The translations under genes and the position numbers were made by a program. A stretch of DNA of 60,344 bases from Deltaproteobacteria bacterium. GTDB lineage: Bacteria > Myxococcota_A > UBA9160 > UBA6930. Where the stretch lies: NCBI GenBank assembly GCA_031387905.1, contig JANNDT010000277.1, positions 1 to 60,344 on the forward strand, written 5' to 3'. Position 1 is the first letter of the stretch. The number at the start of each line of letters is the position of its first letter. Of this stretch, positions 1 to 60,344 are shown piece after piece. The notes beneath the pieces were generated by a model, which was given only the letters and a program-made list of their open reading frames with translations, did not search any database and was not told the DNA's origin.

Positions 1-1
1 C

Positions 2-352
<351 letters not shown>

Positions 353-391
353 TTCCTCCCCGCCGCGGCGCTAACGCCCCTCGCTGATCCC

Positions 392-3300
392 ATGCCCAAC
401 ACGCCGCTCCTCGACGCCAGCTACGAGCTCGACCACCGCTACACGCGCACGACCGGCCGCGTGTTCCTCACCGGCGTACAGGCGCTCGTGCGCCTCCCGA
501 TGCTTCAGCGCGAACGCGACCGCGCGGCGGGCCTCGCGACAGCGGGCTTCATCTCCGGCTATCGCGGCTCGCCGCTCGGCGGTTACGACCTCGGGCTCTG
601 GGAAGCGCGCGCGCACCTCGAGCGCTGCGACGTGCTCTTCCAGCCCGGCGTGAACGAGGACCTCGCGGCCACGGCGGTCTGGGGCACGCAGCAAGCGATG
701 GTGCAGCCGGGGCCCAAAAAAGACGGCGTGTTCGCGATCTGGTACGGCAAGGGCCCTGGCGTCGACCGCTCGCTCGACCCGATCAAGCACGGCAACTACA
801 TGGGCACCGCGAAGCACGGCGGCGTGCTCGCGCTGTGCGGCGACGACCCCGGCGCGAAGTCGAGCTCGATCGCGCACCAGAGCGAGCAGGCGATGATTCA
901 CGCCGGCATCCCGGTGCTGAACCCTGCGAGCGTGCAGGAGTACCTCGACTTCGGCGTGCTCGGCTTCGCGATGTCGCGCTTCTCAGGTTGTTGGGTCGCG
1001 ATGAAATGCCTGACCGACACCGTGGACAGCGGCGCGTCCGTCGAGGTTGGCCCCGAGCGCGTGCGCGTCGTCGTGCCCGAGTTCGCGTTCCCGGCGCGCG
1101 ATCACCACATCACGATGAACAACATCCCGCTCGAGATCGAGCGCGCGCTGTATCAGGTGAAGCTGCCGGCGGCGCAGGCGTTTGCGCGCGCGAACGCGGT
1201 CGATCGCGTGGCGCTGGATGCACCGTGGCGCCGTTTCGGAATTGTCACGGCTGGCAAGCCCTACCTCGACGTGCGCCAGGCGCTCGAGGAACTCGGCCTC
1301 GACGAGGCGAAGTGCGCTGCGCTCGGGCTGTGCATCTACAAGGTGGGGATGACCTGGCCGCTCGAGCCGGAGCGGATTCGCGCGTTTTGTTCGGGGCTCG
1401 AAGATGTGCTCGTCGTCGAGGAGAAGCGGCCGATCGTCGAGGAGCAGCTCGCGCGCGTGCTCTACAACGAGCCGCAGCGGCCACGCTTGTTGGGGAAACG
1501 CGACGAGAACGGCTCGCCGCTCGTGCCGAACGAGGGCGAACTCACGCCGAGCGCGATCGCCGCGGTGATCCGCGGCTGGCTCGAGCGCCGCGCGCCCGAG
1601 CACGCGGGCTCGTTGCGCGCCGCGGTCGCCAGCGCGCCGGTAGCGCCGCCGGCGCAGCTGATGCGCCTGCCGAGCTTCTGCTCGGGCTGCCCGCCTAACA
1701 CCTCGACCGTGGTGCCCGAAGACTCGATCGCGCTCGGCGGCATCGGCTGCCACGGCATGGCCGTTTGGCTCCCCGAACGTCGGACGTTCGGGGCCACCCA
1801 AATGGGCGGCGAAGGCGCGAACTGGATCGGCACCGCGCCGTTCACCTCGCTCCCGCACGTCTTCCAGAACCTCGGCGACGGCACCTACTTCCACAGCGGC
1901 CTGCTCGCGATCCGCGCCTGCGTCGCTGCCAACGTGAACATCACCTACAAGCTGCTCGTGAACGGCGCCGTCGCGATGACGGGCGGACAGCCGATCGAGG
2001 GCGAGCCGCTCGAAGGCGAAGTGACTTGCCCCGAGATCGCGCGGCAGCTCGTCGCGGAAGGCGTGAAGCGCGTGGTCGTCGTGACGGACGACGTCACCAA
2101 GTTCGACGAGGGCGTATTCCCGGCTGGCGTCGCCGTCCACGATCGCTCCGAGCTGATGACCGTGCAGAAGCGGCTGCGCGAAGTGCCGGGTGTTACGGCG
2201 ATCGTCTACGACCAGACCTGCGCGGCGGAAGCGCGCCGCCTGCGCCGGCAAGGCAAGTTCGACGACCCGGATCGCCGCATCCTGATCAACGAACTCGTGT
2301 GCGAGGGCTGCGGCGATTGCTCGGTGCAGAGCAACTGCATCTCGATCGAGCCGCTCGAAACCGAGTTCGGGCGCAAGCGGAAGATCAACCAATCGAGCTG
2401 CAACAAGGATTTCTCGTGCGTCAAAGGTTATTGCCCGAGCTTCGTCTCCGTAACAGGTGGCAAGCTGCGCAAGGCGGAAACGAAGCGAGCGGGCATCGAC
2501 GAGAGCGCGCTGTTTGCGGCGCTGCCGCAGCCGGCGCTGCCCGTGCTCGACGCGCCCTACAACGTGCTGCTCACGGGGATCGGCGGCACGGGCGTCGTCA
2601 CGGTGGGCGCGATCCTCGCGATGGCCGCGCACCTCGAAGGCCGCGGCGCGAGCGAACTCGACGTGACCGGCCTCGCGCAGAAGAACGGCGCGGTCGCTAG
2701 CCACGTGCGCATCGCGCGAACACCCGAGGCGATTCACGCCACGCGCATCGGCGCGGGCGGCGCGGATCTCGCGATCGGCTGCGACGTCGTCGTGATGACC
2801 AGTCTCGAGAATCTCCCGAAACTCTCGCCGCGCACCACGGCAGTGGTGAACTCGCACGTGCAGCCCACCGCGGAGTTCGCGACCAATGCGAACCTCGATC
2901 TCTCCGCCGACAAGATGCTGGGCGCGGTGCGTAGCGCGTGCGGCGAAGCGAACGTGCACGCCGTGGGCGCGAACGAGCTCGCGCTGGCTTTGCTCGGCGA
3001 CACGATCGCTACGAACATGTTATTGCTCGGCTTCGCCTGGCAGCGCGGCAAGCTGCCGGTGAGCCATGCCGCGCTCGACCGCGCGATGCTGCTGAACGGC
3101 CGCGGCGTCGAGCTGAACCGCCGCGCGTTCGCGTGGGGGCGGCTGCTCGCTCACGACCCCGAGGCGGTGAAGCGCGCAGCCAAGCCGCTGCTGCGCGAGC
3201 CCGCGGCGCTCGCGGACGCGACGCTCAACGCGCTGGTTGCGAAGCGCGCGGAGTTCCTCACCGCTTATCAGGGCGCCGCGTACGCGGAGCGCTACCGCAA

Positions 3301-3871
3301 GTTCGTCGCGCGCGTCGCGGAACACGAGCAACGAGCCGTGCGCGGGCACGACGCGCTGGCGAAAGCGGCGGCGCGTTACTACTTCAAGCTGCTCGCGTAC
3401 AAAGACGAGTACGAGGTGGCGCGGCTGTATTCGGACGGCTCGTTCGCCGCGCAGGTTTCGCGCGAGTTCGAGGGCGACTTCTCGCTCTCGCTCCACCTCT
3501 CGCCGCAGTTCCTGCCCGCGTTCCTCGCGCCGCGCGACCCCGAGACCGGCCGCGTGAAGAAGTGGTCGATTCCCATGCGCCTGATGCTGCCGGCGTTCAA
3601 GGCGATGGCGGCCCTGAAGTTCCTGCGCGGCAGCCCGCTCGACCCGTTCGGCTGGACGAAGCAGCGCCGCGACGAGCGCGCCGAAATCGTGCGCTACGAG
3701 ACGACGACGGGCGAGCTGCTCGATGCGCTCACGCGCGAGAACCTGCCGATCGCGGTAGAGATCGCGAGCCTGCCCGAAATCGTGCGCGGCTTCGACACGG
3801 TGAAGGAACGCCACCTCGAGCAGGCGCGCGGCAAAGAGCGCGAGTTGCTCGCGGCGTTTCGGCGAGCGTAG
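392..3871 (+). CDS. Indolepyruvate ferredoxin oxidoreductase family protein (fused IorA/IorB type)
   Basis: 1159-aa ORF. It has a 2-oxoacid:ferredoxin oxidoreductase-like N-half (GYRGSPLGG, WYGKGPGVDR), a Cys cluster CEGCGDCSVQSNC...CNKDFSCVKGYCPSF and a GIGGTGVVT gamma-like domain. Confidence 0.9.
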   Translation: MPNTPLLDASYELDHRYTRTTGRVFLTGVQALVRLPMLQRERDRAAGLATAGFISGYRGSPLGGYDLGLWEARAHLERCDVLFQPGVNEDLAATAVWGTQQAMVQPGPKKDGVFAIWYGKGPGVDRSLDPIKHGNYMGTAKHGGVLALCGDDPGAKSSSIAHQSEQAMIHAGIPVLNPASVQEYLDFGVLGFAMSRFSGCWVAMKCLTDTVDSGASVEVGPERVRVVVPEFAFPARDHHITMNNIPLEIERALYQVKLPAAQAFARANAVDRVALDAPWRRFGIVTAGKPYLDVRQALEELGLDEAKCAALGLCIYKVGMTWPLEPERIRAFCSGLEDVLVVEEKRPIVEEQLARVLYNEPQRPRLLGKRDENGSPLVPNEGELTPSAIAAVIRGWLERRAPEHAGSLRAAVASAPVAPPAQLMRLPSFCSGCPPNTSTVVPEDSIALGGIGCHGMAVWLPERRTFGATQMGGEGANWIGTAPFTSLPHVFQNLGDGTYFHSGLLAIRACVAANVNITYKLLVNGAVAMTGGQPIEGEPLEGEVTCPEIARQLVAEGVKRVVVVTDDVTKFDEGVFPAGVAVHDRSELMTVQKRLREVPGVTAIVYDQTCAAEARRLRRQGKFDDPDRRILINELVCEGCGDCSVQSNCISIEPLETEFGRKRKINQSSCNKDFSCVKGYCPSFVSVTGGKLRKAETKRAGIDESALFAALPQPALPVLDAPYNVLLTGIGGTGVVTVGAILAMAAHLEGRGASELDVTGLAQKNGAVASHVRIARTPEAIHATRIGAGGADLAIGCDVVVMTSLENLPKLSPRTTAVVNSHVQPTAEFATNANLDLSADKMLGAVRSACGEANVHAVGANELALALLGDTIATNMLLLGFAWQRGKLPVSHAALDRAMLLNGRGVELNRRAFAWGRLLAHDPEAVKRAAKPLLREPAALADATLNALVAKRAEFLTAYQGAAYAERYRKFVARVAEHEQRAVRGHDALAKAAARYYFKLLAYKDEYEVARLYSDGSFAAQVSREFEGDFSLSLHLSPQFLPAFLAPRDPETGRVKKWSIPMRLMLPAFKAMAALKFLRGSPLDPFGWTKQRRDERAEIVRYETTTGELLDALTRENLPIAVEIASLPEIVRGFDTVKERHLEQARGKERELLAAFRRA

Positions 3872-3895
3872 TCATTTTTCCTGAGGAGAAGCGCG

Positions 3896-5137
3896 ATGGC
3901 GCGACTAGTTCTGAAGAACGCGAATCTGCTCGACGGCGACAGCGCTGCGAAACCCGGCACGAACATCGTGATCGACGGCGAGCGCATCGCGAGCGTCGGC
4001 GCCGCTCCTGTGGCCGCGAAGCCCGGTGATCGCGTGATCGAGCTCGCGGGCAAGACAGTGATGCCCGGCATCGTCTCTGGCCACTTTCACGCCTCGTACA
4101 ACAACATCACGATCCAGCCCGAACCGCTCGGCGTCGAGCGCCCTGAGAACTACCTCGCGCTCGTTGCGGCGAAGAACCTGAGACTCGCGCTCGAGTGCGG
4201 CATCACGAGCGTGGTGTCGAGCGGCGCGAACGCTGGCACCATCGACGCCGACGTGTGGCTCGCGATCCAAGAAGGCCTAATCCCCGGCCCGCGAATGATG
4301 CCCGCGAGCCGCGGTCTCGACGCCGTCGGCGGCTACACCGACACCGAGAAGTGGTGGTGGAACCTAGGCAACAAGGGCGCGCAGCTGCTCTGCTCCGGCC
4401 CTGATGAGTTCGAGCGCGCCGTGCGCACCGAGATCAAGCGTGGCGCGCGCATGATCAAGCTGTTCCTCTCGGGCGGACACGCCGTGCCCGAGTACGAAGG
4501 CGCGATGAGCCTCTCGAGAGCCGAACTCGACGCCGTGATGCGCACTGCGCACTCGCGGAACGCCAAGGTGCGCGCGCACTGTGTGTGGAAGAACGTGCTG
4601 CTCGAAGCCGTCGCCGCCGGTATCGACGTGATCGATCACGGCGATCAGATGGACGAAGAGTGCATGGACGCGATGCAAGCGCGCGGTGTGTTCTGGGTGC
4701 CGAGCGCGTTCTTCACCGCGCAGATGATCGCGCCTGATGCGGCGCTCTCGATGGCGACGCCCGAGCAAATGGCGCCGCTGCGCAACGAGTTCGAGAACGT
4801 GCTGCGCCGCGTGCAGCAAGCGCGCGCGAACGGCATGAAAGTCGTGCTCGGCGATGACTATGGAATCATCGTCCTGCCCCATGGCCGCTACATGGAAGAG
4901 CTCGAGTTCTACGTCAAACAAGTGGGCATTCCCGCGCTCGACGTGATCCGCTGGGGCACGAAGAACGGCGGCGAGCTACTCGGCGGCGCGATCAAGACCG
5001 GCATGATTCGGGAGGGTTACTACGCAGACCTGCTAGTGGTGGACGGCGACCCGTCCGCCGATATCGCGCTGCTCCAGAACAAAACCAAGGTTCGCGCCAT
5101 CCTAAAGGGCGGCGCGTTCGTGCGGGACGCGCTGTAA
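3896..5137 (+). CDS. Amidohydrolase family metal-dependent hydrolase
   Basis: 413 aa with a GAGGAG RBS upstream. Motifs: KTVMPGIVSGHFH, KLFLSGG, IDHGD, ADLLVVDGDP. Confidence 0.85.
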   Translation: MARLVLKNANLLDGDSAAKPGTNIVIDGERIASVGAAPVAAKPGDRVIELAGKTVMPGIVSGHFHASYNNITIQPEPLGVERPENYLALVAAKNLRLALECGITSVVSSGANAGTIDADVWLAIQEGLIPGPRMMPASRGLDAVGGYTDTEKWWWNLGNKGAQLLCSGPDEFERAVRTEIKRGARMIKLFLSGGHAVPEYEGAMSLSRAELDAVMRTAHSRNAKVRAHCVWKNVLLEAVAAGIDVIDHGDQMDEECMDAMQARGVFWVPSAFFTAQMIAPDAALSMATPEQMAPLRNEFENVLRRVQQARANGMKVVLGDDYGIIVLPHGRYMEELEFYVKQVGIPALDVIRWGTKNGGELLGGAIKTGMIREGYYADLLVVDGDPSADIALLQNKTKVRAILKGGAFVRDAL

Positions 5138-5150
5138 CGAGGGGAACCCC

Positions 5151-5696
5151 ATGCGTTCGCGCGAGATCGTGCTGCTGATCGGTGTCGCCGCGCTGGCCTG
5201 CGCCTCGTCGCTGCCGATCGAGCGGCGCGACTACATCCTCGCCCACCCGCACGGCTGGGTAGAGGTGAAGATCGACGACCGCGGCGTGCCGCTCGTGCCC
5301 GAACACGAAACCAAGGACGGGAAACAAGTCGTCAAAGACTGGGTGAAGCCGACGTACTGCACCGTTTCGGTCGCGGTCGATGGCGAGGAGTTCGTCGAAC
5401 GCGTCCAAGTGTTTCCGCAGGGCGACCGCGCCCCCTTCCGCGCCGACTCGGGGATCCGCTTCCCCGCGCTGATCGGCACGCCGATCGTGAAGCTCTCGTG
5501 GTACGGCTGCCGCGTGAAGGGCGAAGACACCGAGACAGTCGAGCAGGAGATCTTCGTCGCGGTCGAGCGCGATCTCGTGACGGACATCTCCTTCGACGGC
5601 GCGCAGCTCTTCACCGCCGCGCCGCGCGCGGACACCGTCGTAACACTTGACGACGTGTACGAAGCCGTGACCGGCGGGCGGAAGAAGGCGCAGTAG
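5151..5696 (+). CDS. Hypothetical lipoprotein
   Basis: The N-terminus MRSREIVLLIGVAALACASS has a lipobox-like LAC. Amino-acid composition is coding-like, and it lies 13 nt after the preceding gene. Confidence 0.6.
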   Translation: MRSREIVLLIGVAALACASSLPIERRDYILAHPHGWVEVKIDDRGVPLVPEHETKDGKQVVKDWVKPTYCTVSVAVDGEEFVERVQVFPQGDRAPFRADSGIRFPALIGTPIVKLSWYGCRVKGEDTETVEQEIFVAVERDLVTDISFDGAQLFTAAPRADTVVTLDDVYEAVTGGRKKAQ

Positions 5697-5716
5697 CGCG
5701 GAAGAGAGCTCGCGAG

Positions 5717-5938
5717 GTGCGGCACGACTACGCGCGCGAGGCCGCACAGCGCGCTGCAAGTTCGGGCGGCGCGCTCACACCGGAGGACGCGATCCTGCAC
5801 GCGCTGCTCGCGGGCGCGCCGGAGCAGCTCGCCGAAGCCGCGCGCATCCTGGCCGCGACGCCGCTGCTCGACCGCGATTACCTCGAATACTGGGTCGACG
5901 GGCTCGGCTTGCAGGAGCGCTGGCGCGCGCTGGGCTGA
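5717..5938 (+). CDS. Small hypothetical protein (73 aa)
   Basis: GTG-start ORF directly after the lipoprotein gene. Composition is protein-like and I recognise no family. Confidence 0.35.
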   Translation: MRHDYAREAAQRAASSGGALTPEDAILHALLAGAPEQLAEAARILAATPLLDRDYLEYWVDGLGLQERWRALG

Positions 5939-5952
5939 GTCCGCGGCGCGAG

Positions 5953-6822
5953 TTATTGCGGAAGTCCGCGCTGCGCGAGCCCAGATTCGGTCGCCGGCTC
6001 GCCGGCGATCCGGGTGTGATGCATGACGCGCGGCTGCGCGGGATCGAACGGGCGCGCGCGATGCAGCACGCAGCGGTTGTCCCAGATCGCGGCGTCACCC
6101 GCCTGCCAGCGATGCTGCCAGGTGCGCGGTGGCTGGCACGCGAACGCGAGCAACGCGCTGAGCAAGCGCTCGGATTCTTGCTCGGCGAGGCCGGGTATCC
6201 CATACGCGTGGCGACCGATGAACAGCGAGCGGCGGCCTGTTACTGGGTGTCGCTTCACGAGCGGGCGCAGCGGCGGCGCGTGGCCCTCCGACCCGTACGC
6301 GAGCGCGCTGCTCGCGCGTTCGCCGATCTTCGCCTGCGAGTAGACGAGCGAGTGATGCGCCGCGAAGCCGTCGATGCGCGCCCGCGTGCCCGGCTCGAGC
6401 GCATCGTAGGCGGCGCGCATGTCGGCCCACTCCGTTTCGCCGCCGCTCATGGTGGGCACTTCGGCGGAGAGAATCGACGCCTTCGCCGCCAGCGGCATGT
6501 AGGAGCTGTCGGTGTGCCAGCCCTCGTTTCCGCGCAGAATCCCTAACACCGGGTCCGCCGGGTCGCGCAGGCTTCCGTCGGGCCGCAAATTGCTGATCGG
6601 CACCGTGCCGGTCTTCGCGACGAGCGAATCGAGTTCGCCAAAGCGCCGGCCGAACGCCGTCTGCTGCTCACGGTTCAAGTGCTGGCCCGGGAACACGAGA
6701 ACGCCGTGGGCGTGAAATGCCGCCTCGATCACGCGCCACTCGGTGTCGCTCAGTCGCGCGAGCCGCACGCCGGTGACGACGGCGCCAAGGGTCGCGTCGG
6801 CCCGAGTCACTTGGCAGTTCAT
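5953..6822 (-). CDS. TauD/TfdA family Fe(II)/2-oxoglutarate dioxygenase
   Basis: Motifs: GWHTDSSYMPLAAKASILSAEVPTMSGGETEWADM, HRARPF. I chose the ATG at 6822, which has GGAG 7 nt upstream, rather than the track start at 6861. Confidence 0.85.
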   Translation of the reverse strand: MNCQVTRADATLGAVVTGVRLARLSDTEWRVIEAAFHAHGVLVFPGQHLNREQQTAFGRRFGELDSLVAKTGTVPISNLRPDGSLRDPADPVLGILRGNEGWHTDSSYMPLAAKASILSAEVPTMSGGETEWADMRAAYDALEPGTRARIDGFAAHHSLVYSQAKIGERASSALAYGSEGHAPPLRPLVKRHPVTGRRSLFIGRHAYGIPGLAEQESERLLSALLAFACQPPRTWQHRWQAGDAAIWDNRCVLHRARPFDPAQPRVMHHTRIAGEPATESGLAQRGLPQ

Positions 6823-6883
6823 GGTGCGACTCCCCGCTTCGTCAGGCGAACCATGGCGCACTCCGGCCTTGGCACGCTCGCGC

Positions 6884-7657
6884 TCAGCCGCGCTTGCGCA
6901 CTCTCCAGACTTCTTCGCACGGCCACTTGCGCGCCCAGTCGAGCGTGACGAAGTCCCAGCTCGTGGTCGCGTCCGCGGGCGGGCGCACCTCGAGCAGCGC
7001 CTCGATCTCGAAGCCCGCGCCGCGCAGCACGCGAATCCACTCGGCGTGCGTGAGGTGGAACTCGACGCCCGGGTCGTTGGGCCACTCGAGTCGGTAGAGC
7101 CCGAAGGCCGGGCGCAGCAACTCGTTCGTCGCCGGCACTCCCTGAACGGGCTGCGTCGTCAGCGACATCAGCATCGAGTTCACGAGGAACACGAGGCGGC
7201 CGCCCGGCCGTAACAAGCGCGCGGCTTCTGGAACCCAGCGCTGCGGATCGGCCCACAGGCACGCGCCGTACTCGGAGATCGCGAAGTCGAAGCTCGCGTC
7301 GGGGTACGGCACGGCCTCGGCGTTGCCGTGCACGAGCGGGAACTCGAGACCGTGCTCGCGCTGCATCGCGCGCGCGGTTTCGAGCTGCTTCGCCGAGTTG
7401 TCGATGCCGACGACGCGTGCGCCGCGGCGCGCCATCCACGCCGAGACGTAGGCGGTTCCGCAGCCGAGCTCGATCGCGTCCTTGCCCGCGAGGTCGTCGG
7501 GCAGCATGCGCAGCTCGACCTCGGGCGCGCCGAAGATTCCCCACGTCGGCTCCGCGCGCGTCCAGCTCGCTGCGACTCTTTGGGCGTAATCGGGCGCCCA
7601 GCTGTCCCATGCCTCGCGGTTGCGCTGCACGTGCTCGGGCAAATCACTCATCGCCAT
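6884..7657 (-). CDS. Class I SAM-dependent methyltransferase
   Basis: Motif I (AIELGCGTAYVS), then VVGIDNS and a later PYPDASFDFAISEYGA motif. Confidence 0.85.
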   Translation of the reverse strand: MAMSDLPEHVQRNREAWDSWAPDYAQRVAASWTRAEPTWGIFGAPEVELRMLPDDLAGKDAIELGCGTAYVSAWMARRGARVVGIDNSAKQLETARAMQREHGLEFPLVHGNAEAVPYPDASFDFAISEYGACLWADPQRWVPEAARLLRPGGRLVFLVNSMLMSLTTQPVQGVPATNELLRPAFGLYRLEWPNDPGVEFHLTHAEWIRVLRGAGFEIEALLEVRPPADATTSWDFVTLDWARKWPCEEVWRVRKRG

Positions 7658-8262
7658 GCCTCCAGCACGTCTGCGGTCGTCGCGAGCGTCGCGACGTTGC
7701 GCAGCGTGTGCTCAAACACCTGCTCCGCGTACTCGCGCGGCGTACCGGCGATCGCATCCGTCGGCAGCACGACCTGATAACCCGCGTTCACCGCGTCGAA
7801 CGTGAGGTTCATGATCGCGACGTTCACCGATACGCCAACGCCGACGATCGTCGTAATGCCCTCGTTGCGCAGCACGAAGTCGAGCTCGGTGCCGTGGAAC
7901 GGAGAGAGCCCGTGAATGCGCGCCAGCACGAGATCGCTCGGCGCTACGGCGACTTCGGGCACGATTTCCACCGCCGCAGAACCGGTCACCAGCTTTGGCT
8001 CCGCCTTCGCCATGTACTGGAAGATGCGCGCGTTCTTGTTCGCGCCGAGCCCATCGGCGCGGCGAATCGCCGTGCAGTGAATCACGCGCACGCCGCGCGC
8101 GCGCGCCGCCTCGCATAGCCGTGCGATGTTCGGGACGACGCGCTGCCCCTCTCGCGCGAGCTCGGGCAACGCCGAGAGATCTCCGATCACTCCGCGCTGG
8201 ATCTCTTGGGTCACGAGCGCGGTGTGCGCGGGGGAAATCAGCGCAGCGAGATCGATCGCCAT
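7648..8262 (-). CDS. Isochorismatase-family cysteine hydrolase
   Basis: 204 aa. ALVTQEIQRGVIG, VIHCT and GVGVSVNVAIMNLTFDAVNAGYQVVL are typical of the isochorismatase fold. Confidence 0.8.
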   Translation of the reverse strand: MAIDLAALISPAHTALVTQEIQRGVIGDLSALPELAREGQRVVPNIARLCEAARARGVRVIHCTAIRRADGLGANKNARIFQYMAKAEPKLVTGSAAVEIVPEVAVAPSDLVLARIHGLSPFHGTELDFVLRNEGITTIVGVGVSVNVAIMNLTFDAVNAGYQVVLPTDAIAGTPREYAEQVFEHTLRNVATLATTADVLEAWR

Positions 8263-8272
8263 CTAGGACTCC

Positions 8273-9067
8273 TCAGCTCACCATCAGCGCGCCACCATTC
8301 GGGTGGAGCACCTGCCCTGTCATGTAGCGGCTCGCGTCGCTCGCGAGGTAGACGACGGCGTGCGCGATGTCGCGCGGCTCGCCGGGGATGCCGAGCGGGC
8401 TGCGCTCGCTCATCTCGGCCAGCATCGCGGCGCGCTGCTCGGGCGTCTGGCTGCCGTCGGCATTCCGATAGCGGCGCCCGGCCATCTGCGTGTCGACCAT
8501 GCCGGGCGCGATGGCGTTCACGCGAATGCCGCTCTTCGCGAGCTCGAGGGCGAGCGTGCGCGTGAGCGCGACGACGCCGGCCTTGGTGGCGCCGTAGATG
8601 CCGTACTTCGGGTACGCCTGATAAGCGGCGCTCGAGGCGATGTTCACGATCGCGCCGCTGCCTTGCGGCGCCATCACGCGCGCGGCCGAGCGGCAGCCGT
8701 TGAGCACGCCCTTCAGGTTGACCGAGAGCAAGAGGTCGATGTCGGGTTCCGCCATCTCGAGCGTCGGCGCGACGCGCAGCATGCCGGCGACGTTGGCGAG
8801 AATGTCGAGGCGGCCGAAGCGCTGCACGGCGGTGTCGACGAGTGCGTCGAAGTCGGCGCGCTTCGAGACATCGGCCCGCATCGCGACCACGCGCCCGACG
8901 CTCTTCGCCGCGAGCCCATCGTGCCCGCCCGCGATGATGTCCGCTGCGATCACGCGCGCGCCGGCTTCTGCGAGTAGCTCCACCACACCGAGCCCGATTC
9001 CGCGCGCCGCGCCCGTAACAACTGCGACTTTTCCTTCGATGCGAAAGCCAGCCAGTCCATCACTCAT
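8273..9067 (-). CDS. SDR family oxidoreductase
   Basis: Motifs: GKVAVVTGAARGIGLG, NVAG, YGATKAG, PGMVDT. Confidence 0.9.
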   Translation of the reverse strand: MSDGLAGFRIEGKVAVVTGAARGIGLGVVELLAEAGARVIAADIIAGGHDGLAAKSVGRVVAMRADVSKRADFDALVDTAVQRFGRLDILANVAGMLRVAPTLEMAEPDIDLLLSVNLKGVLNGCRSAARVMAPQGSGAIVNIASSAAYQAYPKYGIYGATKAGVVALTRTLALELAKSGIRVNAIAPGMVDTQMAGRRYRNADGSQTPEQRAAMLAEMSERSPLGIPGEPRDIAHAVVYLASDASRYMTGQVLHPNGGALMVS

Positions 9068-9648
9068 TTCTCTGGCGACCTCTCTTTAGTCAAGCCTCCG
9101 CCTGCCTTCGTCCTATCAGCGCACTCGACGAACCTGCCCCTCACGTGCTGTTCGTAGTCGCGCGCGGATCGCAACGCGACGACCCAAGCGATGGGATTGG
9201 CGACGCCGCGTGGGCGATGCGCGAACGCGAGGACGTCCCCAATGAAAGCAGGCTCGACCACAATCTCCGTCCGCTGCTCCCGATCGAACGTCTCTGAATC
9301 AATTAGCTCCGCTGAGGCCAACCGGTACCGCACAACGAACTCATCCTGCGTCCGAATCCAGGTGCCGCGGTAGGTCTCGATTCCATCGCTCGAACCGAGT
9401 TCGATAGAGTCGTCCGTCCTGTAGAAAATACCGGTCGCCATCCGAAACTCACCGTTCGGGCAAAAGTTCGCGATCAGAGCCGGGGCGGTCGCCATGGCGT
9501 ATCCAAGCTCGAGTTCTTTGTGTGCGACTTCCCACTTAGCGTTCCACGCCCAGATTCCTAACAGTTCAGGTTCCGGGGTGGCTCCCAGGGACGCGACTGC
9601 CAAACAAACGACCGTGAACAATCCTGTGCAACGCAAGCGCGATCTCAA
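9064..9648 (-). CDS. Hypothetical secreted protein or lipoprotein (194 aa), lower GC than its neighbours
   Basis: TTG start at 9648 with AGGAG 7 nt upstream. A TTGA overlap joins it to the CaiB stop and an ATGA overlap joins it to the SDR start. It has a hydrophobic N-terminus (RSRLRCTGLFTVVCLAVASLGA). The part of track ORF 9064..10194 above 9648 overlaps the CaiB gene and is rejected. Confidence 0.5.
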   Translation of the reverse strand: MRSRLRCTGLFTVVCLAVASLGATPEPELLGIWAWNAKWEVAHKELELGYAMATAPALIANFCPNGEFRMATGIFYRTDDSIELGSSDGIETYRGTWIRTQDEFVVRYRLASAELIDSETFDREQRTEIVVEPAFIGDVLAFAHRPRGVANPIAWVVALRSARDYEQHVRGRFVECADRTKAGGGLTKERSPEK

Positions 9649-10895
9649 GGAATCGCTCCTTCTTTGCGCAGCCGCGCGAGCTCCGCGTCGTCCGCGCCGA
9701 GCACGTCGCGCAGCACTTCCTCGGTGTGCGCGCCGAGCCGCGGCGCGGGCCCCACCGGGCCTTCGGCGAGGCGCGACATCTTCACCGGGTTGCCGACCAC
9801 GAGGTACGGGGGCTCGCCATCGCTGCGCGGCACTTCGATCAGCATGTCGCGCGCGGCGACATGCGGGTCGGCGGCGATGTCTTCGGCGAGGTTGCTCGGC
9901 CCGGCCGTAATGCCCAGCTCGGCGAGCGTGCGCGCGGCTTCGAGCTTGGTCTTGTCCGCGGCCCAGGCTTCCAGCACGGGGCGGATCACGCCCTCGGTCT
10001 GTTGCGCCCAGCCGACGCGCGTTGCAAAACGCGGATCGCTCAGCCACGCCTCGCGCCCCAACAACTTGCACAGCTTCTCGAACATGTGCTCGCGCAAGAC
10101 GGCGATCACGAAGTAGCCGTCGCGCGCCTTGAACGCGGCCACGAGCGCAGTCGTGCCAGGGCCAGCCATCGAGGCGGGCGCGCCCATCGACCACAGCTGC
10201 GGGACCATGTCGGCCATCGCGAGCATCGAGTCGTACATGGCGATGTCGACGTGCTGGCCGAGGCCACTGACATCGCGGTGGCGCAGCGCGGCGAGCGTGC
10301 CGATCACGGCGTAGAGCGCGGTGGCGTTGTCGCCTAACGCCCCAGCCACAACCACCGGAGGTGGTTGCCCGGGCTTTCGCGCGGGCTCGTAGATGCCGCC
10401 CATCGCCTCGCCGATCGGTGCGTAGGCGGGCCAGTCCGCGTACGGCGATGGCACGAGATTCCCGAAGCCCGAGAGCGACACATAAATGAGTCGTGGGTGG
10501 AGTGCGGCGAGCGCCGCGTAGCCGAGGCCGAGGCGCTGCATGCTGCCGGCGCGGAAGTTTTCGGCGACGACGTCGAAGTGCGGTGTGAGGCGCTTGAAGA
10601 GATCGCGGCCGGCGGCGGCTTTCAGGTCGATCTCGATGCTGCGTTTCGAGAGGTTGTTCCTGAGATACGTGGCGCCGACTTTGCGGCCGTCTTCGTCGAG
10701 CATGAACGGATTCGAAGCGCGGCCGGTTTCGCCGCGGCCCGGAGGCTCGACCTTCACGACCTCGGCGCCGAGGTGCGCGAGCAACTGCGTCGCATACGGC
10801 AGCGCCTGCATTTGCTCGGCCGCGAGCACTCGCACGCCGGCCAGGGGCTTGCCCGCTGCGCCGCGCTCCGGGTGGCGAACTTCTCCGACGCGCAT
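9645..10895 (-). CDS. CaiB/BaiF family (class III) CoA-transferase
   Basis: PLAGVRVLAAEQMQALPYATQLLAHLGAEVVKVEPP is the family N-terminal signature. The ATG at 10895 has GGAGG upstream. Confidence 0.9.
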   Translation of the reverse strand: MRVGEVRHPERGAAGKPLAGVRVLAAEQMQALPYATQLLAHLGAEVVKVEPPGRGETGRASNPFMLDEDGRKVGATYLRNNLSKRSIEIDLKAAAGRDLFKRLTPHFDVVAENFRAGSMQRLGLGYAALAALHPRLIYVSLSGFGNLVPSPYADWPAYAPIGEAMGGIYEPARKPGQPPPVVVAGALGDNATALYAVIGTLAALRHRDVSGLGQHVDIAMYDSMLAMADMVPQLWSMGAPASMAGPGTTALVAAFKARDGYFVIAVLREHMFEKLCKLLGREAWLSDPRFATRVGWAQQTEGVIRPVLEAWAADKTKLEAARTLAELGITAGPSNLAEDIAADPHVAARDMLIEVPRSDGEPPYLVVGNPVKMSRLAEGPVGPAPRLGAHTEEVLRDVLGADDAELARLRKEGAIP

Positions 10896-10943
10896 CGAGC
10901 CTCCGAGAGCGCGCGACTCTAGCGCGAGCACTCGCTGTTCTCA

Positions 10944-13652
10944 GTGCGCGACGCGGCTATCGTGCGCGCCGTGAAACGCTCGCGCGCACTTCTCAGGGTC
11001 TCTCTCCTCGCAGCACTGTTCGCCCCCGCCGCTGGACACTCCGGCGCACTTCTTGCCGAGCGAATTACGGCCCCGCACTTCGATGCGCTCGCGGTCGGTG
11101 GCCCCGATGCGGACGCCGGCGTCGGCGATTATGCGCTCTCGAACGGCGTGCTGTGCGCGGCCGTGGCGGCGCCCGAGCACGAGACGTTTCTCTCGCCGCG
11201 CGGCGGAACGCTGATCGATCTCGGGCACTGCGGCCGCGCCAACGACCAGTGGTCGAGCTTGCATTCGCTACCGAACTTCGATCGCGAGCGCGTGCTGCCG
11301 ATCTCGGCGGTGCGCACCGAAATCGCAAGCGGTGAAGCGCGCGTGATCTCGGAGGGCGAGAGCGATGGCCTGCGCGTGCGCATCACGCACGCGCTCTCGG
11401 CCGCGCGACCGCGCGCGCTGCGCGTCACCACCGAGATCACGCGGCTGCCAGGCGCAGGGCGCGTGTTCGGCTACGCAGAACTCGCGATGCACGCGAGCGC
11501 GCAGCTGCGCTCGTTCCACCTCATGCGCAGCCAGCGCGAGCGCTCGCACGGCTTCCAGCATCCGGGCGGCGATTCGATCTGGTCGATGCTCGAGATGGTT
11601 TCCAGCGAAGACGTACACGTGCTGGTCGGCGGCGAGGGCCTCCCGCCCATTTCTTATGGGCTCGAGCTGCGCTCCGCGCGCGCGGTCGGCGCTGATGGCA
11701 AGGCGCGCGAGCTGCCCACGTTCTCCGTAACAGGCGAAGACTTCACGCTAACCGCCGTCGTCGCGCGCGAGTTCTGGTTGGGCGGGGATCCGCCGCGTTT
11801 GCCGCAGCTGCTCCAGATTCCGCTGATGTCGCTGGACGAGAGCGAGACGCTGATTCTCGAGCGCTTGATTCACGTGGGCGAGCGCGCGGATGTCGCTTCG
11901 ACCGCGGACCGCCTGCTGCCGGGCGCCGTACCTGTTACGGGCCGCGTCAGCGACCCGCGAGCGCGCATCCACTTCGAGACCGCCAAGGGCGCGCCCGTGA
12001 GCGAGGCGCGCCCGCGGGCCGACGGCCGCTTCGCACTGCGGCTTCCGCCCGGGAGTTATCGAGCGCGCGTAGTGGCGCCAGGCGGGCGCAAGCTCGTCCG
12101 GGAATTCTCGCTCGGCGCGAAGGGCGGCGCGCTCGCAGCGCTCGAACTCGGCGGCGCGGCGACGCTCACGCTGCCGCGCGGCCAAACGATGCGGCTGGTG
12201 TTCGTCGGCCTCGGTGAAACGAAGACGCCGCACTTCGACGACGACGGCCTCGGGCTGCGCATTGGCAAGGGAAAGCTGCGCAAGGGCGGCGCGGACAACG
12301 TGATCTCGCTGGCGTCGGCGGAGACAGACCCGGCTGATGTGGTGCTCGCGCCGGGGCGCTACCGCGTGCTCGCGACGCGCGGGCTCGAGTACGACGTGCG
12401 CGAGACCGAGCTCACGCTCGCCGCGGGCGAGACGCGTGCGCTCGAGATCTCAGCGCCCGCGCGCGCTCTCGCGAGCCCTGGCTGGATCGGCGCGGACTTG
12501 CACGTACACAGCGCCGAGAGCATGGACGCGGCGCTGCCGCTGCCGCAGCAGCTCGCGGCGTTCACCGCGCAAGGCGGCGAGGTGGTCGTAACAACCGAGC
12601 ACGACCGCGTCATGGACGCGCGCCCCACGATCGCGCGGCTCGGGCTTGGGGACCGCATCGCGGGCATCGTCGGCGTCGAGGTCACCGGCACGTTCCACGG
12701 CGGCGACACGCCGTTCACGATCGGGCACCTGAACGCGTTTCCGCTGAACTCCGAGCGCACGGCCAGCCGCGGCGGCGCGCCGCACAGCGAAGGCGTGCGC
12801 ATTCGCGCCATCGTCGCGGAACTTCGCGCGGCGACGGACGAGCCGTTCGTGCAGATCAACCACCCGCGCGAAAGCAAGCCCAACAAAGTGGGCGACGGTT
12901 CTTATTTCTCGCACCTCGGCGTGAACGGCAAACCGTTCGATCCCGCTCGGCCACTCGACGCAAACGGCAACCGCGTGCTGCTCGAACGCGACGCGGCGAC
13001 GGGCCTGCGCGATCTCGACTTCTCAGGCATCGAGGTGCTGAACGGCAAGCGCTTCAGCCGCTACCGGTTGGTGCGGGCGGATTGGCTCTCGCTGCTGCTG
13101 CAAGGCGAGCGGCGCACCGCGACTGCGAACAGCGATTCGCACAGCCGCGGCGAGATCGTGGCGGTGCCGCGCAACTACATCGCGACGGCGGACGACGCGA
13201 TCAGCGCCTTCGACGAAGCCGCGCTGCTCGGGGCGCTGCGCGCGGGCCGCAGCTTCGGCACGACCGGGCCGCTGCCGTTCGTGCAGCTCGGGGGCGCCGG
13301 GCCGGGCGAGATGTTCGCAGGCACGGCCGGCGAGCTGCGCGTCACGGTGCGCGCGGCGCCGTGGGTGCCAGTCAGTGGGCTGCGCGTGTACGTGAACGCA
13401 GAACTCGCGGCGACGAAGCCGATCGCGGCAGGCCAGAGCATCGCGTTGCCGCTGCGCTTCGCGCGCGATTCGTTCGTGTTCATCGAGGTCGAGGGCGAAG
13501 CGAACGACACGTACGCCGCGGTTCTGCCGGGCTATACGCCCTTTGCATTCACGAATGCGATCTACGTCGATGCCGACCGCGATGGAAAGTGGAGCGCGCC
13601 CGGGCTTCCGAAACCCGCGCCGCCGCTGCTCGCGGACCCGCTCGGGAACTAG
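10944..13652 (+). CDS. Large secreted PHP-domain (CehA/McbA-like) metallohydrolase with carboxypeptidase-regulatory-like repeats
   Basis: 902 aa with a signal-like N-terminus (LLRVSLLAALFAPAAG). The PHP-type motif is GADLHVHSAESMD...VVVTTEHD...INHP. The start is uncertain, with an alternative GTG near 10971. Confidence 0.7.
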   Translation: MRDAAIVRAVKRSRALLRVSLLAALFAPAAGHSGALLAERITAPHFDALAVGGPDADAGVGDYALSNGVLCAAVAAPEHETFLSPRGGTLIDLGHCGRANDQWSSLHSLPNFDRERVLPISAVRTEIASGEARVISEGESDGLRVRITHALSAARPRALRVTTEITRLPGAGRVFGYAELAMHASAQLRSFHLMRSQRERSHGFQHPGGDSIWSMLEMVSSEDVHVLVGGEGLPPISYGLELRSARAVGADGKARELPTFSVTGEDFTLTAVVAREFWLGGDPPRLPQLLQIPLMSLDESETLILERLIHVGERADVASTADRLLPGAVPVTGRVSDPRARIHFETAKGAPVSEARPRADGRFALRLPPGSYRARVVAPGGRKLVREFSLGAKGGALAALELGGAATLTLPRGQTMRLVFVGLGETKTPHFDDDGLGLRIGKGKLRKGGADNVISLASAETDPADVVLAPGRYRVLATRGLEYDVRETELTLAAGETRALEISAPARALASPGWIGADLHVHSAESMDAALPLPQQLAAFTAQGGEVVVTTEHDRVMDARPTIARLGLGDRIAGIVGVEVTGTFHGGDTPFTIGHLNAFPLNSERTASRGGAPHSEGVRIRAIVAELRAATDEPFVQINHPRESKPNKVGDGSYFSHLGVNGKPFDPARPLDANGNRVLLERDAATGLRDLDFSGIEVLNGKRFSRYRLVRADWLSLLLQGERRTATANSDSHSRGEIVAVPRNYIATADDAISAFDEAALLGALRAGRSFGTTGPLPFVQLGGAGPGEMFAGTAGELRVTVRAAPWVPVSGLRVYVNAELAATKPIAAGQSIALPLRFARDSFVFIEVEGEANDTYAAVLPGYTPFAFTNAIYVDADRDGKWSAPGLPKPAPPLLADPLGN

Positions 13653-13714
13653 CAAGCGGGTGCGAAGCGACCGCCCTCCGTTACCGTCCGCGCCCCAACC
13701 GATGTGAGGCCCGC

Positions 13715-14311
13715 GTGAGCGACGAAGAAGACGACAAGCCCGAGGTTCCTGCGATCCCGAACGTGATGCAGCCGAAGATCGCCGAGCGATTATTCGAGTC
13801 GCGCACGATCCTGATCCACGGCGAAGTCACGTCGAGACTCGCGCAGGAGATCACGGCGCAGCTGCTCGCGCTCTCCACCGCGAGCGACGACCCGATCACG
13901 ATCTTCCTGCACTCCGAGGGCGGACACGTCGAGGCCGGCGACACGATCCACGACATGATCAAGTTCGTGAAGCCGCGTGTGCGCATCATCGGCACCGGCT
14001 GGGTCGCCAGCGCTGGCACGCACATCTACCTCGCAGCGGCCAAAAGGGATCGCTTCTGTTTGCCGAACACGCGCTTCATGATTCACCAGCCGCTCGGCGG
14101 GGTGGGCGGGCGCGCGACGGACATTCGGATCGAGGCGGAAGAGATCATCAAAGCGCGCGAGCGCCTCAACCGGACGATCGCCGACGCGACGGGCCAGCCG
14201 ATCGAAAAGGTCGAGATCGACACCGACCGCAATCACTGGATGTCGCCCGAAGAGGCGCAGGCCTACGGAATCGTCGGCAAAGTCATCAAGACTTCGAGCG
14301 ACTTGAACTGA
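13715..14311 (+). CDS. clpP: ATP-dependent Clp protease proteolytic subunit
   Basis: Ser-His-Asp context: GWVASAGT, MIHQP, DTDRNHWMSPEEA. The real start is taken as the GTG at 13715, which gives 198 aa. The rest of track ORF 13082..14311 overlaps the previous gene. Confidence 0.9.
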   Translation: MSDEEDDKPEVPAIPNVMQPKIAERLFESRTILIHGEVTSRLAQEITAQLLALSTASDDPITIFLHSEGGHVEAGDTIHDMIKFVKPRVRIIGTGWVASAGTHIYLAAAKRDRFCLPNTRFMIHQPLGGVGGRATDIRIEAEEIIKARERLNRTIADATGQPIEKVEIDTDRNHWMSPEEAQAYGIVGKVIKTSSDLN

Positions 14312-14368
14312 AGCAAGCGGAGCGCGCAGCGAGGCGCAGCCGAGCGAAGTCAACCGAGAAGAACGCGG

Positions 14369-14404
14369 GCGCGCAGCGACCGGCGGAGCGCGCAGCGACC
14401 GGCG
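14369..14404. repeat. Tandem direct repeat, 2 x 17 nt (GCGCGCAGCGACCGGCG), with a partial third copy near 14320
   Basis: Read directly. The copies are at 14369..14385 and 14388..14404, in the convergent intergenic region between clpP and the acyl-CoA dehydrogenase gene. Confidence 0.7.
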
Positions 14405-15508
14405 TCAGCTCGCGAGCCGCTCGCCCAGCAGCGCGAGCTGCTCAGAACCGCTGCCGAGGTGCAGCCCGATCTGGCGCGCCCACAGGTAGTAGCGATGGAT
14501 CGGGTAGTCGATGTCGACGCCGATGCCGCCGTGAAGATGCTGCGCTGCATAGGTGACGCGCGCGCCGCCTTCCGCCGCCCAGTACTTCGCGATGATTAGG
14601 TTCTCCGTCGCGTCCTCGCCGTTTTCGAGCAGGTGGAGCGCGCGCTGCAGGGTCAGTCGCATCGCCTGCACGTCGACGTAGGCGTCGGCGGCGCGCGTGT
14701 GCACCGCCTGGAAACTGCCGATGGGGCGATCGAACTGCTTGCGCTCGGTGACGTAGCGCGCGGTGATCTCGAGCGCGCGCTCGGCGACGCCGACCTGCAT
14801 CGCGCAGAGCGCGAGCGTCGCGCGCTGCGAGATCCACGCGAGGATCTCGTCGCCTTGGCCGACCGCGCCCACCACGTCCGCCGCCGCGACGCGCACGCCG
14901 CTCGCGTGAAAGTGTGGGCGCAGCTGTTCGTCCGTGGTCTCGACGCGTTCGAGCTTCACGCCCGCCGCGCGTGCATCGACCACGAACAGCGTGCTCCCCG
15001 CATCCGTGCGCGCTGGCACGAGAATCGCGTCTGCGACGTGCGCGGCCTGCACCAGCGAGCGCGTGCCATCGAGCACGAAGCCATCGCCTTCGCGCCGCGC
15101 GCTCAGCACGTCGATCGGGCGATCATCGACGATTGCGAGCGCGAGAATTGCCTCGCCCGAGGCGACACGCGGCAGCCACTTCGCACGCAGCGCCTCGCTG
15201 CCGTACGCGCTGATCGGCAGTGCGCCGAGCACGAGCGCCGGATACGCCGGGATAGGCGCGACTGCGCGGCCGATCTCTTCGAGCACGATCGCGAGTTCGG
15301 TGAGGCCCGTGCCGTTGCCGCCGAAGCGCTCCTCGATCGCGACACCCAACAAGTTCGCCTTGGCAAACTCGCGCCAGAGATTCCGGTCGATGCGCTCCGG
15401 CGTCGCCTTCACTTCCTTCAGGCGATCGTGCGTAGCGATCTCCTCGAGCATCTTGCGCGCGAGGTCCCGCAACGCCTGTTGATCTTCGGAATAAGAAAAA
15501 TCCATCAC
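14405..15508 (-). CDS. Acyl-CoA dehydrogenase family protein (367 aa, small partner of an adjacent pair)
   Basis: MDFSYSEDQQALRDLARKMLEE at the N-terminus and HGGIGVDIDYPIHRYYLWA in the C-terminal helical domain. Confidence 0.9.
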   Translation of the reverse strand: MMDFSYSEDQQALRDLARKMLEEIATHDRLKEVKATPERIDRNLWREFAKANLLGVAIEERFGGNGTGLTELAIVLEEIGRAVAPIPAYPALVLGALPISAYGSEALRAKWLPRVASGEAILALAIVDDRPIDVLSARREGDGFVLDGTRSLVQAAHVADAILVPARTDAGSTLFVVDARAAGVKLERVETTDEQLRPHFHASGVRVAAADVVGAVGQGDEILAWISQRATLALCAMQVGVAERALEITARYVTERKQFDRPIGSFQAVHTRAADAYVDVQAMRLTLQRALHLLENGEDATENLIIAKYWAAEGGARVTYAAQHLHGGIGVDIDYPIHRYYLWARQIGLHLGSGSEQLALLGERLAS

Positions 15509-15622
15509 TGCCCCTCAGAGCGGATCAGTCGCGGCGTCCCACGCCGCCAGCTGCATCCGCCATGCAATCAAATACGTTCGCACCGCGCCTTCCCTCGAAG
15601 CCGGTGCTCTGTGCCGTGCTCT

Positions 15623-16798
15623 TCACGTTTTGTAGTGAGGCATGCCGAGGCCGGCCATCGCGATGATGTCGCGCTGCACCTCGTTCGTGCCGCCGCCGAA
15701 CGTGAGGATCAGCACTGAGCGGTAGGTGCGCTCGATCTTGCCGCGCAGGAGCGCGCCCGGAGAACCGTCGCGAATCGTCCCGGCTTCGCCGAGCACTTCG
15801 CCGAGCAGCTGATAGCCCTCGACGTTGAACTCGCTCGCAAACACTTTCACGGCGGACGCCTGCGCAGGGTGCAGGCCGCCGCGTGTGATGTCCCAGGCCT
15901 GCTTCCAGTTGAGCACCTTCAGCACCTCGAGCTTCGCCTTGAACTTCGCGAGCGACTGCTGCACCCACGTGCGTGCGATCACTTTCCCGCCCTTCGGGTG
16001 CTCCGTCTCCTTCGCCCAGCGCACCACTTCATCGAAGTTCTCCGACATCGGGCCGTAGTTGAAGAGCGAAACGCGCTCGTGGTTCAGCTGGTTGGTGATC
16101 AGCGTCCAGCCGTTGTTCTCGCCGCCGATCAGATTCTCGGCGGGAACGCGCACATCGTCGTAATAAGTCGCGTTCGTGCGCACGCCGCCCATCGTCCAGA
16201 TCGGGGTGATCTTCACGCCCGGCGCATCCAGCGGCACGAGAATCATCGAGATGCCCCGATGCTTCGAGGCGGTTTGGCTGGTGCGCACTGCAAGCCACAC
16301 ATAGTCCGAGTGGTCCGCGAGGCTCGTGAACATCTTCTGGCCGTTGATCACGTACTCGTCGCCGTCGCGCACGGCGGTCGTCTTCAGCGCAGCGAGATCG
16401 GTGCCAGCGCCAGGTTCGGAGTAGCCGACGGCGAACAGCAGCTCGCCCGCAAGAATCTTCGGCAGGATGCGCATCTTCTGCTCATCCGTTCCGAACTTCA
16501 TGATGGTTGGGCCGACCGTGCCCAGCGTGAGGAACGGGATCGGAAAACCCGTGCGCTGAATCTCTTCGGCGAAGATGTACTGCTCGAGCGCGCTCATCGC
16601 GCGGCCGCCGTACTCCTTGGGCCAACCGATGCCGAGCCAGCCGTCCGCCCCGAGCTGGCGCATGACGCGGCGGAACTCCGGGCCACCGCCCTCGGAGCCG
16701 CGAATCTCCTCGAGCACCTTGGGCGTGATCAGCTTTTCGAAGTACGCGCGCAATTCGGCTGCGAGCTTCTTCTGTTCGGGCGTGAAATCGATCTGCAT
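15623..16798 (-). CDS. Acyl-CoA dehydrogenase family protein (391 aa, large partner)
   Basis: Motifs: MQIDFTPEQKKL, GYSEPGAGTDLAALKT, GGGTNEVQRDIIA. Confidence 0.9.
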   Translation of the reverse strand: MQIDFTPEQKKLAAELRAYFEKLITPKVLEEIRGSEGGGPEFRRVMRQLGADGWLGIGWPKEYGGRAMSALEQYIFAEEIQRTGFPIPFLTLGTVGPTIMKFGTDEQKMRILPKILAGELLFAVGYSEPGAGTDLAALKTTAVRDGDEYVINGQKMFTSLADHSDYVWLAVRTSQTASKHRGISMILVPLDAPGVKITPIWTMGGVRTNATYYDDVRVPAENLIGGENNGWTLITNQLNHERVSLFNYGPMSENFDEVVRWAKETEHPKGGKVIARTWVQQSLAKFKAKLEVLKVLNWKQAWDITRGGLHPAQASAVKVFASEFNVEGYQLLGEVLGEAGTIRDGSPGALLRGKIERTYRSVLILTFGGGTNEVQRDIIAMAGLGMPHYKT

Positions 16799-16860
16799 GG
16801 CGACCTCGTATTCGGGCGCGACTGTGTACCACGCCGAGGCTGAGTGAACACCGCCGCGCC

Positions 16861-16900
16861 CAAAAGCAAAGCGCCGAGTTCGACTGCTCGAACTCGGCGC
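16861..16900 (-). terminator. Rho-independent terminator after the PEP-CTERM gene
   Basis: Perfect 13-bp stem GCGCCGAGTTCGA / TCGAACTCGGCGC with a 4-nt loop. On the minus strand it is followed by TTTGCTTTTG. Confidence 0.6.
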
Positions 16901-16928
16901 TTCAGAGAGAGCGCGTCGAGGCGCGCGC

Positions 16929-17636
16929 TTAGTTTGCTCGCTGCCGGCGGATGGCTGCGCCGACGAGCAGCGCGCCGATGCCGAACACCGCGGCCGCAGC
17001 CGGCTCCGGGATCGGCGGCGTCACCGGCACGCCCATACCGGCGAAGCCGTTCACGCCGAGTTGGCTCGAGAACAGATCGGCATAGCGGATGCCGAAGTTC
17101 GAGAAGTCGATCGGCGAGGTCCAGTTGCCGAAGAACGCCAGGGTCACGTTCGCGTGGCCGACCTGGCCGATCTGCGTTGCGTTATTGGCTGGACCGTTGC
17201 ACTGATTCAGGCGACCGCTGACGCAGACCTCGACCACGAAGCCGGCTCCGGTCGGAAGCTTCTTGTTCAGCGCTACGAAACCGTAGTCGCCGCTCGAGCC
17301 GCTGCCGGCGCGCTTGACGTTCGGGTTCGTGTCGAAGCCGATGCCCGACACCGTCGCGTGCTGCCAGATCGATGCATTGGTCGTGTTCTTCACCGTGATG
17401 TCCATCTCGAGGAACGTCCGATTCAAACCCGCGTCGTAGTACATTCCAGTGACTTTGAAGCCGACGCGCGCCGAGAGGCCCGGCATCACCGTCGCGACGC
17501 CGTTCACATCGACGATGCCGTTGTAGTCGAGAAACCAGTGGTCGCCTACGGCGGTAACCTGCCGCAGCACCGGGGTGGCAAAGGCCGGCGCCGCAAACAA
17601 CACCAGCGCGAGTACCACCAACTTGAGGGCCTTCAT
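16929..17636 (-). CDS. PEP-CTERM sorting-domain secreted protein
   Basis: Signal peptide MKALKLVVLALVLFAAPAFA. The C-terminus PIPEPAAAAVFGIGALLVGAAIRRQRAN has the PEP motif, a TM helix and a basic tail. Confidence 0.8.
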   Translation of the reverse strand: MKALKLVVLALVLFAAPAFATPVLRQVTAVGDHWFLDYNGIVDVNGVATVMPGLSARVGFKVTGMYYDAGLNRTFLEMDITVKNTTNASIWQHATVSGIGFDTNPNVKRAGSGSSGDYGFVALNKKLPTGAGFVVEVCVSGRLNQCNGPANNATQIGQVGHANVTLAFFGNWTSPIDFSNFGIRYADLFSSQLGVNGFAGMGVPVTPPIPEPAAAAVFGIGALLVGAAIRRQRAN

Positions 17637-18001
17637 CTCGTTCTCCAGAGTGATCAGCTTTTGGGGGAGTCGATGTGCCTGCGTTCGCTCGACGCTGCGT
17701 CGACGAAACTCGAGGGCACCCGAAGCGGAGGCAAACTAACACGAAAGGCCACCGATCTGCTGAGTGAGTGGCCCTGTAAACGCTCGGGTGGTGCTCGCAT
17801 TTTGTGTGGGCTGGCTCACAAGACTCTGGTGGGGATGGGCGCGAGATCCACGTCCCACGGAGGGGAAGCCTGCGATGCGAAGTCTCCGTCGGCGCTCGAG
17901 CGATAGGCAACTCGCCGTCCGAACTGGTTGATTCGCTGCTGCTTTGGGCGCTCAGCGCCCCTCCCTTTGCGACCGGCTATCGCTGCCGACCCAGCGCGGG
18001 C

Positions 18002-18030
18002 TTGACGCTGACCCGCGTTCGCTCTGGATT
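18002..18030 (+). promoter_or_regulatory. Candidate sigma70-type promoter (TTGACG-N17-TGGATT) for the enoyl-CoA hydratase gene
   Basis: Hexamers read by eye 23 nt upstream of the ATG at 18053. The -10 element is weak. Confidence 0.25.
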
Positions 18031-18052
18031 CCCAGGCCCTGAAGGAGTGCGC

Positions 18053-18856
18053 ATGCCCGAACCGGTCGTCGTGGTCGAGCGCGAGGAGCATGTGCTCGTC
18101 GTAACGCTGAACCGGCCCGAAAAGAAGAACGCCGTGAACTGCGAGGTGATGTGCCGGCTCTACGACGCGTGGCGACAGCTCGATGAGGATCCCGGGCTGC
18201 GCGTCGCGATCCTCACCGGCCGCGGCGACACGTTTTGTGCGGGCATGGATCTCGCCGAGATCGGGAAGCTGCGAAGCGGACTCAGCGACAACCCGTACAT
18301 GGAGCGCGTGAAGAAAGAGCCGCACGTGATCTACGGCGCATGGCTGAAGACGTATCGGCCTAACAAGCCGGTGATCCTCGCGGCCGAGAGCTTCGCGCGC
18401 GCAGGCGGCACCGAAATCCTGCCGGGCACCGACATCCGCGTCGCCGGCGAGAGCGCGAAGTTCGGCGTCACCGAGGTGCAGCGCGGGCTGTTCCCGATGG
18501 CGGGCTCCGCGGTTCGGCTGCGCCGCCAGATCGGGTACGCCGTGGCCGCGGAGATGCTGCTCGTTGGCGGCGACCTGTCGGCGCGGCGCGCTCACGGGCT
18601 CGGCCTAATCAATCACGTCGTGCCGGACGGACAGGCGCTCGCCAAGGCGAAAGAGATCGCGCAGCGCATCGCGGAGAACTGGCCGCTCGCGGTGAGACCG
18701 ATCCTCGCGAGGCTGCGCGAGACGGAGGCGATGCCGGAGGAGAAAGCTTTCGAGATCGAGCAGCGGTATGGCATGCAGGCGATGGCTTCCGAGGATGCGG
18801 CCGAGGGGCCACGCGCATTCCTCGAGAAGCGAAAGCCGGTGTTCAAGGGGCGCTGA
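18053..18856 (+). CDS. Enoyl-CoA hydratase/isomerase (crotonase) family protein
   Basis: VLVVTLNRPEKKNAVN and FCAGMDL. The ATG at 18053 has GAAGGAG upstream. The upstream part of the track ORF is not protein-like. Confidence 0.9.
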   Translation: MPEPVVVVEREEHVLVVTLNRPEKKNAVNCEVMCRLYDAWRQLDEDPGLRVAILTGRGDTFCAGMDLAEIGKLRSGLSDNPYMERVKKEPHVIYGAWLKTYRPNKPVILAAESFARAGGTEILPGTDIRVAGESAKFGVTEVQRGLFPMAGSAVRLRRQIGYAVAAEMLLVGGDLSARRAHGLGLINHVVPDGQALAKAKEIAQRIAENWPLAVRPILARLRETEAMPEEKAFEIEQRYGMQAMASEDAAEGPRAFLEKRKPVFKGR

Positions 18857-19049
18857 GCAGAGGCGCCGCTGCGCCGCACTTCGCGCAGATGCAGACGACG
18901 CCGAGCGCCTCCTCCGGAATTCGGGCGAGCGCGGCGCTCGAGAGCTGCACGTCGAAGCACCAGCAGCGCTCCTCGCCGGCGGCGGGGCCGCACGAGTTCG
19001 GCCCCGCACAGAGCGGGCAGCTCGTGGGATCGAGTTCGGGCTTCGGCAT
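18843..19049 (-). CDS. Cysteine-rich CWC family small protein (68 aa)
   Basis: MPKPELDPTSCPLCAGPNSCG...RCWCFDV...CICAKCG. The start is the ATG at 19049, inside the longer track ORF. Confidence 0.6.
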   Translation of the reverse strand: MPKPELDPTSCPLCAGPNSCGPAAGEERCWCFDVQLSSAALARIPEEALGVVCICAKCGAAAPLLSAP

Positions 19050-19071
19050 CGCGCCTAACACCTCGCGCGAG

Positions 19072-19749
19072 TCAGCTGCGCTCGTAGCGCGCGCCGCTCG
19101 CGAGCATCGAGAAGCGATGGCGCGCGCCCGGCGTGTGCGGGTCGCGCGCTTCGTAGCCCGCGTCGCCGTCGTACAGCATGCACATGCCATCTTCGAGCCT
19201 GCACGGACGCGGGCGGAAGGTGACCAGCGGGCGCACGGGCAACTCGCGCAGCGCATGTTCGGCGCGCGAGAAGTCTGCGAGCCACGCGAGCGTCACGAAC
19301 TGCGGCGGCGCGAGCGCGAACTCCTTGGCGTGGTGCAGATCGAGCGCAGCTCCGGGCGTGAGCCAGCGGTGCTCGGTCATCTCGGAGCCGCAAACCACCA
19401 CCGCCTCGTCCGCGCGGAGCGCGCCGAGGAAAAACCAGGTGTCGAAGCGCTTCGGGCGAACCTCGGGCGTGATCCAGCGCGCGATCAGTGGCAGCCGTGC
19501 GCCGGCCAGGTTCACGCCAGCTTCCTCGTGCGTCTCGCGAATGGCGGCGCGCAGTGCGGAATCGACCGAGCCGGCGTCGCCGCCGACCACGTCGCTCGGC
19601 TCCACCTTCCCGCCGGGAAACACCCAGTCGCCGTGTGCGGACTTGTCGGCGCGGTGCAGCAATAACACTTCGAGCCCAGCGCCTCCGTCGCGCAAGAGCA
19701 CGGCGGTGCCCGAAGGCTTGGGGATCGCAGGCACCGCGGGCGTTTCCAT
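19072..19749 (-). CDS. NUDIX hydrolase
   Basis: Nudix box GGKVEPSDVVGGDAGSVDSALRAAIRETHEEAGV. Confidence 0.8.
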   Translation of the reverse strand: METPAVPAIPKPSGTAVLLRDGGAGLEVLLLHRADKSAHGDWVFPGGKVEPSDVVGGDAGSVDSALRAAIRETHEEAGVNLAGARLPLIARWITPEVRPKRFDTWFFLGALRADEAVVVCGSEMTEHRWLTPGAALDLHHAKEFALAPPQFVTLAWLADFSRAEHALRELPVRPLVTFRPRPCRLEDGMCMLYDGDAGYEARDPHTPGARHRFSMLASGARYERS

Positions 19750-19761
19750 GACGTCATCCCC

Positions 19762-21312
19762 CTAGATGTTTCGAGTGCGCCCGGCCCAATGAGGGTCCCG
19801 CAACTTCCGCTTGTAGAGCTTCCCGTTCGGGTCGCGCGGCATCTCCGCCACGTAGTCGATGCTCCTCGGCGTCTTGTACTTCGCGAGCCTTTCGCGGCAC
19901 CAATCGAGCAGCTCGCGCGTGAGCGCATCACTTGCCACTACGCCGTGCGCGGGCTCGACCACCGCCTTCACTTCCTCGCCCCATTCCTCGTGCGGAATCC
20001 CGAACACGGCGACGTCACCGACACTCGGGTGCGTCAAGAAAACCGACTCGATCTCGGCCGGATAGATGTTCACGCCGCCGGAAATGATCATGTCGTTCTT
20101 GCGGTCGCAAAGGAATAAGTAGCCATCAGGGTCGAGGTAGCCGATGTCGCCCACGGTGAAGTAGCGGCCGCGGCGCGCCTTGTCGGTCTTCTCTTTGTCC
20201 TTGTAGTACTCGAAGTCGGCTTGGCCGCGGAGCATGTAGACGGTGCCGGGCGTGCCGGTCGCGGCCTCGTTGCCGTCGTCGTCGAGAATCTTGATCTCGC
20301 TGTTCGGCCAGGCTTTGCCGACTGTGCCTGGCTTATTGCGCCACTCTCCCGGCGACACGATCGTGCCACCGCCCTCGGTCGCGGCGTAATACTCCCAGAT
20401 CGAGTCGCCCCACCACGCGAGCATCTTCTGCTTCACGTCGGGCGGGCACGGCGCCGCGGCGTGCACCATCGCGCGGGTGGACGAACAGTCGTACTTCGCG
20501 CGAACTTCGGCGGGCAGCTGCAGCATGCGGTGAAACTGCGTCGGCACCATGTGACTGGTTGTTACGCGGTACTTCGCGATCAGGCGCAGCATCTCCTCGG
20601 GCGTCCAGCGATCCATCAGCACGACCGCATGGCCCATGTGCAACGCACCCGACGCAAACATCAGGACTGCGGTGTGATAGAGCGGCGAGCCGGTGATGTG
20701 AACGTTCCCGTCGAGGGGCTTCACGCCGAACATCTGCTGGAAGCCGGTGAACAGGCTGCCCATTAGATCGGGGTCGAGGCCAGTCAGTGGGCGCCGCACT
20801 CCCTTCGGCTGGCCGGTGGTGCCGGACGTGTAGTTCATGATCGCGCCGGCAGTGCGCTCATCAGGCGGCGCGCTGGATTGCCCCGCGCTGAGTTCCTCGT
20901 AGGGCCGGAAGCCATCGAGCTCGCCGAGCGCGAAGCGGTGCGAAGGCGGGATCTTCAGCTCCGCCGCCGCCTTCTGAATGGGCTCCGCGAAGCGCGCGCT
21001 ACCGACGAACACTCTGGCCTCGGAGTTCGCGGCGATGTACGCGATCTCGGGCCCCGCCAGGTGGTGATTGATCGGGACGAGGTAGAGCCCGGTCTGGAAG
21101 CACGCGAGATACAGCTCGATGAACGCGGCGCCGTTCTCGACGACGGCGGCTACCGATTCGCCCGGCGCGAGCCCCAGCGCCGCGAGCCCCCGCGCAACCT
21201 GGTTGCCCCGCGCCGCGAGCTCGCCGCGCGTGAAGCGCCGCTCATCCGGCGCAACCAGCGCGAGCGCACCCGGATCCTTCCCCGCAAACGTCCAGAAGCC
21301 CAGATCCGCCAT
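19762..21312 (-). CDS. Acyl-CoA synthetase (AMP-forming, ANL superfamily)
   Basis: Motifs: MNYTSGTTGQPKGV, YYAATEGG, FTVGDIGYLDPDGYLFLCDRKNDMIISGGVNIYP. The ATG at 21312 gives 516 aa, and the track ORF extension is Arg-rich junk. Confidence 0.9.
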   Translation of the reverse strand: MADLGFWTFAGKDPGALALVAPDERRFTRGELAARGNQVARGLAALGLAPGESVAAVVENGAAFIELYLACFQTGLYLVPINHHLAGPEIAYIAANSEARVFVGSARFAEPIQKAAAELKIPPSHRFALGELDGFRPYEELSAGQSSAPPDERTAGAIMNYTSGTTGQPKGVRRPLTGLDPDLMGSLFTGFQQMFGVKPLDGNVHITGSPLYHTAVLMFASGALHMGHAVVLMDRWTPEEMLRLIAKYRVTTSHMVPTQFHRMLQLPAEVRAKYDCSSTRAMVHAAAPCPPDVKQKMLAWWGDSIWEYYAATEGGGTIVSPGEWRNKPGTVGKAWPNSEIKILDDDGNEAATGTPGTVYMLRGQADFEYYKDKEKTDKARRGRYFTVGDIGYLDPDGYLFLCDRKNDMIISGGVNIYPAEIESVFLTHPSVGDVAVFGIPHEEWGEEVKAVVEPAHGVVASDALTRELLDWCRERLAKYKTPRSIDYVAEMPRDPNGKLYKRKLRDPHWAGRTRNI

Positions 21313-21336
21313 CGCCCTCTCCCATCCGACATGACG

Positions 21337-21379
21337 CACCAGCGAAGGATCGGGGTCTGACCCCTTTCTTTCGCTGGTG
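21337..21379. repeat. REP-like palindromic element, copy 1
   Basis: CACCAGCGAAGGATCGGGGTCTGACCCCTTTCTTTCGCTGGTG. The outer 10-bp arms are CACCAGCGAA/TTCGCTGGTG and the inner arms are GGGGTC/GACCCC. Confidence 0.65.
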
Positions 21380-21424
21380 TCGCAACTAACGACCGAACCC
21401 CCCGAAAACCCTCTTACCGCCCCC

Positions 21425-21464
21425 CACCAGCGAAAGATTGGGGTCTGGCCCCGTTCTTTCGGTG
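21425..21464. repeat. REP-like palindromic element, copy 2 (direct orientation, about 88% identical to copy 1)
   Basis: CACCAGCGAAAGATTGGGGTCTGGCCCCGTTCTTTCGGTG. Confidence 0.6.
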
Positions 21465-21478
21465 CGCGACGCGCTGCG

Positions 21479-22636
21479 TCACGGTTTTGCGCTGCTGACG
21501 ATCCACGTCGAGAAGTACTGCGAGCCGCCGCCGTAGGCGTGCCCGAGCGCCTTTTTCGCGCCGTCCACCTGATGCGCGCCCGCCATGCCGCGCACTTGCA
21601 GCGCGCTCTCGGCAAAGCGAATCAAGCCCGACGCGCCGATCGGGTTCGAGGAGAGCACGCCGCCGCTCATGTTGACCGGGAAGTCGCCTGTTAGGGCCGT
21701 CGCGCCCTCGTAGGTCATCTTCCAGCCTTCGTTGCGCTCGGCGATCAGCATGCCTTCCATCCACATCGGCTCGAACCAGGAGAACGGCACGTAGATCTCG
21801 GCGCAGTCGAGTTCTTTGCGCGGGTTCGTGATGCCGGCTTTCTTGTAGAGCGACTTCGCGTTGTCGAGCGTCGCGCGCGGCATCACTTGGTCGCGTCCCG
21901 AGAAAGACGTCGGCTCGCTGCGCATCTCGGTCGCGTGAATCCACGCCACCTTCCTTGGGCTGCGCTCGGCGATCTTCTCGCGCGCCATCACCATCGCGCA
22001 CGCACCATCCGAAGACGGGCACGTCTCGAGGTACCGCACCGGGTCCCAGAGCATCGGCGAGTTCGCGACCTTCTCGAAGCTGATGTCTTCGAGTTGAATG
22101 TGCGCGTACGGGTTCTTGAGCGCGTTCTGGCGATCCTTCACCGCGACGCGAATGCCGGTGTCCTCCGGCGCTCCCGAGCGCCGAATGTATCCCCTAATGA
22201 GCGGCGCAAAGTAGCCACCGGCGCCTGCGACGGTGGCCACACTGAACGGCAGCGAGATCGAGAGCGCCCAGGTCGCGTTCGACTCGCTCTGTTTCTCGTA
22301 CGCCACGGTGAGCACGCGGTCGTGCACGCCGCTCTGCACGAGGCTCGCCGCGACGATGCCCGTCGAGCCGCCCACGCTGCCGGCGGTGTGCACGCGCAGC
22401 ATCGGCTTGTAGGCGCCGCCGATGGCCTCGGCGAGGAACAGCTCCGGCATCATCACGCCCTCGAACATGTCGGGGGCTTTCCCGATCACGACGGCGTCGA
22501 TGTCCTTCCAGGTGCATTCGGCGTCCGCCAGCGCGCGCTCGGCTGCCTCCCGTAACAAGCCCGCCATCGAGACGTCTTTGCGCCGCGCGTCGTACTTCGT
22601 CTGACCGACCCCAATGACTCCGCACAGTTCGGCCAT
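21479..22636 (-). CDS. Thiolase-like (SCP-x/Ltp-type) protein, 385 aa
   Basis: MAELCGVIGVGQTKYDARRKDVSMAGLLREAAERALADA at the N-terminus and NMSGGVLSSNPIGASG at the C-terminus. The ATG is at 22636. Confidence 0.85.
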   Translation of the reverse strand: MAELCGVIGVGQTKYDARRKDVSMAGLLREAAERALADAECTWKDIDAVVIGKAPDMFEGVMMPELFLAEAIGGAYKPMLRVHTAGSVGGSTGIVAASLVQSGVHDRVLTVAYEKQSESNATWALSISLPFSVATVAGAGGYFAPLIRGYIRRSGAPEDTGIRVAVKDRQNALKNPYAHIQLEDISFEKVANSPMLWDPVRYLETCPSSDGACAMVMAREKIAERSPRKVAWIHATEMRSEPTSFSGRDQVMPRATLDNAKSLYKKAGITNPRKELDCAEIYVPFSWFEPMWMEGMLIAERNEGWKMTYEGATALTGDFPVNMSGGVLSSNPIGASGLIRFAESALQVRGMAGAHQVDGAKKALGHAYGGGSQYFSTWIVSSAKP

Positions 22637-22638
22637 GA

Positions 22639-23694
22639 CTACTTGCCCTCCAGCACGCACACGAGGTTCTGCTGCAGGCAGGGTCCCGAAGTCGCGTGGG
22701 CGACCGCGCGATCGGCGCTGCCGTCCCACACACGTCGCGCCGCTTCGCCGATGCGCGAGAGGCCCACCGCCATCATCGGGTTGCCCGCGAGCGCGCCGCC
22801 CGACGGGTTCACGTTCGTCCTCGCCGACAGCCCGAGTGCGCGCTCCACCAGGATCTCCTGATGCGTGAACGGCGCCGACAGCTCGGCCGCGTCCACCTTG
22901 TCGCGCCACACGCCGGCTTTCTGCGCAGCCATCTCGGCCCCGCGCGAGCGTGTTAGGTCGCGCACGCCCAGATCCATCGGCTCGAGGATGTGCGAGATGC
23001 CCGTGATCCAAGCGGGCCGCTTGCACAGCTGCTTCGCCCGCTCGCCAGCGGCGAGGATGATCCCGCTCGCGCCATCGCTGATTGGCGCGCAGTCGTGCTT
23101 GCGCAGCGGCGAGACGAGGTACGGCTCGCTCAGCAACTTCGCCACCTCGAAATCGCCCTTCAGCTGCGCGTACGGGTTCGCCTTCGCGTTCTTGCGATCG
23201 CGCACCGCGCGCTCGGCCATCTCGCGCTCGCTCACGTGCCCGTTCTCGAGCAGCACGCGCGCCTGCAGCGCCGCGATCGAAACGGCGTCGGGCCAGAGCG
23301 GTGTCGCGGTATACGGGTCGAGCTGCAGCGCCATCGTCATCGGCAGATCGCCCATCGACGGCTTGCCGAAGCCGTACACCAGCGCGATGTCCGCGTAGCC
23401 CATCTGCATCTTCACCCAGGCCTCGTAGAGCGCGAAGGCGCCGTCCATCTCGACGTGCGACTCGGAGACCGGCGGCCAGGCGCCGACTGCGTCGAGCCCG
23501 GAGACGAACGCGAACGCCTGCCCGGCCAAATAATCACTCGAGCCCGAGCACACGAACTGGATCTGGTCGTTCGCGATGCCGACGCTCTTCTTCAACTCCG
23601 CGATCACCGGGACGAGGATTTCGATCTCGTTGCGGTTCGGCTCGCGCCGCATCGAGAGCGACTGCGCGAAGCCGACGACTGCCACGTCGCGCAT
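22639..23694 (-). CDS. Thiolase-like (SCP-x/Ltp-type) protein, 351 aa
   Basis: MRDVAVVGFAQS and NPSGGALAGNPMMAVG. The ATG at 23694 overlaps the stop of the upstream DUF35 gene. Confidence 0.8.
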   Translation of the reverse strand: MRDVAVVGFAQSLSMRREPNRNEIEILVPVIAELKKSVGIANDQIQFVCSGSSDYLAGQAFAFVSGLDAVGAWPPVSESHVEMDGAFALYEAWVKMQMGYADIALVYGFGKPSMGDLPMTMALQLDPYTATPLWPDAVSIAALQARVLLENGHVSEREMAERAVRDRKNAKANPYAQLKGDFEVAKLLSEPYLVSPLRKHDCAPISDGASGIILAAGERAKQLCKRPAWITGISHILEPMDLGVRDLTRSRGAEMAAQKAGVWRDKVDAAELSAPFTHQEILVERALGLSARTNVNPSGGALAGNPMMAVGLSRIGEAARRVWDGSADRAVAHATSGPCLQQNLVCVLEGK

Positions 23695-24200
23695 CAGATG
23701 TGCTCCTTGTACGTCTCGTAGGGCGCGTCCGGCTCGCCGCTCGGCTCGAAGTAGAGAATGTTCGCGACCGAAGTCGTCCACTGTTCGCGCGGTTTCCAGA
23801 CGGCTTTCACGCGCATGCCCATGTGCACGTCTTCGAGCTTGCACTTGAGCAGGTGCATCAGAATCGTGTTCGCGCCGTCGAGCAGAACCTGCGCCGTGAT
23901 GTACGGCAGCTCGAGCGGAATGTTCGCGCTCGGCACGCGCACGATCGAATACGTGACGAGCGTGCCGCAATCCGCCAGCTCGACCGGCTCACCGTCGATC
24001 ACGACGCCGTGCTGCGGACACGAACCACGCGTCGGGAAGTAGACGCGCCCGTCCACCGGGCAGCGCTGCCCCAACAACTTTCCCTGCGCGATCGCGCGCA
24101 GAAAGCGCGATGCGCTCTGCCCGGCCGAGAACGTGTAGTCGAGCTCGATCGGCGTCAGCAGGATTTCCACGGGCCCCAAAGCTTGCGGCTTGTCGCTCAT
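23694..24200 (-). CDS. DUF35 OB-fold / zinc-ribbon protein (168 aa)
   Basis: FLRAIAQGKLLGQRCPVDGRVYFPTRGSCPQHG is the rubredoxin-like knuckle, followed by an OB-fold segment. Confidence 0.8.
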   Translation of the reverse strand: MSDKPQALGPVEILLTPIELDYTFSAGQSASRFLRAIAQGKLLGQRCPVDGRVYFPTRGSCPQHGVVIDGEPVELADCGTLVTYSIVRVPSANIPLELPYITAQVLLDGANTILMHLLKCKLEDVHMGMRVKAVWKPREQWTTSVANILYFEPSGEPDAPYETYKEHI

Positions 24201-24201
24201 C

Positions 24202-24651
24202 TCAAGCCTCCGGCACGAACGCGGTGATGTCGGTGATCGCGCCGACGGTCTCGGCTCGCCAGCGCGCGCGCACGCGCATACCCGTCTTCATTAGGCTCTC
24301 GCTGCCCGCATCGACGACGTGCAGCAGCGGCGTCGCCGCGCCGTCGAGCTGAATCAGTGCGTAGGCGAACGGGTGCGCGAGCGGCTGTTGCTTGCGCGGC
24401 GTGTACACCCACGCCCAGCTCTTGACGACGCCCGCGTCCCTAACAGGCACGAGTTCGGTGAGCGCCTCCGCAGTGTCCGGGTCGTACTCCTTCGGCGGCA
24501 CCATCACGCTGCCGTCCTTGCGCCGCACGCCGAGGATCTGGCGATCGCGCAGCGCTGTGAAAAACTTGCCGAGCACGGGCCCGAGCGAGCGCTTGTAGGT
24601 GTACGAGAGCTTGTGCGGCGCGGTGAGCGCGGGCTCGCTGGGTTGGGTCAT
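24202..24651 (-). CDS. DUF35 OB-fold protein (149 aa)
   Basis: MTQPSEPALTAPHKLSYTYKRSLGPVLGKFFTALRDRQILGVRRKDGSVMVPPKEYDP. The ATG is at 24651. Confidence 0.75.
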   Translation of the reverse strand: MTQPSEPALTAPHKLSYTYKRSLGPVLGKFFTALRDRQILGVRRKDGSVMVPPKEYDPDTAEALTELVPVRDAGVVKSWAWVYTPRKQQPLAHPFAYALIQLDGAATPLLHVVDAGSESLMKTGMRVRARWRAETVGAITDITAFVPEA

Positions 24652-24678
24652 GCGCGGGGCCTCCTGCGGGGAAGGAAG

Positions 24679-24692
24679 TGAAACAGGTTCCA
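24679..24692. promoter_or_regulatory. KstR-type operator match TGAAACAGGTTCCA (TnnAACnnGTTnnA)
   Basis: Full match to all 8 fixed positions, 28 nt upstream of the DUF35 ATG at 24651. Confidence 0.55.
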
Positions 24693-24717
24693 ATTCGCGA
24701 AACAAGCCGCAGCGTTC

Positions 24718-25749
24718 TCAACTCTCGCGCAAATCGGAGACGACCCGCGCGAACACCGCGTCGTGCATCGAGTCCGCCGGCATGCGCAGGCTAATGCCGT
24801 CCGCGCTGCCCGCGTAGCGCGCTCGGATCAGCGCCGCGATTTCGCTGAAGCCCGCGCTCGGCACGAGCACCTCGAGCATCTCGTCGGTGATGACACTCTT
24901 CATGCCCGCCCAGTCGTTCGCGCGCGTCTTTGCGAGCAGCGCGCGGCCCACGTCGCCCCAGCCGTGATGCTCGAGCGTTCCCCAATAAGCGGGCGTCGAA
25001 TAGGTGAAGGCGAGCACCTCGCGGGCGGCCTCGCGTTCGCGCGCGACGCAAGCGGCGTCGGGGCCCGTCGCGACCATCGGATTCGCGATGACTCGAATCG
25101 CGCTCGCCGCGCGGCCCGCCTTGGCCGCGCCCTCCGCGAGCCTCGGCCGCATTTCATCTCTCAGATATGTCGGCGAAGAGTTCGTGGGGTGCGCGATCAC
25201 GCAGTCTGCGACTTCGCCTGCTACGCCGGTCATCAGGGGACCGATCGCGCCCAGCCAGACCGGGATGCGGGCGTGCTCGGGCGGCAGCGCATCCGGCCTG
25301 AAGAACGGCTGCATGCGCGTGAGCGAGTACGACGCGCTCCGGTACGCGAGCGGCTCGCCCGTCTGGAACGCCTCGAAGCACGCGCGCAGCGCGCCGACGT
25401 AATCGCGCATGCGCGCAGCCGGTGCGCTCCACGGCATGCCGAAGCGGCCCTCGACATTGCCTTTGACTTGCGGCCCGAGCCCGATCGCGAAGCGGCCGCC
25501 TGATAACTGCGCGAGCGCCCAGCTGTCCTGCGCCACGAGCATCGGGCTGCGCGCGAACGCGACGATCACGCCCGTAGCGACGCGCAGCCGCGTCGTACTC
25601 GCGAGCGCGAGCGTCGCGGCGGGAATCGCGTCGTACGCCGCCTCGGGCACGACGAGCCCGTCGAAGCCCAAGCGCTCTGCCCGCTGTGCGTGCGCCGCCA
25701 TCCTCGCGAGCGGCATGCGCACATCGTCGACGGAAGCCCAGACTTGCAT
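24718..25749 (-). CDS. LLM-class (luciferase-like) flavin/F420-dependent oxidoreductase
   Basis: 343 aa. AERLGFDGLVVPEA and GRFAIGLGPQVKGNVEGRFGMPW are typical of the LLM TIM-barrel. Confidence 0.85.
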   Translation of the reverse strand: MQVWASVDDVRMPLARMAAHAQRAERLGFDGLVVPEAAYDAIPAATLALASTTRLRVATGVIVAFARSPMLVAQDSWALAQLSGGRFAIGLGPQVKGNVEGRFGMPWSAPAARMRDYVGALRACFEAFQTGEPLAYRSASYSLTRMQPFFRPDALPPEHARIPVWLGAIGPLMTGVAGEVADCVIAHPTNSSPTYLRDEMRPRLAEGAAKAGRAASAIRVIANPMVATGPDAACVAREREAAREVLAFTYSTPAYWGTLEHHGWGDVGRALLAKTRANDWAGMKSVITDEMLEVLVPSAGFSEIAALIRARYAGSADGISLRMPADSMHDAVFARVVSDLRES

Positions 25750-25756
25750 CGGCTTC

Positions 25757-26677
25757 CTACGCCATCGGTAGCGCGAAGGAATCGTCGATCGGCTTCCTCG
25801 TCGCGAAGAACGGGCCGAGCACTTTCTGTAGCTCGTCGACCGTCCACGGCACGTCGTGCTCGTGGTCGAGCGCGGGTTTCGGCGCGGCGTACACGCGCAC
25901 GTGCTTGCCCCACATCTGGATCAGGTTGCCGCTGACGTTCTGCGCGAGCGGCGAGGCGATCCATGCGACCACGGGGCCGATGTGTTCCGGCGCGTAGGTG
26001 TCGAAGCCTTCCGCTGGCGGCTTGTACATCTCCGCCCAGGCCGAGGCCATCGTCATGCGCGTGCGCGCGCGCGGCAAGATCACGTTCGCCGTCGCGCCGA
26101 GGCGCTGGCACTCACGCGCGGCCGATAGTGTTAGGTGCGTGAGCGCCGCCTTCGCCGCTGCGTAATTCGACTGACCGAGGTTGCCCATCATGAACGAGTC
26201 CGATGCAGTGCTGATCAGGCGCCCGTAGACCGGCTCGCCGCCGTTCGCTCTCGAGCGATCGCGCCAGTGAGCCATGGTGTGGCGGATCATGCAGAAGTGG
26301 CCCTTGGCGTGGACGCGCAGCACCGAGTCCCATTGCTCCTCGCTCATCTTCTGGAGCATGCCGTCGCGCGAGAAGCCGGCGTTGTTGACGAGGATGTTGA
26401 GATCGCCGAACGCGTCGACCGCGCTCTTCACGATGCGCTCGGATTGCGTGAAGTCCGCGACGTCGCCGAACGCGGCGATCGCGCGGCCGCCTGCGGCCTC
26501 GATCTCGCGCACGACTTCGCGCGCTGGCGCATCGCTCGTGCCACTGCCGTCGGCATTCGTGCCGAGGTCGTTCACGACCACGGCTGCACCTTGGCGCGCC
26601 AGTTCGAGCGCCTCGATGCGCCCGAGCCCGCCGCCCGCGCCCGTAACAATCGCAACTCTGCCTGCCAGAACCGACAT
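25757..26677 (-). CDS. SDR, MFE-2/Hsd4A-like (R)-3-hydroxyacyl-CoA dehydrogenase type
   Basis: Motifs: GRVAIVTGAGGGLGRIEALELARQGAAVVVNDLG, NNAG, YAAAKAA. The ATG at 26677 gives 306 aa. Confidence 0.85.
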   Translation of the reverse strand: MSVLAGRVAIVTGAGGGLGRIEALELARQGAAVVVNDLGTNADGSGTSDAPAREVVREIEAAGGRAIAAFGDVADFTQSERIVKSAVDAFGDLNILVNNAGFSRDGMLQKMSEEQWDSVLRVHAKGHFCMIRHTMAHWRDRSRANGGEPVYGRLISTASDSFMMGNLGQSNYAAAKAALTHLTLSAARECQRLGATANVILPRARTRMTMASAWAEMYKPPAEGFDTYAPEHIGPVVAWIASPLAQNVSGNLIQMWGKHVRVYAAPKPALDHEHDVPWTVDELQKVLGPFFATRKPIDDSFALPMA

Positions 26678-26703
26678 CTCGATTTCCTCTTTGACTGGTT
26701 GCT

Positions 26704-27885
26704 TCAGATCCGCTCGATCAGCGTGGCCGTGCCGATCGCCGAGCCGCAGCACATCGTGATCAGCGCGCGGCTCTTGCCCGTGCGCTCGAGTTCGTGCAGC
26801 GCGGACACGATCAGTCGCGAGCCGGTCGCGCCAACCGGGTGGCCGAGCGCGATCGCGCCGCCGTTCGGGTTCACGCGCGCGGGGTCGATCTCGGGGAACG
26901 CGCGCTGCCACGCGAGCACCACGGCGGCGAAGGCTTCGTTGCACTCGAACACGTCGACTTCGCGCAAGTCGAGCTTGGTCTTCGCGAGCAACTTGCGCGT
27001 CGCATCGATCGGGCCTTCGAGCAGGAACGACGGATCGCAACCGACGACGACGTCGTGGCGGATGCGCGCGCGCGCGCGCAGGCCATGCGCCTTGGCCTTC
27101 TCGGCGCTCATGTAGAGCAGGCCCGCCGCGCCGTCCGAAACCTGAGAAGAGTTGCCCGCCGTGTGAATGCCGCCGGCCTGCACGGGCTTCAGCGCTGCGA
27201 GGCCCTCGCGCGTCGTCGCGCGGATGCCTTGATCGGTGACGATGCGCTGCGTCGCGCCGGTGGGCTTGCCGTCCTCCCCAACAACTGGCGCCTCGATCGG
27301 CAGAATCTCGCGCGCGAAGTGGCCCGCGGCCGTGGCTCTCGCGGCGAGGTCCTGCGAGCGCAGCGCGAGAGCATCGACGTCGTCGCGCGTGATTCCCCAC
27401 TTCGCGGCGATGCGCTCGATCGCGATGAACTGCGACATCGGCTCGTCCCACGGAAAGCCGGGAGGCAAGAAGAAGCCGGGGCCGTGCATCACGTTGGCGC
27501 CGAGCCCGACGTGGCTCATCAGCTCGATACCGCAGGCGATGCCGCAATCGATCGAGCCGCCCTTGATGAGTGCGCTCACCAGGTTGTTCGCTTGCTGGCC
27601 CGAGCCGCACTGGACGTCCAGCGTGGTGCCCGCGGTGGAGTAGTCGCTCGCGACCGCACCGAGCCAGGCGTGGCGCGCGATGTTATTGGACTGCTCGCCC
27701 GCCTGGGTCACGCAGCCGCCGAAGATCTGCTCGACCTCTCTCGGCTCGATGCCGGCCTTCTCGACCAAGCCGATCTGCAAGCGTCCGAGCAACTGCGCAG
27801 CGTGAAACCCCGAGAGGTCGCCCTTCCCCAGCTTCCCGCGCCCGAGCGGCGTGCGAAGTGCTTCGACGATTACCGCGTCTGCCAT
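26704..27885 (-). CDS. Acetyl-CoA C-acyltransferase (true thiolase, FadA-like)
   Basis: Motifs: LDVQCGSGQQA, NPNGGAIALGHPVGATG, CCGSAIGTA. The ATG at 27885 gives 393 aa. Confidence 0.9.
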   Translation of the reverse strand: MADAVIVEALRTPLGRGKLGKGDLSGFHAAQLLGRLQIGLVEKAGIEPREVEQIFGGCVTQAGEQSNNIARHAWLGAVASDYSTAGTTLDVQCGSGQQANNLVSALIKGGSIDCGIACGIELMSHVGLGANVMHGPGFFLPPGFPWDEPMSQFIAIERIAAKWGITRDDVDALALRSQDLAARATAAGHFAREILPIEAPVVGEDGKPTGATQRIVTDQGIRATTREGLAALKPVQAGGIHTAGNSSQVSDGAAGLLYMSAEKAKAHGLRARARIRHDVVVGCDPSFLLEGPIDATRKLLAKTKLDLREVDVFECNEAFAAVVLAWQRAFPEIDPARVNPNGGAIALGHPVGATGSRLIVSALHELERTGKSRALITMCCGSAIGTATLIERI

Positions 27886-27905
27886 CTCATCCTCCAAGTC
27901 TCCGC

Positions 27906-29075
27906 TCACGCTCTTCCGAGAATCAAGGCGCCGGTCGGAACGCCGACGCCGCTGGTGACGAGCACGTGGTCGGCTCGCGCGGGCTGGTTCGCGGATTGCC
28001 CGCGCACGAGGCGCGCGCCTTCGGCGATGCCGTTCACGCCGTGGATGTAGGCCTCGCTGAGCAGGCCGCCGTGCGTGTTGTTGGGGAGCCGGCCGCCCAC
28101 TTCGAGCGCGCCGCCTTTGATGAAGTCCTTGGCCTCGCCCTTCTTGCAGAAGCCGAACGATTCGAGCTGGATCAGCACCTCGGGCGTGAACGCGTCGTAA
28201 AGAATCGTCGCGTCGATGTCCTTGGGGCCGAGCTTGGCCTGCGCGTAGACCTGTTTGCCCGCGAGCTCCATCTCGGGCAGCGCCGCCATGTCGGGGCGAT
28301 AGAAGCTCGTCATTTGCTCCTGGCCCGCGGCCGAAGCCTGCGCGACCCCGCGAATCAGCGCGGCCGGCTGCTGGAGATCGCGCGCGCGCTCGGGCGTGGT
28401 GATGAGGAGCGCGCAGCCGCCGTCGGTCTCCTGGCAGCAGTCGTAGAGCCGCAGCGGCTCCGTCACCCAGCGCGCCGCGAAGTACTGCTCGCGCGTGAGC
28501 GGCTGCTGATAGAACGCGGCGTTCGGGTTCGTGACCGCGTGCTTGCGCGTCGCGAGCGCGATCGTCGCGAGGTCGTCGCAGGTCGCGCCGTACTCGTGCA
28601 TGTAACGCTGCGCGCAGAGCGCCACCCACGAGGCGGGCGTCAACATCCCGAACGGCATGTACCAGGACCAATGAATTAGGTCGCTGGTGATGATGTTGCC
28701 GCTGACGCCTTGCCCCATGCGCTGGCCCGAGCGCCCGTTCAGCGCGCGGTAGACGACGACGTACTTCGCGGCGCCCGTCGCCACCGCCATCGCGGCTTGG
28801 TGGACGAGCCCGACGCAGGCGCCGCCGCCGTACGCAATGCGGCTGAACAGCGTCATCTCGCCAATGCCGACCGTGCGCGCCACTTCGACTTCGTCGCTCG
28901 AGTCCATCAGGAACGTGACGAGTCCGTCGACATCGCGAGGCGAGAGGCCGGCGTCGTCGATCGCCGCGCGCACGGCCTGCGAGGCGAGGCTCAACTCCGA
29001 GACACCCGAGTTCTTCGAGTACTTCGTCTGCCCGATGCCCGCGATTGCGGCTTCGTTGTTCAGCGTGATCGGCAT
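27906..29075 (-). CDS. Thiolase-like lipid-transfer protein (Ltp2-like candidate aldolase)
   Basis: MPITLNNEAAIAGIGQTKYSKNSG and NTHGGLLSEAYIHGVNG. It is 389 aa and lies directly after the MaoC pair. Confidence 0.8.
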   Translation of the reverse strand: MPITLNNEAAIAGIGQTKYSKNSGVSELSLASQAVRAAIDDAGLSPRDVDGLVTFLMDSSDEVEVARTVGIGEMTLFSRIAYGGGACVGLVHQAAMAVATGAAKYVVVYRALNGRSGQRMGQGVSGNIITSDLIHWSWYMPFGMLTPASWVALCAQRYMHEYGATCDDLATIALATRKHAVTNPNAAFYQQPLTREQYFAARWVTEPLRLYDCCQETDGGCALLITTPERARDLQQPAALIRGVAQASAAGQEQMTSFYRPDMAALPEMELAGKQVYAQAKLGPKDIDATILYDAFTPEVLIQLESFGFCKKGEAKDFIKGGALEVGGRLPNNTHGGLLSEAYIHGVNGIAEGARLVRGQSANQPARADHVLVTSGVGVPTGALILGRA

Positions 29076-29085
29076 GCGCGGCTCC

Positions 29086-29499
29086 CTAAGCGCTCGGCAA
29101 CTGCACGCGCACTCTGGCGGTGACGTGGGTGCCCCAAGCGTTGTTGCCGGCCACTTCGATCTCGACGAGCTCGGGCGTCGCCGAGAGCACTCTGCCGCGC
29201 AGTCTGAGCGTGTCGCCCGGCAAGTTCGGACCGCCGAGCTTCAGCCAGACGCCCTTCACCACGGCGTTCGGGCCGCTCCAATCCGTGACGTAGCGCCCGA
29301 CCAGTCCTTTGGTGGTGAGGATGTTCATGAACATGTTGGGGAGGCCTTGCGCCTGCGCGGCGCCGGGGTCGTGGTGCACGGGCGTGTAGTCGCGCGAGGC
29401 GATCGCGCCGCCGGCGACGAGCGTCGCGGTGATCGGCAGATCGAGCGGCGGCAGCGCATCGCCGGGCTTCACGTCCGAGCTGCGAAGCGTCGGCTTCAT
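29086..29499 (-). CDS. MaoC-like hotdog hydratase, small subunit (ChsH1-like, 137 aa)
   Basis: GAIASRDYTPVHHDPGAAQAQGLPNMFMNILT. An ATGA overlap joins it to the upstream dehydrogenase stop. Confidence 0.8.
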   Translation of the reverse strand: MKPTLRSSDVKPGDALPPLDLPITATLVAGGAIASRDYTPVHHDPGAAQAQGLPNMFMNILTTKGLVGRYVTDWSGPNAVVKGVWLKLGGPNLPGDTLRLRGRVLSATPELVEIEVAGNNAWGTHVTARVRVQLPSA

Positions 29500-30629
29500 G
29501 CGTTCGCAAGGCCATGCGCGGCGAGGTCGGCGCCGAGTGCGGCGAGCTGCACCGAGGCGCCGCCGAGGGCGAGCTCGAGGCTCTTCGACCATAAGAAGTA
29601 GCGCTGGATCGGATAGTCGATGTCGGAGCCGATCCCGCCGTGCAGGTGCAGGGCGGCGTTCACGATGCGCGAGCCGCCCTCTGATGCCCAGATTTTCGCG
29701 ACGCGCGCTTCGCGCTGCGCGGGCAAGCCCTCCGCGAGGCGGTAGGCCGCGCGCCAGAGCGTCCAGCGCATCGCCTCGAGATCGATGAACGCGTCGGCCT
29801 CGCGATGCTGCACCGCCTGGAACGATCCGATCGGCACGCCGAACTGGACGCGTTCGCGCGTGTACTGCGCCGTGATCGCGAGCGCACGGTCGCACACGCC
29901 GGCTTGCAGCGCGGCGAGCGCCGTCAGCGCGCGCGGCTCGAGCCAGCGCAGAATCGCAGCGCCATCGGCGGGCAGCCGGGCTTCCTCGCTGACTCGCACA
30001 GCGCGGAGTGTTAGGTCGAACAGCGGCTCGCCGCTCGAGACGCGCTTCCCTTCGAGCGACACGCCGCTGCCCTGCGTCTCGACCACGAACACCGCGACGC
30101 CGCGCTCGGTGCTCGCGGGCACGAGCACCGCGCTAGCCGCGCGCGCGTGCGGCACGAAGCGCTTTGCGCCGTCGATCACCCAGTCGGCGCCTTCGCGGCG
30201 CGCGCGCGTCGCCGGTGCGAGCGCGTTCGCGGAGCCCGCGTCGTCGAGCGCCGCAGTCAGGATCGCCTCGCCCCTCGCGACGCGCGGCAGCCAGCGCGCT
30301 CGCTGCCCCGCGCTAGCGAACTCGGCGAGTGGCAGCGCGCCGAGCACGAGCGCGGCGAACGCCGCATTCGGCGCGGCTGCGCGGCCGATCTCTTCGAGCA
30401 GCACGCACAGCTCGCGAAAGCCCATGCCCATGCCGCCGTGCGCTTCGGGCAGCGCGATCCCCAACAAGTTGGCGGCGGCGAGTCGCTGCCAGAGCGCGGC
30501 ATCGATCCAGTCCTCGGTCTTTTCGGCCGCGCGCAGCCGCTCCTGTGTCGCTTCTTGCTCGAGAATCCCGCGCGCGAGGTCGCGCACGCTCTGCTGCTCT
30601 TCCGAGTAGGCAAAATCCATGGTTGTCAT
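29496..30629 (-). CDS. Acyl-CoA dehydrogenase family protein (377 aa)
   Basis: MDFAYSEEQQSVRDLARGILEQE and HGGIGSDIDYPIQRYFLWS. It overlaps the stop of the upstream gene. Confidence 0.9.
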   Translation of the reverse strand: MTTMDFAYSEEQQSVRDLARGILEQEATQERLRAAEKTEDWIDAALWQRLAAANLLGIALPEAHGGMGMGFRELCVLLEEIGRAAAPNAAFAALVLGALPLAEFASAGQRARWLPRVARGEAILTAALDDAGSANALAPATRARREGADWVIDGAKRFVPHARAASAVLVPASTERGVAVFVVETQGSGVSLEGKRVSSGEPLFDLTLRAVRVSEEARLPADGAAILRWLEPRALTALAALQAGVCDRALAITAQYTRERVQFGVPIGSFQAVQHREADAFIDLEAMRWTLWRAAYRLAEGLPAQREARVAKIWASEGGSRIVNAALHLHGGIGSDIDYPIQRYFLWSKSLELALGGASVQLAALGADLAAHGLANA

Positions 30630-31612
30630 GCCGCCGGCTTGAAGAGCGGCAGCTTGAAGCCGTCTTCATCGCTGTGAATGAAGCACTCGACGCGCATGCC
30701 GATCTTCACGTGCTTGGGATCGCAGCCGACGAGGTTCGAGAGGATGCGCTCGCCCTCTTCGAGGTCGACCAGCGCGGCGACGATCGGGAAGTCGTAACCC
30801 GGAAACTGCGGGTAGTGGATCACGGTGAAGCTGTGCAGTGTCCCGCGTCCGCTCGCCGCGATCGAATCCCAGGCGAGCGAGCCGCACGCGTCGCACATCG
30901 GGCGCGGTGGGTGGCGCAGCTTGTTACAAGCTTTGCAGCGCTGGATCGGCAGGTGGTTCTTCTCGGCGACCTCGGTCCACCACCAGCCGTTGTCGTGGCC
31001 CATCGGCGGCTTCAGGCGCGACGGCTTTGCGGCCTGCGTCGCACCGCCGCTCGCGGCGGCTGCCGCGCGCGGCGCTTCCTTCGGGATGAACTTCAGCACG
31101 CGGAACGTCTGCCAGCCGACCTCCGCGCCCGCTCGATCCGTGAAGCGCGTGCGCGTGGTGATGAAGAAGCCGACGCCCGCGCCGGTCGCCTTCTCTTCGC
31201 TGATCTTCTCGATCACGGTCTCGGCCGTGACCGCGTCTCCCGGCTTCAGGTAGCGGTGGAACGCCTGCTCGGTGTCGGTCCCTAACACGCCCGTGTAGCC
31301 CGCGTCGCTGAGCAGCTTGTGTAGGCGATGCTCTTCGTTCTGCGGCGTGTCGTAGCCCTTGTGCATCTCCCAGCCCTGCATCGTCCAGGCGTCGAGCATC
31401 ATCGGCGGCGCAACGAGCGTGCCGAACACGCTCTCCTTCGCGGCGGCCGGGTCGAGGTACACCGGGTTCGCATCGCCCATCGCATCGCACCACTGGCGAA
31501 TCATCGGCTCGTTCACCGCGTCGCGGCCCGTGAACTTCGGGCCAATCGGCTTGCCGACGAACGCGCGGATGCTCGTCTCGAGCGCTTGTTTTTGTCCCGC
31601 CGTGAGCGGCAT
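30626..31612 (-). CDS. MaoC N-terminal-type hydratase fused to a C-terminal DUF35 domain (ChsH2-like, 328 aa)
   Basis: The N-half has DAVNEPMIRQWCDAMGDANPVYLDP. The C-half has LPIQRCKACNKLRHPPRPMCDACGS plus an OB-fold. The ATG is at 31612. Confidence 0.8.
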   Translation of the reverse strand: MPLTAGQKQALETSIRAFVGKPIGPKFTGRDAVNEPMIRQWCDAMGDANPVYLDPAAAKESVFGTLVAPPMMLDAWTMQGWEMHKGYDTPQNEEHRLHKLLSDAGYTGVLGTDTEQAFHRYLKPGDAVTAETVIEKISEEKATGAGVGFFITTRTRFTDRAGAEVGWQTFRVLKFIPKEAPRAAAAASGGATQAAKPSRLKPPMGHDNGWWWTEVAEKNHLPIQRCKACNKLRHPPRPMCDACGSLAWDSIAASGRGTLHSFTVIHYPQFPGYDFPIVAALVDLEEGERILSNLVGCDPKHVKIGMRVECFIHSDEDGFKLPLFKPAA

Positions 31613-31623
31613 GTCGCTCTCCT

Positions 31624-32808
31624 CTACCTGCGCGAGCGCGGCTGGCCGAGGCCCGCCTGCGCGATGATGTCGCGCTGCACTTCGTTCACGCCGCCGCCGT
31701 AGGTGTTCACCATGGCGAGGCGGTAAGCGCCTTCCATTAGGCCGTCGGTCACCGAACCGGGCTCGCCGCGGCGCGCGATGCCGAGGGACTCGGTGATCTC
31801 GAGCAGCTGGCGATAACAATCGATCACCATCTCGGTGCCGAATACTTTCACGGCGCTGGCGTCGGCCATACCCGGCGTGCCCTGATCGATCAACCACGCG
31901 CTTCGCCAATTCAGCACTTTCAGCGCTTCGAGCTTCGCGTAGACGCGCGCGAGGTTGGCCTGCACCCACGGCACTCCCGCAACGAGCCCGCCGCCTGGCC
32001 GCTCCGTGGTGCGCGCCCACCCGACGACTTCCTCGTACACTTTTTCGAGCGAGGCCGGCATCGCGAGCGTGATGCGCTCGAGGTTCAGCTGGCCGGTGAT
32101 CAGGGTCCAGCCGCCGTTCACCGGGCCAACCGTGTTCGTGAGCGGAACGCGCACGTCTTCGTAGTAGGTGACGTTGGTGCGCTCACCGCCGAGCGTGGTG
32201 ATGGGCGTCGAGCTGAAGCCTTTCGCCGAGTTCGGCACGAGGATGATCGAGATGCCCTTGTGCTTCGGCACCTCGGAATCGGTGCGCGCCGCGAGCCAGA
32301 TGTAGTCGGACTCGTGACCGTGGGTGGTGAAGACCTTCTGGCCGTTGATCACCCACGCGTCGCCGTCGCGAACTGCGCGCGTCTTCAGCGACGCCAGATC
32401 GGTGCCGGCGGACGGCTCGGAGTAGCCGATCCCGAACAGCATCTCGCCGTTGCGAATCTTCCCTAAGAAGTGACTTTTCTGTTCGTCGCTCCCGTACTTC
32501 ATCAGCATCGGGCCGACCGTGTTCACCGTAATCAGCGGTAGCGGCGCGCGCGCGCGCCAGGTCTCGTCCCAGAAGATGAACTGCTCGAGGTGGCTGCGGC
32601 CTTGGCCGCCCCATTCGCGCGGCCAGCCGATCGTCAGCCAGCCGTCCTTGCCCATGCGGCCCATCGCTTCGCGAAACGCCGGGCCGCCGAGTTGGTCCCA
32701 CTCCGCGTCGAGCCGGGCGCGCAGGTCGCCTTCTGCGAACAGCTCCTTGTAGTAGGAGCGGATCTGCGCGCGCAGCGACTCTTGTTCGGGGGAGAGATCG
32801 ATCCGCAT
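31624..32808 (-). CDS. Acyl-CoA dehydrogenase family protein (394 aa)
   Basis: Motifs: MRIDLSPEQESLRAQI, GYSEPSAGTDLASLKT, GGGVNEVQRDIIA. The start is taken as the ATG at 32808, with an alternative TTG at 32826. Confidence 0.9.
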   Translation of the reverse strand: MRIDLSPEQESLRAQIRSYYKELFAEGDLRARLDAEWDQLGGPAFREAMGRMGKDGWLTIGWPREWGGQGRSHLEQFIFWDETWRARAPLPLITVNTVGPMLMKYGSDEQKSHFLGKIRNGEMLFGIGYSEPSAGTDLASLKTRAVRDGDAWVINGQKVFTTHGHESDYIWLAARTDSEVPKHKGISIILVPNSAKGFSSTPITTLGGERTNVTYYEDVRVPLTNTVGPVNGGWTLITGQLNLERITLAMPASLEKVYEEVVGWARTTERPGGGLVAGVPWVQANLARVYAKLEALKVLNWRSAWLIDQGTPGMADASAVKVFGTEMVIDCYRQLLEITESLGIARRGEPGSVTDGLMEGAYRLAMVNTYGGGVNEVQRDIIAQAGLGQPRSRR

Positions 32809-32836
32809 CGGGGGGCCACCGGGCAATTCACGTTTT

Positions 32837-32850
32837 TGAAACGTGTTCTA
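32837..32850. promoter_or_regulatory. KstR-type operator match TGAAACGTGTTCTA
   Basis: Full match to TnnAACnnGTTnnA, 29 nt upstream of the ATG at 32808. It lies between the TetR stop and the first dehydrogenase gene. Confidence 0.55.
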
Positions 32851-32911
32851 GTTTCGGATTATGCCCACGACGCGCCGTCGTGTCGAGAACGAAAGCCCTC
32901 GAACGCGCGGC

Positions 32912-33556
32912 TCAGCCGCCCTCGAGTACCAGCTCGATCGTCTCCTGCATGCGCTCCATCACGGTTGCGATCGGGTGGAGCCCGCTCGCCCAGCCGATCA
33001 GCGAGGAGAACCAGACGTGCTGGAGCACGCGCGCGATCAGGCGTTCGCGCTCGCTCCCGACGAGTTCGGAGAGCGGCGTCGCTGCGTCCGCGGGCTCGCC
33101 GCGCAGCGCCGCGACGATCATGCGCGACATGCGCAGGTGAAACGCGGCTTGCTGCACCGCGCTCGCGGCCTCGCTCGCCGCGATCGCGCGCAGCACGGCG
33201 CGCGCGAAGTTCGGTCGCCGCGTGAGCCCGCGCGTCGCGCGCGCGAACAGCTCGACCAGGCGCTCCGTCGCGCGCGCCGATTCGGGCGGGCGTGCGGCGA
33301 GGATCCGCAGCAGCTGCTCGTTGTCCTCGTTCACCGCGAAGAGCAGCACGTCTTCCTTGCTGCGGAAGTACTTGTAGAGCGTGCCGAGTGCGACGCCGGA
33401 GGCGTCGGCCACATCGCGCAGCCGCACCGCGTCGAAGCCGCCCGACTCCGCGAGCGCAATCGCCGCGTCGACGATGCGCCGGATGCGCTTCAGCTGCGAA
33501 ACCGCGAGCCGCGGCGGCGAGAACTCGCTCACGGGCTCAGCTGCGTCGGTGGGCAT
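32912..33556 (-). CDS. TetR/AcrR family transcriptional regulator (KstR-like by context)
   Basis: HTH region RRIVDAAIALAESGGFDAVRLRDVADASGVALGTLYKYFRSKEDVL. Confidence 0.9.
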   Translation of the reverse strand: MPTDAAEPVSEFSPPRLAVSQLKRIRRIVDAAIALAESGGFDAVRLRDVADASGVALGTLYKYFRSKEDVLLFAVNEDNEQLLRILAARPPESARATERLVELFARATRGLTRRPNFARAVLRAIAASEAASAVQQAAFHLRMSRMIVAALRGEPADAATPLSELVGSERERLIARVLQHVWFSSLIGWASGLHPIATVMERMQETIELVLEGG

Positions 33557-33564
33557 TTCGGAAT

Positions 33565-33578
33565 TAGAACATGTTGCA
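33565..33578. promoter_or_regulatory. KstR-type operator match TAGAACATGTTGCA
   Basis: Full match to TnnAACnnGTTnnA, 9 nt upstream of the TetR ATG at 33556. This is a candidate autoregulatory site. Confidence 0.55.
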
Positions 33579-33599
33579 GTTCGCGACGGAAGAGAAAAC

Positions 33600-33620
33600 C
33601 GCGGGGACGTTCCATAACTT
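33600..33620. repeat. Left terminal inverted repeat of the RAYT unit
   Basis: Read directly. It is followed by a tandem ATAACTTC ATAACTTC duplication. Confidence 0.8.
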
Positions 33621-34450
33621 CATAACTTCGCGCGGCGGAGCATCTTCGAGACTGCGGGTTGAGAGACGCCCAAGCGGCGGCCCACCGCGGTCAGCGACAT
33701 GCCGAGTTCCTGCACCGCCGCCCGCGCCAGCATCTCCCGCGCGCGAACCGCCGCGCGCGTCCGAGATCGCGACAGGAGCTCCCCGACCGAGCTCCCGGCA
33801 GCCCGCGCAGCATGGGCGGCAATCGCGTCGAAGTTCGCGCCTTGGAAGTCGGCGGGCGCACGCGTTGGCCTAGGCAGCCGCGGCTTCCAGTCTCGCGGCG
33901 CCGGAACGCGCCGAGCGTTCGCGACGGCTGCATGGGCAGCGGCGGGGTCGCGCTCAAACAGCGCGAGCGTCATCGCAGCCGCCTCGAAGGCGTGCGGTGG
34001 GCGCGCGCCGACGACCGCACCGTGGCCGCACCACGCGTACGCCGCGAGGTCATCCAGCAGCACGAGCTTCGCTTCGACTGGGTTTCGGTGGACGTAGGCG
34101 ACCGCGGCCGCGAGGTACGCGTCGGTGTCGACCACCGAAGACAGAAAGCGATTGTGGAAGACGTGCCCGATGCGACGGTGGCGGTTGTTGAAGTAGACCG
34201 CGTAGCCCGTAGCGAGGCGCCGCATCAGCAGCGACAGGCCGGCGTTACCGGAGCGCAACACCAGGTGGACGTGGTTTGGCATGAGAGCCCAGGCAAGGCA
34301 GAGGCAGCCGAGCTCTTGAATCAAGCGATCGAGGCGGGCGATGAACTCGAGACGGTCTGCGTCGTCGAGAAAGATCCGGTGTCGATCGATTCCTCGGAGT
34401 CGAACGTGATGGGTGACGCCCGGGGCGTCGAAGCGAGGGCCGCGGGGCAT
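33620..34450 (-). CDS. REP-associated tyrosine (Y1, HUH) transposase with a C-terminal DnaA-C-like HTH
   Basis: HUH motif PNHVHLVL, catalytic Tyr region AYVHRNPVEAKLV, and C-terminal LGMSLTAVGRRLGVSQPAVSKMLRRAKL. Confidence 0.85.
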   Translation of the reverse strand: MPRGPRFDAPGVTHHVRLRGIDRHRIFLDDADRLEFIARLDRLIQELGCLCLAWALMPNHVHLVLRSGNAGLSLLMRRLATGYAVYFNNRHRRIGHVFHNRFLSSVVDTDAYLAAAVAYVHRNPVEAKLVLLDDLAAYAWCGHGAVVGARPPHAFEAAAMTLALFERDPAAAHAAVANARRVPAPRDWKPRLPRPTRAPADFQGANFDAIAAHAARAAGSSVGELLSRSRTRAAVRAREMLARAAVQELGMSLTAVGRRLGVSQPAVSKMLRRAKL

Positions 34451-34535
34451 CGTGATTCGCCGCGGGACCGGTGGGGGATGAGGGCGACGCTAGCTGCGAG
34501 GCGTGAACCTGTCCGCGCGGGAGAGTTAGTTTGGA

Positions 34536-34556
34536 AAGTTATGGAACGTCCCCGCG
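34536..34556. repeat. Right terminal inverted repeat of the RAYT unit
   Basis: AAGTTATGGAACGTCCCCGCG. It overlaps the last 5 codons and the stop of the membrane-SDR gene. Confidence 0.8.
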
Positions 34557-35750
34557 CTTCACCCACTTCGCGATGACGCTCTTGGCGATCAGGGCGAGCA
34601 GACTGCGCGGGAGGAGGCGCATGCCGGCGTTGGCGCGCAGCCAGTTGAACCAGCCGGAGATCACCGACGGCTGGTAACCGAGCGCGTCGAACGCGTCGCG
34701 CACGACGCTGGCCGGGCTCGCGCCTTCGTGCGGGAGTTCGTCGGCGGCGACGGCGAACTCGGTGTCGGTCGAGCCGGGCAAGAGCGAGAGCGCATCGACG
34801 CCGGTGCCCTGCAGCTCGCCCCATAATGACTCGCCCAGGTAGTTGTCGAATGCCTTGCTGGCGCTGTAGAGCGCATGCAGCGGGAGCGGCTGCGAGCCCG
34901 AGACGGAGCCGGTGAAGATCAGAGCGCCGCGTTTGCGCGCGACCATCCTGGGAAGCAGCTCTGCTGTTAGGGCGACCGGGGTCGCGCAGTTGAGCTGCAC
35001 CATCGCGGCGAGGCGCGCGGGCTCCTGTTCGTGGAAGCGGCCGACGTAACCAACGCCGGCGTTGTTCACGAGCACCGCGATCTCGAGATCCGCGACGGCC
35101 GCGAGCAGCGTGCGCACGCCGGCTTCGCTCGCGAGATCGCAGGCGACGCAGCGCACGCGCACGCCACTGTCTTCGCGCAGCTCTTGCGCGAGCCGTTCGA
35201 GCTTGTCCGCGCGGCGCGCGGCGAGCACGAGCGAAACGCCGTCGCGTGCGAGCGCTCGCGCGAACTCGGCGCCAATCCCGGACGATGCGCCCGTGACTAG
35301 CGCCCAGTCGCCGTAACGCTCGCGCAGCGACATCCGGCGCGGCTGGAAGAGTTCGCGCGAACGCCAGAGTTCGCGGGCGATCACCCCGAACACGAACGCG
35401 GCAACGGCGCCGCTGGCGATCGCGAGGGGTTCCCGCTTGTACAGGAACGGCCACACCAGCATTGAGAAGGAAACCTGTGCGGCGTAGTAAGCCGCCCATG
35501 GCCACAGCCAGGCGCGCATCCGCCAGAAGCCGAGCACCCCGGCGCCATACACGAACCAATGCGCCGGCTCGAGCAGCTTCGCCCAGACGCCATCGAAGCG
35601 GATGCCGAACCACACTTCCTCGTCGTAGCGCGTCGGCTTCATCAGCAGGTCCCAGGGGACGTAGATGAACGCCATGAACGCGCAGAACAACAGCAGCGCA
35701 TTCATCCACCACGGGCGTCGCGCGAACTGGTGGCGTAGCCAAACGCGCAT
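34539..35750 (-). CDS. Membrane-anchored SDR: about 130-aa multi-TM N-domain fused to a classical SDR
   Basis: The N-domain is rich in W/F hydrophobic helices (WWMNALLLFCAFMAFIYVPW, WLWPWAAYYAAQVSFSMLVWPFLY). The SDR part has ALVTGASSGIGAEFARALARDG, NNAG and YSASKAF. Confidence 0.8.
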   Translation of the reverse strand: MRVWLRHQFARRPWWMNALLLFCAFMAFIYVPWDLLMKPTRYDEEVWFGIRFDGVWAKLLEPAHWFVYGAGVLGFWRMRAWLWPWAAYYAAQVSFSMLVWPFLYKREPLAIASGAVAAFVFGVIARELWRSRELFQPRRMSLRERYGDWALVTGASSGIGAEFARALARDGVSLVLAARRADKLERLAQELREDSGVRVRCVACDLASEAGVRTLLAAVADLEIAVLVNNAGVGYVGRFHEQEPARLAAMVQLNCATPVALTAELLPRMVARKRGALIFTGSVSGSQPLPLHALYSASKAFDNYLGESLWGELQGTGVDALSLLPGSTDTEFAVAADELPHEGASPASVVRDAFDALGYQPSVISGWFNWLRANAGMRLLPRSLLALIAKSVIAKWVKRGDVP

Positions 35751-35753
35751 CGA

Positions 35754-37094
35754 TTAGGCCTTGGCAGCGATGCGCGCGAGCGCGGCGTCGAGCGATTTGC
35801 GCAAGAGCGCGGCGCACTCGTCGAGTTCGGAGTCGCTCGCGTTCAGGGGCGGTCCGAGCACCACGACGTCCTGCGCGGGCGCGCAGCCGCCCGGATAGAA
35901 GAACGCGCCGTGCGCGAGCCCCGCGGCGACCACCGCGCCCGCCGCCTTTGCGTCTGCCGGGAACGGCTCGCCGGTCGCGCGATCGCGCACGAGCTCGATC
36001 GCCTGTAACAAGCCGCGCCCGCGGATCTCCGCGACGTTCGGGTGATCGCCGAGTTCCGCGACGAGACGTTCGCGCAACCGCTCGCCGCTTCTCGCCGCGC
36101 GCGCCACGAGCCCGTCGCGCTCCATGATCTCGAGCACTTTGTCGGCGATCGCGCACGAAGCCGGGTGCGCGCTGTACGTGTAATACATGACCTCCATGCC
36201 CGCGGCGCCGATCGGCTCCGCCACCGCGTCGGTCGCGTAGACGCCGCTCATCGGCGCGTAGCCCGCGGCGAGGCCTTTACCCGCAACCATTAGGTCCGGC
36301 AGAACGTTCCAGTGGTCCACCGCGAAGCGCGCGCCGGTGCGTCCGAAGCCGCACATCACTTCGTCGGCGATCAGCAGCACGCCGCGGCGGCGGCAGATCT
36401 CGGCGACGCGCGGCAAGTAGCCATCCGGCGGCACGAGCGCGCCCGCGGTCGAGCCGCCCACGGGCTCGAGGATCACGGCCGCCACGCTGTCCGCGCCCGC
36501 GCGCTCGATCGCTTCCTCGACGCCGTCCGCGCAGCGCGAGTTGCACGCACTCTCGCCGCGGCAACTCGTGCAACGCAGGGGATAACAAGCCGGCGCCTTC
36601 GGCCAATCGTGCAGCCACGGCTCCATGCCTTTGCGCCGTTTGGTGTGGCCGCCGACGTCGAGCGTCGAGAACGTCGTGCCGTGATAACTCAGCTCGCGGC
36701 CGATCACTTTGAAGCGCTGGGTTTCGCCTCTCGCGACGAAGTACTGGCGCGCGATGCGCAGCGCGAGGTCGACCGCCTCGGAGCCGCCGCTCGCGAAGAT
36801 GCAGCGCGTCATGCCCTTCGGCAGCCACGCGCGCTGCAGCCGCTCCACCAGCCGCGCGCGGTGCTCGGTAACGAACGGCGGCACCACGTAGCTCACCTCG
36901 GCGAGCGCGCGCGCCGCCGCCTCCACCACCTCGGGGTGACCGTGGCCGATGTTCGCCGCGATCGCCCCGCCAGCGGCGTCGAGGATGCGCCGCCCATCGG
37001 TCGTATAGAGGTAGGAGCCTTCGGCCCGCGCGACCTGCAGCCCGAGGCCGCCGAAAGGCAGGAACGGATATCGCTGCGCTTGTTCGGGAGTCAC
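35754..37094 (-). CDS. Class III (omega) aminotransferase family protein
   Basis: 446 aa. Motifs: GGAIAANIGHGHPEVVEA, LIADEVMCGFGRTG, MVAGKGLAAGYAPMSG. GTG start. Confidence 0.9.
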   Translation of the reverse strand: MTPEQAQRYPFLPFGGLGLQVARAEGSYLYTTDGRRILDAAGGAIAANIGHGHPEVVEAAARALAEVSYVVPPFVTEHRARLVERLQRAWLPKGMTRCIFASGGSEAVDLALRIARQYFVARGETQRFKVIGRELSYHGTTFSTLDVGGHTKRRKGMEPWLHDWPKAPACYPLRCTSCRGESACNSRCADGVEEAIERAGADSVAAVILEPVGGSTAGALVPPDGYLPRVAEICRRRGVLLIADEVMCGFGRTGARFAVDHWNVLPDLMVAGKGLAAGYAPMSGVYATDAVAEPIGAAGMEVMYYTYSAHPASCAIADKVLEIMERDGLVARAARSGERLRERLVAELGDHPNVAEIRGRGLLQAIELVRDRATGEPFPADAKAAGAVVAAGLAHGAFFYPGGCAPAQDVVVLGPPLNASDSELDECAALLRKSLDAALARIAAKA

Positions 37095-37150
37095 GCTCCC
37101 ATTCTGCGCTCGGGCGGACGATCAAGCCACGGTCTGCAGCGGAGGATCGC

Positions 37151-37624
37151 GTGAAAAGCGCAGCGTCTTCGCGTGTTCCGGGGTTTCGCGCACTGAACTG
37201 CGCGCTGCTCGCGTTGGCATTGGCCGGCTGCGGCGAGCCCGAGACCCCCGAAGCGCGAGTGGGGGCCGCGCTGGTCGAGCTCGAAAGCGCCGCCGAGGAG
37301 GGCGACGTGGGCGCGTTCCGCGAACTCATCTCCGAGCAGTACGAAGATGCCTTCGGCCACGACAAGCAGGCGCTCGCGGACTACGTCCGCTTCCACGTGC
37401 TGAGCCACCCGCGCGGGCGCGAAGTGATCTTGCGCGTGCGCGAGCTGCAGCTCACCAGCGAGACGACTGCGAGCGTGATGTTCCACGCCGGCTTCGTGGG
37501 CGCGGGCGAAAGCACGCTGCACGCCGACGCCTACGCGATCGATCTCGATCTCGCGCTGGAAGACGACGCCTGGCGCGTGAGCTGGGCACAGTGGAAACCG
37601 GCGGCGCCGACCGAGCTGTTGTGA
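37151..37624 (+). CDS. Hypothetical lipoprotein, NTF2/SnoaL-like fold suspected
   Basis: Lipobox LLALALAGCG. 157 aa with coding-like composition. Confidence 0.6.
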   Translation: MKSAASSRVPGFRALNCALLALALAGCGEPETPEARVGAALVELESAAEEGDVGAFRELISEQYEDAFGHDKQALADYVRFHVLSHPRGREVILRVRELQLTSETTASVMFHAGFVGAGESTLHADAYAIDLDLALEDDAWRVSWAQWKPAAPTELL

Positions 37625-37639
37625 GTGCGGGCGCGTCGA

Positions 37640-38410
37640 TTACGGAACTCGCAGCACGAGCGAGCAGCAGGTCACGCCGCCTTCCGCCTTGGCGAGTTCC
37701 GAGGCGTCGACGGACGTGACCGTGATGCAGCGCGCTCGCAGGCGCTCTGCGGTGCGCGGGAACGCGGCGCCGTAGAGCAGCGCGCCGCCAAGCCAGAGCG
37801 CGTTCGCCGCGAACGGCTCGGACGCAGCGATCTCGATGCGTTCCCAGCCCGCGAAGCGCGCCGCATCGACCCAGCGCGGGTTCACGAGCAGCGCGCGCTC
37901 GGCGACGCGCGTGACGGCTGTCTTCAGGTGCAGCGCGCCTTCAACCTGGATGCCTTCGACTCGATAAGCATGTGGCGCGACGAGGGCGCGCAGTTGCGTG
38001 ATCGCCTCCGCGTTCGTGCGGCGTGAGAGTCCGACGAAGAGCGTCCGGCCGAGCGCGAGCACGTCGCCGCCGTCGAGCGTCGCCGGCGCTTCGAGCCTGA
38101 GAAGTGGCCGATGCGCGCGCAGCGCCTCGGCGGCCGAAGCCACCTCGCCGCGCCGCGAGAGCGCACCCGGGCGCGTCAGGATCGCGGCTTCGTCGAGCAC
38201 GATCGCCACGTCCTCGACGAACACCGAGTCGGGATGCTCTGGAAGCTCGGGCAGCCGCAGCACCTCGCAGCCCGCCTGCGCGAGCGCGCGCTCGTAGGCC
38301 GCGTGCTGCACGCGCGCGAGTGCGAGATCGATCGGCGCGCGCGCGACGTGCGTGAGTTCGCAGGCCGCGATGCTCGCGGGCACCGCGCGCGTCAACGCGA
38401 GCATGCGCAT
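37640..38410 (-). CDS. Dimethylarginine dimethylaminohydrolase / amidinotransferase-fold protein
   Basis: PDSVFVEDVAIVLDE and C-terminal GGVTCCSLV, which carries the catalytic Cys context. The ATG at 38410 gives 256 aa. Confidence 0.75.
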   Translation of the reverse strand: MRMLALTRAVPASIAACELTHVARAPIDLALARVQHAAYERALAQAGCEVLRLPELPEHPDSVFVEDVAIVLDEAAILTRPGALSRRGEVASAAEALRAHRPLLRLEAPATLDGGDVLALGRTLFVGLSRRTNAEAITQLRALVAPHAYRVEGIQVEGALHLKTAVTRVAERALLVNPRWVDAARFAGWERIEIAASEPFAANALWLGGALLYGAAFPRTAERLRARCITVTSVDASELAKAEGGVTCCSLVLRVP

Positions 38411-38465
38411 TCCTCGATCGCCGCGTTCGCGACCGTCCCGCTCACCGGGAGTGCGCGGCGACCCT

Positions 38466-39014
38466 TCATCGGCTCTCCGCCTCACGCCACTCGCCGGGCT
38501 GAAGCGCTCCGAGTTCCATGTCGCCAATGCGCACGCGAATCAGGCGCAGCGTGGGCAGCCCGACCGCGGCGGTCATGCGGCGCACCTGGCGATTGCGTCC
38601 CTCGCGCAGCGTGAGTGCGAGCCAGCTGGTGGGCACGTTCTTCCTGAAGCGCACCGGCGGCGTGCGCTGCCAGATCGCGGGCGGCGCGATCTCTTCGGCT
38701 CGCGCGGGCCGCGTCAGGCCGTCCTCGAGGCGCACGCCGCGCCGCAACTGCTCGAGCGCCTCGCGCGCCGGCGCCCCTTCCACTTGCACCCAATAAGTCT
38801 TGGACAGCTCGTGCTGCGGGTCGGCGATGCGCGCCTGGGTTGCGCCGTCGTCCGTCAGCAGCAGCAGGCCCTCGCTGTCGTAGTCGAGACGGCCCGCCGC
38901 GTAGACGCCCGGCACGCGCACGTAATCCGCGAGCGTCGCGCGGCCCGCGGCGTCGGTGAACTGGCACAGCACGCGGAACGGCTTGTTCAGAAGGATTAGG
39001 CGCGGGCGCGGCAT
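38466..39014 (-). CDS. rluE: RsuA/RluE-type pseudouridine synthase
   Basis: [14 protein letters not shown]...[19 protein letters not shown] contains the catalytic Asp motif. The length of 182 aa is typical of RluE. Confidence 0.8.
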
Positions 39015-39027
39015 CGTCCGGCGCGCG

Positions 39028-40002
39028 TCAGTGAATCTGCTTCAAGAAATCGAGCAACAGCGCATTCGTCTGTTCCGGGCGTTCCTGCTGGATCCAGTGG
39101 CCGGCGCCTTCGAGGATGTGCGAACCGCAGAGGCGCGGGAGCGTCTCGCCGAAGCGCGCGATCGCGGGCGCGCCCCAGATGGTGGGGCCGTCCTTCGAGC
39201 CGCCAACGAACAGCGCAGGCGGCTCGATCGGCCGCCCGGCGAGAGCCGCGAGATCTTCCCAATCGCGATCGACGTTGCGGTAGCGGCAGAGCGGGCCGAA
39301 GAAACCCGAGTACTCGAACTCGCGCGTGTAAATGTCGAGGTCGGCGTCGCTGAGCCAACGCGGCATGCGCTCGGGGAACAGGAACTTGTCGCGCAGCTTC
39401 TTGCCGCGCTCGACGAGCCCGATGTTCGGGCCGTTCACGATGTCGCCTGAGCCGCACCAGTAGAAGCCGAGCAGCCAGCTGCGCACGTCCTCTTCGATCT
39501 CCGCTTCGGCGCGGCCGGGGATCTGGAAGTAGTCGGCGTAGAACTCGTCCTTGCCGGCCAGGGCGCGCATGCGCTCGAGCGGGCTCGGGCCGACGTGCTG
39601 CGTAGGCGGCGCGTACGGAACCGAGAGCCCGGCGACGCCGCGAAACAGATCCGGCCGTAACAACGCGCTCGTCCACACGATCGGCGCGCCCCAATCGTGG
39701 CCGACCAGCGTGACGCGTTCGCCGCCGAGGCTCTGCGCGAGGCCGACGATGTCAGCGACGTTGTTGAGCATGCGGTAGTCGTCGTCGCGCGTGGGCTTCG
39801 AGGAACGCCCGTAGCCGCGCACGTCGACCGCGACGGCGTGATAACCCGCGGCGGCGAGCGCGGGCAGCTGGTAGCGCCACGAGTACCAAGACTCCGGGAA
39901 ACCGTGCACGAGCACGACGCTCGGTCCGGAGCCGCACTCGGCGACGTGCAAGCGCACTCCGTTGGTGGCGAGCGAGCGGTGCTTGACTTGCGACATGAGC
40001 AC
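39028..40002 (-). CDS. Alpha/beta-fold epoxide hydrolase-like protein
   Basis: [55 protein letters not shown] and the nucleophile elbow GHDWGA. Confidence 0.85.
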
Positions 40003-40031
40003 TCCGGGTGTTGGGATCTCGCTGGGTCAGC

Positions 40032-41321
40032 TCAGGATAATCGCGCTGAGATGGACGTGAATCCACGGAAGCGCGCGCGGCCGCCTCGGATCGGAGGCGC
40101 TGCGAGCGCGAACTTCGGGAAGCGCGCGAGGAAGCGGCCGATCGCGACGCGGCCTTCGAGGCGCGCGACGTTCATGCCGATGCACTGGTGCGGCCCTGCC
40201 GCGAATGCGAGGTGGCGATTCGGCGTGCGCGCGAGATCGAGCCGGTCGGGCTCGGCGAAGCGCTCGGGATCGCGATTCGCGGCGCCGATCGCGAGCGTGA
40301 TGGAAGTGCCCGCAGCGAGCGCTACGCCGCCGATCTCGGTCGGGCGCGTCGTGCGCCGGTTGCCGAGCTGGTTCGAGCTCTCGAAGCGCAGGCACTCTTC
40401 GACCGCGCTAGCGATGAGGCTCGGCTCGGCAAGCAACCGCGCGCGCTCACCCGGCCACTCGCAGAGCAACACGAGCGCGTTGCCGATCAAGTTCGTGGTC
40501 GTCTCGTGGCCCGCGTTCAGGATGAACACGCAGTTCTGCAGCAACTCGTGCTCGCTGAGCCGCTCGCCGTCCGCCTCGCCGATGATTAGGCGCGTGAGCA
40601 CGTCGCGCGCGGGATCGCCGGGCTGCGCGCGCCGCGCGGCGACGAGGCGCCCCAAGTACTCCGTGAAATCGCGCACCGCGGCGTTGCCGCGCGCGAGCTG
40701 CTCGGGCGTCGGCGCGGGCTCGAGCGCACCGAGGATCGCGAGCGACCACGCGCGCAGTGGCCAGCGCTCGTCGCGCGGCACCGCGAGCAAGTTGCCGATC
40801 ACCTCGACCGGAATCGCCGCCGCGAAATCCTCGATCAGGTCCGCGCTGCCCTTGGCTTCGAGCGCATCGAGAAGCCGATCGACGAGCGCCGCAACAGGCG
40901 CCTCGAGTTCAGAGATCGCGCGCGGCGTGAGCGCGCCCGCGAGAATGCGCCGCACGCGCGCGTGCTGCGCGCCGTCGTTGAAGACGAGGCTGGCGGTGTG
41001 GTGTGCGAAGAGCGCGCTGTCCTCACCAAACTTCGGCGCGAACTCGATGCGCTTGTCGGAGCAGAACGTCGCGGGGTCGCGGTAGACGGCGTCGAGATCG
41101 GCCCAGCGCGACAGCAGCACGCTGCCCGAGAGCATGCGGTGCACGGGCGCGAACATGCACAGCGCGTGATAAACCGGATACGGATCGGCGTGGAAACCGG
41201 CAGGGAGGAGCGTCACGTCGAACGCGCTCGCGACGCAGCGGGCCTCCGCTTCAGGCATTAGGCGAAGCCCGTTCGCGTCGAGAGCGCGACTACTCAGGAA
41301 TGGCTCATGGGCCGCGCTCAA
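40032..41321 (-). CDS. Cytochrome P450
   Basis: Heme-binding loop FAAGPHQCIGMNVARLE, I-helix ILNAGHETTTN and ExxR (ECLR). Confidence 0.9.
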   Translation of the reverse strand: MSAAHEPFLSSRALDANGLRLMPEAEARCVASAFDVTLLPAGFHADPYPVYHALCMFAPVHRMLSGSVLLSRWADLDAVYRDPATFCSDKRIEFAPKFGEDSALFAHHTASLVFNDGAQHARVRRILAGALTPRAISELEAPVAALVDRLLDALEAKGSADLIEDFAAAIPVEVIGNLLAVPRDERWPLRAWSLAILGALEPAPTPEQLARGNAAVRDFTEYLGRLVAARRAQPGDPARDVLTRLIIGEADGERLSEHELLQNCVFILNAGHETTTNLIGNALVLLCEWPGERARLLAEPSLIASAVEECLRFESSNQLGNRRTTRPTEIGGVALAAGTSITLAIGAANRDPERFAEPDRLDLARTPNRHLAFAAGPHQCIGMNVARLEGRVAIGRFLARFPKFALAAPPIRGGRARFRGFTSISARLS

Positions 41322-41354
41322 CGCTCGGCTCGTCCCAACAACCGCGCGCCGCCG

Positions 41355-41939
41355 CTACCCGTTCAGCAGCTTGCACGCCTCGTTCATGAACTCGATCGTC
41401 GAGCGCTCGTCTTGCGCGATCGTGCGCAGCAGCGACTGCGTCTCGGGATCATGATCGAGCCGGCAGGCGATCTCGTAAATCGGCGCGAGCGCCTTGTCCG
41501 CGTCGCCAACGCTCTTCACGAAATCGAGCACCTTGGCGGCGTCGCCCTTCTGCTTGTCGCCAAGCGAGCGCAGCGCCTTGACCTGCGCTTCCTGGGGAAC
41601 GTCGCGCGTGCACGCGCCGCCGAGCTGCTTGATGCGCTCGGCGAGCAGCCGCGCATGCATGCCTTCGCGCTGCTGCACGACGCGCAGCCCGCCGCGCACG
41701 CACGCGACGTCGCTCGCGTCGAGCCACACGCCGGTCGAGATCTCGCCAAACGCTTCGCCTGCGCGGAAGCGGTCGAGGAAGCGGATCGTCTCTTCGCGGC
41801 TCGCGGCCATGCCACCCTTCGCGGCCAGCGCATCGACGCGCTTGCTGAGCGAACCCACTTCCTTGCAGAGCACGTCCTGCTGGGCGGCGACCTTGCAGAG
41901 GGTTTCTTCGATGCGGGCGAGGAGTGCGGAGTCGGCCAT
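41355..41939 (-). CDS. Hypothetical protein (194 aa), first gene of the P450 operon
   Basis: Clean ORF with coding-like composition and a coiled-coil-like N-terminus. I recognise no family. Confidence 0.6.
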   Translation of the reverse strand: MADSALLARIEETLCKVAAQQDVLCKEVGSLSKRVDALAAKGGMAASREETIRFLDRFRAGEAFGEISTGVWLDASDVACVRGGLRVVQQREGMHARLLAERIKQLGGACTRDVPQEAQVKALRSLGDKQKGDAAKVLDFVKSVGDADKALAPIYEIACRLDHDPETQSLLRTIAQDERSTIEFMNEACKLLNG

Positions 41940-42153
41940 GGGTGGCTCCTATCTATAGAGGGTGTGCGGCCGACTCTATCACGGGCCTGCAAGTGATCGG
42001 CATCACGGCTTCTCTGCCCGCGAGCCCGGAAGATTTGGACTCCTGGACGAAGCGTGAATGCCTGCACGAAACGCTGCGTCCGAAACTTCAGCCCGCGCTT
42101 CGAGTTCAAGCCGGGGCGCGCTTCAGCAACACCAGGATCGAGGAGTGCTTCCG

Positions 42154-42507
42154 ATGCCGATTTCGATGCAGACAGCGCTGCGCCGCGGGATGATCGCGGC
42201 CTGCTTGTTCGCGGGCGTGTTGCTCGCGGTCGCGCCCGCGAGTGCCGACCACGGGCGGCGCTATCGCCACTACAGCTCTCACCGCCCGCACGTCGCGGTG
42301 TTCGTGGGCCTGCCGCCGATCGTGCTGCACGCGGGCTACCCGCGATACCGCGAGCCGTACTACCGCGACGAGCGCGGCTATCGCGACGATTACGCCTACG
42401 AAGAAGGCTATGGCGACGGCTACGACGACCGCGCCCGCGAAGAGTGGTGGCGGCGCGAGCACTACCGGCGCCATCGGCATCACGACCACCACGACTGCGA
42501 CGATTAG
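42154..42507 (+). CDS. Small secreted His/Arg/Tyr/Asp-rich protein (117 aa)
   Basis: AGGAG lies 8 nt upstream of the ATG at 42154. The signal peptide is MPISMQTALRRGMIAACLFAGVLLAVAPASA. The mature part is a low-complexity R/Y/D/E/H sequence ending HYRRHRHHDHHDCDD. Confidence 0.5.
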   Translation: MPISMQTALRRGMIAACLFAGVLLAVAPASADHGRRYRHYSSHRPHVAVFVGLPPIVLHAGYPRYREPYYRDERGYRDDYAYEEGYGDGYDDRAREEWWRREHYRRHRHHDHHDCDD

Positions 42508-42992
42508 GCTGCCGCGCGCTCGGTCCTCCAGCGCGGCCAGAGCCGCCAGCCAAGCACGGCCGGCGCAATCAGCCACGGCAAGTTGAACGGTAGGTAGACG
42601 CCGAGATGTGGCGGCGGCAGCGGGCCGCTGAGCGTCTCGAAGAAGTAGAACCACATGTTGAGGACGCCGGCGCCTGCGTAGACGAGACCGAGCGGGCGCG
42701 ACCAGGCGCGGCGGCGCACGAGCCCAACAATTAGGGCGACGAGCAGCGGCGTCTGCACGAAGCCGTCGAAGAGCGTGCTCGCGATCAGCGTGCGCGGCGG
42801 ATCCAGATGCGTCGGCTCCTGTTCGACGGCCCAGCCATGCAGCGAGCGCAGCGGCGGCCAGGGGCTATCGGGCGCTACCGGCAGGCCGAGGCTCTCGGGC
42901 AGACTGAAGAGCGCGCCGTACACCACCGAAATCGCGAAGAACGGGATCAGGATGTAGTCGAGCGGGTGGCGCGCGAACTCGCGCCCGTTCAC
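42504..42992 (-). CDS. Four-TM membrane protein, EXPERA/DUF2781 (TMEM97/EBP)-like
   Basis: The GTG at 42992 overlaps the upstream stop (GTGA). The family call is by eye only, from HPLDYILIPFFAISVVYGALF, WAVEQEPTHLDPP and DGFVQTPLLVALIVGL...W pattern. Confidence 0.5.
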   Translation of the reverse strand: MNGREFARHPLDYILIPFFAISVVYGALFSLPESLGLPVAPDSPWPPLRSLHGWAVEQEPTHLDPPRTLIASTLFDGFVQTPLLVALIVGLVRRRAWSRPLGLVYAGAGVLNMWFYFFETLSGPLPPPHLGVYLPFNLPWLIAPAVLGWRLWPRWRTERAAA

Positions 42993-43357
42993 GTCATGGC
43001 CCGCTGATAAGTCGCCATGTCGAAGTAGTCGCGCCAGATCTTGATCTTGCCGCCCTCGAGCAAGAAGACGCCGGTGCAGGGCAGATCGACCGCCTTGGCG
43101 CCGGCCTTGCTGCGGTCGAGTCGCTCGGCGATCACGACGTCGCCAGCGCAGAGCAAGTTCAGGATGTCCCAGCGCGTCTCGGTCCAGGTCGAGACGAAGC
43201 CGCGGATCAGCCGCTCGACGTTGGCGCGGCCGGCGACCGGCGGGCCCGGCATGTTGTGATAGACGCCGTCCTCGCTGAAGTAGGCGCTGAGTTCCTTCGG
43301 GTCGAGGCGCGACCAGGCGGCGATGAAGTCGCGAATCAGCTTCTCGTTGGGTTGCAT
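42989..43357 (-). CDS. SnoaL/NTF2-fold protein, limonene-1,2-epoxide hydrolase-like (122 aa)
   Basis: MQPNEKLIRDFIAAWSRLDPKELSAYFSEDGVYHNMPGPP...GGKIKIWRDYFD. GAGGAGGG RBS. Only the last 123 codons of track ORF 42989..44911 are used. Confidence 0.75.
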   Translation of the reverse strand: MQPNEKLIRDFIAAWSRLDPKELSAYFSEDGVYHNMPGPPVAGRANVERLIRGFVSTWTETRWDILNLLCAGDVVIAERLDRSKAGAKAVDLPCTGVFLLEGGKIKIWRDYFDMATYQRAMT

Positions 43358-43438
43358 GCGGTCCCTCCTCATGCGGCGTGCGAGCGAAGGCCGCGGCACG
43401 CGCGATAGCTTCGAGCATCGCACAGCGAGGACGCGCAG

Positions 43439-44602
43439 ATGCCCTACGCCACTGGCCGCGAGATTCACGACGCCGACGCGCATGTGATGGAGACGCCCGA
43501 TTGGCTCGTGCCTTTCGCCGACCCGGCGATTCGTCCGCGCTTGCCGCAGCTCTATCTCGCGACCACGAGACCCGGCGAGGATCGCTTGATCGACAAGTTC
43601 GCGCGCATGCACGCGGACCCGGCCTATCGCGCGCGCGACGCCGAAGAGATCATGCAGCGCAAGAACTGGGCGGCGACGGGCTCGTTCCTGAAGCACGACC
43701 GCCCGCAGGCGCTCGACTTGTTGGGGTTCAAGAGCCAGCTGTTGTTCAACACTTTCCAGAACGAGACCCTCGGCAAGCTCGAGCACGCGGACGATCTCGA
43801 GCTCGCCTACGGCGTCGCGCGCGCACACAACCGCGCGATGGCGGATTTCTGCGCCGTGGACGCGCGCCTGCTCGCGACGGCCTACGTGCCGCTCGCAGAT
43901 TTCGGGCGCGCCCGAGCGATGGCGGAGGAAGCGCTCGCGCTCGGCGCGAAGGCGCTGCTGATTCCTTCGCGCTGCCCGCGCCATCACTCGCCGAGCCACA
44001 TCGCGTTCGACCCGGTCTGGGCGATTGCGCAGGAAGCGCGCGTGCCGGTGCTGTTCCACGTCGGCGGCGGCGCCCCGCTCTGCTCGCCGAAGTATTTCGA
44101 GAACGGCCTGCCCGCCGAGAAGGACTTCCACGGCGGCGACGAGAACTTCCAAAGCATCGACCACATGGCGATTCCGTTTCCGCCGATGCAAACGCTCTCG
44201 ACCATGATCTTCGACGGCGTTTTCGAGCGGCACCCACTTCTCATGTTCGGCGTGATCGAGCAGGGCGCGCTCTGGTTGCCGAGCTGGATGCGTGCGATGG
44301 ACGCGGCGCTCGAAGCTTATGGCCGGCACGAGCGGCGGCTCGCGAAGCTGCGGCTCAAGCCGAGCGAGTACGTACGGCGGCAGCTGCGCGTGACGCCCTA
44401 CCCGACCGAGGACGTGGGCTGGATCGTGCGCGAGGCGGGCGAGGAGGTGTGCCTGTTCTCCTCCGACTACCCGCACGTCGAAGGCGGGCGCAATCCGCTG
44501 CGGCGCTTCGCGACGACGACGCAGGGGCTCGGCGAGCGCGCGCTCGACCGGTTTTACCGCGCAAACTTCGCGGAGCTGATGGGGCCGCACACGCCCCAAT
44601 AA
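43439..44602 (+). CDS. Amidohydrolase_2 (ACMSD/decarboxylase-like) family protein
   Basis: 387 aa. Motifs: IHDADAHVMETPDW, PVLFHVGGG, LFSSDYPHVEGG. Confidence 0.85.
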   Translation: MPYATGREIHDADAHVMETPDWLVPFADPAIRPRLPQLYLATTRPGEDRLIDKFARMHADPAYRARDAEEIMQRKNWAATGSFLKHDRPQALDLLGFKSQLLFNTFQNETLGKLEHADDLELAYGVARAHNRAMADFCAVDARLLATAYVPLADFGRARAMAEEALALGAKALLIPSRCPRHHSPSHIAFDPVWAIAQEARVPVLFHVGGGAPLCSPKYFENGLPAEKDFHGGDENFQSIDHMAIPFPPMQTLSTMIFDGVFERHPLLMFGVIEQGALWLPSWMRAMDAALEAYGRHERRLAKLRLKPSEYVRRQLRVTPYPTEDVGWIVREAGEEVCLFSSDYPHVEGGRNPLRRFATTTQGLGERALDRFYRANFAELMGPHTPQ

Positions 44603-44614
44603 CAAGGACTGCCA

Positions 44615-45478
44615 GTGGCGAGCACAGCGCAGCAAGTCGATCCGTGGCGCTTCACGGGCACGTTCCTCGAGAACCTGCTCTCGCGCGGCATCCCGAAGGA
44701 GCCGGCGTGGCCGCCGATTCCGTGGACGCCGCTCGCGAAGCCCCTGGCGCAGTGCCGCGTTGCGCTGCTCTCGACCGCGGGCATCAGCCAGCGCGGCGAC
44801 GCGCCGTTCGACATGGAGTACGAGCGCCAGAACCCGACGCGCGGCGATTCCTCGTGGCGGCGGCTGCGCGCGGATTCCAGCCCGGCGACGATCGAGGCGA
44901 ACCACCTGCACATCGACACCAGCTACATCGCGCGCGATCTGAATGTCGCGCTGCCACTCGATCGGCTGCGCGAACTCGCGGCCTTGGGCGAGGTGGGCTC
45001 AGTCGCGCCAAGCCACTACTCGATCATGGGTTATCAGGGCGGCGACTCGTCCGCGCTCGAACAGCGCAGCGCGCCCGAGATCGCGGCGGCGATGAAGAGC
45101 GAAGAGGCCGATCTCGCGATTCTCGTTCCGGTTTGACCGGACTGCTGCCGGTCCGTGGGACTGGTCGCACGGGTGATCGAGGCCGCAGGCATCACGACCG
45201 TCACCTTGAACCCACTCTGGGTGCATCACCTGCGCGTCGGCATGCCGCGGGTCGCGGCGGTGGAGCATCCGTTCGGGCGGCCGATGGGCGATGTCGGCGA
45301 TGCGGAGACGCAGCGCGCCGTGTTGCGCGCGGCGCTCGCTGTGGCGGTGAACGCGCGCGAAGCGGGGCACGTCGAGCACTTGCCGTTCCGCTGGCACGAA
45401 GAACCGGCCGCGACGAAATGGCACCCGGCCGAACCGAGCCCAATCATCGCGTACATGAAGCAGCGCCAACGGGGCTGA
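44615..45478 (+). CDS. GrdB/PrdB-family reductase-like protein with an in-frame TGA at 45134..45136 read as selenocysteine (287 residues)
   Basis: Track ORFs 44615..45136 and 45155..45478 share one frame. Read-through gives LAILVPV-U-PDCCRSVGLVARVIEAAGITTV...EHPFGRPMGD, placing a U-x-x-C motif where the family carries Sec or Cys. Confidence 0.7.
45143..45169 (+). promoter_or_regulatory. Candidate bacterial SECIS hairpin downstream of the UGA
   Basis: CCGGUCC (45148..45154) pairs with GGACUGG (45158..45164), including one G-U pair, around a GUG loop. The stem can be extended through UGC/GCA. The apical loop lies about 19-21 nt after the UGA. Confidence 0.3.
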
Positions 45479-45542
45479 GCGCCGCGCAGTAAGCGCGCTC
45501 GGCCAGGCGGCGGCGGCGCGCGCCGCGGTAACGTCGCGCGTC

Positions 45543-46643
45543 GTGCGACCTCTCGTCTCGATCATCGCGCTCGCGCTTCTCATTCCCCTCGCGCTGAGCG
45601 CGTGCGGCCAGGGCCCACCCGGCGGCCCTCCGCAGTTCCCGCCCGCGCCGGTGCAGGTCATCACGGCCGAGGCGCGCAAATTGCCGCGCACCCTAACAGC
45701 CGTGGGTTCGCTCGAGAGCCCGCAGATGACGACCGTCTCGAGCGAAATCGATGGGCGTGTCGAATCGCTCGCGCTGCCCGAGGGCCAGCAGGTGCAGGCG
45801 GGCGCGTCGCTCGCGCGGCTCGACACGAAGACGGTCACCGCCGCGCTCGCCGTGGCGCAGGCGCGGCTGCAGAACGCGACGGATCGCCTCGCGCGGCTCG
45901 AGCCGTTGCGCGCGCAGGGCGTGGCGTCGGAGCAGGCGGTCGACGACGCGAAGGCCGAATTCGATGCGGCCACCGGCGCACACGACGAGGTCGCGACGCG
46001 CCTCGCGAAGCACACCATCCGAGCGCCGTTCGCGGGCACGCTCGGGCTCAAGCAGGTGAACGTCGGGCAGTTCGTGAAGGCGGGCGATCCGATCGTCGAG
46101 ATCACGCCGGCGCACGCGCTCGAGCTGCACTTCGCGGTGCCTCAGCAGTTCGTGCAGGAAGTCGCGGTAGGCCAACCGGTCGAGGGCGTGGTCGGGCGCT
46201 GTCAGCTGCGCTTCGAGGGAATTGTTACGGCGGTCGACCCGCGCGTCGATCCGCGCACGCGCATGGTGGGCCTGCGCGCGGGCGTCACCAAGACGAGCGG
46301 CGAACTCGTGCCGGGCATGGCGGTGCGCGTGCGGCTCGTGGTCGCAGAACTGTCGAACGCGATCGTGCTGCCGCAGGAAGCGATCGTGCGCCAAGGCTCG
46401 CAGCACCTGGTGTTCACGCTCGATGCTGCGAATCAGGCCGTGCCTCACGACGTAACGCTCGGTGAGTTCTTCCTCGACGGCGTGCACGTCGCGAGCGGCA
46501 TCGCCGCGGGCGAGATCGTGGTGGTCGCCGGCCACCAGAAGCTGCGCCCCGGTGCGCAGGCCGCACCGAGCCCGTGGACTGCGGTTGTCAATCCGAACAT
46601 CGACGTCGGGCGTTACGGCCCGGCTGATTGCGACGTGCGGTGA
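45543..46643 (+). CDS. RND efflux periplasmic adaptor (MFP) lipoprotein
   Basis: Lipobox LALSACG, plus barrel-sandwich and alpha-hairpin segments typical of the HlyD_D23 type. Confidence 0.9.
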   Translation: MRPLVSIIALALLIPLALSACGQGPPGGPPQFPPAPVQVITAEARKLPRTLTAVGSLESPQMTTVSSEIDGRVESLALPEGQQVQAGASLARLDTKTVTAALAVAQARLQNATDRLARLEPLRAQGVASEQAVDDAKAEFDAATGAHDEVATRLAKHTIRAPFAGTLGLKQVNVGQFVKAGDPIVEITPAHALELHFAVPQQFVQEVAVGQPVEGVVGRCQLRFEGIVTAVDPRVDPRTRMVGLRAGVTKTSGELVPGMAVRVRLVVAELSNAIVLPQEAIVRQGSQHLVFTLDAANQAVPHDVTLGEFFLDGVHVASGIAAGEIVVVAGHQKLRPGAQAAPSPWTAVVNPNIDVGRYGPADCDVR

Positions 46644-49600
46644 GGCTCTCCGATATCTCGATCGAGCGGCCCGTCTTCGCGACGGTGATGAGCCTGCTGA
46701 TCCTGGTCGCCGGTGTGGCGGCGTTCTTCTCACTGCCGATTCGCGAATTGCCGGACGTGGATTCGCCGGTCGTTGGGATCACCACGCTCTACGTCGGCGC
46801 GAGCCCGGAGACGGTGGAGGCGAGCGTCACCAAGCCGCTCGAAGACGTGATGAACGGCATCGAGGGCATCCGCAACATCGATTCGCTCTCCGCGTTCGGC
46901 GTCTCGACGATCAACGTGCACTTCGTCGCGGACCGCGATGTCGATACCGCCGCCACCGACGTCTCGAACGCGATCCAGCGCGCGCTCGGCGATCTGCCGC
47001 AGGAAGCCGAGCGCCCGATCGTGCGCAAGTCAGGCGCCAATAACACTCCGATCATGTTCATCAACGTGTTCGGCGACTCGCACTCGGCAGTCGATCGCAC
47101 GGACGTCGCGGATCGCTTGGTGAAAACGCCACTTCAGCTATTGCCCGGCGTCTCGCAGGCGATCATCAGCGGCGAGCGGCGTTACGCGATGCGCATCTGG
47201 CTCGACCCGGCGCGCATGGCGGCGCTGCACGTCGACCCGTCCGATGTCCGCCGCGCGCTCCAGGAGAGCAACCTCCAGCTACCCGCCGGCGAAGTGGAGG
47301 CCGCCACGCGCAAGTTCACGATCAATGCGGACGCGCGGCTCGAGAGCCCGGAGGCGTTCGGCGCGATCGTGATCCGCGAAGAAGCCGAGAACCCGGTGCG
47401 CATCCGCGACGTCGGCTGGGTCGAACTCGGCAGCGAGAATTATCAGATGATCACGCGCTTCACGGCGCGCGACACGGTGGGCGTCGGCATCGTGCGCCAA
47501 TCGCGCGCGAACGAGCTCGAAGTTTCCGACGCGGTGCACGCGCGGCTCGAAGAAGTGAAGAAGACGATGCCCGAAGGCTTCGAGACGAGCGTCGCCGTCG
47601 ACTGGACCCAGTACGTGCGCGACTCGCTGCGCGAAGTTTCCTTCACGCTCGCAATCGCGTTCGCGGTGGTCGTGCTCGTGAACCTCATCTTCTTGCAGTC
47701 GAAGACAGCGACTCTCGTCGCGAGCGTCGCGATCCCGATCAGTCTGATCGGCACCTTCGCCGGCATGGCTCTGCTCGGTTTCTCCCTGAACATGCTCACG
47801 CTGCTCGGGCTCGTGCTCTCGATCGGGCTGGTGGTGGACGACGCGATCGTCGTGCTCGAAAACGTGTATCGCCGCCAGGAACTCGGCGAGCCGATGCTGC
47901 AAGCTGCGCGGAACGGCGCGCGCGAAGTGGGCTTCCCGGTGCTCGCCACTACCGCGGCGCTCGTCGCCGTAATGATTCCGCTGGGCATGATGTCGGGCGA
48001 CACGGGCCGGCTCTTCCGCGAGTTCGCGCTGGCCGTCGCCGTCGCGATCGCGATCTCGGCGTTCGTGGCGCTCACGATCGTGCCGATGGTCTGCTCGCGC
48101 TGGCTGCAAGTGAAGCAGCGCAGCGACCGCGTCTCGCGCGCGATCAACGCGAACGTCGACGGCGCGCGCGACGCCTACGACCGCGTGCTCGCGTTCGCGC
48201 TCGCTCACCGCCGCGGCGTGATGACGATCTTTCTCGCGATGCTCGTCGCCACGGTGGGCATCTTCCGAGTGCTGCCGCAAACGTTCCTGCCGATCGAGGA
48301 CCGCGGTCGATTCATTACGGCGATCCGCGCGCCCGAGGGCTCCACCATCGCCTACACGCGCGCGGTGCTCGACAAAGTCGAGAAGACGCTGCTCGCGACG
48401 CCCGAGGTGGACACCTTCTTCGCCGCGATCGGCATCGGCTTCGGCGCGCCGGCGAGCTCGTCGACCGGCATCGTGTTCTCCTCGATGAAGGACTGGGGCG
48501 AGCGCGAGCGTTCCCAACAAGAGGTGGTCGCCGAACTGTTCCCGAAGTTCATGGCGATCCCCGAGGCGCTGGTGTTCGTGTTCAGCCCGTCGTCGTTGCA
48601 GCGCCAGAGCAACGCCGACGTCGAGATCGCGCTCACCAGCAGCAATGCGTCCCTCGACGAGTTTGCCGTCGCGATGAACGCGATCCTCGGGCGCGTGCGC
48701 CAGCTGCCGATGCTCGTGAACGTCGACAGCGACTTGCGGCTCGCGAACCCGCAGCTCGACATCCACTTCGATCGCGAGCGCGCCGCAGATCTCGGCGTGC
48801 CCGTGAGCGCCGTCTCACAAGCGCTCGCGATGCTCGTCTCGCAGGGCAAGGCCGACGATTTCATCCTGCGCAACGAACAATACGACGTGGTGATGGCGCT
48901 CGAATCGCCGTTTCGCAGCGTGCCCGAGCAACTCGGCCAGATTCACGTGCGCGCACGCGGCGGCGCCATGATTCCGCTCTCGGCGATGATCGAGGCGAGC
49001 CCGCAGATCGGGCCGACCTTCTTGAATCATTATGACTTGCAGCGCTCGGCGACTCTGACGGCGAACCTCGCCCCGGGCGCCGCGCTCGGCCCTGCCCTCG
49101 CAGCCGCCGAGCAGATCGTCGACGAAGAACTTCCGGACGGCTTCAGCAAGGCGCTGCGCGGCACCTCGCGCGAGTTCCGCGAATCCGGGGCCGCCATCTA
49201 CTTCACCTTCGCGCTCGCACTGCTCGTCATCTACCTCGTGCTCGCCGCGCAGTTCGAGAGCTTCCTCCACCCGTTCACCGTGTTGTTATCGGTGCCGCTC
49301 GCGACGCTCGGCGCGCTGCTCTCGCTGCTCGCCACCGGCAACACGATGAACCTCTACAGCCAGATCGGGATCATCCTGCTCGTCGGCCTCGTCACGAAGA
49401 ACGCAATCCTGCTCGTCGACTTCGCGAACCAGGAGCGCGCCCGCGGCGCGACCTTGATCGACGCGCTGCGCCGCGCCGGGCACACGCGCTTCCGGCCAAT
49501 TCTGATGACGAGCGCCACCTCGATCCTCGGCGCAATTCCGCTCGTCGTGCCGATGGGCCCCGGCGCCGAGAGCCGCGCCGCGATCGGCACCGCCGTAATT

Positions 49601-49726
49601 GGAGGACTCTTGTTCAGCACCGTGTTCACGCTCGTGATGATTCCGGTGTTCCATTACGGCGTGGTGACGCTCGCCGAGCGGCTCGGCCTGAAGACGATTC
49701 CGCCGCGCGTGGAGTTCGAGGGGTGA
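46640..49726 (+). CDS. RND efflux permease (AcrB/HAE1-like)
   Basis: MRLSDISIERPVFATVMSLLI. A GTGA overlap joins it to the MFP stop. 1028 aa with two large periplasmic loops and 12 TM segments. Confidence 0.95.
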   Translation: MRLSDISIERPVFATVMSLLILVAGVAAFFSLPIRELPDVDSPVVGITTLYVGASPETVEASVTKPLEDVMNGIEGIRNIDSLSAFGVSTINVHFVADRDVDTAATDVSNAIQRALGDLPQEAERPIVRKSGANNTPIMFINVFGDSHSAVDRTDVADRLVKTPLQLLPGVSQAIISGERRYAMRIWLDPARMAALHVDPSDVRRALQESNLQLPAGEVEAATRKFTINADARLESPEAFGAIVIREEAENPVRIRDVGWVELGSENYQMITRFTARDTVGVGIVRQSRANELEVSDAVHARLEEVKKTMPEGFETSVAVDWTQYVRDSLREVSFTLAIAFAVVVLVNLIFLQSKTATLVASVAIPISLIGTFAGMALLGFSLNMLTLLGLVLSIGLVVDDAIVVLENVYRRQELGEPMLQAARNGAREVGFPVLATTAALVAVMIPLGMMSGDTGRLFREFALAVAVAIAISAFVALTIVPMVCSRWLQVKQRSDRVSRAINANVDGARDAYDRVLAFALAHRRGVMTIFLAMLVATVGIFRVLPQTFLPIEDRGRFITAIRAPEGSTIAYTRAVLDKVEKTLLATPEVDTFFAAIGIGFGAPASSSTGIVFSSMKDWGERERSQQEVVAELFPKFMAIPEALVFVFSPSSLQRQSNADVEIALTSSNASLDEFAVAMNAILGRVRQLPMLVNVDSDLRLANPQLDIHFDRERAADLGVPVSAVSQALAMLVSQGKADDFILRNEQYDVVMALESPFRSVPEQLGQIHVRARGGAMIPLSAMIEASPQIGPTFLNHYDLQRSATLTANLAPGAALGPALAAAEQIVDEELPDGFSKALRGTSREFRESGAAIYFTFALALLVIYLVLAAQFESFLHPFTVLLSVPLATLGALLSLLATGNTMNLYSQIGIILLVGLVTKNAILLVDFANQERARGATLIDALRRAGHTRFRPILMTSATSILGAIPLVVPMGPGAESRAAIGTAVIGGLLFSTVFTLVMIPVFHYGVVTLAERLGLKTIPPRVEFEG

Positions 49727-49780
49727 TCAGGTTGGGGGCGTTCCACGAGGGCATGAATCGCCCGGTCATCGCGATGCGGA

Positions 49781-50515
49781 CTAGATGTAGAAGGGCCAGC
49801 CCCCGGCGAGAGTTCCCGCAGACAGACCCTGCGATGCGTCGAGGCTCGGCAAGAAGAAGTACGCGCTTCCTTTGACGTGCACGAAGCGCGGAAGCTTCCA
49901 CGCGAACGTCGGGGCGCTCGCTCCGGGCATCAGGAGCTTCCCGGTGCCGTCGTGCGCCCCGATCCAAGGATCTTTGTCCTCAGCGAGCGTGAGCGCAGAC
50001 GACGAGAGCGTGCTGTTGATCCAGTTCGCCTGCACGTACTCGAACTGGCGTGGGCGCCGACCGGACAGGCGTGCCCCTTGTTGTCGCCGGAGTAGCGGAA
50101 GTTGTTGTTACGGCTCGCAGCGTCGGCCAGCGCGAGACGTCCGCACTCGGGGCCAGGATCAGTGGCGCGCCGCTGCGCCAGCCCCCGCAGCTCCCCGCGT
50201 GCGCCGCGGCCGCCTGCGGGATCCTCCGCTTGTACTACGCCGTGAACCTGCGGCGTCTCGGCTTCCCCTCAGCTTCCGTGCCGCGCGTGTCCATCGCGAA
50301 CGCCATCGTATGCTCGGTCGTCACCCTCTACAAAGAACTCAGAGTGCCTGGGTGCCTCACGGACGTTGGCGCGGAGGGGGCACGCCCCGCGCTTGCGAGA
50401 CCGCGCACACACCGGTCGGTGCAGAGTGTGGCCTCGCAACGCTCACGACCACGGATCCCATAATCGGCGCCCACGACGGACCCAGAGGGCTTATGATTCC
50501 CGGCGGAATGGGCAT
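49781..50515 (-). pseudogene. Decayed DyP-type peroxidase gene (at least two frameshifts plus an internal deletion)
   Basis: DyP hallmarks are spread over three frames. These are PPGIISP near the ATG at 50515, GWRSGAPLILAP, NNNFRYSGDNKGHACPVGAHA, then QFEYVQANWINS...DPWIGAHDG...FVHVKGSAYFFLPSLDA directly after. The segment that normally follows the proximal His is missing. Confidence 0.7.
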
Positions 50516-50632
50516 GACTTCGAGTGGAACCCGCCGCACTCACTGAGAACGGGCGGCTGCGGGCCGCGGGGGCGAGGGGCGTCAAGCACGCGGCCGGGCG
50601 GACCGCGCTCCGTACCGAGGGGAAGCGACGCG

Positions 50633-53600
50633 GTGAACTGCGCCGACTGCCAGCACGAGAACTCCGCAAATGCGCGCTTCTGCGAGAGCTGCGGCGCGCG
50701 CCTGCAGCGAATGTGCGTGGACTGCGGTGAGCCGTTGCCGCCAGCGGCGCGCTTCTGCTCGCAGTGCGGTCGGTTCGTCGCCGAGGCCGGAGCAAAGGCG
50801 CTGAGCTCGCCCGCGGCTTCACCACAGGATCTCCCGCTTGCGCCTTCCGACGGAGAGCGGCGCCAGATCACGGCGATGTTCTGCGACCTCGTCGACTCGA
50901 CCGAGCTGAGCGAGCGCCTCGACGGCGAGGATTTCCGCGACCTGATCGCCACCTACCACGAGACCTGCTCCGCCGCGGTGAAGAGATTCGACGGGTACGT
51001 GGCGCAGCTGCTCGGCGACGGTGTGCTCGCTTATTTCGGCTTCCCACGGGCGCACGAGGACGACGCGCAGCGAGCGATTCGCGCGGGACTGGAGATCCAG
51101 TCAGCGCTCGCAGCTGCCAACCTGTCTCGCAGCGCCGCGGCGTTGCCCCAGGTCTTCGCCCGCATCGGCATCCACAGCGGCCCCGTGGTTGTCAGTCGGC
51201 TCGGCGGCGACGGGCGCCACGAGATGCTCGCACTCGGCGAGACGGTCAACGTCGCCGCGCGACTCCAAGCGGTCGCCTCGCCCGGCGGCTTGGTCGTGAC
51301 TGACGCGACCCTTCGTCTCGCGCCCGGCGTGTTCGTCACGCGCGATCTCGGTACGCCCGTCCTGAAGGGCATCTCGCTTCCAGTGCGCGTACATGCCGTC
51401 GAGCGCGCGCTCGGCAGCGCGGCCCGTCGCGTCGGGTTTCCGAAGGCGCCGCTCCTCGGGAGGGACCACGAACTCGACATGCTGCTCGCGCGCTGGGAGC
51501 GCGCCCTGGACGGACAGGGCCAGGTTGTCGCCGTCTCGGGCGAGCCGGGCATCGGGAAATCGCGGTTGCTAGCCGACTTCCGCGAGCGGATCGCTAGCGC
51601 GCCACACAGCGCGATTGAGCTTTACTGCTCTCCCTACGTGGCAGGGAGCGCGTTCCAGCCCTCTGTCGAAGCGTTCGAGACCGGGCTTGGCTTCGAGGAA
51701 AGCGACGAGCCAGAGGCGCGACTCGCGAAACTCGAGCAAGGCATGGCCCAGTTACCCGGCGTCGAGTTGACCGACGTGGTGCCCTACCTCGCTGCGCTCC
51801 TCAATCTGCCGCCGTCGCCGCGCTTCCCTCTCGAGCACATGAGCGTCGACGTTCAGCGCGAGAGGACACTGCAAGCGCTCCTCGCGCCATTGCTCGCGAT
51901 GGAGCGGATTCAGCCGGTCGTGATCGTCTTTGAAGATCTGCACTGGGCAGATCAGTCGTCGCTCGAGCTGATCGGGCGGCTCATCGATCAGACGCCAACG
52001 TTGCGCATGATGCTCGTGCTGACATACAGGCCTTCGTTCGCGCCGCCTTGGCCGCTCACACGTTCCTTCGTGACTCCGCTATCGCTCTCCCGCCTCGGAC
52101 GTCGCGCGATCCGAGCGTTGATCGAGGCGTGTGCGGGCCGGGCGCTTCCGGATCGAGTGCTGGAGGACATCGCTGCGCGCGCCGATGGAGTCCCGCTGTT
52201 CGCAGAGGAGCTCGCCCGTGCAGTGGTTGCGTCCGCTGTCGTGACCGAGAGCGGCGCGGCGTACGAGCCGTTCGGGCAACACGAGGACATCTCGATCCCA
52301 ACGACCTTGCAAGGCTCGCTCATGGCGCGCCTCGACCGTCTGAGCCAGGCGCGCCCAGTCGCGCAACTCGGATCAATACTCGGCCGAGAGTTCTCCTTCG
52401 GGCTGATCGAAGCGGTCTCCGACTTGGACGCCTCTTCACTGCGCAGCGGGCTCGACCAACTCGTAGCGGCGGACGTCCTGTACGTGCGCGGTTCGCCGCC
52501 CGTAGCGAGCTACACGTTCAAGCACGTGTTGCTCCAGGACACGGCGTACGCATCGCAGCTGAAGAGCCGCCGGCGTGAGTTGCATGCGCGCGCCGCGATA
52601 GCACTCGAAGAGCGCTTCCCCATGCGCGTCGCAGCCGAGCCGCAGGTCGTTGCGCGGCATTGCTCGGAGGGGGGACTCACGGCGCGCGCGATCGCGCACT
52701 TCGCGATTGCCGGACAACAGGCGATCGCGCGCCTCGCGAACCCTGAGGCGGCCGATCACTACGAGCAAGCGCTCGCGCTCTTGGCGACCCTGCCGGAGGA
52801 CACGGCGCGAAATCAGCAGGAGCTGACGCTGCGACTCGCGCTCGCAGGCCCGCTCTCAGCGCGCGGATACGACCACCCCAGCGTGCTCGCGAACTTCGCG
52901 CGAGCCGAGGCACTGTGCGAGGGCCTCGGCAGCGGGCCGGATCGGCTGCCCGGCCTCGTGAGTCTTGCTGTGTTGCACCAAGCGCGGGGAGATCTCGCTC
53001 GCGCGGGCCGTTGGGCGCGCGAGTTGCTGGCCGTCGCGGACGGCTTGGGTCTCGCGCCACTCCAACTGGCGGCTCACGCCATGCTCGGAGCGGTAACCGC
53101 GGGGTTCGGTTCCATCCCAGATTCGTGCGACCACTACGCACGCGTGTACTCGATCGCGTCGAGCCACGTAATCCCGCCACCGGTCGCGGCTTTCGACCTG
53201 GACATCGCGTCGGGCTTATCAGGCGGCTACGCGATCAGCCTCGTGCTGGCAGGCCGCCCGGATCAGGCGTTTCTAGAGCTCGACCGGGGGCTGACCCGCG
53301 CACGCGAGATCGGGCACCCGCACACGCTCGCTCTCGCGCTCTCGACTGGAGTGGTCGCCGCACACCTGAGCGAGGATCATGATCGCTTGCTCGCGCTCTC
53401 CGAGGAATGCTTGCAGGTGACGCGCGGGCGCGGCTTCGTACAGAACGAAGCGATCGCCGTCGCGTTCGGGGGATGGGCGCGCGTAATGCTCGGAGACGAC
53501 TCGGGTGCGGCGGCCTTCGACACGGGCCTCTCGAGGTTGCACGACTCTGGTGCAGTAGGAGGGGTGCACCAGTTCTACGTCGCCGCGACCGAAATCGCGA

Positions 53601-53971
53601 TGAAGCGCAGTCGGTTCGATGAGGCGCGAGCGCGGCTCGCCAACCTCGCCGGGTGGGTGGACCGCCTTGGGATGAAGACAATCGCCGCCAATGTTCCCAT
53701 GCTGGACGCCGAACTTCTGCTCGCCGAGCGCGGCGACCCGTTCGAGGCTGAGCGGCTGCTACTCGAGTCGATCGAAGGTTGGCGCACCGTCTTTCGTTCG
53801 CCGTGGATGGAGTTGCGCTCGGCCTTGCGATTGGCCGAGATCGCGCCGCGCACGGGCAACCTGAAGAGAGAGCGCGAGCGGCTCGCGGCGCTCGTTGGCG
53901 AGTTCAGAGAGGGTTTTGACACGAAACGACTTCGCGAAGCGAAGCGGTTGCTCGTGTCATTGGATTCCTGA
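50633..53971 (+). CDS. Double zinc-ribbon / class III adenylate-guanylate cyclase / AAA(STAND) ATPase / TPR multidomain protein
   Basis: The GTG at 50633 follows GAGGGGA. Motifs: VNCADCQHENSANARFCESCGARLQRMCVDCGEPLPPAARFCSQCG, cyclase core ITAMFCDLVDSTELSE...LLGDGVLAYFGFP, P-loop GEPGIGKS, and a long C-terminal helical repeat region. Confidence 0.85.
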   Translation: MNCADCQHENSANARFCESCGARLQRMCVDCGEPLPPAARFCSQCGRFVAEAGAKALSSPAASPQDLPLAPSDGERRQITAMFCDLVDSTELSERLDGEDFRDLIATYHETCSAAVKRFDGYVAQLLGDGVLAYFGFPRAHEDDAQRAIRAGLEIQSALAAANLSRSAAALPQVFARIGIHSGPVVVSRLGGDGRHEMLALGETVNVAARLQAVASPGGLVVTDATLRLAPGVFVTRDLGTPVLKGISLPVRVHAVERALGSAARRVGFPKAPLLGRDHELDMLLARWERALDGQGQVVAVSGEPGIGKSRLLADFRERIASAPHSAIELYCSPYVAGSAFQPSVEAFETGLGFEESDEPEARLAKLEQGMAQLPGVELTDVVPYLAALLNLPPSPRFPLEHMSVDVQRERTLQALLAPLLAMERIQPVVIVFEDLHWADQSSLELIGRLIDQTPTLRMMLVLTYRPSFAPPWPLTRSFVTPLSLSRLGRRAIRALIEACAGRALPDRVLEDIAARADGVPLFAEELARAVVASAVVTESGAAYEPFGQHEDISIPTTLQGSLMARLDRLSQARPVAQLGSILGREFSFGLIEAVSDLDASSLRSGLDQLVAADVLYVRGSPPVASYTFKHVLLQDTAYASQLKSRRRELHARAAIALEERFPMRVAAEPQVVARHCSEGGLTARAIAHFAIAGQQAIARLANPEAADHYEQALALLATLPEDTARNQQELTLRLALAGPLSARGYDHPSVLANFARAEALCEGLGSGPDRLPGLVSLAVLHQARGDLARAGRWARELLAVADGLGLAPLQLAAHAMLGAVTAGFGSIPDSCDHYARVYSIASSHVIPPPVAAFDLDIASGLSGGYAISLVLAGRPDQAFLELDRGLTRAREIGHPHTLALALSTGVVAAHLSEDHDRLLALSEECLQVTRGRGFVQNEAIAVAFGGWARVMLGDDSGAAAFDTGLSRLHDSGAVGGVHQFYVAATEIAMKRSRFDEARARLANLAGWVDRLGMKTIAANVPMLDAELLLAERGDPFEAERLLLESIEGWRTVFRSPWMELRSALRLAEIAPRTGNLKRERERLAALVGEFREGFDTKRLREAKRLLVSLDS

Positions 53972-54016
53972 ACTCGGTTCGAGCATCGGGTTCGATCGAG
54001 CTAGGGCTGCGGGCCG

Positions 54017-54997
54017 ATGAACAGCGAGCACACAGCAATGACGAAAATCGTATTTGGCTCGTGCATGCATGTAGTAGACAACGCCACGCAGAGCGTTTGG
54101 AACGAAGCCGCCGCCCACAACCCGGATTGGCTAATACTGGGCGGCGACAACATTTACATGAACTACGGCCCGGCTTGGTTTGGACCGCGCAGATGGTCTC
54201 CGCATGAGTTCGCAGCGAAGATGCTGGAACGCTACACGGCTCAATTCTCTGTTCCGTCATTTCGGGCGCTGATCGAGCCCATTCCCATTGGACAGGTGAT
54301 TGGAGTCTGGGATGATCACGATTTTGGTTGGAACAACTGTTACGGAACCTCGATCAAGGACCAGATGCCCGCCAAGAGCCTCATCGCGCATGCGATGTTT
54401 CACCACTACTTCGCGGCACTCAACGTGCGGCCCCTGCCGGCATCTCTGCCCTCGCTGTCATTGGCCGGCCTACCCCACCTGATCGACTCGACGAAGGAGG
54501 CTTACCGTGCGCTCGATCTCGGCCCACTGCGGGTTTTGCTTTGCGACGGGCGGAGCTATCGCGAAGAGAATCAGAGCAATCCGGCCGGCGCCTCCCTTCT
54601 CGGTACCCAACAGGAGTCATGGCTGCTTACGGAGATCGCTAACGCCAGCAAGCCAGTCCTGATCGTCTCCGGTTCGACGATGACCAGCGATGGGGGAGAC
54701 CAAAGCTGGGACCACTTCGCAGATTTCTTCAAGTTGAAATTTCTACCAGCCACGAAGTCAAAGGTCGTGATGCTTCTGGGCGGCGATGTGCACGAAAATC
54801 GACTGCCTACGCCTCCGAATGATTTTCCTGTGGAGATAATCTCGTCTGGCGCTGCCATTGGTAAGTGTTTTCGTAAGCGAAATTTTGGAGTTCTCGAAGT
54901 GTCGTCTGCTGACGCGACTATCCGTCTCTTCAAGAAGGGCGTCGTTCAGTACTCCGGGCATCTCGACCTTGCGAGCGGCGCGTTTGCCCTCACGTAA
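54017..54997 (+). CDS. PhoD-like metallophosphatase (326 aa, no signal peptide), compositionally atypical
   Basis: Motifs: LILGGDNIYMN, GVWDDHDFGWNN, GGDVHEN. A hand count of the first 130 nt gives about 55% GC. Confidence 0.8.
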   Translation: MNSEHTAMTKIVFGSCMHVVDNATQSVWNEAAAHNPDWLILGGDNIYMNYGPAWFGPRRWSPHEFAAKMLERYTAQFSVPSFRALIEPIPIGQVIGVWDDHDFGWNNCYGTSIKDQMPAKSLIAHAMFHHYFAALNVRPLPASLPSLSLAGLPHLIDSTKEAYRALDLGPLRVLLCDGRSYREENQSNPAGASLLGTQQESWLLTEIANASKPVLIVSGSTMTSDGGDQSWDHFADFFKLKFLPATKSKVVMLLGGDVHENRLPTPPNDFPVEIISSGAAIGKCFRKRNFGVLEVSSADATIRLFKKGVVQYSGHLDLASGAFALT

Positions 54998-55112
54998 CGC
55001 TGGGGGACTAGGGAGCGACTGCCCGGCAGCCACGCGAGACACACCGGCACGCCATGGTTCGCCACTGATGCTCGTCTTCATCCGGGACTTCTGAGCGATT
55101 AGGGAACGCTTC

Positions 55113-56294
55113 TCAATCCGCCTCGGGCGCGAGCCCGAAGCGTTCCATGTACGGCCCGAACGCCTGCCGTACTTTCGCCGGGTCGACGCCGAAATCCGCG
55201 GGCGCGTAGCGATGGATGCCGTCCTTGCCCTTCGGATGGTCGGCGATGAAGGCGCGCATGCGCTGGGCGCCGGCGGCAGTCATCGGCAAGCCGAGCGCCG
55301 CGTAGATCTTCTCGACCTCGGAGAACTGGTCGCGCACGAAATCCTGGAAGTGCATGTCGTAGAAGACGGCGCGCGGGTACTGCTTCGCGCTTCTCACCGC
55401 GACGCCGTGCTCGAGCACGCGCCCCAGGCGCGCGGTCCAGTCGGCGGCGATCTCGAGCGGATCGACTTGGTCGCTGCCCATGCTGCGCACGAGCGTGGTG
55501 AGGCTGGCGTAAGAGGTCAGCGACTTCACCGGGTCGCGATGTGTGAAGACGATGCGCGCGTCGGGGTAGGTCTCGAGCAGGTGCTCGAGGCCCCACAGGT
55601 GCGCGCCGGTCTTCAGCACCCAGCGCTCGCGGCGATTGCGCCACTGCAGGTGCTGGAGCTGCCGGCGGTGAAAGACGTACACGTGTGACCAGTCCGCCTC
55701 GTGGTCGACCCAGTCTTGATAAGTCGGCACGCGAAACTGGTTGTGGAAGAGTGGCGTGCACATGGCTTCGCCCATCATCGTCACGCACTCTTGCGAGAGC
55801 GTGGCGCCCATCGGGTGCATCGCCTTGAAGGCGGGGATCTGGAGATCGACCGAAGGGAAGGTGGCGGCGCAGCGCGCGATGCGCGGATCGCTGTCGAAGG
55901 TGGCGGCCTCCGGCGGAGGCGACGGGAACATCGCCTCCCAGGTGAGCGGCGCGCGGTTATCAGGGTCTTGCGCGAGGATGTCGTGAAGGATCGTGGTGCC
56001 GGTGCGCGGCATGCCGATGATGAAGACCGGCTTCACAATCTCCTCGCGCGCGATCTCGGCGAAGCGTTTGCGATCGGCGACGTAGCCGAGGCGATTCACG
56101 GTGTGGCCGAGCACGCGCTCGCGCGCGATCAGGCGGCCGAGCGCGTTCAGGCGGCTCTCGCGCTCGAGGGAATCGAGCAGCAGCCTGAGCGGCGCGAGGA
56201 AGGGGCCGTCGCCAAGGTCATCGAGCCCGCCCGCGCGCCGCCTCGCCTCGCTGAGAATCGCGTCGAACTCGAGGCTCACAGTGGGGTCACTCAT
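55113..56294 (-). CDS. Sulfotransferase family protein
   Basis: PAPS 5'-phosphosulfate loop IIGMPRTGTTILHDIL. 393 aa from the ATG at 56294, with an alternative ATG at 56309. The track ORF extension is junk. Confidence 0.85.
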   Translation of the reverse strand: MSDPTVSLEFDAILSEARRRAGGLDDLGDGPFLAPLRLLLDSLERESRLNALGRLIARERVLGHTVNRLGYVADRKRFAEIAREEIVKPVFIIGMPRTGTTILHDILAQDPDNRAPLTWEAMFPSPPPEAATFDSDPRIARCAATFPSVDLQIPAFKAMHPMGATLSQECVTMMGEAMCTPLFHNQFRVPTYQDWVDHEADWSHVYVFHRRQLQHLQWRNRRERWVLKTGAHLWGLEHLLETYPDARIVFTHRDPVKSLTSYASLTTLVRSMGSDQVDPLEIAADWTARLGRVLEHGVAVRSAKQYPRAVFYDMHFQDFVRDQFSEVEKIYAALGLPMTAAGAQRMRAFIADHPKGKDGIHRYAPADFGVDPAKVRQAFGPYMERFGLAPEAD

Positions 56295-56374
56295 CGCGAT
56301 CCTTCTCATGCGCGGCTCCCGGAATCCCGGCGGCGCCGCAGAGTGGCACACTGCCGTCACGCGGGGAGAGAAGC

Positions 56375-57598
56375 GTGATGAAGCTTCGCGGGCCGGTTGC
56401 GCTCGCTTCGAGCATTGCGCGCGCAGCGGCGCAGCTCCTGCTCGATGGCGCGCGCGAGCCATTAGGGCTCTCGCTCCCGCGAACGCCGGAGGCGCTGACG
56501 CGTGCCGGCACTGTGGACGCACTGCTCCGCGACTACGCGCCCACTGGGGCGCCGGTGCTGCCGCGCGTGGCGGCGGCGCGTTTGGCCGGCGTCGACTTCG
56601 AGAGCAGCAACTGCAGGAACTTCCTGATCGAGCTCGACTACGCCGAGCGCGGAACGGAGGCCGCCGCGCCGCGCACGCTCTACGCGAAGCTGCCCAGCGA
56701 TTCGCTCGCGACGCGCCTCTTCGCCGGGGCGCTCGGCTTCTGGGCGCTCGAGTGCACGTTCTGCGAGCGCGTGGCGGCGCAAGTGCCGATCCGCGTGCCG
56801 CGCGTCTACGCGGTCGCACGGCGCGGCGCGCGCTTCGTGCTGCTGCTCGAGAATCTCCGCGAGTCGCCGGGCGTGCGGCTCTTCAACAATCGCGACATGG
56901 CCGCGGGCACGACGCCCGAACGTGCGCGCCTCTGTCTGAGCGCGTTCGCCGAGCTGCACGCGGCCTTCCACGGCTGGAGCCCCGAGCGACGCGAGGCGTT
57001 ATTGCCGATCGCGCTGCATCTGTTTCTAGCGCCGCGGCAACGCGCGATCACGCGAGCGCTGAACGCCGCGGCGATCGGCCCAGCGCAGCGCGCGGCGCCG
57101 GAGCTGTTCCCGCCGGAGATCGCCGCGCTCTGCCGGCGCGCGCTCGAGCGCTGGGATGCGCTGCTGGCGTTCTGGTATCGCGAGCCCCTCACTCTCGTGC
57201 ACGGCGACAGCCACGTCGCGAACTGCTTCGAGTACGCGACCCCCTCCGGCCCGCGCATGGGCATGCTCGACTTCCAGGCCGTGCACTGGTCCAAGGGCAT
57301 CCGCGACGTGCAGTACTTCCTGATCCACTCGCTCGAGCCAGAGGTGCTCGCCGTCCACGAGGACGCCCTAATCGATCACTACCTCGCCGAGTTGGCGCGC
57401 TTCGGCGTGAGCCTCGACCCCGCGGAGACCCGCGAGCAATACCGCGCCTTCTCGTTCCAGACCCTCATGGTGGGCGCAGTCTCGATCGGCCTCGGCACGC
57501 TGACCGAACGCGAGGCGACCGTGCGCACCGTGCTGCGGCGCGAGGTCGCGGCGATTCGCCGCCTCCGCTTCGGCGACTGGCTCGACGGGCTCGGGTGA
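56375..57598 (+). CDS. APH/choline-kinase/EcKL-like phosphotransferase family protein
   Basis: Catalytic loop LVHGDSHVANCF and metal-binding MLDFQAVHW. Confidence 0.75.
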   Translation: MMKLRGPVALASSIARAAAQLLLDGAREPLGLSLPRTPEALTRAGTVDALLRDYAPTGAPVLPRVAAARLAGVDFESSNCRNFLIELDYAERGTEAAAPRTLYAKLPSDSLATRLFAGALGFWALECTFCERVAAQVPIRVPRVYAVARRGARFVLLLENLRESPGVRLFNNRDMAAGTTPERARLCLSAFAELHAAFHGWSPERREALLPIALHLFLAPRQRAITRALNAAAIGPAQRAAPELFPPEIAALCRRALERWDALLAFWYREPLTLVHGDSHVANCFEYATPSGPRMGMLDFQAVHWSKGIRDVQYFLIHSLEPEVLAVHEDALIDHYLAELARFGVSLDPAETREQYRAFSFQTLMVGAVSIGLGTLTEREATVRTVLRREVAAIRRLRFGDWLDGLG

Positions 57599-57639
57599 GC
57601 GCCTGCGATTGCGACGATCTATCCGCAGATGCATCTCTC

Positions 57640-58443
57640 TCACCGATCGTCAGCGACTAACACCCCGTCCTCGACCCATCTCCCCAGCACGCTCGCAGCG
57701 AACGCAGCCCCGGCTTCGTCGGCGCGCTCTTCTGCGGCCAGCGCGCACAGCTCGCCGAAGCGCACACCGTGCTGCGCGCGCGCGAGCAGCGTGGCCTCGC
57801 TCGCTTCGAGCGCGCGGTGCATCACTCGCTCTTCGCGCCGCCACACGAACACGCACTCGGCTGCGGCCGCGAGCGTCGCGAGCGCGAGCGGCTGCTCGGC
57901 GTCGTGGGCGGCGCGCACGGCGCGAACGGGCCACGCGAGCGTGAGCAGCTGCGCACCAGGAACTACGGCCAGCGCGAGCTGGTCCCACAGTTCGGGCGGC
58001 AGCGCGGTGAGATCGGCGCGCGTGAGCAGCTTGCTGTCGACTGCGTCGAACGCGTCGGTGACGGCGAGCTCGAAGCGCGCGAGGTCTGCGGCCCAGGGCG
58101 CGCTCAGGCGAAGCTCTGCGGCGGCCGGCGCGGCGTGCTCTGCGATGAACGCGGGGAGGCGCGCGCCGGCGTAGCGCAGCGAGGGGTGCTGCGAAGGATT
58201 CGCGTGCAGGTACGCAGCAGCGAGCGCGGTGAAACAGGCGTCGCCGAGCGCGCGTTTCAGCGCGGGGAAGTCGTCGCCGAGCGCGGAAATGATGCGCGCG
58301 CTGTAAGCGTTGCGATAGACGCCGAGACGCTCCGCCGCACTCGCGCGCGCATCGCCAAACAGCCCGGGCGTCGCGGCCGGGTCTTCGCGCGCCATCAGCC
58401 AGCCGGCAAAAGCGCCCTGCGCGCGCGTAAGCGGCTCGCTCAC
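57640..58443 (-). CDS. DUF2063 protein (BufC/MbnC-like RiPP precursor-binding partner)
   Basis: RLGVYRNAYSARIISALGDDFPALKRALGDACFTALAAAYL. The GTG start overlaps the DUF692 stop (GTGA). Confidence 0.8.
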   Translation of the reverse strand: MSEPLTRAQGAFAGWLMAREDPAATPGLFGDARASAAERLGVYRNAYSARIISALGDDFPALKRALGDACFTALAAAYLHANPSQHPSLRYAGARLPAFIAEHAAPAAAELRLSAPWAADLARFELAVTDAFDAVDSKLLTRADLTALPPELWDQLALAVVPGAQLLTLAWPVRAVRAAHDAEQPLALATLAAAAECVFVWRREERVMHRALEASEATLLARAQHGVRFGELCALAAEERADEAGAAFAASVLGRWVEDGVLVADDR

Positions 58444-59288
58444 GCCGCTACTTCCGCGGTGCCAGGACGGCGTACTTCAGCGCCGCACACACGCTCGAGG
58501 ATCTCCCGCGCGCGCGCCGCTTCCGCGACGACGCGCTCCCACGGCGGGATGCGGTCATCCCACTCGATGAGCGTCGAGACGGGGCCGAGCCGCGCGAGCG
58601 TGCGCTCGAACAGCGCCCAGACTTCGTCGCGCACCGGGTAGTCGTGCGTGTCGATGAGCAGCGCGCCGGCTTCGCTCGGGCCCGCGAGGTGAATCTGGAA
58701 GACGCGGGCGGGATCGAGCGCGGCGATTGCGGCGTCGGCGTCGATGCCGTGATTATGCGCGTTCACGAACAAGTTGTTGAGGTCGAGCAGAATGCCGCAG
58801 TCGGCCTCCGCCGAAATTGCGTCCAGGAACTCTCCCTCGCTCATGGCGTCGTGCGTGAAGCGCACGTAGCTCGAGACGTTCTCGATCGCGATGCGGCGGC
58901 CGAGCCGCTCTTGCACTTCGCGAATACGCGCGGCCACGTGCCGCACGGCTTCCTCGGTGTGCGGCAGCGGCAGTAAATCGTGCAGGTGCGCGCCCCTGTG
59001 GGCGGTCCAGCACAGGTGATCGGAGAGCCACGCGGGCTGAAAACGGCCGGCGAGCGCGGCGAGTTCGCCGAGGTACTTCGCATCGAGCGGATCGCTCGCG
59101 CCGAGATCGAGCGAGACGCCGTGCAGCACGAGCGGCGCGAGTTCGCGTACCTCGCCGAGAATGCGCAGCGGGCGGCCGCCAGGGATTAGGTAGTTCTCGG
59201 AGATCGCTTCGAAGAAATCTGCGCCGGCGCCGCCGCACGCGGCGATCTCGGCGTAGTGGCGCGGGCGCAGGCCGATGCCGACGCCCAG
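58440..59288 (-). CDS. DUF692 / MNIO (multinuclear non-heme iron oxidative) enzyme, BufB/MbnB-like
   Basis: Motifs: GVGIGLRPRHY, DFFEAISENY, LVLHGVSLDLG, IENVSSY, TLIEWDD. The conserved N-terminal motifs lie upstream of the first ATG/GTG/TTG (59129), so a CTG at 59288 preceded by GAGG-N8 is proposed. The start is uncertain. Confidence 0.75.
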   Translation of the reverse strand: MGVGIGLRPRHYAEIAACGGAGADFFEAISENYLIPGGRPLRILGEVRELAPLVLHGVSLDLGASDPLDAKYLGELAALAGRFQPAWLSDHLCWTAHRGAHLHDLLPLPHTEEAVRHVAARIREVQERLGRRIAIENVSSYVRFTHDAMSEGEFLDAISAEADCGILLDLNNLFVNAHNHGIDADAAIAALDPARVFQIHLAGPSEAGALLIDTHDYPVRDEVWALFERTLARLGPVSTLIEWDDRIPPWERVVAEAARAREILERVCGAEVRRPGTAEVAA

Positions 59289-59343
59289 GTAGGGCGCCTC
59301 GGGAGGGCGAGGCGGTGCGCCGCGCCCTCCCTCAGCGTTTTCA

Positions 59344-59595
59344 CTACTTCTTCTCAGCGGCCTTTGCCTTCGCCGCGTCGCACTCGGCGGCCGTCATCTC
59401 CATGACGCCCTGGCCGGCGCAACCGTTCTTGCCCGCGCACTCGTTGTGCGCGGTCGCGCAGGAACCTTTGCCCTTGCACGAGTTCACGCCTTCGCACTTC
59501 ACCTTGGCCTCATCGGCGCTGGCGAGTCCGGCGACCGGCGCGCCCATCAGGAAAAGCGCCGCGGCCGCCGCGGCGAGAGCTGCTGTCTTGTTCAC
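59344..59595 (-). CDS. Bufferin-like Cys-rich RiPP precursor with a Sec signal peptide (83 aa)
   Basis: The GTG at 59595 lies 7 nt after GGAGGA. The sequence is MNKTAALAAAAAALFLMGAPVAGLASA / DEAKVKCEGVNSCKGKGSCATAHNECAGKNGCAGQGVMEMTAAECDAAKAKAAEKK, with six Cys. Confidence 0.7.
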   Translation of the reverse strand: MNKTAALAAAAAALFLMGAPVAGLASADEAKVKCEGVNSCKGKGSCATAHNECAGKNGCAGQGVMEMTAAECDAAKAKAAEKK

Positions 59596-59629
59596 AGTGA
59601 GATCCTCCATGTGGCGCATCGAGGCGCCT

Positions 59630-59655
59630 GGTCGCGGTAACGCTGCACCGCGACC
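59630..59655 (-). promoter_or_regulatory. Perfect 9-bp-stem hairpin between the nitrile hydratase accessory gene and the precursor gene
   Basis: GGTCGCGGT-N8-ACCGCGACC. There is no U-tract, so it could be an attenuator, a processing site or a protein-binding site. Confidence 0.3.
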
Positions 59656-59725
59656 GTTGGTTTCATCGAACACCAGGCTAGATGCGCTGGCAGCGAGCAG
59701 GGTCACACTTACGCAGATCGCCGCG

Positions 59726-60097
59726 CTACGGGTGGTCCCAGCCCGCAGGCCGGGCGGCGAGTCCGGCGACGCGGGCTTCGAGCGCGTCTGGCGCGAGCAA
59801 CTGCTTGCGGGCCGCGAGGCGCTCGAAGGCTTCGAGCCAGCGCTCCCAGTAGCGATAGCCCTCGCCGCTCGTGCCGTGCGCGCGCTCCCACGTGCCGATC
59901 GATTCGATCAGCAGCGCCTGGAACTCGCGCCACTCGAACGCGCCGGCTTCGTAGAGCGCCAGGGTGAGGCCAAACACGCGGCTCTCCCAAAGTTCTGCGA
60001 ACTGCAATTCGCCGTTCTTGCGCGGCGGCGAGAGCGGACCCTCGAAACTCACGGGGCTTCGCTCGTCACTCACGCGGCGCGCCCGCTCTCGCGACAC
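59726..60097 (-). CDS. Nitrile hydratase accessory (activator) protein
   Basis: [44 protein letters not shown]...[13 protein letters not shown]. The start is uncertain, either 60097 or the GTG at 60073. Confidence 0.8.
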
Positions 60098-60344
60098 CGA
60101 TCAGCGCGTCGCGCGTGACGAGCGCTGCGAGCTGTTCCTCGCTCGCGTGCTCGGTGCCCGCGGGCCGCTCGGGCAGCACCAGGTAGCGAAGCTCGGCGCT
60201 CGAATCCCAGACGCGCACTTCGTCGCTCGCGGGCAGCTCGAGCCCGAACTCGCGCAGCACCGCGCGCGGCTCGCGCACCACGCGCGCGCGGTAGGGCGGG
60301 CTCTTGTACCACGTGGGCGGCAGCCCTAACAACGACGACGGGTA
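60066..60344 (-). CDS. Nitrile hydratase alpha subunit, C-terminal part (5' end outside the window)
   Basis: [65 protein letters not shown]. The frame is open to the window edge. Confidence 0.85.

What the first reader, a model, noticed from the sequence alone, without database searches (positions are those of the whole stretch)
24679..33578. Three exact matches to the actinobacterial KstR operator consensus, all at promoter positions of a Gram-negative acyl-CoA catabolic cluster
Seen, three 14-mers matching TnnAACnnGTTnnA:
- TGAAACAGGTTCCA at 24679..24692, 28 nt before the DUF35 ATG.
- TGAAACGTGTTCTA at 32837..32850, 29 nt before the first dehydrogenase ATG.
- TAGAACATGTTGCA at 33565..33578, 9 nt before the TetR ATG.

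My rough estimate, assuming about 16% A and 16% T, is about 0.1 chance matches in 60 kb. All three observed matches are intergenic and lie upstream of minus-strand genes, and two of them sit at nearly identical spacing.

Established knowledge: this consensus defines the KstR (TetR-family) regulon that controls cholesterol catabolism in mycobacteria and rhodococci.

Inference: the TetR at 32912..33556 is a KstR-like autoregulated repressor of at least two transcription units. That would be unexpected for a PEP-CTERM/RND-bearing Gram-negative genome. I did not scan the coding regions exhaustively.
Basis: partly seen in the sequence, partly recalled or inferred. Interest (0 to 1): 0.7.

Follow-up and report, generated by a model that had tools for sequence, protein, structure and literature searches.

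The report
KstR-type repressor operators in a myxobacterial genome
Three short palindromes in front of a fat-burning gene cluster are very probably the docking sites of a repressor related to KstR, the cholesterol-catabolism switch of tuberculosis bacteria, found here in uncultured Myxococcota, a phylum where this system has not been described.

Summary
TNNAACNNGTTNNA occurs exactly three times in the window, against 0.12 expected, and all three sites are intergenic. The same palindrome lies just upstream of the TetR homologue in 76 of 80 related genomic loci, all from MAGs mostly labelled Myxococcota or Deltaproteobacteria.

The TetR gene (32912..33556, minus strand) is closest to M. tuberculosis KstR by sequence, by domain architecture (TetR_N + TetR_C_20) and by predicted fold. 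It is a distant relative: 32% identity, and 111.6 bits against NCBI's KstR cut-off of 280.

The controlled genes are close homologues of actinobacterial sterol side-chain enzymes:
- ChsE4/ChsE5-like acyl-CoA dehydrogenases
- ChsH1/ChsH2-like hydratase
- Ltp2 aldolase
- FadA5 thiolase
- a DUF35 plus two SCP-x-type thiolase unit and an acyl-CoA ligase

The operators overlap promoter elements. At the TetR promoter the site fills the -35/-10 spacer and supplies part of the -10 of an apparently leaderless gene. At the other two promoters it covers the expected transcription start.

Best reading: an autoregulated KstR-family repressor that is released by an acyl-CoA thioester. It is a new member of a known kind. 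Binding, the ligand and the true substrate are inferred, not shown.

The parts
33565..33578 (-). Operator 3, in the TetR gene's own promoter. It reads TGCAACATGTTCTA on the gene strand. Its last 4 nt plus AT form the -10-like hexamer TCTAAT (33563..33568), and the ATG follows 6 nt later.
   Evidence: Exact match. A homologous site lies upstream of the TetR homologue in 76 of 80 loci. All 76 have a TCTAAT, TTCAAT or similar hexamer overlapping the site's 3' end. In 60 of 76 the first in-frame start codon lies 5-9 nt after that hexamer.
32912..33556 (-). TetR-family repressor gene of the KstR-like subfamily (214 aa).
   Evidence: Pfam TetR_N + TetR_C_20. Best PDB hit is Mtb KstR, E 2.4e-18 over residues 20-210. 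NCBIfam KstR 111.6 bits, below the 280 cut-off, with the next family at 40 bits. Identity to KstR is 32% overall and 50% in the DNA-binding domain. hhalign probability 99.5%. AlphaFold2 pLDDT 90.7, and the top 16 Foldseek hits are KstR chains, with TM-score normalised by target length (TMt) up to 0.95.
32837..32850 (-). Operator 2, reading TAGAACACGTTTCA on the gene strand. It starts 7 nt after the -10 of the dehydrogenase operon promoter, over the expected transcription start.
   Evidence: Exact match. The site and its position relative to the -35 and -10 hexamers are conserved in 9 aligned loci within otherwise diverged spacers. In all, 16 loci have a site upstream of an ACADa homologue.
32858..32886 (-). 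Sigma-70-like promoter of the dehydrogenase operon: TCGACA, 17 nt, CATAAT.
   Evidence: 10 of 12 consensus matches; shuffles of the region gave a mean of 0.0 hits. Both hexamers are conserved across L001-L005, L011, L015 and L077.
24718..32808 (-). Transcription unit 1, eight genes. ACADa 31624..32808; ChsH2-like MaoC+DUF35 30626..31612; ACADb 29496..30629; ChsH1-like MaoC 29086..29499; Ltp2-like aldolase 27906..29075; FadA5-like thiolase 26704..27885; SDR 25757..26677; F420-type LLM oxidoreductase 24718..25749.
   Evidence: Pfam. NCBIfam: FadA5 NF005889 535.5 bits (cut-off 515), Ltp PRK07855 594 (469), LLM TIGR03617 315.7 (278). PDB best hits: Ltp2 to T. curvata Ltp2 6ok1_A, 1.4e-150; hydratase to ChsH2 DUF35 and ChsH1/ChsH2; ACADa to 4x28_A, 1e-122, and 6wy8_B; ACADb to 6wy8_A, 2e-84. 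The gene order is conserved in L001-L007, L011, L018, L040 and L077.
24679..24692 (-). Operator 1, reading TGGAACCTGTTTCA on the gene strand. It lies between the LLM stop codon and the DUF35 gene and directly follows a weak promoter-like pair: TTGAGA (24716..24721), 17 nt, GCGAAT (24693..24698).
   Evidence: Exact match. L003 has the same arrangement at the same junction (TCGACA, 17 nt, CGAAAT, then TGCAACGTGTTTCA). The consensus promoter scan did not call a promoter here, so this promoter is my reading of the sequence.
19762..24651 (-). Transcription unit 2, five genes. DUF35 24202..24651; DUF35 23694..24200; SCP-x-type thiolase-like 22639..23694; SCP-x-type thiolase-like 21479..22636; acyl-CoA ligase 19762..21312 (start inferred).
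   Evidence: Pfam. NCBIfam PRK07937 520.9 bits (cut-off 419) and PRK08313 655 (514); the ligase is nearest FadD4/PRK12406 but below their cut-offs. In most of the 80 loci this unit directly follows the TetR gene. Ligase start.

Best explanation
**What it is.** The gene at 32912..33556 encodes a KstR-family TetR repressor. As a dimer it would bind the 14-bp palindrome T(G/A)(A/G)AAC-NN-GTT(T/C)(C/T)A, which is probably part of an 18-bp palindrome, ATTGAAACNNGTTTCAAT.

**How repression would work.** The window has three such operators, each placed so that a bound repressor would block RNA polymerase.
- At its own promoter the operator fills the spacer and supplies the first four bases of the -10. 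The start codon follows 6 nt after the -10, which implies a leaderless mRNA and direct autorepression.
- At the dehydrogenase operon promoter (TCGACA-17-CATAAT) the operator begins 7 nt after the -10, over the transcription start.
- At a weak internal promoter before the DUF35 gene the operator directly follows the -10-like hexamer.

**What it controls.** The two controlled units encode an actinobacterial-type pathway for beta-oxidative and retro-aldol shortening of a sterol-like side chain.
- Unit 1: a two-subunit acyl-CoA dehydrogenase, a ChsH1/ChsH2-like hydratase, an Ltp2 aldolase, a FadA5 thiolase, a short-chain dehydrogenase and an F420-type oxidoreductase.
- Unit 2: two DUF35 proteins, two SCP-x-type thiolase-like proteins and an acyl-CoA ligase.

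**How it would be induced.** By analogy with KstR, whose effector is 3-oxocholest-4-en-26-oyl-CoA, an acyl-CoA thioester made early in the pathway would bind the C-terminal domain and release the repressor.

**Shown.** Site positions and statistics, conservation across 80 loci, protein homologies, promoter-like hexamers.

**Inferred.** DNA binding, the leaderless start, the effector, and that the substrate is a sterol.
For: **Sites**
- 3 sites against 0.12 expected, all intergenic.
- 113 sites in 1.29 Mb of related loci against about 2 expected.
- In those loci, about 79 sites lie upstream of the TetR homologue, 16 upstream of ACADa, 5 upstream of an enoyl-CoA hydratase, and 1-2 each upstream of DUF35 and a ligase. 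Seven are a coding coincidence.

**Promoters**
- TetR promoter across loci: T[GCA]GACA at exactly 17 nt in 39 of 76, a -10-like hexamer overlapping the site in 76 of 76, and a start codon 5-9 nt later in 60 of 76.
- A sigma-70-like promoter with 10 of 12 matches directly upstream of site 2. Its hexamers and the operator are the conserved blocks in the aligned spacers.

**Regulator**
- Nearest to KstR by sequence, domains and fold.
- The next-best folds are the acyl-CoA-binding FadR proteins of Thermus and Bacillus.

**Target genes and precedent**
- The target enzymes are nearest to characterised steroid side-chain enzymes.
- The KstR consensus, binding as a dimer and an operator partly overlapping the -10 of kstR are documented in PMC1995591. 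The CoA-thioester effector is cited in PMC8700777.
Against: - The protein scores 111.6 bits against NCBI's KstR cut-off of 280 and is only 32% identical to KstR. Operator and ligand specificity therefore cannot simply be transferred.
- Synteny differs from kstR, which is divergent from fadE34. Here the TetR gene is co-directional with its targets.
- No steroid ring-opening genes, Mce4-type uptake genes or Cyp125 orthologue were seen with the motif in the window or among the ten flanking genes of four loci that were checked. The substrate could therefore be another branched or alicyclic acyl-CoA.
- The promoter for site 1 is weak and was not called by the scan. In this subclade the TetR -35 is poor (TTCCGT).
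- Conservation of the 3' flank of the operator is confounded with the need for a -10 hexamer.
Confidence: 0.8

Rival explanations
1. The regulator-operator pair is real, but it is a general acyl-CoA (fatty-acid or branched-chain) beta-oxidation switch of the FadR/PsrA type. The substrate is not a sterol, and the match to the KstR consensus reflects a half-site (AAC/GTT) shared among related TetR proteins.
For: No ring-cleavage, Mce4 or Cyp125 genes are linked to the motif. The acyl-CoA ligase is nearest FadD4/PRK12406 rather than a steroid ligase. The dehydrogenases also resemble the pimeloyl-CoA dehydrogenase subunits PimC and PimD. FadR-type TetR proteins are the next-best folds. From memory, Pseudomonas PsrA binds GAAAC-N2-4-GTTTC.
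Against: KstR beats FadR clearly: 69.9 against 36.8 bits, full length against N-terminus only, and target-normalised TM-score 0.86-0.95 against about 0.70. The enzymes are far closer to steroid-specific proteins than to general ones. Ltp2 scores 1.4e-150 against T. curvata Ltp2, ACADa 1e-122 against 4x28 compared with 1e-37 for generic dehydrogenases, and FadA5 passes the steroid thiolase equivalog cut-off.
Confidence: 0.2
2. The conserved palindromes are promoter or transcript elements, or the sites of a different protein, and not operators of the adjacent TetR.
For: The 3' end of the TetR-proximal site doubles as the -10 hexamer. No binding data exist.
Against: The 5' half of the palindrome lies in the spacer, where a promoter imposes no sequence constraint, yet it is just as conserved. 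The same palindrome sits downstream of the -10 at the dehydrogenase promoter. The site travels with the TetR gene across proteins only 48-93% identical. The consensus equals the proven operator of the nearest characterised homologue.
Confidence: 0.05
3. The three matches are chance, or the contig is a mis-binned actinobacterial fragment.
For: The motif is short and degenerate, with 8 specified bases. Several of the enzymes have actinobacterial best hits.
Against: 0 of 100 shuffles reach 3 matches, and there are 113 against about 2 expected in orthologous loci. Homologous loci occur in 80 different species-level genomes, including long contigs and chromosomes labelled Myxococcota or Deltaproteobacteria (OZ245002.1 at 5.8 Mb, CP070734.1 at 3.7 Mb). 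The window also carries a membrane-fusion protein gene of an efflux system.
Confidence: 0.02

Closest known systems
KstR (Rv3574 / MSMEG_6042), the TetR-family repressor of the cholesterol side-chain and ring A/B regulon of mycobacteria and rhodococci
   Same: - Same domain pair, TetR_N + TetR_C_20.
- Closest in sequence and in predicted fold.
- Same operator core, TnnAACnnGTTnnA, with the same half-site variants (TAGAAC, TGGAAC, TGAAAC).
- An operator in its own promoter overlapping the -10, which implies autorepression.
- Targets include homologues of ChsE4/ChsE5, ChsH1/ChsH2, Ltp2 and FadA5, and of what I recall as Rv3521-ltp4-ltp3.

   Different: - 32% identity, below the NCBIfam equivalog cut-off.
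- Found in uncultured Myxococcota-type genomes, not Actinobacteria.
- Co-directional with, and often the first gene of, its target operon, rather than divergent from fadE34.
- No ring A/B, Mce4 or Cyp125 genes seen under the motif.
- The regulon seen here is small: 3 sites in 60 kb of window. Mtb has 16 further intergenic instances genome-wide.
TetR-type FadR acyl-CoA sensors (Thermus thermophilus FadR, Bacillus subtilis FadR/YsiA)
   Same: TetR repressors of beta-oxidation genes that are released by acyl-CoA. They are the next-best structural matches after KstR and the RHA1 protein 3bjb.
   Different: Much weaker similarity: 36.8 bits and N-terminus only, with target-normalised TM-score about 0.66-0.73. 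From memory, their operators differ and their ligands are straight-chain acyl-CoAs.
Steroid regulators of Proteobacteria (EdcR of Caenibius tardaugens; TeiR and others of Comamonas testosteroni)
   Same: They control steroid catabolic genes in Gram-negative bacteria. EdcR is also a TetR repressor, with a palindrome overlapping the -10 (PMC8700777).
   Different: EdcR has a different operator (TnnCnnTACnAnTnGTAnnGnnA) and steroid rather than CoA-ester effectors. TeiR is LuxR-type. The enzymes here are also of the actinobacterial type: Ltp2 scores 1.4e-150 against T. curvata Ltp2 but 1.8e-35 against 9myr, which I take to be the proteobacterial aldolase Sal.

Membership tests
KstR (NCBIfam NF033703 equivalog) | Scores above the curated whole-protein cut-off of the KstR model (280 bits) | tested here: not met
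   111.6 bits. KstR is still by far the best family; the next scores 40 bits.
KstR-like TetR subfamily | TetR_N helix-turn-helix plus a TetR_C_20 (PF17925) ligand domain, alignable with KstR over the full length | tested here: met
   Window protein: TetR_N 51 bits, TetR_C_20 41.9 bits. Mtb KstR residues 17-196: TetR_C_20 131.6 bits. phmmer E 2.4e-18 over residues 20-210. hhalign probability 99.5%.
KstR-like TetR subfamily | KstR is the closest solved structure by fold | tested here: met
   AlphaFold2 model with pLDDT 90.7. Foldseek ranks 1-16 are all Mtb KstR chains, with TM-score normalised by target 0.86-0.95 and rmsd 1.4 A to the DNA-bound form 5fmp.
KstR regulon | Palindromic operator TnnAACnnGTTnnA in the regulator's own promoter, overlapping the -10 | tested here: met
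   Site at 33565..33578, 8 nt from the ATG, with its last 4 nt inside TCTAAT. The same arrangement is seen in 76 of 80 loci. The definition comes from PMC1995591. This tests sequence only; binding was not tested.
KstR regulon | The protein binds the operator as a dimer and is released by 3-oxocholest-4-en-26-oyl-CoA or related steroid-CoA esters | not testable with these tools
   Needs EMSA and ligand titration.
KstR regulon | The regulon holds sterol side-chain and ring A/B degradation genes | tested here: inconclusive
   Side-chain homologues are present and strong. No KshA, KstD, Hsa, Mce4 or Cyp125-type genes were found under the motif in the window or in the ten flanking genes checked in four loci. 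Whole genomes could not be scanned.
KstR regulon | kstR is transcribed divergently from a fadE34-type acyl-CoA dehydrogenase gene (the synteny used to call orthologues) | tested here: not met
   The TetR gene is on the same strand as, and upstream of, the dehydrogenase or DUF35 operon in the window and in nearly all loci. The synteny criterion is from PMC1995591.
igr-type steroid side-chain module (ChsE / ChsH1-ChsH2 / Ltp2) | Paired alpha and beta acyl-CoA dehydrogenase genes, a MaoC hydratase with a DUF35 domain plus a small MaoC partner, and an Ltp2-type aldolase | tested here: met
   Pfam architectures. Ltp PRK07855 594 bits (cut-off 469). 6ok1_A 1.4e-150 and 6ok1_B 8e-34, 4w78/4wnb 1e-30, 4x28 and 6wy8 at 1e-122 and 2e-84. 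Catalytic activity was not tested.
FadA5 (steroid 3-ketoacyl-CoA thiolase, NF005889 equivalog) | Scores above the curated cut-off (515 bits) | tested here: met
   535.5 bits.
FadR/PsrA-type fatty-acid TetR regulators | Closest characterised relative is a FadR-type protein | tested here: not met
   Bacillus FadR scores 36.8 bits on the N-terminus only, and NCBIfam FadR 40.4 bits against a cut-off of 200. Target-normalised TM-score is about 0.66-0.73, against up to 0.95 for KstR.

The most novel reading that the evidence does not exclude
Uncultured members of the Myxococcota, a phylum known for making sterols including cholesterol, carry an actinobacterial-type sterol side-chain cleavage pathway under a KstR-type CoA-thioester switch. 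They would then either feed on sterols of eukaryotic prey or plants, or trim the side chains of their own sterols into C19/C22 steroid products. This would be a steroid metabolism outside the Actinobacteria and Proteobacteria, probably acquired together with its regulator and operators by horizontal transfer.
Probability: 0.3. Interest if true: 0.75.

Novelty: new member of a known kind. Interest (0 to 1): 0.55.

Why it matters
- **Distribution.** KstR is a well-studied switch of cholesterol use in M. tuberculosis and of industrial phytosterol conversion, and it is treated as actinobacterial. Finding its operator, a related repressor and the side-chain enzymes conserved together across some 80 species-level Myxococcota-type genomes widens the known range of this regulatory system.
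- **A usable tool.** It gives a ready-made operator model for predicting regulons in those uncultured bacteria.
- **A biological question.** It raises the possibility that a sterol-producing phylum also degrades or remodels sterol side chains.
- **Regulator engineering.** It offers a distant natural variant (32% identity, same operator) for work on KstR DNA and ligand recognition, and possibly a new CoA-ester biosensor.

Tried and rejected
- **Weaker sites.** I looked for them in front of the other acyl-CoA genes of the window: the second dehydrogenase pair at 14405..17020, the EchA19-like hydratase at 17780..18856, the CoA-transferase and the P450. I used one-mismatch and weight-matrix scans. 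Nothing exceeded chance.
- **Steroid ring-degradation or uptake genes.** I looked through the rest of the window and through ten flanking genes in L007, L010, L018 and L036. I found only an aminotransferase, short-chain dehydrogenases, an NMO-family gene and unrelated genes.
- **The P450 at 40032..41354.** It is a general CYP107/Vdh-like enzyme, with reconstructed ancestral CYP125 (CYP125MRCA) entries only among the lower hits, and it has no motif, so I did not count it as part of the system.
- **Seven motif hits inside a ligase paralogue in six loci.** They proved to be the coding string WNSFNSF and were discarded as operators.
- **Origin of the window.** The exact TetR sequence is on record only on a 1.2-kb Logan contig, which was uninformative.
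- **KstR structure paper.** I could not obtain it (JBC 2016), so I made no residue-by-residue comparison of DNA or CoA contacts.
- **Literature.** Searches for KstR with Myxococcota or Deltaproteobacteria found nothing relevant. Searches for steroid degradation with Myxococcota gave only incidental mentions.
- **Promoter scan.** It did not call a promoter at site 1 or at the TetR gene, because its rule requires A at position 2 of the -10. Those two promoters are my own reading, supported by cross-locus conservation.


Full report
**1. The observation**

The pattern TNNAACNNGTTNNA has exactly three matches in the 60,344-bp window, at 24679, 32837 and 33565. Dinucleotide shuffles give a mean of 0.12 matches, and none of 100 reaches three.

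Allowing one mismatch adds four sites, which is about the chance level. A 20-position weight matrix built from related loci scores the three sites at 29-30 bits and nothing else above the shuffle range.

The window is 68% G+C. All genes of the region are on the minus strand.

Each site is intergenic:
- Site 1 lies 27 nt upstream of the ATG at 24651 of a DUF35 gene, which has an AGGAGG ribosome-binding site.
- Site 2 lies 28 nt upstream of the ATG at 32808 of an acyl-CoA dehydrogenase gene.
- Site 3 lies 8 nt upstream of the ATG at 33556 of a TetR gene.

**2. The genes**

Going downstream from the TetR gene (32912..33556):

| Gene | Coordinates |
|---|---|
| Acyl-CoA dehydrogenase ACADa | 31624..32808 |
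| MaoC/hot-dog + zinc-ribbon + OB (DUF35) protein | 30626..31612 |
| Acyl-CoA dehydrogenase ACADb | 29496..30629 |
| Small MaoC protein | 29086..29499 |
| SCP-x-type thiolase-like protein (Ltp2-like) | 27906..29075 |
| True thiolase (FadA5-like) | 26704..27885 |
| Short-chain dehydrogenase | 25757..26677 |
| Luciferase-like oxidoreductase (LLM) | 24718..25749 |
| Site 1 | 24679..24692 |
| DUF35 protein A | 24202..24651 |
| DUF35 protein B | 23694..24200 |
| SCP-x-type thiolase-like protein thlA | 22639..23694 |
| SCP-x-type thiolase-like protein thlB | 21479..22636 |
| Acyl-CoA ligase | 19762..21312 |

The closest characterised relatives are the steroid side-chain enzymes of Actinobacteria:
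- The SCP-x protein matches Thermomonospora curvata Ltp2 (6ok1_A) at 1.4e-150. It matches 9myr, which I take to be the proteobacterial aldolase Sal, at only 1.8e-35.
- The MaoC-DUF35 protein matches ChsH2(DUF35) and ChsH1/ChsH2.
- ACADa matches 4x28_A at 1e-122 and 6wy8_B, against about 1e-37 for generic dehydrogenases. From memory, 4x28 is the Mtb ChsE4-ChsE5 complex.
- ACADb matches 6wy8_A and 4x28_D.
- The thiolase passes NCBI's cut-off for steroid 3-ketoacyl-CoA thiolase (535.5 bits against 515). The Ltp model PRK07855 is also passed (594 against 469).
- The two downstream thiolase-like proteins pass PRK07937 and PRK08313. From memory, these models correspond to Ltp4 and Ltp3. Those are the aldol-lyases for C24-branched sterol side chains (Wilbrink 2012, as cited in PMC6593523).

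**3. The regulator**

- Domains: TetR_N plus TetR_C_20. M. tuberculosis KstR has the same pair.
- Sequence: KstR entries are its best solved-structure hits, E 2.4e-18 over residues 20-210. The next protein reaches 3e-13 on the N-terminal part only.
- Curated families: KstR is best at 111.6 bits, with the next at 40. The KstR cut-off of 280 is not reached.
- Identity: 32% over 179 aligned residues and 50% in the DNA-binding domain. The recognition-helix stretch reads VALGTLYKYF here and VAVGTLYRYF in KstR.
- Profile comparison: probability 99.5%.
- Fold: an AlphaFold2 model has pLDDT 90.7. Its top 16 Foldseek matches are all KstR chains, with target-normalised TM-score up to 0.95 and rmsd 1.4 A to the DNA-bound form. 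They are followed by a Rhodococcus TetR and then by the acyl-CoA-binding FadR proteins.

The protein therefore belongs to the KstR-like subfamily but is not a close orthologue of KstR.

**4. Related sequences**

The TetR has 872 homologues at E <= 1e-10. The named ones come from MAGs called Myxococcota or Deltaproteobacteria. A few JGI names already read "cholesterol catabolism regulator".

A scan of one genome per species returned 80 loci. Most are labelled Myxococcota, Deltaproteobacteria, Polyangiaceae or Binatia, and they include megabase-scale contigs and two chromosomes. A few carry other labels, such as "uncultured Spirochaetales".

The palindrome lies just upstream of the TetR homologue in 76 of 80 loci, across proteins 48-93% identical to the window's TetR. 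The consensus is TGAAAC(A/G)TGTT(T/C)(C/T)A. In total there are 113 sites in 1.29 Mb, against about 2 expected.

The sites that are not next to the TetR gene lie as follows:
- 16 upstream of ACADa-type genes
- 5 upstream of an enoyl-CoA hydratase
- 1-2 each upstream of the DUF35 unit and of a ligase
- 7 inside a ligase paralogue, which are the coding string WNSFNSF and not operators

Gene order is conserved in two forms:
- TetR followed directly by DUF35-DUF35-thiolase-thiolase-ligase (most loci).
- TetR followed by the eight-gene dehydrogenase-to-LLM unit and then the DUF35 unit (the window's form).

**5. How it most likely works**

*TetR promoter.* Across the loci the TetR upstream region reads T(G/C/A)GACA, then 7 nt, then the operator, then AT.
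- The -35-like hexamer sits exactly 17 nt from a -10-like hexamer (TCTAAT, TTCAAT or TTCAAA). That hexamer is formed by the last four operator bases plus two more.
- The first in-frame start codon follows 5-9 nt later in 60 of 76 loci.
- This is the layout of a leaderless gene whose promoter spacer and -10 are covered by its own repressor.
- In the window the -10 is TCTAAT (33563..33568) and the ATG follows after 6 nt. The -35 is poor (TTCCGT), as in the closest relatives.

*Site 2.* A promoter TCGACA-17-CATAAT (32886..32858, 10 of 12 matches) ends 7 nt before the operator. The two hexamers and the operator are the conserved blocks in an otherwise diverged spacer across nine loci.

*Site 1.* It directly follows TTGAGA-17-GCGAAT. 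L003 shows TCGACA-17-CGAAAT followed by the operator at the same gene junction. The scan tool did not call this weak promoter.

*Comparison with KstR.* In mycobacteria the KstR operator also partly overlaps the -10 of kstR, and the protein binds as a dimer (PMC1995591). The KstR effector is 3-oxocholest-4-en-26-oyl-CoA (PMC8700777). I therefore infer steric repression at three promoters and release by an acyl-CoA thioester made by the pathway's ligase. DNA binding, the effector and the leaderless start are inferences.

**6. What remains uncertain**

I found no ring-opening genes, Mce4-type uptake genes or Cyp125 orthologue under the motif, either in the window or in the ten flanking genes checked in four loci. 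Several sterol-related genes in the window lack the motif:
- a second dehydrogenase pair
- an EchA19-like hydratase
- a family III CoA-transferase
- a P450

The substrate could therefore be a sterol side chain, which I think most likely given the enzyme similarities. It could also be another branched or alicyclic acyl-CoA.

**7. Comparison with what is known, and novelty**

The system works like the KstR regulon. It meets the family's structural, operator and target-gene criteria. It fails the equivalog score and the fadE34 synteny criterion, and it lies outside Actinobacteria.

In the searchable literature no paper links KstR with Myxococcota. A survey of more than 8,000 genomes placed predicted aerobic steroid degraders only in Actinobacteria and Proteobacteria and does not mention Deltaproteobacteria or myxobacteria (PMC4810484). 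A metagenome survey does not mention them either (PMC5790920). Myxococcota are, however, known sterol producers, including of cholesterol (PMC10202945; bioRxiv 10.1101/2024.11.01.621555).

I rate it a new member of a known kind. It is a solid, conserved KstR-type switch in a new phylum, of moderate interest. Interest would be higher if these bacteria prove to metabolise sterols.

Noticed in passing
window 21313..21478 (cores at 21348..21362 and 21436..21450, minus strand): The spacer between the second thiolase-like gene and the acyl-CoA ligase holds two copies of a roughly 40-nt imperfect palindrome, CACCrGCGAAAGAAnGGGGyCAGACCCCrATCyTTCGCTGGTG. This looks like a REP-type repeat.
   Followed up: partly
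window 33620..34450 (minus strand); also L001, L002, L004: An IS200-like Y1 transposase domain fused to a helix-turn-helix lies directly upstream of the TetR gene. In exactly this subclade the TetR promoter lacks the TGGACA -35 hexamer seen in most other loci. A link to the REP-like repeats is possible but was not tested.
   Followed up: partly
window 24718..25749 (minus strand): The luciferase-like oxidoreductase passes NCBIfam's cut-off for an F420-dependent LLM family, TIGR03617 (315.7 bits against 278). That hints at coenzyme F420 use in a Myxococcota-type genome.
   Followed up: no
window 14405..17020 (minus strand), 17780..18856 (plus strand), 9645..10940 (minus strand): There is a second paired acyl-CoA dehydrogenase, an enoyl-CoA hydratase that passes PRK07799 and is close to EchA19 (331.5 bits against a cut-off of 400), and a family III CoA-transferase. 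All fit sterol side-chain chemistry, but none has the operator.
   Followed up: partly
window 39028..41354 (minus strand): A cytochrome P450 has the vitamin D3 25-hydroxylase Vdh among its best solved-structure hits and reconstructed ancestral CYP125 (CYP125MRCA) entries among lower ones. It sits next to an alpha/beta hydrolase. Neither has the motif.
   Followed up: partly
window 56255..57598 (plus strand): A gene with an ecdysteroid-kinase-like (EcKL) domain.
   Followed up: no
window 34539..37094 (minus strand); L007 6667..9247; L018 6453..9044; L010 7149..8366: A class III aminotransferase plus a roughly 400-aa short-chain dehydrogenase lie upstream of the TetR gene in the window, L007 and L018. 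In L010 only the dehydrogenase was checked and found. Their function is unknown.
   Followed up: no
L025, L027, L029, L030, L033, L036 (for example L029 9288..9310): Motif matches TGGAACTCGTTCAA and TTCAACTCGTTCCA inside an acyl-CoA ligase paralogue are the coding sequence for WNSFNSF. They would be false positives in any genome-wide scan with the 14-mer.
   Followed up: yes
L036 16761..16774: A site TGAAACCTGTTATA lies directly upstream of an NMO-family (nitronate monooxygenase-like) gene at 16776..17948. From memory this is the family of the steroid ring C/D enzyme IpdC, so it is a possible further regulon member.
   Followed up: no
L070, L072, L078, L080 (for example L072 9904..9939): Some distant loci carry two operators 22 nt apart upstream of the TetR homologue, which there is followed by the FadA5-like thiolase and the short-chain dehydrogenase.
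   Followed up: no
L002, L003, L008, L034, L037, L065, L078: Several loci whose gene order is typical of this lineage come from MAGs labelled "uncultured Spirochaetales" or "Spirochaetaceae". These are probably automatic mislabels.
   Followed up: no

What the first reader, a model, noticed from the sequence alone, without database searches (positions are those of the whole stretch)
25757..32808. igr-like steroid/branched side-chain module with an interleaved dehydrogenase-hydratase gene order
Seen, on the minus strand in order: ACAD (394 aa), MaoC-N+DUF35 fusion (328 aa), ACAD (377 aa), small MaoC hotdog (137 aa), thiolase-like protein (389 aa), true thiolase (393 aa), MFE-2/Hsd4A-like SDR (306 aa). 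Several junctions are 4-nt overlaps.

Established knowledge: in Mycobacterium tuberculosis three igr gene products remove the last propionyl unit of the cholesterol side chain. These are ChsE1-ChsE2 (heteromeric ACAD), ChsH1-ChsH2 (MaoC pair, with ChsH2 carrying a DUF35 domain that docks Ltp2) and the Ltp2 retro-aldolase. The domain architectures and sizes here match them closely. FadA5-like and Hsd4A-like enzymes serve the earlier beta-oxidation cycles.

Inference: this is a complete side-chain degradation kit for a sterol, bile-acid or other alpha-branched or alicyclic acyl-CoA. The gene order is novel (ACAD-hydratase-ACAD-hydratase). No ring-opening genes (Ksh, KstD, Hsa) are in the window, so the true substrate is open.
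Basis: partly seen in the sequence, partly recalled or inferred. Interest (0 to 1): 0.65.

Follow-up and report, generated by a model that had tools for sequence, protein, structure and literature searches.

The report
Sterol side-chain degradation cluster in Myxococcota
The seven genes are real and are a clear relative of the well-studied bacterial machinery that cuts the side chain off cholesterol-like sterols. Their gene order is not new; the modest news is that the cluster sits in uncultured sediment Myxococcota, a phylum not yet listed among steroid degraders.

Summary
Observation confirmed. Seven co-directional minus-strand genes at 25757-32808 have exactly the stated sizes and domains. 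Only two of the six junctions are 4-nt overlaps.

Interpretation partly supported. The proteins are close homologues of characterised steroid side-chain enzymes:
- Ltp2: E=1.4e-150 to the T. curvata structure.
- FadA5: passes NCBI's equivalog cutoff for steroid 3-ketoacyl-CoA thiolase.
- ChsH1/ChsH2: His/Asp dyad in ChsH1, His-to-Tyr in ChsH2, and a DUF35 tail on ChsH2.
- Two-subunit (alpha/beta) ACAD pair with the catalytic Glu only in alpha.

A KstR-type operator (TAGAACACGTTTCA) lies 29 nt upstream of the first gene. It is identical to the box between fadA5 and cyp125 in Mycobacterium. Two further boxes sit before a KstR-like repressor gene and a downstream DUF35/Ltp4/Ltp3 unit.

The real unit is about 19 kb (14405-33578). 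It also holds a ChsE4/5-like ACAD pair, an EchA19-like hydratase, an acyl-CoA ligase, Ltp3/Ltp4-like proteins and an F420-type LLM.

The "novel" interleaved order is not novel. It occurs in 73 of 80 non-mycobacterial actinobacterial loci, including close relatives of T. curvata, whose enzymes have been crystallised. Comamonas is also interleaved.

The host is an uncultured freshwater-sediment Myxococcota lineage. No ring-opening genes are in the window. Verdict: a new member of a known kind.

The parts
33565..33578 (.). KstR-type operator (TnnAACnnGTTnnA), 8 nt upstream of the repressor gene's ATG
   Evidence: 3 exact matches in the window against 0.12 expected. One search gives the start codon; a box at the same place before the TetR gene in related Myxococcota loci.
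32912..33556 (-). KstR-like TetR-family repressor (214 aa)
   Evidence: Pfam TetR_N + TetR_C_20. The best NCBIfam hit is 'cholesterol catabolism transcriptional regulator KstR', E=4.6e-32, but 111 bits is below the 280-bit cutoff.
32837..32850 (.). KstR-type operator, 29 nt upstream of the first ACAD gene; reads TAGAACACGTTTCA on the coding (minus) strand
   Evidence: The same 14-mer stands upstream of ACAD_A in L001, L003-L005, L007 and L015, and in the fadA5/cyp125 intergenic region of the Mycobacterium loci L132 and L144.
31624..32808 (-). ACAD_A: alpha (catalytic) subunit of a heteromeric steroid-type acyl-CoA dehydrogenase, 394 aa
   Evidence: PDB phmmer: Mtb ChsE4 (4x28_A) 1.1e-122 and Tcur3483 (6wy8_B) 1.1e-121. 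The Glu equivalent to ChsE4 Glu247 is kept. Forms a Myxococcota-specific clade, 98% bootstrap.
30626..31612 (-). ChsH2-like non-catalytic MaoC subunit fused to a zinc-ribbon/OB (DUF35) domain, 328 aa
   Evidence: Pfam FAS1_DH_region + zf-ChsH2 + OB_ChsH2_C. PDB: T. curvata ChsH2-DUF35 8.3e-34 and the Mtb hydratase 1.2e-30. The dyad His is replaced by Tyr (DANPVY), as in ChsH2 (PMC11321319).
29496..30629 (-). ACAD_B: beta (non-catalytic) ACAD subunit, 377 aa
   Evidence: PDB: Tcur3481 2.1e-84 and ChsE5 1.1e-57. It lacks the catalytic Glu, like ChsE5 and Tcur3481.
29086..29499 (-). ChsH1-like catalytic MaoC hydratase subunit, 137 aa
   Evidence: PDB: Mtb hydratase small subunit (4wnb_B / 4w78_B) about 2e-28. 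The Asp-x4-His dyad is present (RDYTPVH).
27906..29075 (-). Ltp2-like retro-aldolase (thiolase fold), 389 aa
   Evidence: PDB: T. curvata Ltp2 (6ok1_A) 1.4e-150. NCBIfam PRK07855 594 bits, cutoff 469. Tyr293 and Tyr343 align with the catalytic Tyr294 and Tyr344. The motif is YDAF instead of YDHF.
26704..27885 (-). FadA5-like steroid 3-ketoacyl-CoA thiolase, 393 aa
   Evidence: PDB: Mtb FadA5 2.3e-126. NCBIfam equivalog 'steroid 3-ketoacyl-CoA thiolase' 538 bits, cutoff 515. Cys93 and the GHP and CCGS motifs are present.
25757..26677 (-). Hsd4A/ChsB1-like (MFE-2-type) 3-hydroxyacyl-CoA dehydrogenase SDR, 306 aa
   Evidence: PDB: yeast MFE-2 dehydrogenase 2et6 4e-75 and mycobacterial SDRs 3qlj and 4kzp. 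NCBIfam PRK07791 338 bits, just below the 373 cutoff. The FadA5-SDR adjacency is conserved.
24718..25749 (-). F420-type luciferase-like (LLM) oxidoreductase, 343 aa; last gene of the first transcription unit; role unknown
   Evidence: Pfam Bac_luciferase. NCBIfam TIGR03617 315.7 bits, cutoff 278. Lies 7 nt after the SDR gene.
24679..24692 (.). KstR-type operator, 28 nt upstream of the first DUF35 gene
   Evidence: Conserved before the DUF35 gene in L003, L004 and L007.
24202..24651 (-). stand-alone DUF35/OB-fold protein a (149 aa)
   Evidence: Pfam OB_ChsH2_C 1.4e-10. Start codon.
23694..24200 (-). stand-alone DUF35 protein b (168 aa), zinc ribbon + OB fold
   Evidence: Pfam OB_ChsH2_C 1.1e-12 and zf-ChsH2 4.4e-5.
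22639..23694 (-). Ltp4-like thiolase-fold protein (351 aa)
   Evidence: NCBIfam PRK07937 'lipid-transfer protein' 519.9 bits, cutoff 419.
21479..22636 (-). Ltp3-like thiolase-fold protein (385 aa)
   Evidence: NCBIfam PRK08313 654 bits, cutoff 514. Pfam Thiolase_C_1.
19762..21312 (-). acyl-CoA ligase (516 aa), candidate steroid-acid CoA ligase
   Evidence: Pfam AMP-binding + AMP-binding_C. NCBIfam hits are all below cutoff: FadD4-like 490 bits, steroid-24-oyl-CoA synthetase 213 bits.
19072..19749 (-). Nudix hydrolase (225 aa), 12 nt after the ligase gene; role unknown
   Evidence: Pfam NUDIX. Gap.
18053..18856 (+). EchA19-like crotonase-type enoyl-CoA hydratase (267 aa)
   Evidence: NCBIfam PRK07799 334 bits, cutoff 316. 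EchA19 equivalog 331.5 bits, below the 400 cutoff.
15623..16798 (-). ACAD_C: ChsE4-like alpha subunit (391 aa)
   Evidence: 56% identical to Mtb ChsE4. Groups with ChsE4 at 85% bootstrap. Catalytic Glu present.
14405..15505 (-). ACAD_D: ChsE5-like beta subunit (366 aa)
   Evidence: 39% identical to ChsE5 and 44% to Tcur3481. Lacks the catalytic Glu. Adjacent to ACAD_C.

Best explanation
This is a KstR-type-regulated gene cluster for breaking down the C17 side chain of sterols (cholesterol or phytosterol type). It spans about 14.4-33.6 kb of the window and belongs to an uncultured freshwater-sediment Myxococcota bacterium.

Inferred mechanism, by homology to the Mycobacterium, Rhodococcus and Thermomonospora pathway:
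1. A TetR repressor (32912-33556) binds three TnnAACnnGTTnnA operators. A steroid-derived ligand releases it.
2. The steroid acid is activated by the CoA ligase (19762-21312).
3. The early beta-oxidation cycles use the ChsE4/5-like ACAD_C/D, the EchA19-like hydratase, the Hsd4A/ChsB1-like dehydrogenase and the FadA5-like thiolase.
4. The two DUF35 proteins plus the Ltp4/Ltp3-like pair probably act as aldol-lyases for C24-branched side chains.
5. The last, alpha-branched C3 unit cannot be removed thiolytically. ACAD_A/B introduces the C17-C20 double bond.
6. The ChsH1/ChsH2 heteromer hydrates that bond. ChsH1 carries the His/Asp dyad and ChsH2 is the steroid-binding subunit.
7. Ltp2 docks on the ChsH2 DUF35 tail and releases propionyl-CoA and a 17-keto steroid by retro-aldol cleavage, using Tyr293 and Tyr343.

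Shown here: gene content, homology, conserved catalytic residues, operators and synteny. Inferred: every activity, the assignment of ACAD_A/B to the C3 step (by position only), and the effector.
For: Homology to characterised proteins:
- Ltp2 1.4e-150 and above the NCBIfam cutoff.
- ChsH2 domains 8e-34 and 1e-30.
- ChsH1 2e-28.
- FadA5 2e-126 and above the equivalog cutoff.
- ACADs against ChsE4/5 and Tcur3483/3481.

Diagnostic residues (roles from PMC11321319 and PMC8399759):
- Asp/His dyad in ChsH1, His-to-Tyr in ChsH2.
- Catalytic Glu only in the alpha ACAD subunits.
- Ltp2 keeps both catalytic Tyr and is not Sal-like: no YDCY motif, no Gln at the second Tyr (PMC12329534).

Regulation:
- Three exact KstR-type boxes against 0.12 expected. 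All three sit just upstream of start codons.
- They are conserved in position across Myxococcota loci.
- The box is identical in sequence to the one in the Mycobacterium fadA5/cyp125 intergenic region.

Extended gene set: Ltp3/Ltp4-like proteins above NCBIfam cutoffs, EchA19-like, two DUF35 proteins and an LLM. From my own knowledge, this mirrors Mtb Rv3520c-Rv3523, echA19 and fadD19.

Synteny: the A-H2-B-H1-Ltp2-FadA5-SDR order is conserved in 21-23 Myxococcota-set loci, down to about 55% identity.
Against: - The window has no ring-opening genes (Ksh, KstD, Hsa), no Cyp125 orthologue and no Mce4-type sterol importer. The P450 at 40032-41354 is a generic CYP107-like enzyme, only 28% identical to Mycobacterium Cyp125.
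- ACAD_A/B could not be placed with ChsE1/2 or with ChsE4/5 (bootstrap 15-45%). Its role in the C3 step rests on gene position alone.
- The oxyanion-hole His of the Ltp2 YDHF motif is Ala here.
- The repressor scores below the KstR model cutoff, and the SDR and CoA ligase score below their specific cutoffs.
- No transcript data were found.
- Host taxonomy rests on MAG labels, and a few of those are inconsistent ('Spirochaetales').
Confidence: 0.8

Rival explanations
1. The cluster degrades bile-acid-type (C5) side chains, as in cholate-degrading Proteobacteria and the Rhodococcus cas genes, rather than C8-C10 sterol side chains.
For: - The nearest Ltp2 relatives outside the Myxococcota set are gamma- and beta-proteobacterial: 65-70% identity, with the same YDAF motif.
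- T. curvata, whose interleaved ACAD is the closest characterised one for ACAD_B, is described as a bile-acid degrader (PMC8399759).
- No C26-hydroxylase orthologue is in the window.
Against: - There is no Shy/Sal-type pair. The hydratase is heteromeric with an inactive ChsH2. The aldolase keeps the second Tyr and matches Sal (9myr_A) at only 1.8e-35, against 1.4e-150 for Ltp2.
- A FadA5-type thiolase, a ChsE4-like ACAD (85% bootstrap), an EchA19-like hydratase and Ltp3/Ltp4-like proteins are hallmarks of the sterol route.
- The operator is of the cholesterol KstR type.
Confidence: 0.1
2. The enzymes act on a non-steroid alpha-branched or alicyclic acyl-CoA (hopanoid or other isoprenoid side chain, or an aromatic-succinate-type substrate). 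The resemblance to steroid enzymes is only family-level.
For: - DUF35/thiolase-like pairs also serve benzoylsuccinyl-CoA thiolase and PhlABC.
- No ring-degradation genes are nearby.
- ACAD_A/B forms its own clade.
- Sediments are rich in hopanoids (my own knowledge).
Against: - The matches to steroid-specific proteins are far stronger than to BbsAB or PhlBC: 1e-150 against 1e-31 for the thiolase-like protein, and 8e-34 against 3e-5 for DUF35.
- FadA5 passes a steroid-specific equivalog model.
- The steroid-type ChsH1/ChsH2 division of labour is kept.
- The KstR boxes are identical to the mycobacterial ones.
Confidence: 0.06
3. The cluster only trims side chains, either of environmental sterols or of the organism's own sterols. 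It would yield C19/C22 steroids without mineralising the rings, because the host lacks a ring-cleavage pathway.
For: - No Ksh, KstD or Hsa homologue was found in the 60-kb window, nor in the +/-10 kb flanks of 47 related loci when probed with ORFs from one Mycobacterium and three other actinobacterial loci.
- Uncultured Myxococcota carry sterol-biosynthesis genes (PMC13277303).
Against: - Absence from flanks says little. In many degraders the ring genes lie elsewhere in the genome.
- Whole MAGs could not be searched with these tools.
Confidence: 0.2

Closest known systems
Thermomonospora curvata Tcur3483-ChsH2-Tcur3481-ChsH1-Ltp2 locus (structures 6WY8, 6OK1) and its equivalents in Streptosporangiales, Saccharopolyspora and Streptomyces
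   Same: - Identical gene order: ACAD alpha, ChsH2(MaoC+DUF35), ACAD beta, ChsH1, Ltp2. Found in 73 of 80 loci, shown directly in T. catenispora L048.
- Same domain architectures.
- A FadA5-like and an SDR gene lie a few kb downstream.
- The T. curvata ACAD prefers C3 side chains (PMC8399759).
   Different: - Only 40-60% identity.
- Ltp2 has YDAF here, not YDHF.
- Here FadA5, the SDR and the LLM are fused into the same operon.
- KstR-type boxes are present here but were not found in the five actinobacterial loci scanned.
- The host is a diderm Myxococcota bacterium.
Mycobacterium tuberculosis igr operon (cyp125-chsE1-chsE2-chsH2-chsH1-ltp2) with divergent fadA5, KstR regulon
   Same: - Same five functions.
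- Identical KstR operator sequence (TAGAACACGTTTCA).
- FadA5 56%, Ltp2 56-57% and ChsH1 43-46% identical to orthologues in close Mycobacterium relatives.
   Different: - Mycobacterial order is not interleaved: beta, alpha, H2, H1, Ltp2 in 76 of 80 loci.
- cyp125 is part of the mycobacterial operon and absent here.
- ChsE1 is only about 30% identical to ACAD_B or ACAD_D.
- M. tuberculosis itself was not returned by the scan; congeners were used.
Comamonas testosteroni TA441 ORF40-44 (ChsH2-ChsE1-ChsH1-Ltp2-ChsE2)
   Same: - Genetically proven C3 (propionyl) removal by the same five proteins.
- Dehydrogenase and hydratase genes are also interleaved (PMC12502768).
- Proteobacterial Ltp2 homologues share the YDAF motif and are the closest outside the Myxococcota set, 65-70%.
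   Different: - Different permutation of the five genes.
- Embedded in a 120-kb cluster with ring-cleavage genes.
- Acts on bile acids whose C5 step uses Shy/Sal, which are absent here.
Mtb Rv3520c-Rv3523 (LLM, DUF35 protein, ltp4, ltp3) and Rhodococcus ltp3/ltp4
   Same: LLM + DUF35 + two thiolase-like proteins in a row. The comparison with Mtb and the role in C24-branched sterol side chains come from my own knowledge.
   Different: - There are two separate DUF35 genes here.
- The LLM belongs to the TIGR03617 subfamily, not the Rv3520c subfamily.

Membership tests
ChsH1-ChsH2-Ltp2 (igr-type) hydratase/retro-aldolase | ChsH2 = MaoC-like N-domain fused to a zinc-ribbon + OB-fold DUF35 domain | tested here: met
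   Pfam FAS1_DH_region/MaoC + zf-ChsH2 + OB_ChsH2_C on one 328-aa protein. PDB matches to both halves.
ChsH1-ChsH2-Ltp2 (igr-type) hydratase/retro-aldolase | Catalytic Asp/His dyad only in ChsH1; His replaced by Tyr in ChsH2 (PMC11321319) | tested here: met
   ChsH1-like has RDYTPVH. ChsH2-like has GDANPVY.
ChsH1-ChsH2-Ltp2 (igr-type) hydratase/retro-aldolase | Ltp2 catalytic pair Tyr294 / Tyr344 (T. curvata numbering; PMC12329534) | tested here: met
   Tyr293 and Tyr343 align with them.
ChsH1-ChsH2-Ltp2 (igr-type) hydratase/retro-aldolase | YDHF motif with the oxyanion-hole His296 | tested here: not met
   The motif is YDAF in the window and in 41 of 47 Myxococcota and proteobacterial sequences. 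All 157 actinobacterial and mycobacterial sequences have YDHF. Replacing this His in TcLtp2 cost only 14-fold in efficiency (PMC12329534), so this is a variant, not a disqualifier.
ChsH1-ChsH2-Ltp2 (igr-type) hydratase/retro-aldolase | [quoted passage not shown] | not testable with these tools
   Needs protein biochemistry.
alpha2beta2 steroid acyl-CoA dehydrogenases (ChsE1-E2, ChsE4-E5, Tcur3481-3483) | Two different ACAD subunits, with the catalytic Glu only in one of them | tested here: met
   Glu at the ChsE4 Glu247 column in ACAD_A and ACAD_C. Ala or Thr in ACAD_B and ACAD_D, as in ChsE5 and Tcur3481.
alpha2beta2 steroid acyl-CoA dehydrogenases (ChsE1-E2, ChsE4-E5, Tcur3481-3483) | Orthology of ACAD_A/B with the C3-specific ChsE1-E2/Tcur type | tested here: inconclusive
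   NJ bootstrap for the alpha subunit: ACAD_A clade with ChsE4 clade 45%, with ChsE2/Tcur3483 clade 15%. The beta tree is unresolved. ACAD_C groups with ChsE4 at 85%.
FadA5 steroid 3-ketoacyl-CoA thiolase | Passes NCBIfam equivalog NF005889; Cys/His/Cys catalytic residues | tested here: met
   538.2 bits against a 515 cutoff. Cys93, GHP and CCGS motifs present. 2.3e-126 to Mtb FadA5.
KstR regulon | TnnAACnnGTTnnA operators in front of the regulated genes and of the repressor gene | tested here: met
   Three exact sites against 0.12 expected, all upstream of start codons, conserved in relatives.
KstR regulon | Repressor is a KstR equivalog | tested here: not met
   KstR is the best NCBIfam hit, but at 111 bits against a 280-bit cutoff. 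It is a KstR-like TetR, not an equivalog.
Complete aerobic 9,10-seco steroid catabolic pathway | KshAB, KstD, HsaA-D and IpdAB present | tested here: not met
   None in the window (Pfam on all large ORFs). None in the flanks of the 47 related loci when probed with actinobacterial flank ORFs. Whole genomes could not be searched.

The most novel reading that the evidence does not exclude
Uncultured sediment Myxococcota would be a third, previously unlisted phylum of sterol degraders. They carry a KstR-controlled side-chain pathway with two distinctive features:
- the C3-step dehydrogenase (ACAD_A/B) is a lineage-specific clade, neither ChsE1/2 nor ChsE4/5;
- the aldolase uses a YDAF active site.

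They may only cut side chains and release C19 steroids into sediments, rather than mineralising the rings.
Probability: 0.2. Interest if true: 0.6.

Novelty: new member of a known kind. Interest (0 to 1): 0.38.

Why it matters
Reviews and surveys in the held library state that steroid-degradation genes occur only in Actinobacteria and in alpha-, beta- and gamma-Proteobacteria (PMC5790920, PMC8399759). I found no paper linking Myxococcota to these genes.

This cluster recurs in dozens of Myxococcota MAGs and in sediment metagenomes from at least ten studies. If it is functional, an abundant sediment lineage takes part in sterol turnover. That bears on carbon cycling, the fate of faecal and plant sterol markers, and steroid pollutant removal.

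The enzymes themselves are ordinary relatives of well-studied ones. The gene order advertised as novel is common.

Tried and rejected
1. An early tblastn 'best query' labelling suggested that actinobacterial and mycobacterial igr ACADs correspond to the window's second pair (ACAD_C/D), not ACAD_A/B. Pairwise identities and bootstrapped NJ trees showed the margin is noise: only 'ACAD_C with ChsE4' (85%) and 'ACAD_A clade monophyletic' (98%) hold. I dropped the paralogue-replacement idea as unproven.

2. P450 40032-41354 as a Cyp125 orthologue: rejected. Best PDB hits are CYP107-type vitamin D hydroxylases. It is 28% identical to Mycobacterium Cyp125 and is separated from the cluster by unrelated genes.

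3. The CoA-transferase at 9645-10940 as the alpha-methylacyl-CoA racemase of the pathway: only generic family III hits. Left out of the parts list.

4. Ring-gene search: ORFs from Mycobacterium and actinobacterial flanks found nothing beyond the core genes in 47 related loci. Neighbours of the paralogous ChsH2-ChsH1-Ltp2-only loci include a classical Rieske oxygenase and an NMO-fold protein, but no KshA.

5. The look-up of encoding contigs for two window proteins: not on record.

6. RNA runs: none. Rfam and tRNA scans: nothing.

7. T. curvata and M. tuberculosis genomes themselves were not returned by the scans. Closest congeners were used.

8. The paper on the 'key glycine' of Tcur3483 is not held, so that specificity marker could not be mapped.

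Full report
**Observation**

The window is 67-70% G+C throughout, with no compositional break at the locus. On the minus strand between 25757 and 32808 there are seven ATG-initiated ORFs of exactly the reported lengths: 394, 328, 377, 137, 389, 393 and 306 aa.

Pfam gives:
- ACAD N/M/C domains for the first and third;
- FAS1/MaoC dehydratase + zf-ChsH2 + OB_ChsH2_C for the second;
- MaoC for the fourth;
- Thiolase_C_1 with a weak Thiolase_N for the fifth;
- full Thiolase_N/C for the sixth;
- adh_short for the seventh.

Junction gaps are 11, -4, -4, 10, 20 and 26 nt. Two junctions, not 'several', are 4-nt overlaps.

**What the proteins are**

Sequence searches against solved structures give very strong and specific matches:
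- Thiolase-like protein to the T. curvata aldolase Ltp2: 1.4e-150. The bile-acid aldolase Sal (9myr_A) scores only 1.8e-35, and benzoylsuccinyl-CoA thiolase 4.8e-31.
- The fusion protein: C-terminal half to T. curvata ChsH2-DUF35 (8.3e-34), N-terminal half to the Mtb ChsH hydratase (1.2e-30).
- Small MaoC protein to the small Mtb hydratase subunit: about 2e-28.
- Thiolase to Mtb FadA5: 2.3e-126.
- SDR to the MFE-2 dehydrogenase domain and mycobacterial SDRs.
- The two ACADs to Mtb ChsE4/ChsE5 and T. curvata Tcur3483/Tcur3481.

NCBIfam places the thiolase above the curated cutoff of the equivalog 'steroid 3-ketoacyl-CoA thiolase' (538 against 515). It places the aldolase above the Ltp2-type 'lipid-transfer protein' model (594 against 469).

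Diagnostic residues agree:
- The small MaoC keeps the Asp/His dyad, while the fusion protein has Tyr in place of the His. This is exactly the ChsH1/ChsH2 division of labour (PMC11321319).
- The Glu equivalent to ChsE4 Glu247 is present in ACAD_A and absent in ACAD_B. This is the hallmark of heterotetrameric steroid ACADs (PMC8399759).
- Ltp2 keeps both catalytic tyrosines, Tyr293 and Tyr343 (roles from PMC12329534).
- One deviation: the YDHF motif is YDAF. That variant is shared by 41 of 47 Myxococcota-set sequences, including gamma- and beta-proteobacterial ones. All 157 actinobacterial and mycobacterial sequences have YDHF.

**The unit is larger than reported**

Immediately downstream on the same strand lie:
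- an F420-type LLM oxidoreductase (TIGR03617, above cutoff);
- two stand-alone DUF35 proteins;
- an Ltp4-like and an Ltp3-like thiolase-fold protein (both above NCBIfam cutoffs);
- an acyl-CoA ligase and a Nudix protein.

Further on are a divergent EchA19-like crotonase and a second alpha/beta ACAD pair, ACAD_C/D. ACAD_C is 56% identical to Mtb ChsE4 and groups with it at 85% bootstrap.

Upstream is a TetR gene whose best NCBIfam hit is KstR, though below its cutoff.

So the early-cycle enzymes and the ligase that the seven-gene 'kit' lacks are supplied within 14.4-25.7 kb of the same window.

**Regulation**

The KstR operator consensus TnnAACnnGTTnnA (from my own knowledge of the mycobacterial regulon) occurs three times exactly in 60 kb, against 0.12 expected. 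Allowing one mismatch adds nothing significant.

The sites lie:
- 29 nt upstream of the ACAD_A start;
- 8 nt upstream of the repressor start;
- 28 nt upstream of the first DUF35 gene.

On the coding strand the first site reads TAGAACACGTTTCA. This is the same 14-mer found in the fadA5/cyp125 intergenic region of the Mycobacterium loci L132 and L144. Boxes occupy the same three positions in related Myxococcota loci.

This is the strongest contextual evidence that the substrate is a sterol-type steroid. It defines three transcription units: the repressor, ACAD_A to LLM, and DUF35a to Nudix.

**Host and distribution**

A scan of species-representative genomes with the ChsH2-like protein returned 47 loci. 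Nearly all are from MAGs labelled Myxococcota or Deltaproteobacteria, with 85-91% identity at best. They include a 3.0-Mb contig and a closed 3.67-Mb chromosome. No cultured organism appears.

The window also carries RND efflux genes typical of diderms.

Near-identical DNA is found in freshwater and other sediment metagenomes from at least ten studies. No RNA runs were found.

The order ACAD_A-ChsH2-ACAD_B-ChsH1-Ltp2-FadA5-SDR is kept in 21-23 of these loci, down to about 55% identity.

**Is the gene order novel? No**

- A scan seeded with the T. curvata DUF35 sequence returned 80 actinobacterial loci (Thermomonospora, Microbispora, Actinomadura, Nonomuraea, Saccharopolyspora, Streptomyces and others). 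Of these, 73 have the same interleaved order: alpha, ChsH2, beta, ChsH1, Ltp2.
- In T. catenispora the interleaved ACADs are 91% and 82% identical to the crystallised Tcur3483 and Tcur3481. The locus-tag numbering of those proteins already implies a gene between them.
- That ACAD prefers C3 over C5 side chains (PMC8399759).
- C. testosteroni ORF40-44 (ChsH2-ChsE1-ChsH1-Ltp2-ChsE2) is likewise interleaved and genetically proven (PMC12502768).
- Only the mycobacterial arrangement (beta, alpha, H2, H1, Ltp2; 76 of 80 loci) is non-interleaved.

**Which ACAD does which step?**

NJ trees with 100 bootstraps show:
- The igr-linked Myxococcota alpha subunits form their own clade (98%).
- All steroid-type alpha subunits form one family (100%).
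- The branching order of the ACAD_A, ChsE4 and ChsE2/Tcur3483 clades is unresolved (45, 15 and 13%).
- The beta-subunit tree is no better.

So ACAD_C/D is the likely ChsE4/5 equivalent. ACAD_A/B is assigned to the C3 step by position and by elimination, not by orthology.

**Mechanism**

The best-supported model is the canonical sterol side-chain pathway described under 'best explanation'. The steps are CoA activation, two thiolytic beta-oxidation cycles, aldol-lyases for C24-branched chains, and finally dehydrogenation, hydration and retro-aldol removal of the alpha-branched propionyl unit. All of it is under a KstR-like repressor. Every activity is inferred by homology; none was measured.

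**What remains open**

No Ksh, KstD or Hsa genes, no Cyp125 orthologue and no sterol importer occur in the window. None occur in the flanks of related loci.

A relative (L041) does have a Cyp125-like P450 (41% identity) behind a KstR box.

**Novelty and verdict**

The machinery is a new member of a known kind. It has minor variants: YDAF in Ltp2, a clade-specific ACAD pair, FadA5, the SDR and the LLM fused into the igr-type operon, and an F420-type LLM.

The only noteworthy point is taxonomic and ecological. [quoted passage not shown] I found no report for Myxococcota.

Noticed in passing
window 57640-59393 (-), 59726-60344 (-): A DUF2063 protein plus an MbnB/TglH/ChrH (DUF692) enzyme (338 bits). 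This is the gene pair typical of RiPP (bufferin/methanobactin-like) peptide modification. It lies next to nitrile hydratase beta and alpha genes; the alpha gene is cut by the window end. No precursor peptide was looked for.
   Followed up: no
window 33620-34489 (-): An IS200/Y1-transposase-like protein with a DnaA-C-type HTH sits between the aminotransferase/SDR genes and the KstR-like gene. It is syntenic in L001, L003 and L005 but only 50-56% identical, while its neighbours are 78-94% identical. It looks like a domesticated or fast-evolving gene rather than a recent insertion.
   Followed up: partly
window 27906-29075; loci L001-L047: The Ltp2 oxyanion-hole motif YDHF is YDAF in Myxococcota and in gamma- and beta-proteobacterial homologues (41 of 47). 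It is invariably YDHF in 157 actinobacterial and mycobacterial sequences. This is a clean lineage marker with a possible effect on catalysis.
   Followed up: yes
L015 5988-13719; L012 and L042 (same MAG, JAPYTP01): Some Myxococcota MAGs carry two igr-like sets. The second set has a YDHF-type Ltp2 and only 37-57% identity to the window's proteins, which suggests a separate, actinobacterial-like origin.
   Followed up: partly
L012, L016-L018, L023, L026, L030, L034, L035 (flanks of ChsH2-ChsH1-Ltp2-only loci): A second locus type has no ACADs. Its conserved neighbours are an alkyl-sulfatase-like metallo-beta-lactamase, a classical Rieske oxygenase alpha subunit, an NMO-fold (IpdC-like) protein, an amidohydrolase and MacB/ABC/HlyD transport genes. 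These may act on sulfated or otherwise different steroids.
   Followed up: partly
L041 20054-20946: A Cyp125-like P450 (41% identical to Mycobacterium Cyp125 over 272 aa, cut by the locus end) is preceded by a KstR-type box and lies next to the same cluster in a related MAG. The window's own P450 (40032-41354) is not of this type.
   Followed up: partly
window 24718-25749 (-): An F420-dependent-type LLM oxidoreductase (TIGR03617, above cutoff) is embedded in the operon of a Myxococcota genome. Whether the host makes F420 is unknown.
   Followed up: no
window 16929-17735 (-): A 268-aa ORF with coding-like GC3 but no Pfam hit lies between ACAD_C and the EchA19-like gene. The region has a slight G+C dip (0.637).
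   Followed up: no
window 50246-53971 (+) and 54000-56000: A 1,200-aa adenylate-cyclase/AAA/TPR regulator is followed by the lowest-G+C stretch of the window (0.617), which holds a PhoD-like phosphatase ORF (54017-54997).
   Followed up: no

What the first reader, a model, noticed from the sequence alone, without database searches (positions are those of the whole stretch)
44615..45478. Orphan GrdB/PrdB-family selenoprotein: one gene split in the ORF track by an in-frame TGA
Seen: ORFs 44615..45136 and 45155..45478 are in the same frame. They are separated only by TGA (45134..45136) and six sense codons. Read-through gives ...ADLAILVPV-U-PDCCRSVGLVARVIEAAGITTVTL...AAVEHPFGRPMGD.... The second ORF has no RBS.

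Established knowledge: selenoprotein B-type reductase subunits (glycine/sarcosine/betaine/D-proline reductases) carry Sec in a U-x-x-C motif just before an ...E.AGI... segment, and Cys-containing homologues exist.

Inference: this is a single 287-residue selenoprotein. There are no grdA, grdCDE, prdA or thioredoxin genes nearby. It lies between an amidohydrolase_2 gene and an RND pump, so its substrate and partners are unknown.
Basis: partly seen in the sequence, partly recalled or inferred. Interest (0 to 1): 0.8.

Follow-up and report, generated by a model that had tools for sequence, protein, structure and literature searches.

The report
Stand-alone PrdB-like selenoprotein gene
The two adjacent ORFs are one 287-residue gene whose internal TGA almost certainly encodes selenocysteine; it belongs to a widespread PrdB-like selenoprotein family that has been catalogued since 2005 but never characterised, so it is a correct but fairly ordinary find.

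Summary
ORFs 44615-45136 and 45155-45478 share a frame and are split only by TGA 45134-45136 and six sense codons.

Comparative evidence points to selenocysteine:
- All 77 related GTDB loci that cover the site in frame have TGA at this codon (never TAA or TAG).
- The downstream frame is conserved, with 49-80% amino-acid identity and mismatches of 0.20/0.14/0.49 at codon positions 1/2/3.
- Full-length homologues carry Cys at this position (ACPLCC against VUPDCC).
- A hairpin (45143-45169) follows the UGA. It is 95% base-paired across 70 distinct sequences, has compensatory changes, and its synonymous sites are frozen only within the stem.

The protein is PrdB-sized with an invariant U-P-x-C motif. 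It scores below the PrdB and GrdB equivalog cut-offs. No prdA, grdA, grdE, prdC or thioredoxin gene lies in the window, and no neighbour is conserved across the related loci. It is therefore not a D-proline or glycine reductase subunit. It is more likely a self-contained Sec/Cys redox enzyme of unknown substrate.

"Proline reductase PrdB" homologues with UxxC are already listed as abundant environmental selenoproteins (Sargasso Sea 2005, GOS 2008, Anaeromyxobacter 2006). This is a new member of a known kind. Sec machinery could not be checked in a 60-kb window.

The parts
44604..44608 (+). Shine-Dalgarno-like AAGGA, 6 nt upstream of the GTG start. It lies just after the TAA stop (44600-44602) of the upstream Amidohydro_2 gene.
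   Evidence: Read directly from the sequence. The start is supported by the N-terminus of the closest homologue, P0001 (MASEPQQVDPWRF).
44615..45133 (+). Coding part 1: residues 1-173 of the PrdB-like selenoprotein. Invariant motifs are D62-x-P-F-D-M67, G77-D78, H97-L-H99 and Y135.
   Evidence: Pfam GRDB scores 35 bits (cut-off 22), matching residues 35-171.
45134..45136 (+). In-frame UGA, predicted to encode selenocysteine (residue 174).
   Evidence: TGA is at the homologous codon in 77/77 loci that cover the site in frame. Cys occupies this position in full-length homologues (P0078 ACPLCC, P0363 NCPDCC and others).
45134..45148 (+). Redox motif U174-P175-D176-C177-C178. U, P and C177 are invariant; C178 is present in 75/78 sequences.
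   Evidence: In the AF2 model of the Cys homologue P0078, the equivalent Cys179 sits in the loop after a beta-strand, and Cys182/183 sit at the N-terminus of a helix.
45143..45169 (+). SECIS-type hairpin in the mRNA. The outer stem is UGC/GCA. The core stem is GCCGGUCC/GGACUGGU (45147-45154 paired with 45158-45165). The apical loop is GUG (45155-45157), 18 nt after the UGA. That loop GUG is the 'start codon' of the spurious second ORF.
   Evidence: Predicted in the MFE and centroid folds and present in nearly all orthologs. 95.3% of cells are paired against 24-46% in slid controls, with compensatory G-C to A-U and U-A to A-U changes. Third-codon positions inside the stem are at least 90% conserved, while those in the loop, the bulge and outside vary.
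45137..45475 (+). Coding part 2: residues 175-287. Invariant residues include G182, R186, E189, G192, R212-x-A-A-x-E217-x-P-x-G-R222, W260, W269 and P271.
   Evidence: It is 92-93% identical to the nearest C-terminal fragments (P0240, P0241). Mismatches at codon positions 1/2/3 are 0.20/0.14/0.49.
45476..45478 (+). True stop codon (TGA).
   Evidence: Orthologs terminate within a few codons of this point, using TAG (36), TGA (30) or TAA (10).

Best explanation
Window 44615-45478 (+) is one gene for a 287-residue cytosolic selenoprotein. It belongs to the PrdB-like branch of the GRDB superfamily.

Shown:
- The internal UGA (45134-45136) is conserved as TGA in all comparable orthologs.
- It aligns with Cys in full-length homologues.
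- A conserved hairpin (45143-45169) follows it, with its apical loop 18 nt downstream of the UGA.

Inferred from the established bacterial Sec pathway: SelB-GTP-Sec-tRNA(Sec) binds this SECIS hairpin on the translating mRNA and inserts selenocysteine at residue 174, instead of terminating.

Inferred for the protein: Sec174 and the invariant Cys177 (U-P-x-C, at the start of a helix) form a redox-active selenol/thiol pair. The selenolate attacks a substrate, or accepts an oxidising equivalent. Cys177 then resolves the adduct to a selenenyl-sulfide, which a general thiol reductant re-reduces. This follows the proposed chemistry of PrdB and GrdB.

No pyruvoyl partner (PrdA or GrdE), no GrdA or PrdC and no conserved neighbour of any kind accompanies the gene, here or in the related genomes. 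It is therefore not the B subunit of a Stickland D-proline or glycine reductase. It is a stand-alone enzyme of unknown substrate.
For: Gene structure.

TGA conservation: TGA at the same codon in 77/77 loci from GTDB species that cover the site in frame, mostly Myxococcota or 'Deltaproteobacteria' MAGs, plus some labelled Gammaproteobacteria, Binatia and others. The downstream frame has 49-80% amino-acid identity. The internal codon is always TGA, whereas true terminators are TAG 36, TGA 30, TAA 10. Mismatches downstream at codon positions 1/2/3 are 0.20/0.14/0.49.

Residues before the supposed restart are conserved: PDCCRS, which lies before the GTG at 45155, is nearly invariant.

Cys homologues: P0078 and 14 other full-length proteins of 287-299 aa. 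More distant full-length relatives have C at the Sec column and mostly keep the Cys at U+3.

Hairpin: 95.3% paired against 24-46% for slid partners. Two pairs show double-sided compensatory changes, one coupled to a Ser-to-Thr codon change. 0/500 shuffles reach the observed covariation score. Synonymous sites are frozen only in the stem.

Family: PrdB TIGR04483 E = 4e-45 over residues 30-261 against model positions 13-235 of 238; Pfam GRDB is above its cut-off.

No relaxation of the second half: the N-terminal part is 94% and the C-terminal part 92-93% identical to the nearest relatives.

Stand-alone status: the largest neighbour family occurs in only 17 of 77 loci analysed (76 related plus the window). 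Nearest neighbours are heterogeneous: MFS, SnoaL, YqeY, PQQ-ADH, LLM, SDR, P450 and others.

Prior catalogues list PrdB homologues as UxxC selenoproteins (PMC1088965, PMC2398784, PMC1794560).
Against: - No Sec machinery (selA, selB, selC, selD) lies in the 60-kb window or in about 1.3 Mb of flanks of related loci. Its presence in the source genome is therefore untested.
- The hairpin's folding energy in the single sequence is no better than GC-matched shuffles (z = 0.0). Most stem pairs are invariant and lie in highly conserved codons, so covariation rests on two pairs and six sequences.
- The catalytic mechanism is by analogy only. There is no solved structure for any GRDB-family member, no biochemical data for the orphan clade, and no informative gene context.
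Confidence: 0.85

Rival explanations
1. It is the genuine selenoprotein B subunit of a D-proline (or glycine/sarcosine/betaine) reductase, and its PrdA/GrdE, PrdC or GrdA partners are encoded elsewhere in the genome.
For: The best HMM is PrdB TIGR04483 (E = 4e-45, nearly full-length match). The protein is PrdB-sized and has the UxxC motif. IMG labels the fragments 'D-proline reductase (dithiol) PrdB'.
Against: The score of 154 bits is far below the 300-bit equivalog cut-off. GrdB, GrdF and GrdH models match only their C-terminal halves and far below their cut-offs. No prd or grd partner lies in the 60-kb window. No partner family recurs within about 6 kb of the gene in 76 related loci, whereas prd and grd genes are normally operonic (PMC13188914). 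The hosts are mostly Myxococcota-type MAGs, and the flanks carry oxygen-dependent enzymes (P450, TauD, luciferase-like monooxygenases), not Stickland fermentation genes.
Confidence: 0.07
2. In this organism the UGA is read as a stop. A truncated 173-residue product is made and the downstream 113 codons are untranslated, either as a relic or as a separately initiated 107-residue protein starting at GTG 45155.
For: Sec machinery was not found in the window. ORF callers and databases split the gene in two. GTG 45155 is a formal start codon.
Against: The internal stop is TGA in 77/77 orthologs, against a mixed use of terminators. The six codons between the TGA and the GTG encode the nearly invariant PDCCRS, which includes the resolving Cys. 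No SD-like sequence precedes 45155. The downstream frame is under purifying selection and is as conserved as the upstream half. Continuous Cys-containing homologues exist. GTG 45155 is the apical loop of the conserved hairpin.
Confidence: 0.05
3. The TGA is a sequencing or assembly error, or a recent nonsense mutation (pseudogene), in a gene that normally has Cys (TGC or TGT) there.
For: TGA differs from TGC or TGT by one base, and Cys forms of the family exist.
Against: The identical feature occurs in 77 independent assemblies from different studies and lineages, and in hundreds of metagenomic protein clusters that are truncated at the same residue.
Confidence: 0.01

Closest known systems
D-proline reductase selenoprotein PrdB (Clostridium sticklandii, Clostridioides difficile; NCBIfam TIGR04483)
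   Same: Best-scoring family, with a near end-to-end match to the 238-position model (E = 4e-45). Both are single-domain proteins of about 240-290 residues. Both have Sec in a UxxC motif about two-thirds of the way along, encoded by an in-frame UGA.
   Different: The score of 154 bits is half the equivalog cut-off. There is no prdA (pyruvoyl proprotein) and no prdC, prdD, prdE or prdF nearby, here or in the related loci. The hosts are Myxococcota-type bacteria rather than Stickland-fermenting clostridia. Extra N- and C-terminal residues are present, including a conserved W-H-P...S-P-I tail. D-proline is therefore unlikely to be the substrate.
Glycine/sarcosine/betaine reductase component B selenoproteins GrdB, GrdF and GrdH (Pfam PF07355 GRDB; TIGR01917, TIGR01918)
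   Same: Same superfamily: the Pfam GRDB hit is above its cut-off. The Sec sits at the homologous position, followed by a Cys three residues later.
   Different: Grd proteins are about 430-435 residues with an extra N-terminal half. The window protein matches only model positions of about 261-421 and scores 43-52 bits against cut-offs of 65-800. The motif is UxxCC rather than the UxxCxxC reported for GrdB (PMC13188914). No grdA, grdE, grdC, grdD or trx genes are present.
'Proline reductase (PrdB/PR)' homologues catalogued in environmental and deltaproteobacterial selenoproteomes (Zhang and Gladyshev: Sargasso Sea 2005, GOS 2008; Zhang et al. 2006)
   Same: Same description: pfam07355, UxxC, Sec-containing and abundant outside clostridia. 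There were 42 sequences in the Sargasso Sea data, and 235 Sec and 110 Cys forms in GOS. The family is listed in Anaeromyxobacter dehalogenans and Geobacter uraniumreducens and is flagged as a homologue of thiol-based oxidoreductases. The window gene is most simply another member of this set.
   Different: Those catalogues lump everything under 'proline reductase' and do not separate the partner-less clade. I did not align the window protein directly to their sequences. Membership is inferred from the shared Pfam family, motif and taxonomy.
Cys-containing full-length homologues (for example P0078, 299 aa; NCBI name 'glycine/sarcosine/betaine reductase selenoprotein B family protein', Desulfomonilia and Deltaproteobacteria MAGs)
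   Same: 46% identity over 97% of the read-through protein, with the same length and motifs. ACPLCCRSVGLVAR aligns with VUPDCCRSVGLVAR.
   Different: Cys replaces Sec, so the genes are called as a single ORF. They are a small minority among close relatives: 15 full-length proteins among the 120 best hits to P0078.

Membership tests
Bacterial selenoprotein gene (UGA-Sec with a bacterial SECIS) | In-frame UGA aligning with Cys (or Sec) in homologues | tested here: met
   The column holds U in 77 orthologs and C in P0078. It holds C in P0363, P0367, P0369, P0370, P0373, P0379, P0392, P0400 and P0409.
Bacterial selenoprotein gene (UGA-Sec with a bacterial SECIS) | The UGA, and the coding capacity downstream in the same frame, are conserved among orthologs | tested here: met
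   77/77 loci have TGA. Downstream amino-acid identity is 49-80%. Codon-position mismatches are 0.20/0.14/0.49, and true terminators are mixed TAG, TGA and TAA.
Bacterial selenoprotein gene (UGA-Sec with a bacterial SECIS) | A stem-loop immediately 3' of the UGA with a G-containing apical loop some 16-37 nt downstream (bSECISearch-type consensus, recalled from memory) | tested here: met
   The hairpin spans 45143-45169 with loop GUG 18 nt after the UGA. It is 95.3% paired across 70 distinct sequences, and two pairs show compensatory changes. Caveats: the single-sequence energy has z = 0, and no Rfam model matches.
Bacterial selenoprotein gene (UGA-Sec with a bacterial SECIS) | selA, selB, selC (tRNA-Sec) and selD present in the same genome | not testable with these tools
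   Only 60 kb of the genome is available. It has no tRNA and no sel gene among the annotated ORFs. No tRNA-Sec lies in the flanks of the 80 related loci.
Bacterial selenoprotein gene (UGA-Sec with a bacterial SECIS) | Selenium actually incorporated into a full-length product | not testable with these tools
   Needs 75Se labelling or mass spectrometry.
GRDB superfamily (Pfam PF07355) | HMM score at or above the gathering threshold | tested here: met
   35 bits against a cut-off of 22, over residues 35-171 and model positions 214-345 of 347. The model ends at the Sec column.
D-proline reductase PrdB (TIGR04483 equivalog) | HMM score at or above the curated equivalog cut-off | tested here: not met
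   154.1 bits against a cut-off of 300.
D-proline reductase PrdB (TIGR04483 equivalog) | Sec in a UxxC motif | tested here: met
   U174-P-D-C177 is invariant. The motif is given as UxxC for PrdB in PMC2398784 and PMC13188914.
D-proline reductase PrdB (TIGR04483 equivalog) | Encoded with prdA (pyruvoyl proprotein) and other prd genes (prdC, prdD, prdE, prdF) | tested here: not met
   None in the window. No recurrent partner lies within about 6 kb in 76 related loci. Distant genomic locations were not searched.
D-proline reductase PrdB (TIGR04483 equivalog) | Reduces D-proline to 5-aminovalerate | not testable with these tools
   Needs a biochemical assay.
Glycine/sarcosine/betaine reductase protein B (GrdB, GrdF, GrdH) | HMM score at or above the curated cut-offs, and an architecture of about 430 aa | tested here: not met
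   TIGR01917: 42.7 against 602. TIGR01918: 45.9 against 65.45. GrdH: 51.8 against 775. GrdF: 45.3 against 800. Only model positions of about 261-421 match, and the protein is 287 aa.
Glycine/sarcosine/betaine reductase protein B (GrdB, GrdF, GrdH) | Operon with grdA, grdE, grdC, grdD and trx genes | tested here: not met
   Absent from the window, and absent from the recurrent neighbours of related loci.

The most novel reading that the evidence does not exclude
The partner-less PrdB-like clade (relatives in 244 stretches of GTDB species genomes, nearly all Sec forms among the close relatives, mostly Myxococcota-type lineages) may be a self-sufficient selenoenzyme. Its chemistry would be unrelated to Stickland amino-acid reduction. 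For example, it could be a Sec-dependent reductase that cleaves a C-N, C-S or C-halogen bond, or a dedicated redox or repair protein, working without any pyruvoyl subunit. The usual annotation 'D-proline reductase PrdB' for hundreds of environmental sequences would then be functionally wrong.
Probability: 0.5. Interest if true: 0.55.

Novelty: new member of a known kind. Interest (0 to 1): 0.3.

Why it matters
Practical value. This is a clean example of a selenoprotein gene that ORF callers systematically split into a 'PrdB' fragment of about 172 aa and an unannotated fragment of about 107 aa. Even the Pfam GRDB model stops at the Sec column. Merging the halves would correct hundreds of database entries.

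Biological value. The family is abundant in environmental bacteria and retains Sec far more often than Cys among close relatives. Yet it has no PrdA-like partner and no conserved gene context, so its substrate and physiological role are unknown. Any experimental handle would address a gap that has been open since the Sargasso Sea selenoproteome of 2005. Examples are a U174C variant, partner pull-down, or phylogenetic profiling.

For this particular window, however, nothing goes beyond membership of that already catalogued family.

Tried and rejected
The Cys homologue P0078 was used instead.
2. The PDB sequence search found no hit at E <= 1. Foldseek of the high-confidence AF2 model of P0078 (pLDDT 94) found nothing significant (best E = 0.02, TM 0.34). 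The fold gave no functional lead.
3. Rfam gave no family at gathering scores for the whole window. Only chance-level hits appeared around the hairpin at E <= 10.
4. Single-sequence folding energy of the hairpin region is not distinguishable from shuffles (z = 0.0). Energy alone was rejected as evidence.
5. Synteny led nowhere. Window neighbours (Amidohydro_2, the RND pump and others) are not conserved next to the gene elsewhere. Clustering of about 1,550 flanking ORFs found no partner family.
6. Sec machinery was not found: no tRNA in the window, no tRNA-Sec in 80 flanks, and no sel genes among the window ORFs.
7. Other same-frame TGA junctions in the window (350-352 and 24718-24720) were examined as possible further selenoproteins and rejected. 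They are ordinary boundaries between complete, unrelated genes: an RND pump C-terminus next to a POR-family oxidoreductase, and a luciferase-like gene next to a ChsH2-like OB-fold gene.
8. Domain fusions in longer relatives, looked at for functional hints, showed only an HTH fusion and unannotated extensions.
9. The promoter and terminator scan around the gene found nothing.
10. Literature searches for 'PrdB-like' and 'GrdB-like' orphan proteins found nothing relevant.
Full report
**1. Observation**

A 173-codon ORF starts at GTG 44615 and ends at TGA 45134-45136. Six sense codons follow (CCG GAC TGC TGC CGG TCC = PDCCRS). Then comes the GTG at 45155, which a mechanical ORF finder takes as the start of a 107-codon ORF ending at TGA 45476-45478. 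Everything is in one frame. Read-through gives 287 residues. AAGGA lies 6 nt upstream of 44615, and nothing comparable precedes 45155. Both halves have the third-position GC bias of real genes in this 68% GC window: GC3 is 0.87 and 0.84.

**2. Is the TGA a sense codon?**

A search of 5.8 billion proteins with the read-through sequence (Sec replaced by Cys) gave 962 hits. Of the best 120, 119 are proteins of 169-198 residues covering only 56-60% of the query, and the ones inspected end in ...LALLAPV. One hit, P0078 (299 aa, 46% identity, 97% coverage), runs straight through with ...TPACPLCCRSVGLVAR... where the window has ...VPV-TGA-PDCCRSVGLVAR.... A search with the C-terminal 113 residues gave 842 hits. 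The best 120 are nearly all stand-alone fragments of about 105-116 residues. Gene callers therefore split this family systematically.

A scan of one genome per GTDB species found 244 stretches that encode a relative, and 80 loci were fetched. I located the homologous codon in each. All 77 loci that cover the position in frame have TGA there, and the same frame continues with 49-80% amino-acid identity to the window's C-terminal part. The exceptions are two contig ends (L061, L071) and one frameshifted contig (L069). L003 duplicates L001.

The internal codon is TGA in 77 of 77 loci, whereas the true terminators of the same genes are TAG (36), TGA (30) and TAA (10). The 60 codons downstream differ from the window at codon positions 1/2/3 with frequencies 0.20/0.14/0.49, which is the signature of a translated frame under purifying selection. 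The six codons between the TGA and the supposed restart GTG encode the almost invariant PDCCRS. The window's two halves are about equally close to their nearest relatives: 94% for the first half and 92-93% for the second.

TGA is also the commonest ordinary stop in the window, so a reassigned genetic code is not an option. More distant full-length relatives carry Cys in this column (NCPDCC, GCAICH, GCWMCH, TCPFCT and others), and most keep the Cys three residues later. The TGA therefore sits in a Sec/Cys column of a U-x-x-C motif. In a 78-sequence alignment, U174, P175 and C177 are invariant, and C178 is present in 75.

**3. SECIS element**

RNAfold places a hairpin just after the UGA. The core stem is GCCGGUCC/GGACUGGU with a GUG loop, and a UGC/GCA outer stem extends it (window 45143-45169). 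On its own the region folds no better than GC-matched shuffles (z = 0.0), so the energy is not evidence. The comparison is.

- The same hairpin is predicted in nearly all orthologs.
- On an ungapped alignment of 75 sequences (70 distinct), 95.3% of pair cells are standard pairs, against 24-46% when the 3' partners are slid by 1-3 columns.
- Two pairs show double-sided compensatory changes. One is G-C to A-U in four sequences (Arg CGG to CGA together with Leu CUG to UUG). The other is U-A to A-U in two sequences (Ser UCC to Thr ACC together with Gly GGA to GGU).
- 0 of 500 shuffles reach the observed covariation score.
- Third-codon positions inside the stem are at least 90% conserved (alignment columns 15, 18, 21, 27, 30). 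This includes the otherwise unusual GGA glycine codon in GC-rich genomes.
- Third positions in the loop (column 24), the bulge (column 33) and outside the stem vary freely.

The apical loop lies 18 nt after the UGA and contains G. This fits the bacterial SECIS consensus as I recall it from bSECISearch. The loop GUG is the spurious 'start codon' at 45155. Rfam has no matching model.

**4. What kind of protein?**

Pfam GRDB matches above its threshold: 35 bits against 22, over residues 35-171. The model ends at the Sec column (positions 345-347 of 347, also seen). This explains why the C-terminal fragments carry no Pfam label.

NCBIfam's best hit is PrdB (TIGR04483): E = 4e-45, residues 30-261 against model positions 13-235 of 238. 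At 154 bits it is well under the 300-bit equivalog cut-off. The GrdB, GrdF, GrdH and family models match only their C-terminal parts and fall far below their cut-offs. The protein is thus PrdB-like in size and architecture, but it is neither an equivalog of PrdB nor a GrdB.

AlphaFold2 on the Cys homologue P0078, with a 104-row alignment, gave pLDDT 94 and pTM 0.91. The fold is alpha/beta. The Sec-equivalent Cys179 lies in the loop after a beta-strand, and Cys182/183 lie at the N-terminus of the next helix. That geometry is typical of redox-active CxxC and UxxC centres (inference). No PDB sequence or fold match exists.

At 50% clustering the wider superfamily has 1,334 representative clusters with E <= 0.001. 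They include many Cys forms, some forms with non-Cys residues, and several Sec-truncated clusters.

**5. Context**

In the window, the gene lies 12 nt after an Amidohydro_2 gene (43439-44602). An RND membrane-fusion protein and pump follow it (45543-49726). Upstream are EXPERA-family, ferritin-like, P450, alpha/beta-hydrolase, pseudouridine synthase and amidinotransferase-like genes.

The rest of the 60 kb is dominated by catabolic genes: acyl-CoA dehydrogenases, thiolase-like and ChsH2-like proteins, enoyl-CoA hydratase, luciferase-like monooxygenase, CoA-transferase, TauD and SDRs. There is also a TetR regulator, an IS200-like transposase, an adenylate-cyclase/AAA/TPR protein and an MbnB/DUF2063 pair. 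The window has no prdA, prdC, grdA, grdE, grdC, grdD or thioredoxin gene, no sel gene and no tRNA.

None of the window's neighbours is syntenic in the related loci. I clustered about 1,550 flanking ORFs from the window and 76 related loci (within 6-6.5 kb of the gene). Apart from the two gene halves and their antisense shadows, the largest families are generic paralog-rich ones: SDR in 17 loci, luciferase-like in 13, Zn-ADH in 10, P450 in 9. The immediate neighbours are heterogeneous: MFS, SnoaL, YqeY, PQQ-ADH, IPMS, DUF748, acyl-CoA synthetase and carboxylase. No tRNA-Sec lies in any flank. The gene is a loner throughout the family.

**6. Mechanism**

*Shown:* one gene; a conserved UGA in a Sec/Cys column; a conserved, covarying hairpin at SECIS distance; an invariant U-P-x-C motif.

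*Inferred from the established bacterial pathway:* SelB-GTP-Sec-tRNA(Sec) binds the hairpin and decodes UGA 45134-45136 as Sec174, giving a 287-residue protein.

*Inferred by analogy with PrdB and GrdB chemistry (PMC13188914) and from the motif geometry:* the Sec174 selenolate is the nucleophilic or redox centre. Cys177 resolves the adduct to a selenenyl-sulfide, and a general thiol system recycles it.

The pyruvoyl subunit that activates the substrate in D-proline and glycine reductases is not encoded near the gene in the window or in any related locus examined. I therefore conclude that this clade does not act as a Stickland reductase subunit. It is most likely a stand-alone Sec/Cys oxidoreductase or reductase of unknown substrate.

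**7. Comparison with what is known, and novelty**

- 'Proline reductase PrdB' homologues with UxxC (pfam07355) were the third most abundant selenoprotein family in the Sargasso Sea data, with 42 sequences (PMC1088965).
- They were among the top families in GOS, with 235 Sec and 110 Cys forms (PMC2398784).
- A 'proline reductase' selenoprotein is listed for the myxobacterium Anaeromyxobacter dehalogenans and for Geobacter uraniumreducens, flagged as a homologue of thiol-based oxidoreductases (PMC1794560).
- It is also listed in a deltaproteobacterial worm symbiont (PMC1976440).
- IMG labels both fragments 'D-proline reductase (dithiol) PrdB'. NCBI labels some 'glycine/sarcosine/betaine reductase selenoprotein B family protein'.

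The window gene is thus a new member of a known, catalogued but biochemically uncharacterised kind. I found no paper that singles out the partner-less clade.

**8. Verdict**

Confidence is about 0.85 for the full best explanation; the single-selenoprotein-gene core alone I would put at about 0.9. Confidence in the specific chemistry is lower. Interest is modest (0.3). The find is correct and tidy, and it highlights a systematic annotation error and an open functional question, but a selenoprotein specialist would not be surprised by it.

The main untested point is whether the source genome carries Sec machinery.

Noticed in passing
window 44615-45133 (Pfam match); also P0369-P0462: The Pfam GRDB model (PF07355, 347 positions) always ends at positions 345-347, exactly at the Sec/Cys column. 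It seems to have been built from Sec-truncated sequences. As a result, the roughly 110-residue C-terminal halves of these proteins carry no Pfam domain in databases.
   Followed up: partly
protein P0448, residues 255-314: A distant GRDB-family relative gives a weak, sub-threshold hit to the Pfam 'UGSC family' (PF24696; E = 9e-4, 19.8 bits against a cut-off of 25). The hit spans its Cys motif. UGSC-containing proteins are another abundant environmental selenoprotein family, so the two may be distantly related around the Sec site. The window protein itself gives no such hit.
   Followed up: no
L072, L077, L078 (Myxococcota MAGs), at the homologous TGA: A divergent subclade has U-P-Q-C-Q-L-T-A-G-L instead of U-P-D-C-C-R-S-V-G-L. 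It lacks the second Cys and has a different downstream nucleotide sequence, so its SECIS hairpin must differ. It was left out of the covariation alignment.
   Followed up: partly
L069 10001-10850 (bin labelled Chloroflexia): This is the only related locus where the C-terminal half is out of frame with the N-terminal half. It looks like a frameshift, probably an assembly error in a long-read MAG.
   Followed up: no
window 57640-59129 (-) and 59726-60097 (-): An MbnB/TglH/ChrH-family gene (DUF692 type, 289 bits) overlaps by 4 nt with a DUF2063 gene. This is a pair typical of RiPP-modification or related systems. A small ORF nearby hits the N-terminal domain of nitrile hydratase beta.
   Followed up: no
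window 22639-25749 (-): A cluster of a luciferase-like monooxygenase, two ChsH2-like OB-fold proteins and a thiolase-like protein resembles steroid or lipid side-chain degradation modules. Acyl-CoA dehydrogenases, an acyl-CoA synthetase and an enoyl-CoA hydratase lie nearby. The TGA at 24718-24720 is in frame with the next gene but is an ordinary gene boundary.
   Followed up: partly
window 33620-34450 (-): An IS200-like Y1 transposase domain is fused to a DnaA-C/HTH-like C-terminal region. It sits beside a TetR regulator and may be a mobile or domesticated element.
   Followed up: no
window 54000-55000: GC drops to 0.56-0.57, against about 0.68 for the window, over a PhoD-like phosphatase ORF (54017-54997). 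The region lies just after a 1,201-residue zinc-ribbon/adenylate-cyclase/AAA/TPR protein (50366-53971). It may be recently acquired DNA.
   Followed up: no
window 56-352 and 392-3871 (+): A second same-frame pair of ORFs is separated by TGA (350-352). It turned out to be the C-terminal end of an RND pump followed by an unrelated POR/TPP/DUF6537 (indolepyruvate-ferredoxin-oxidoreductase-like) gene. It is not a selenoprotein.
   Followed up: yes
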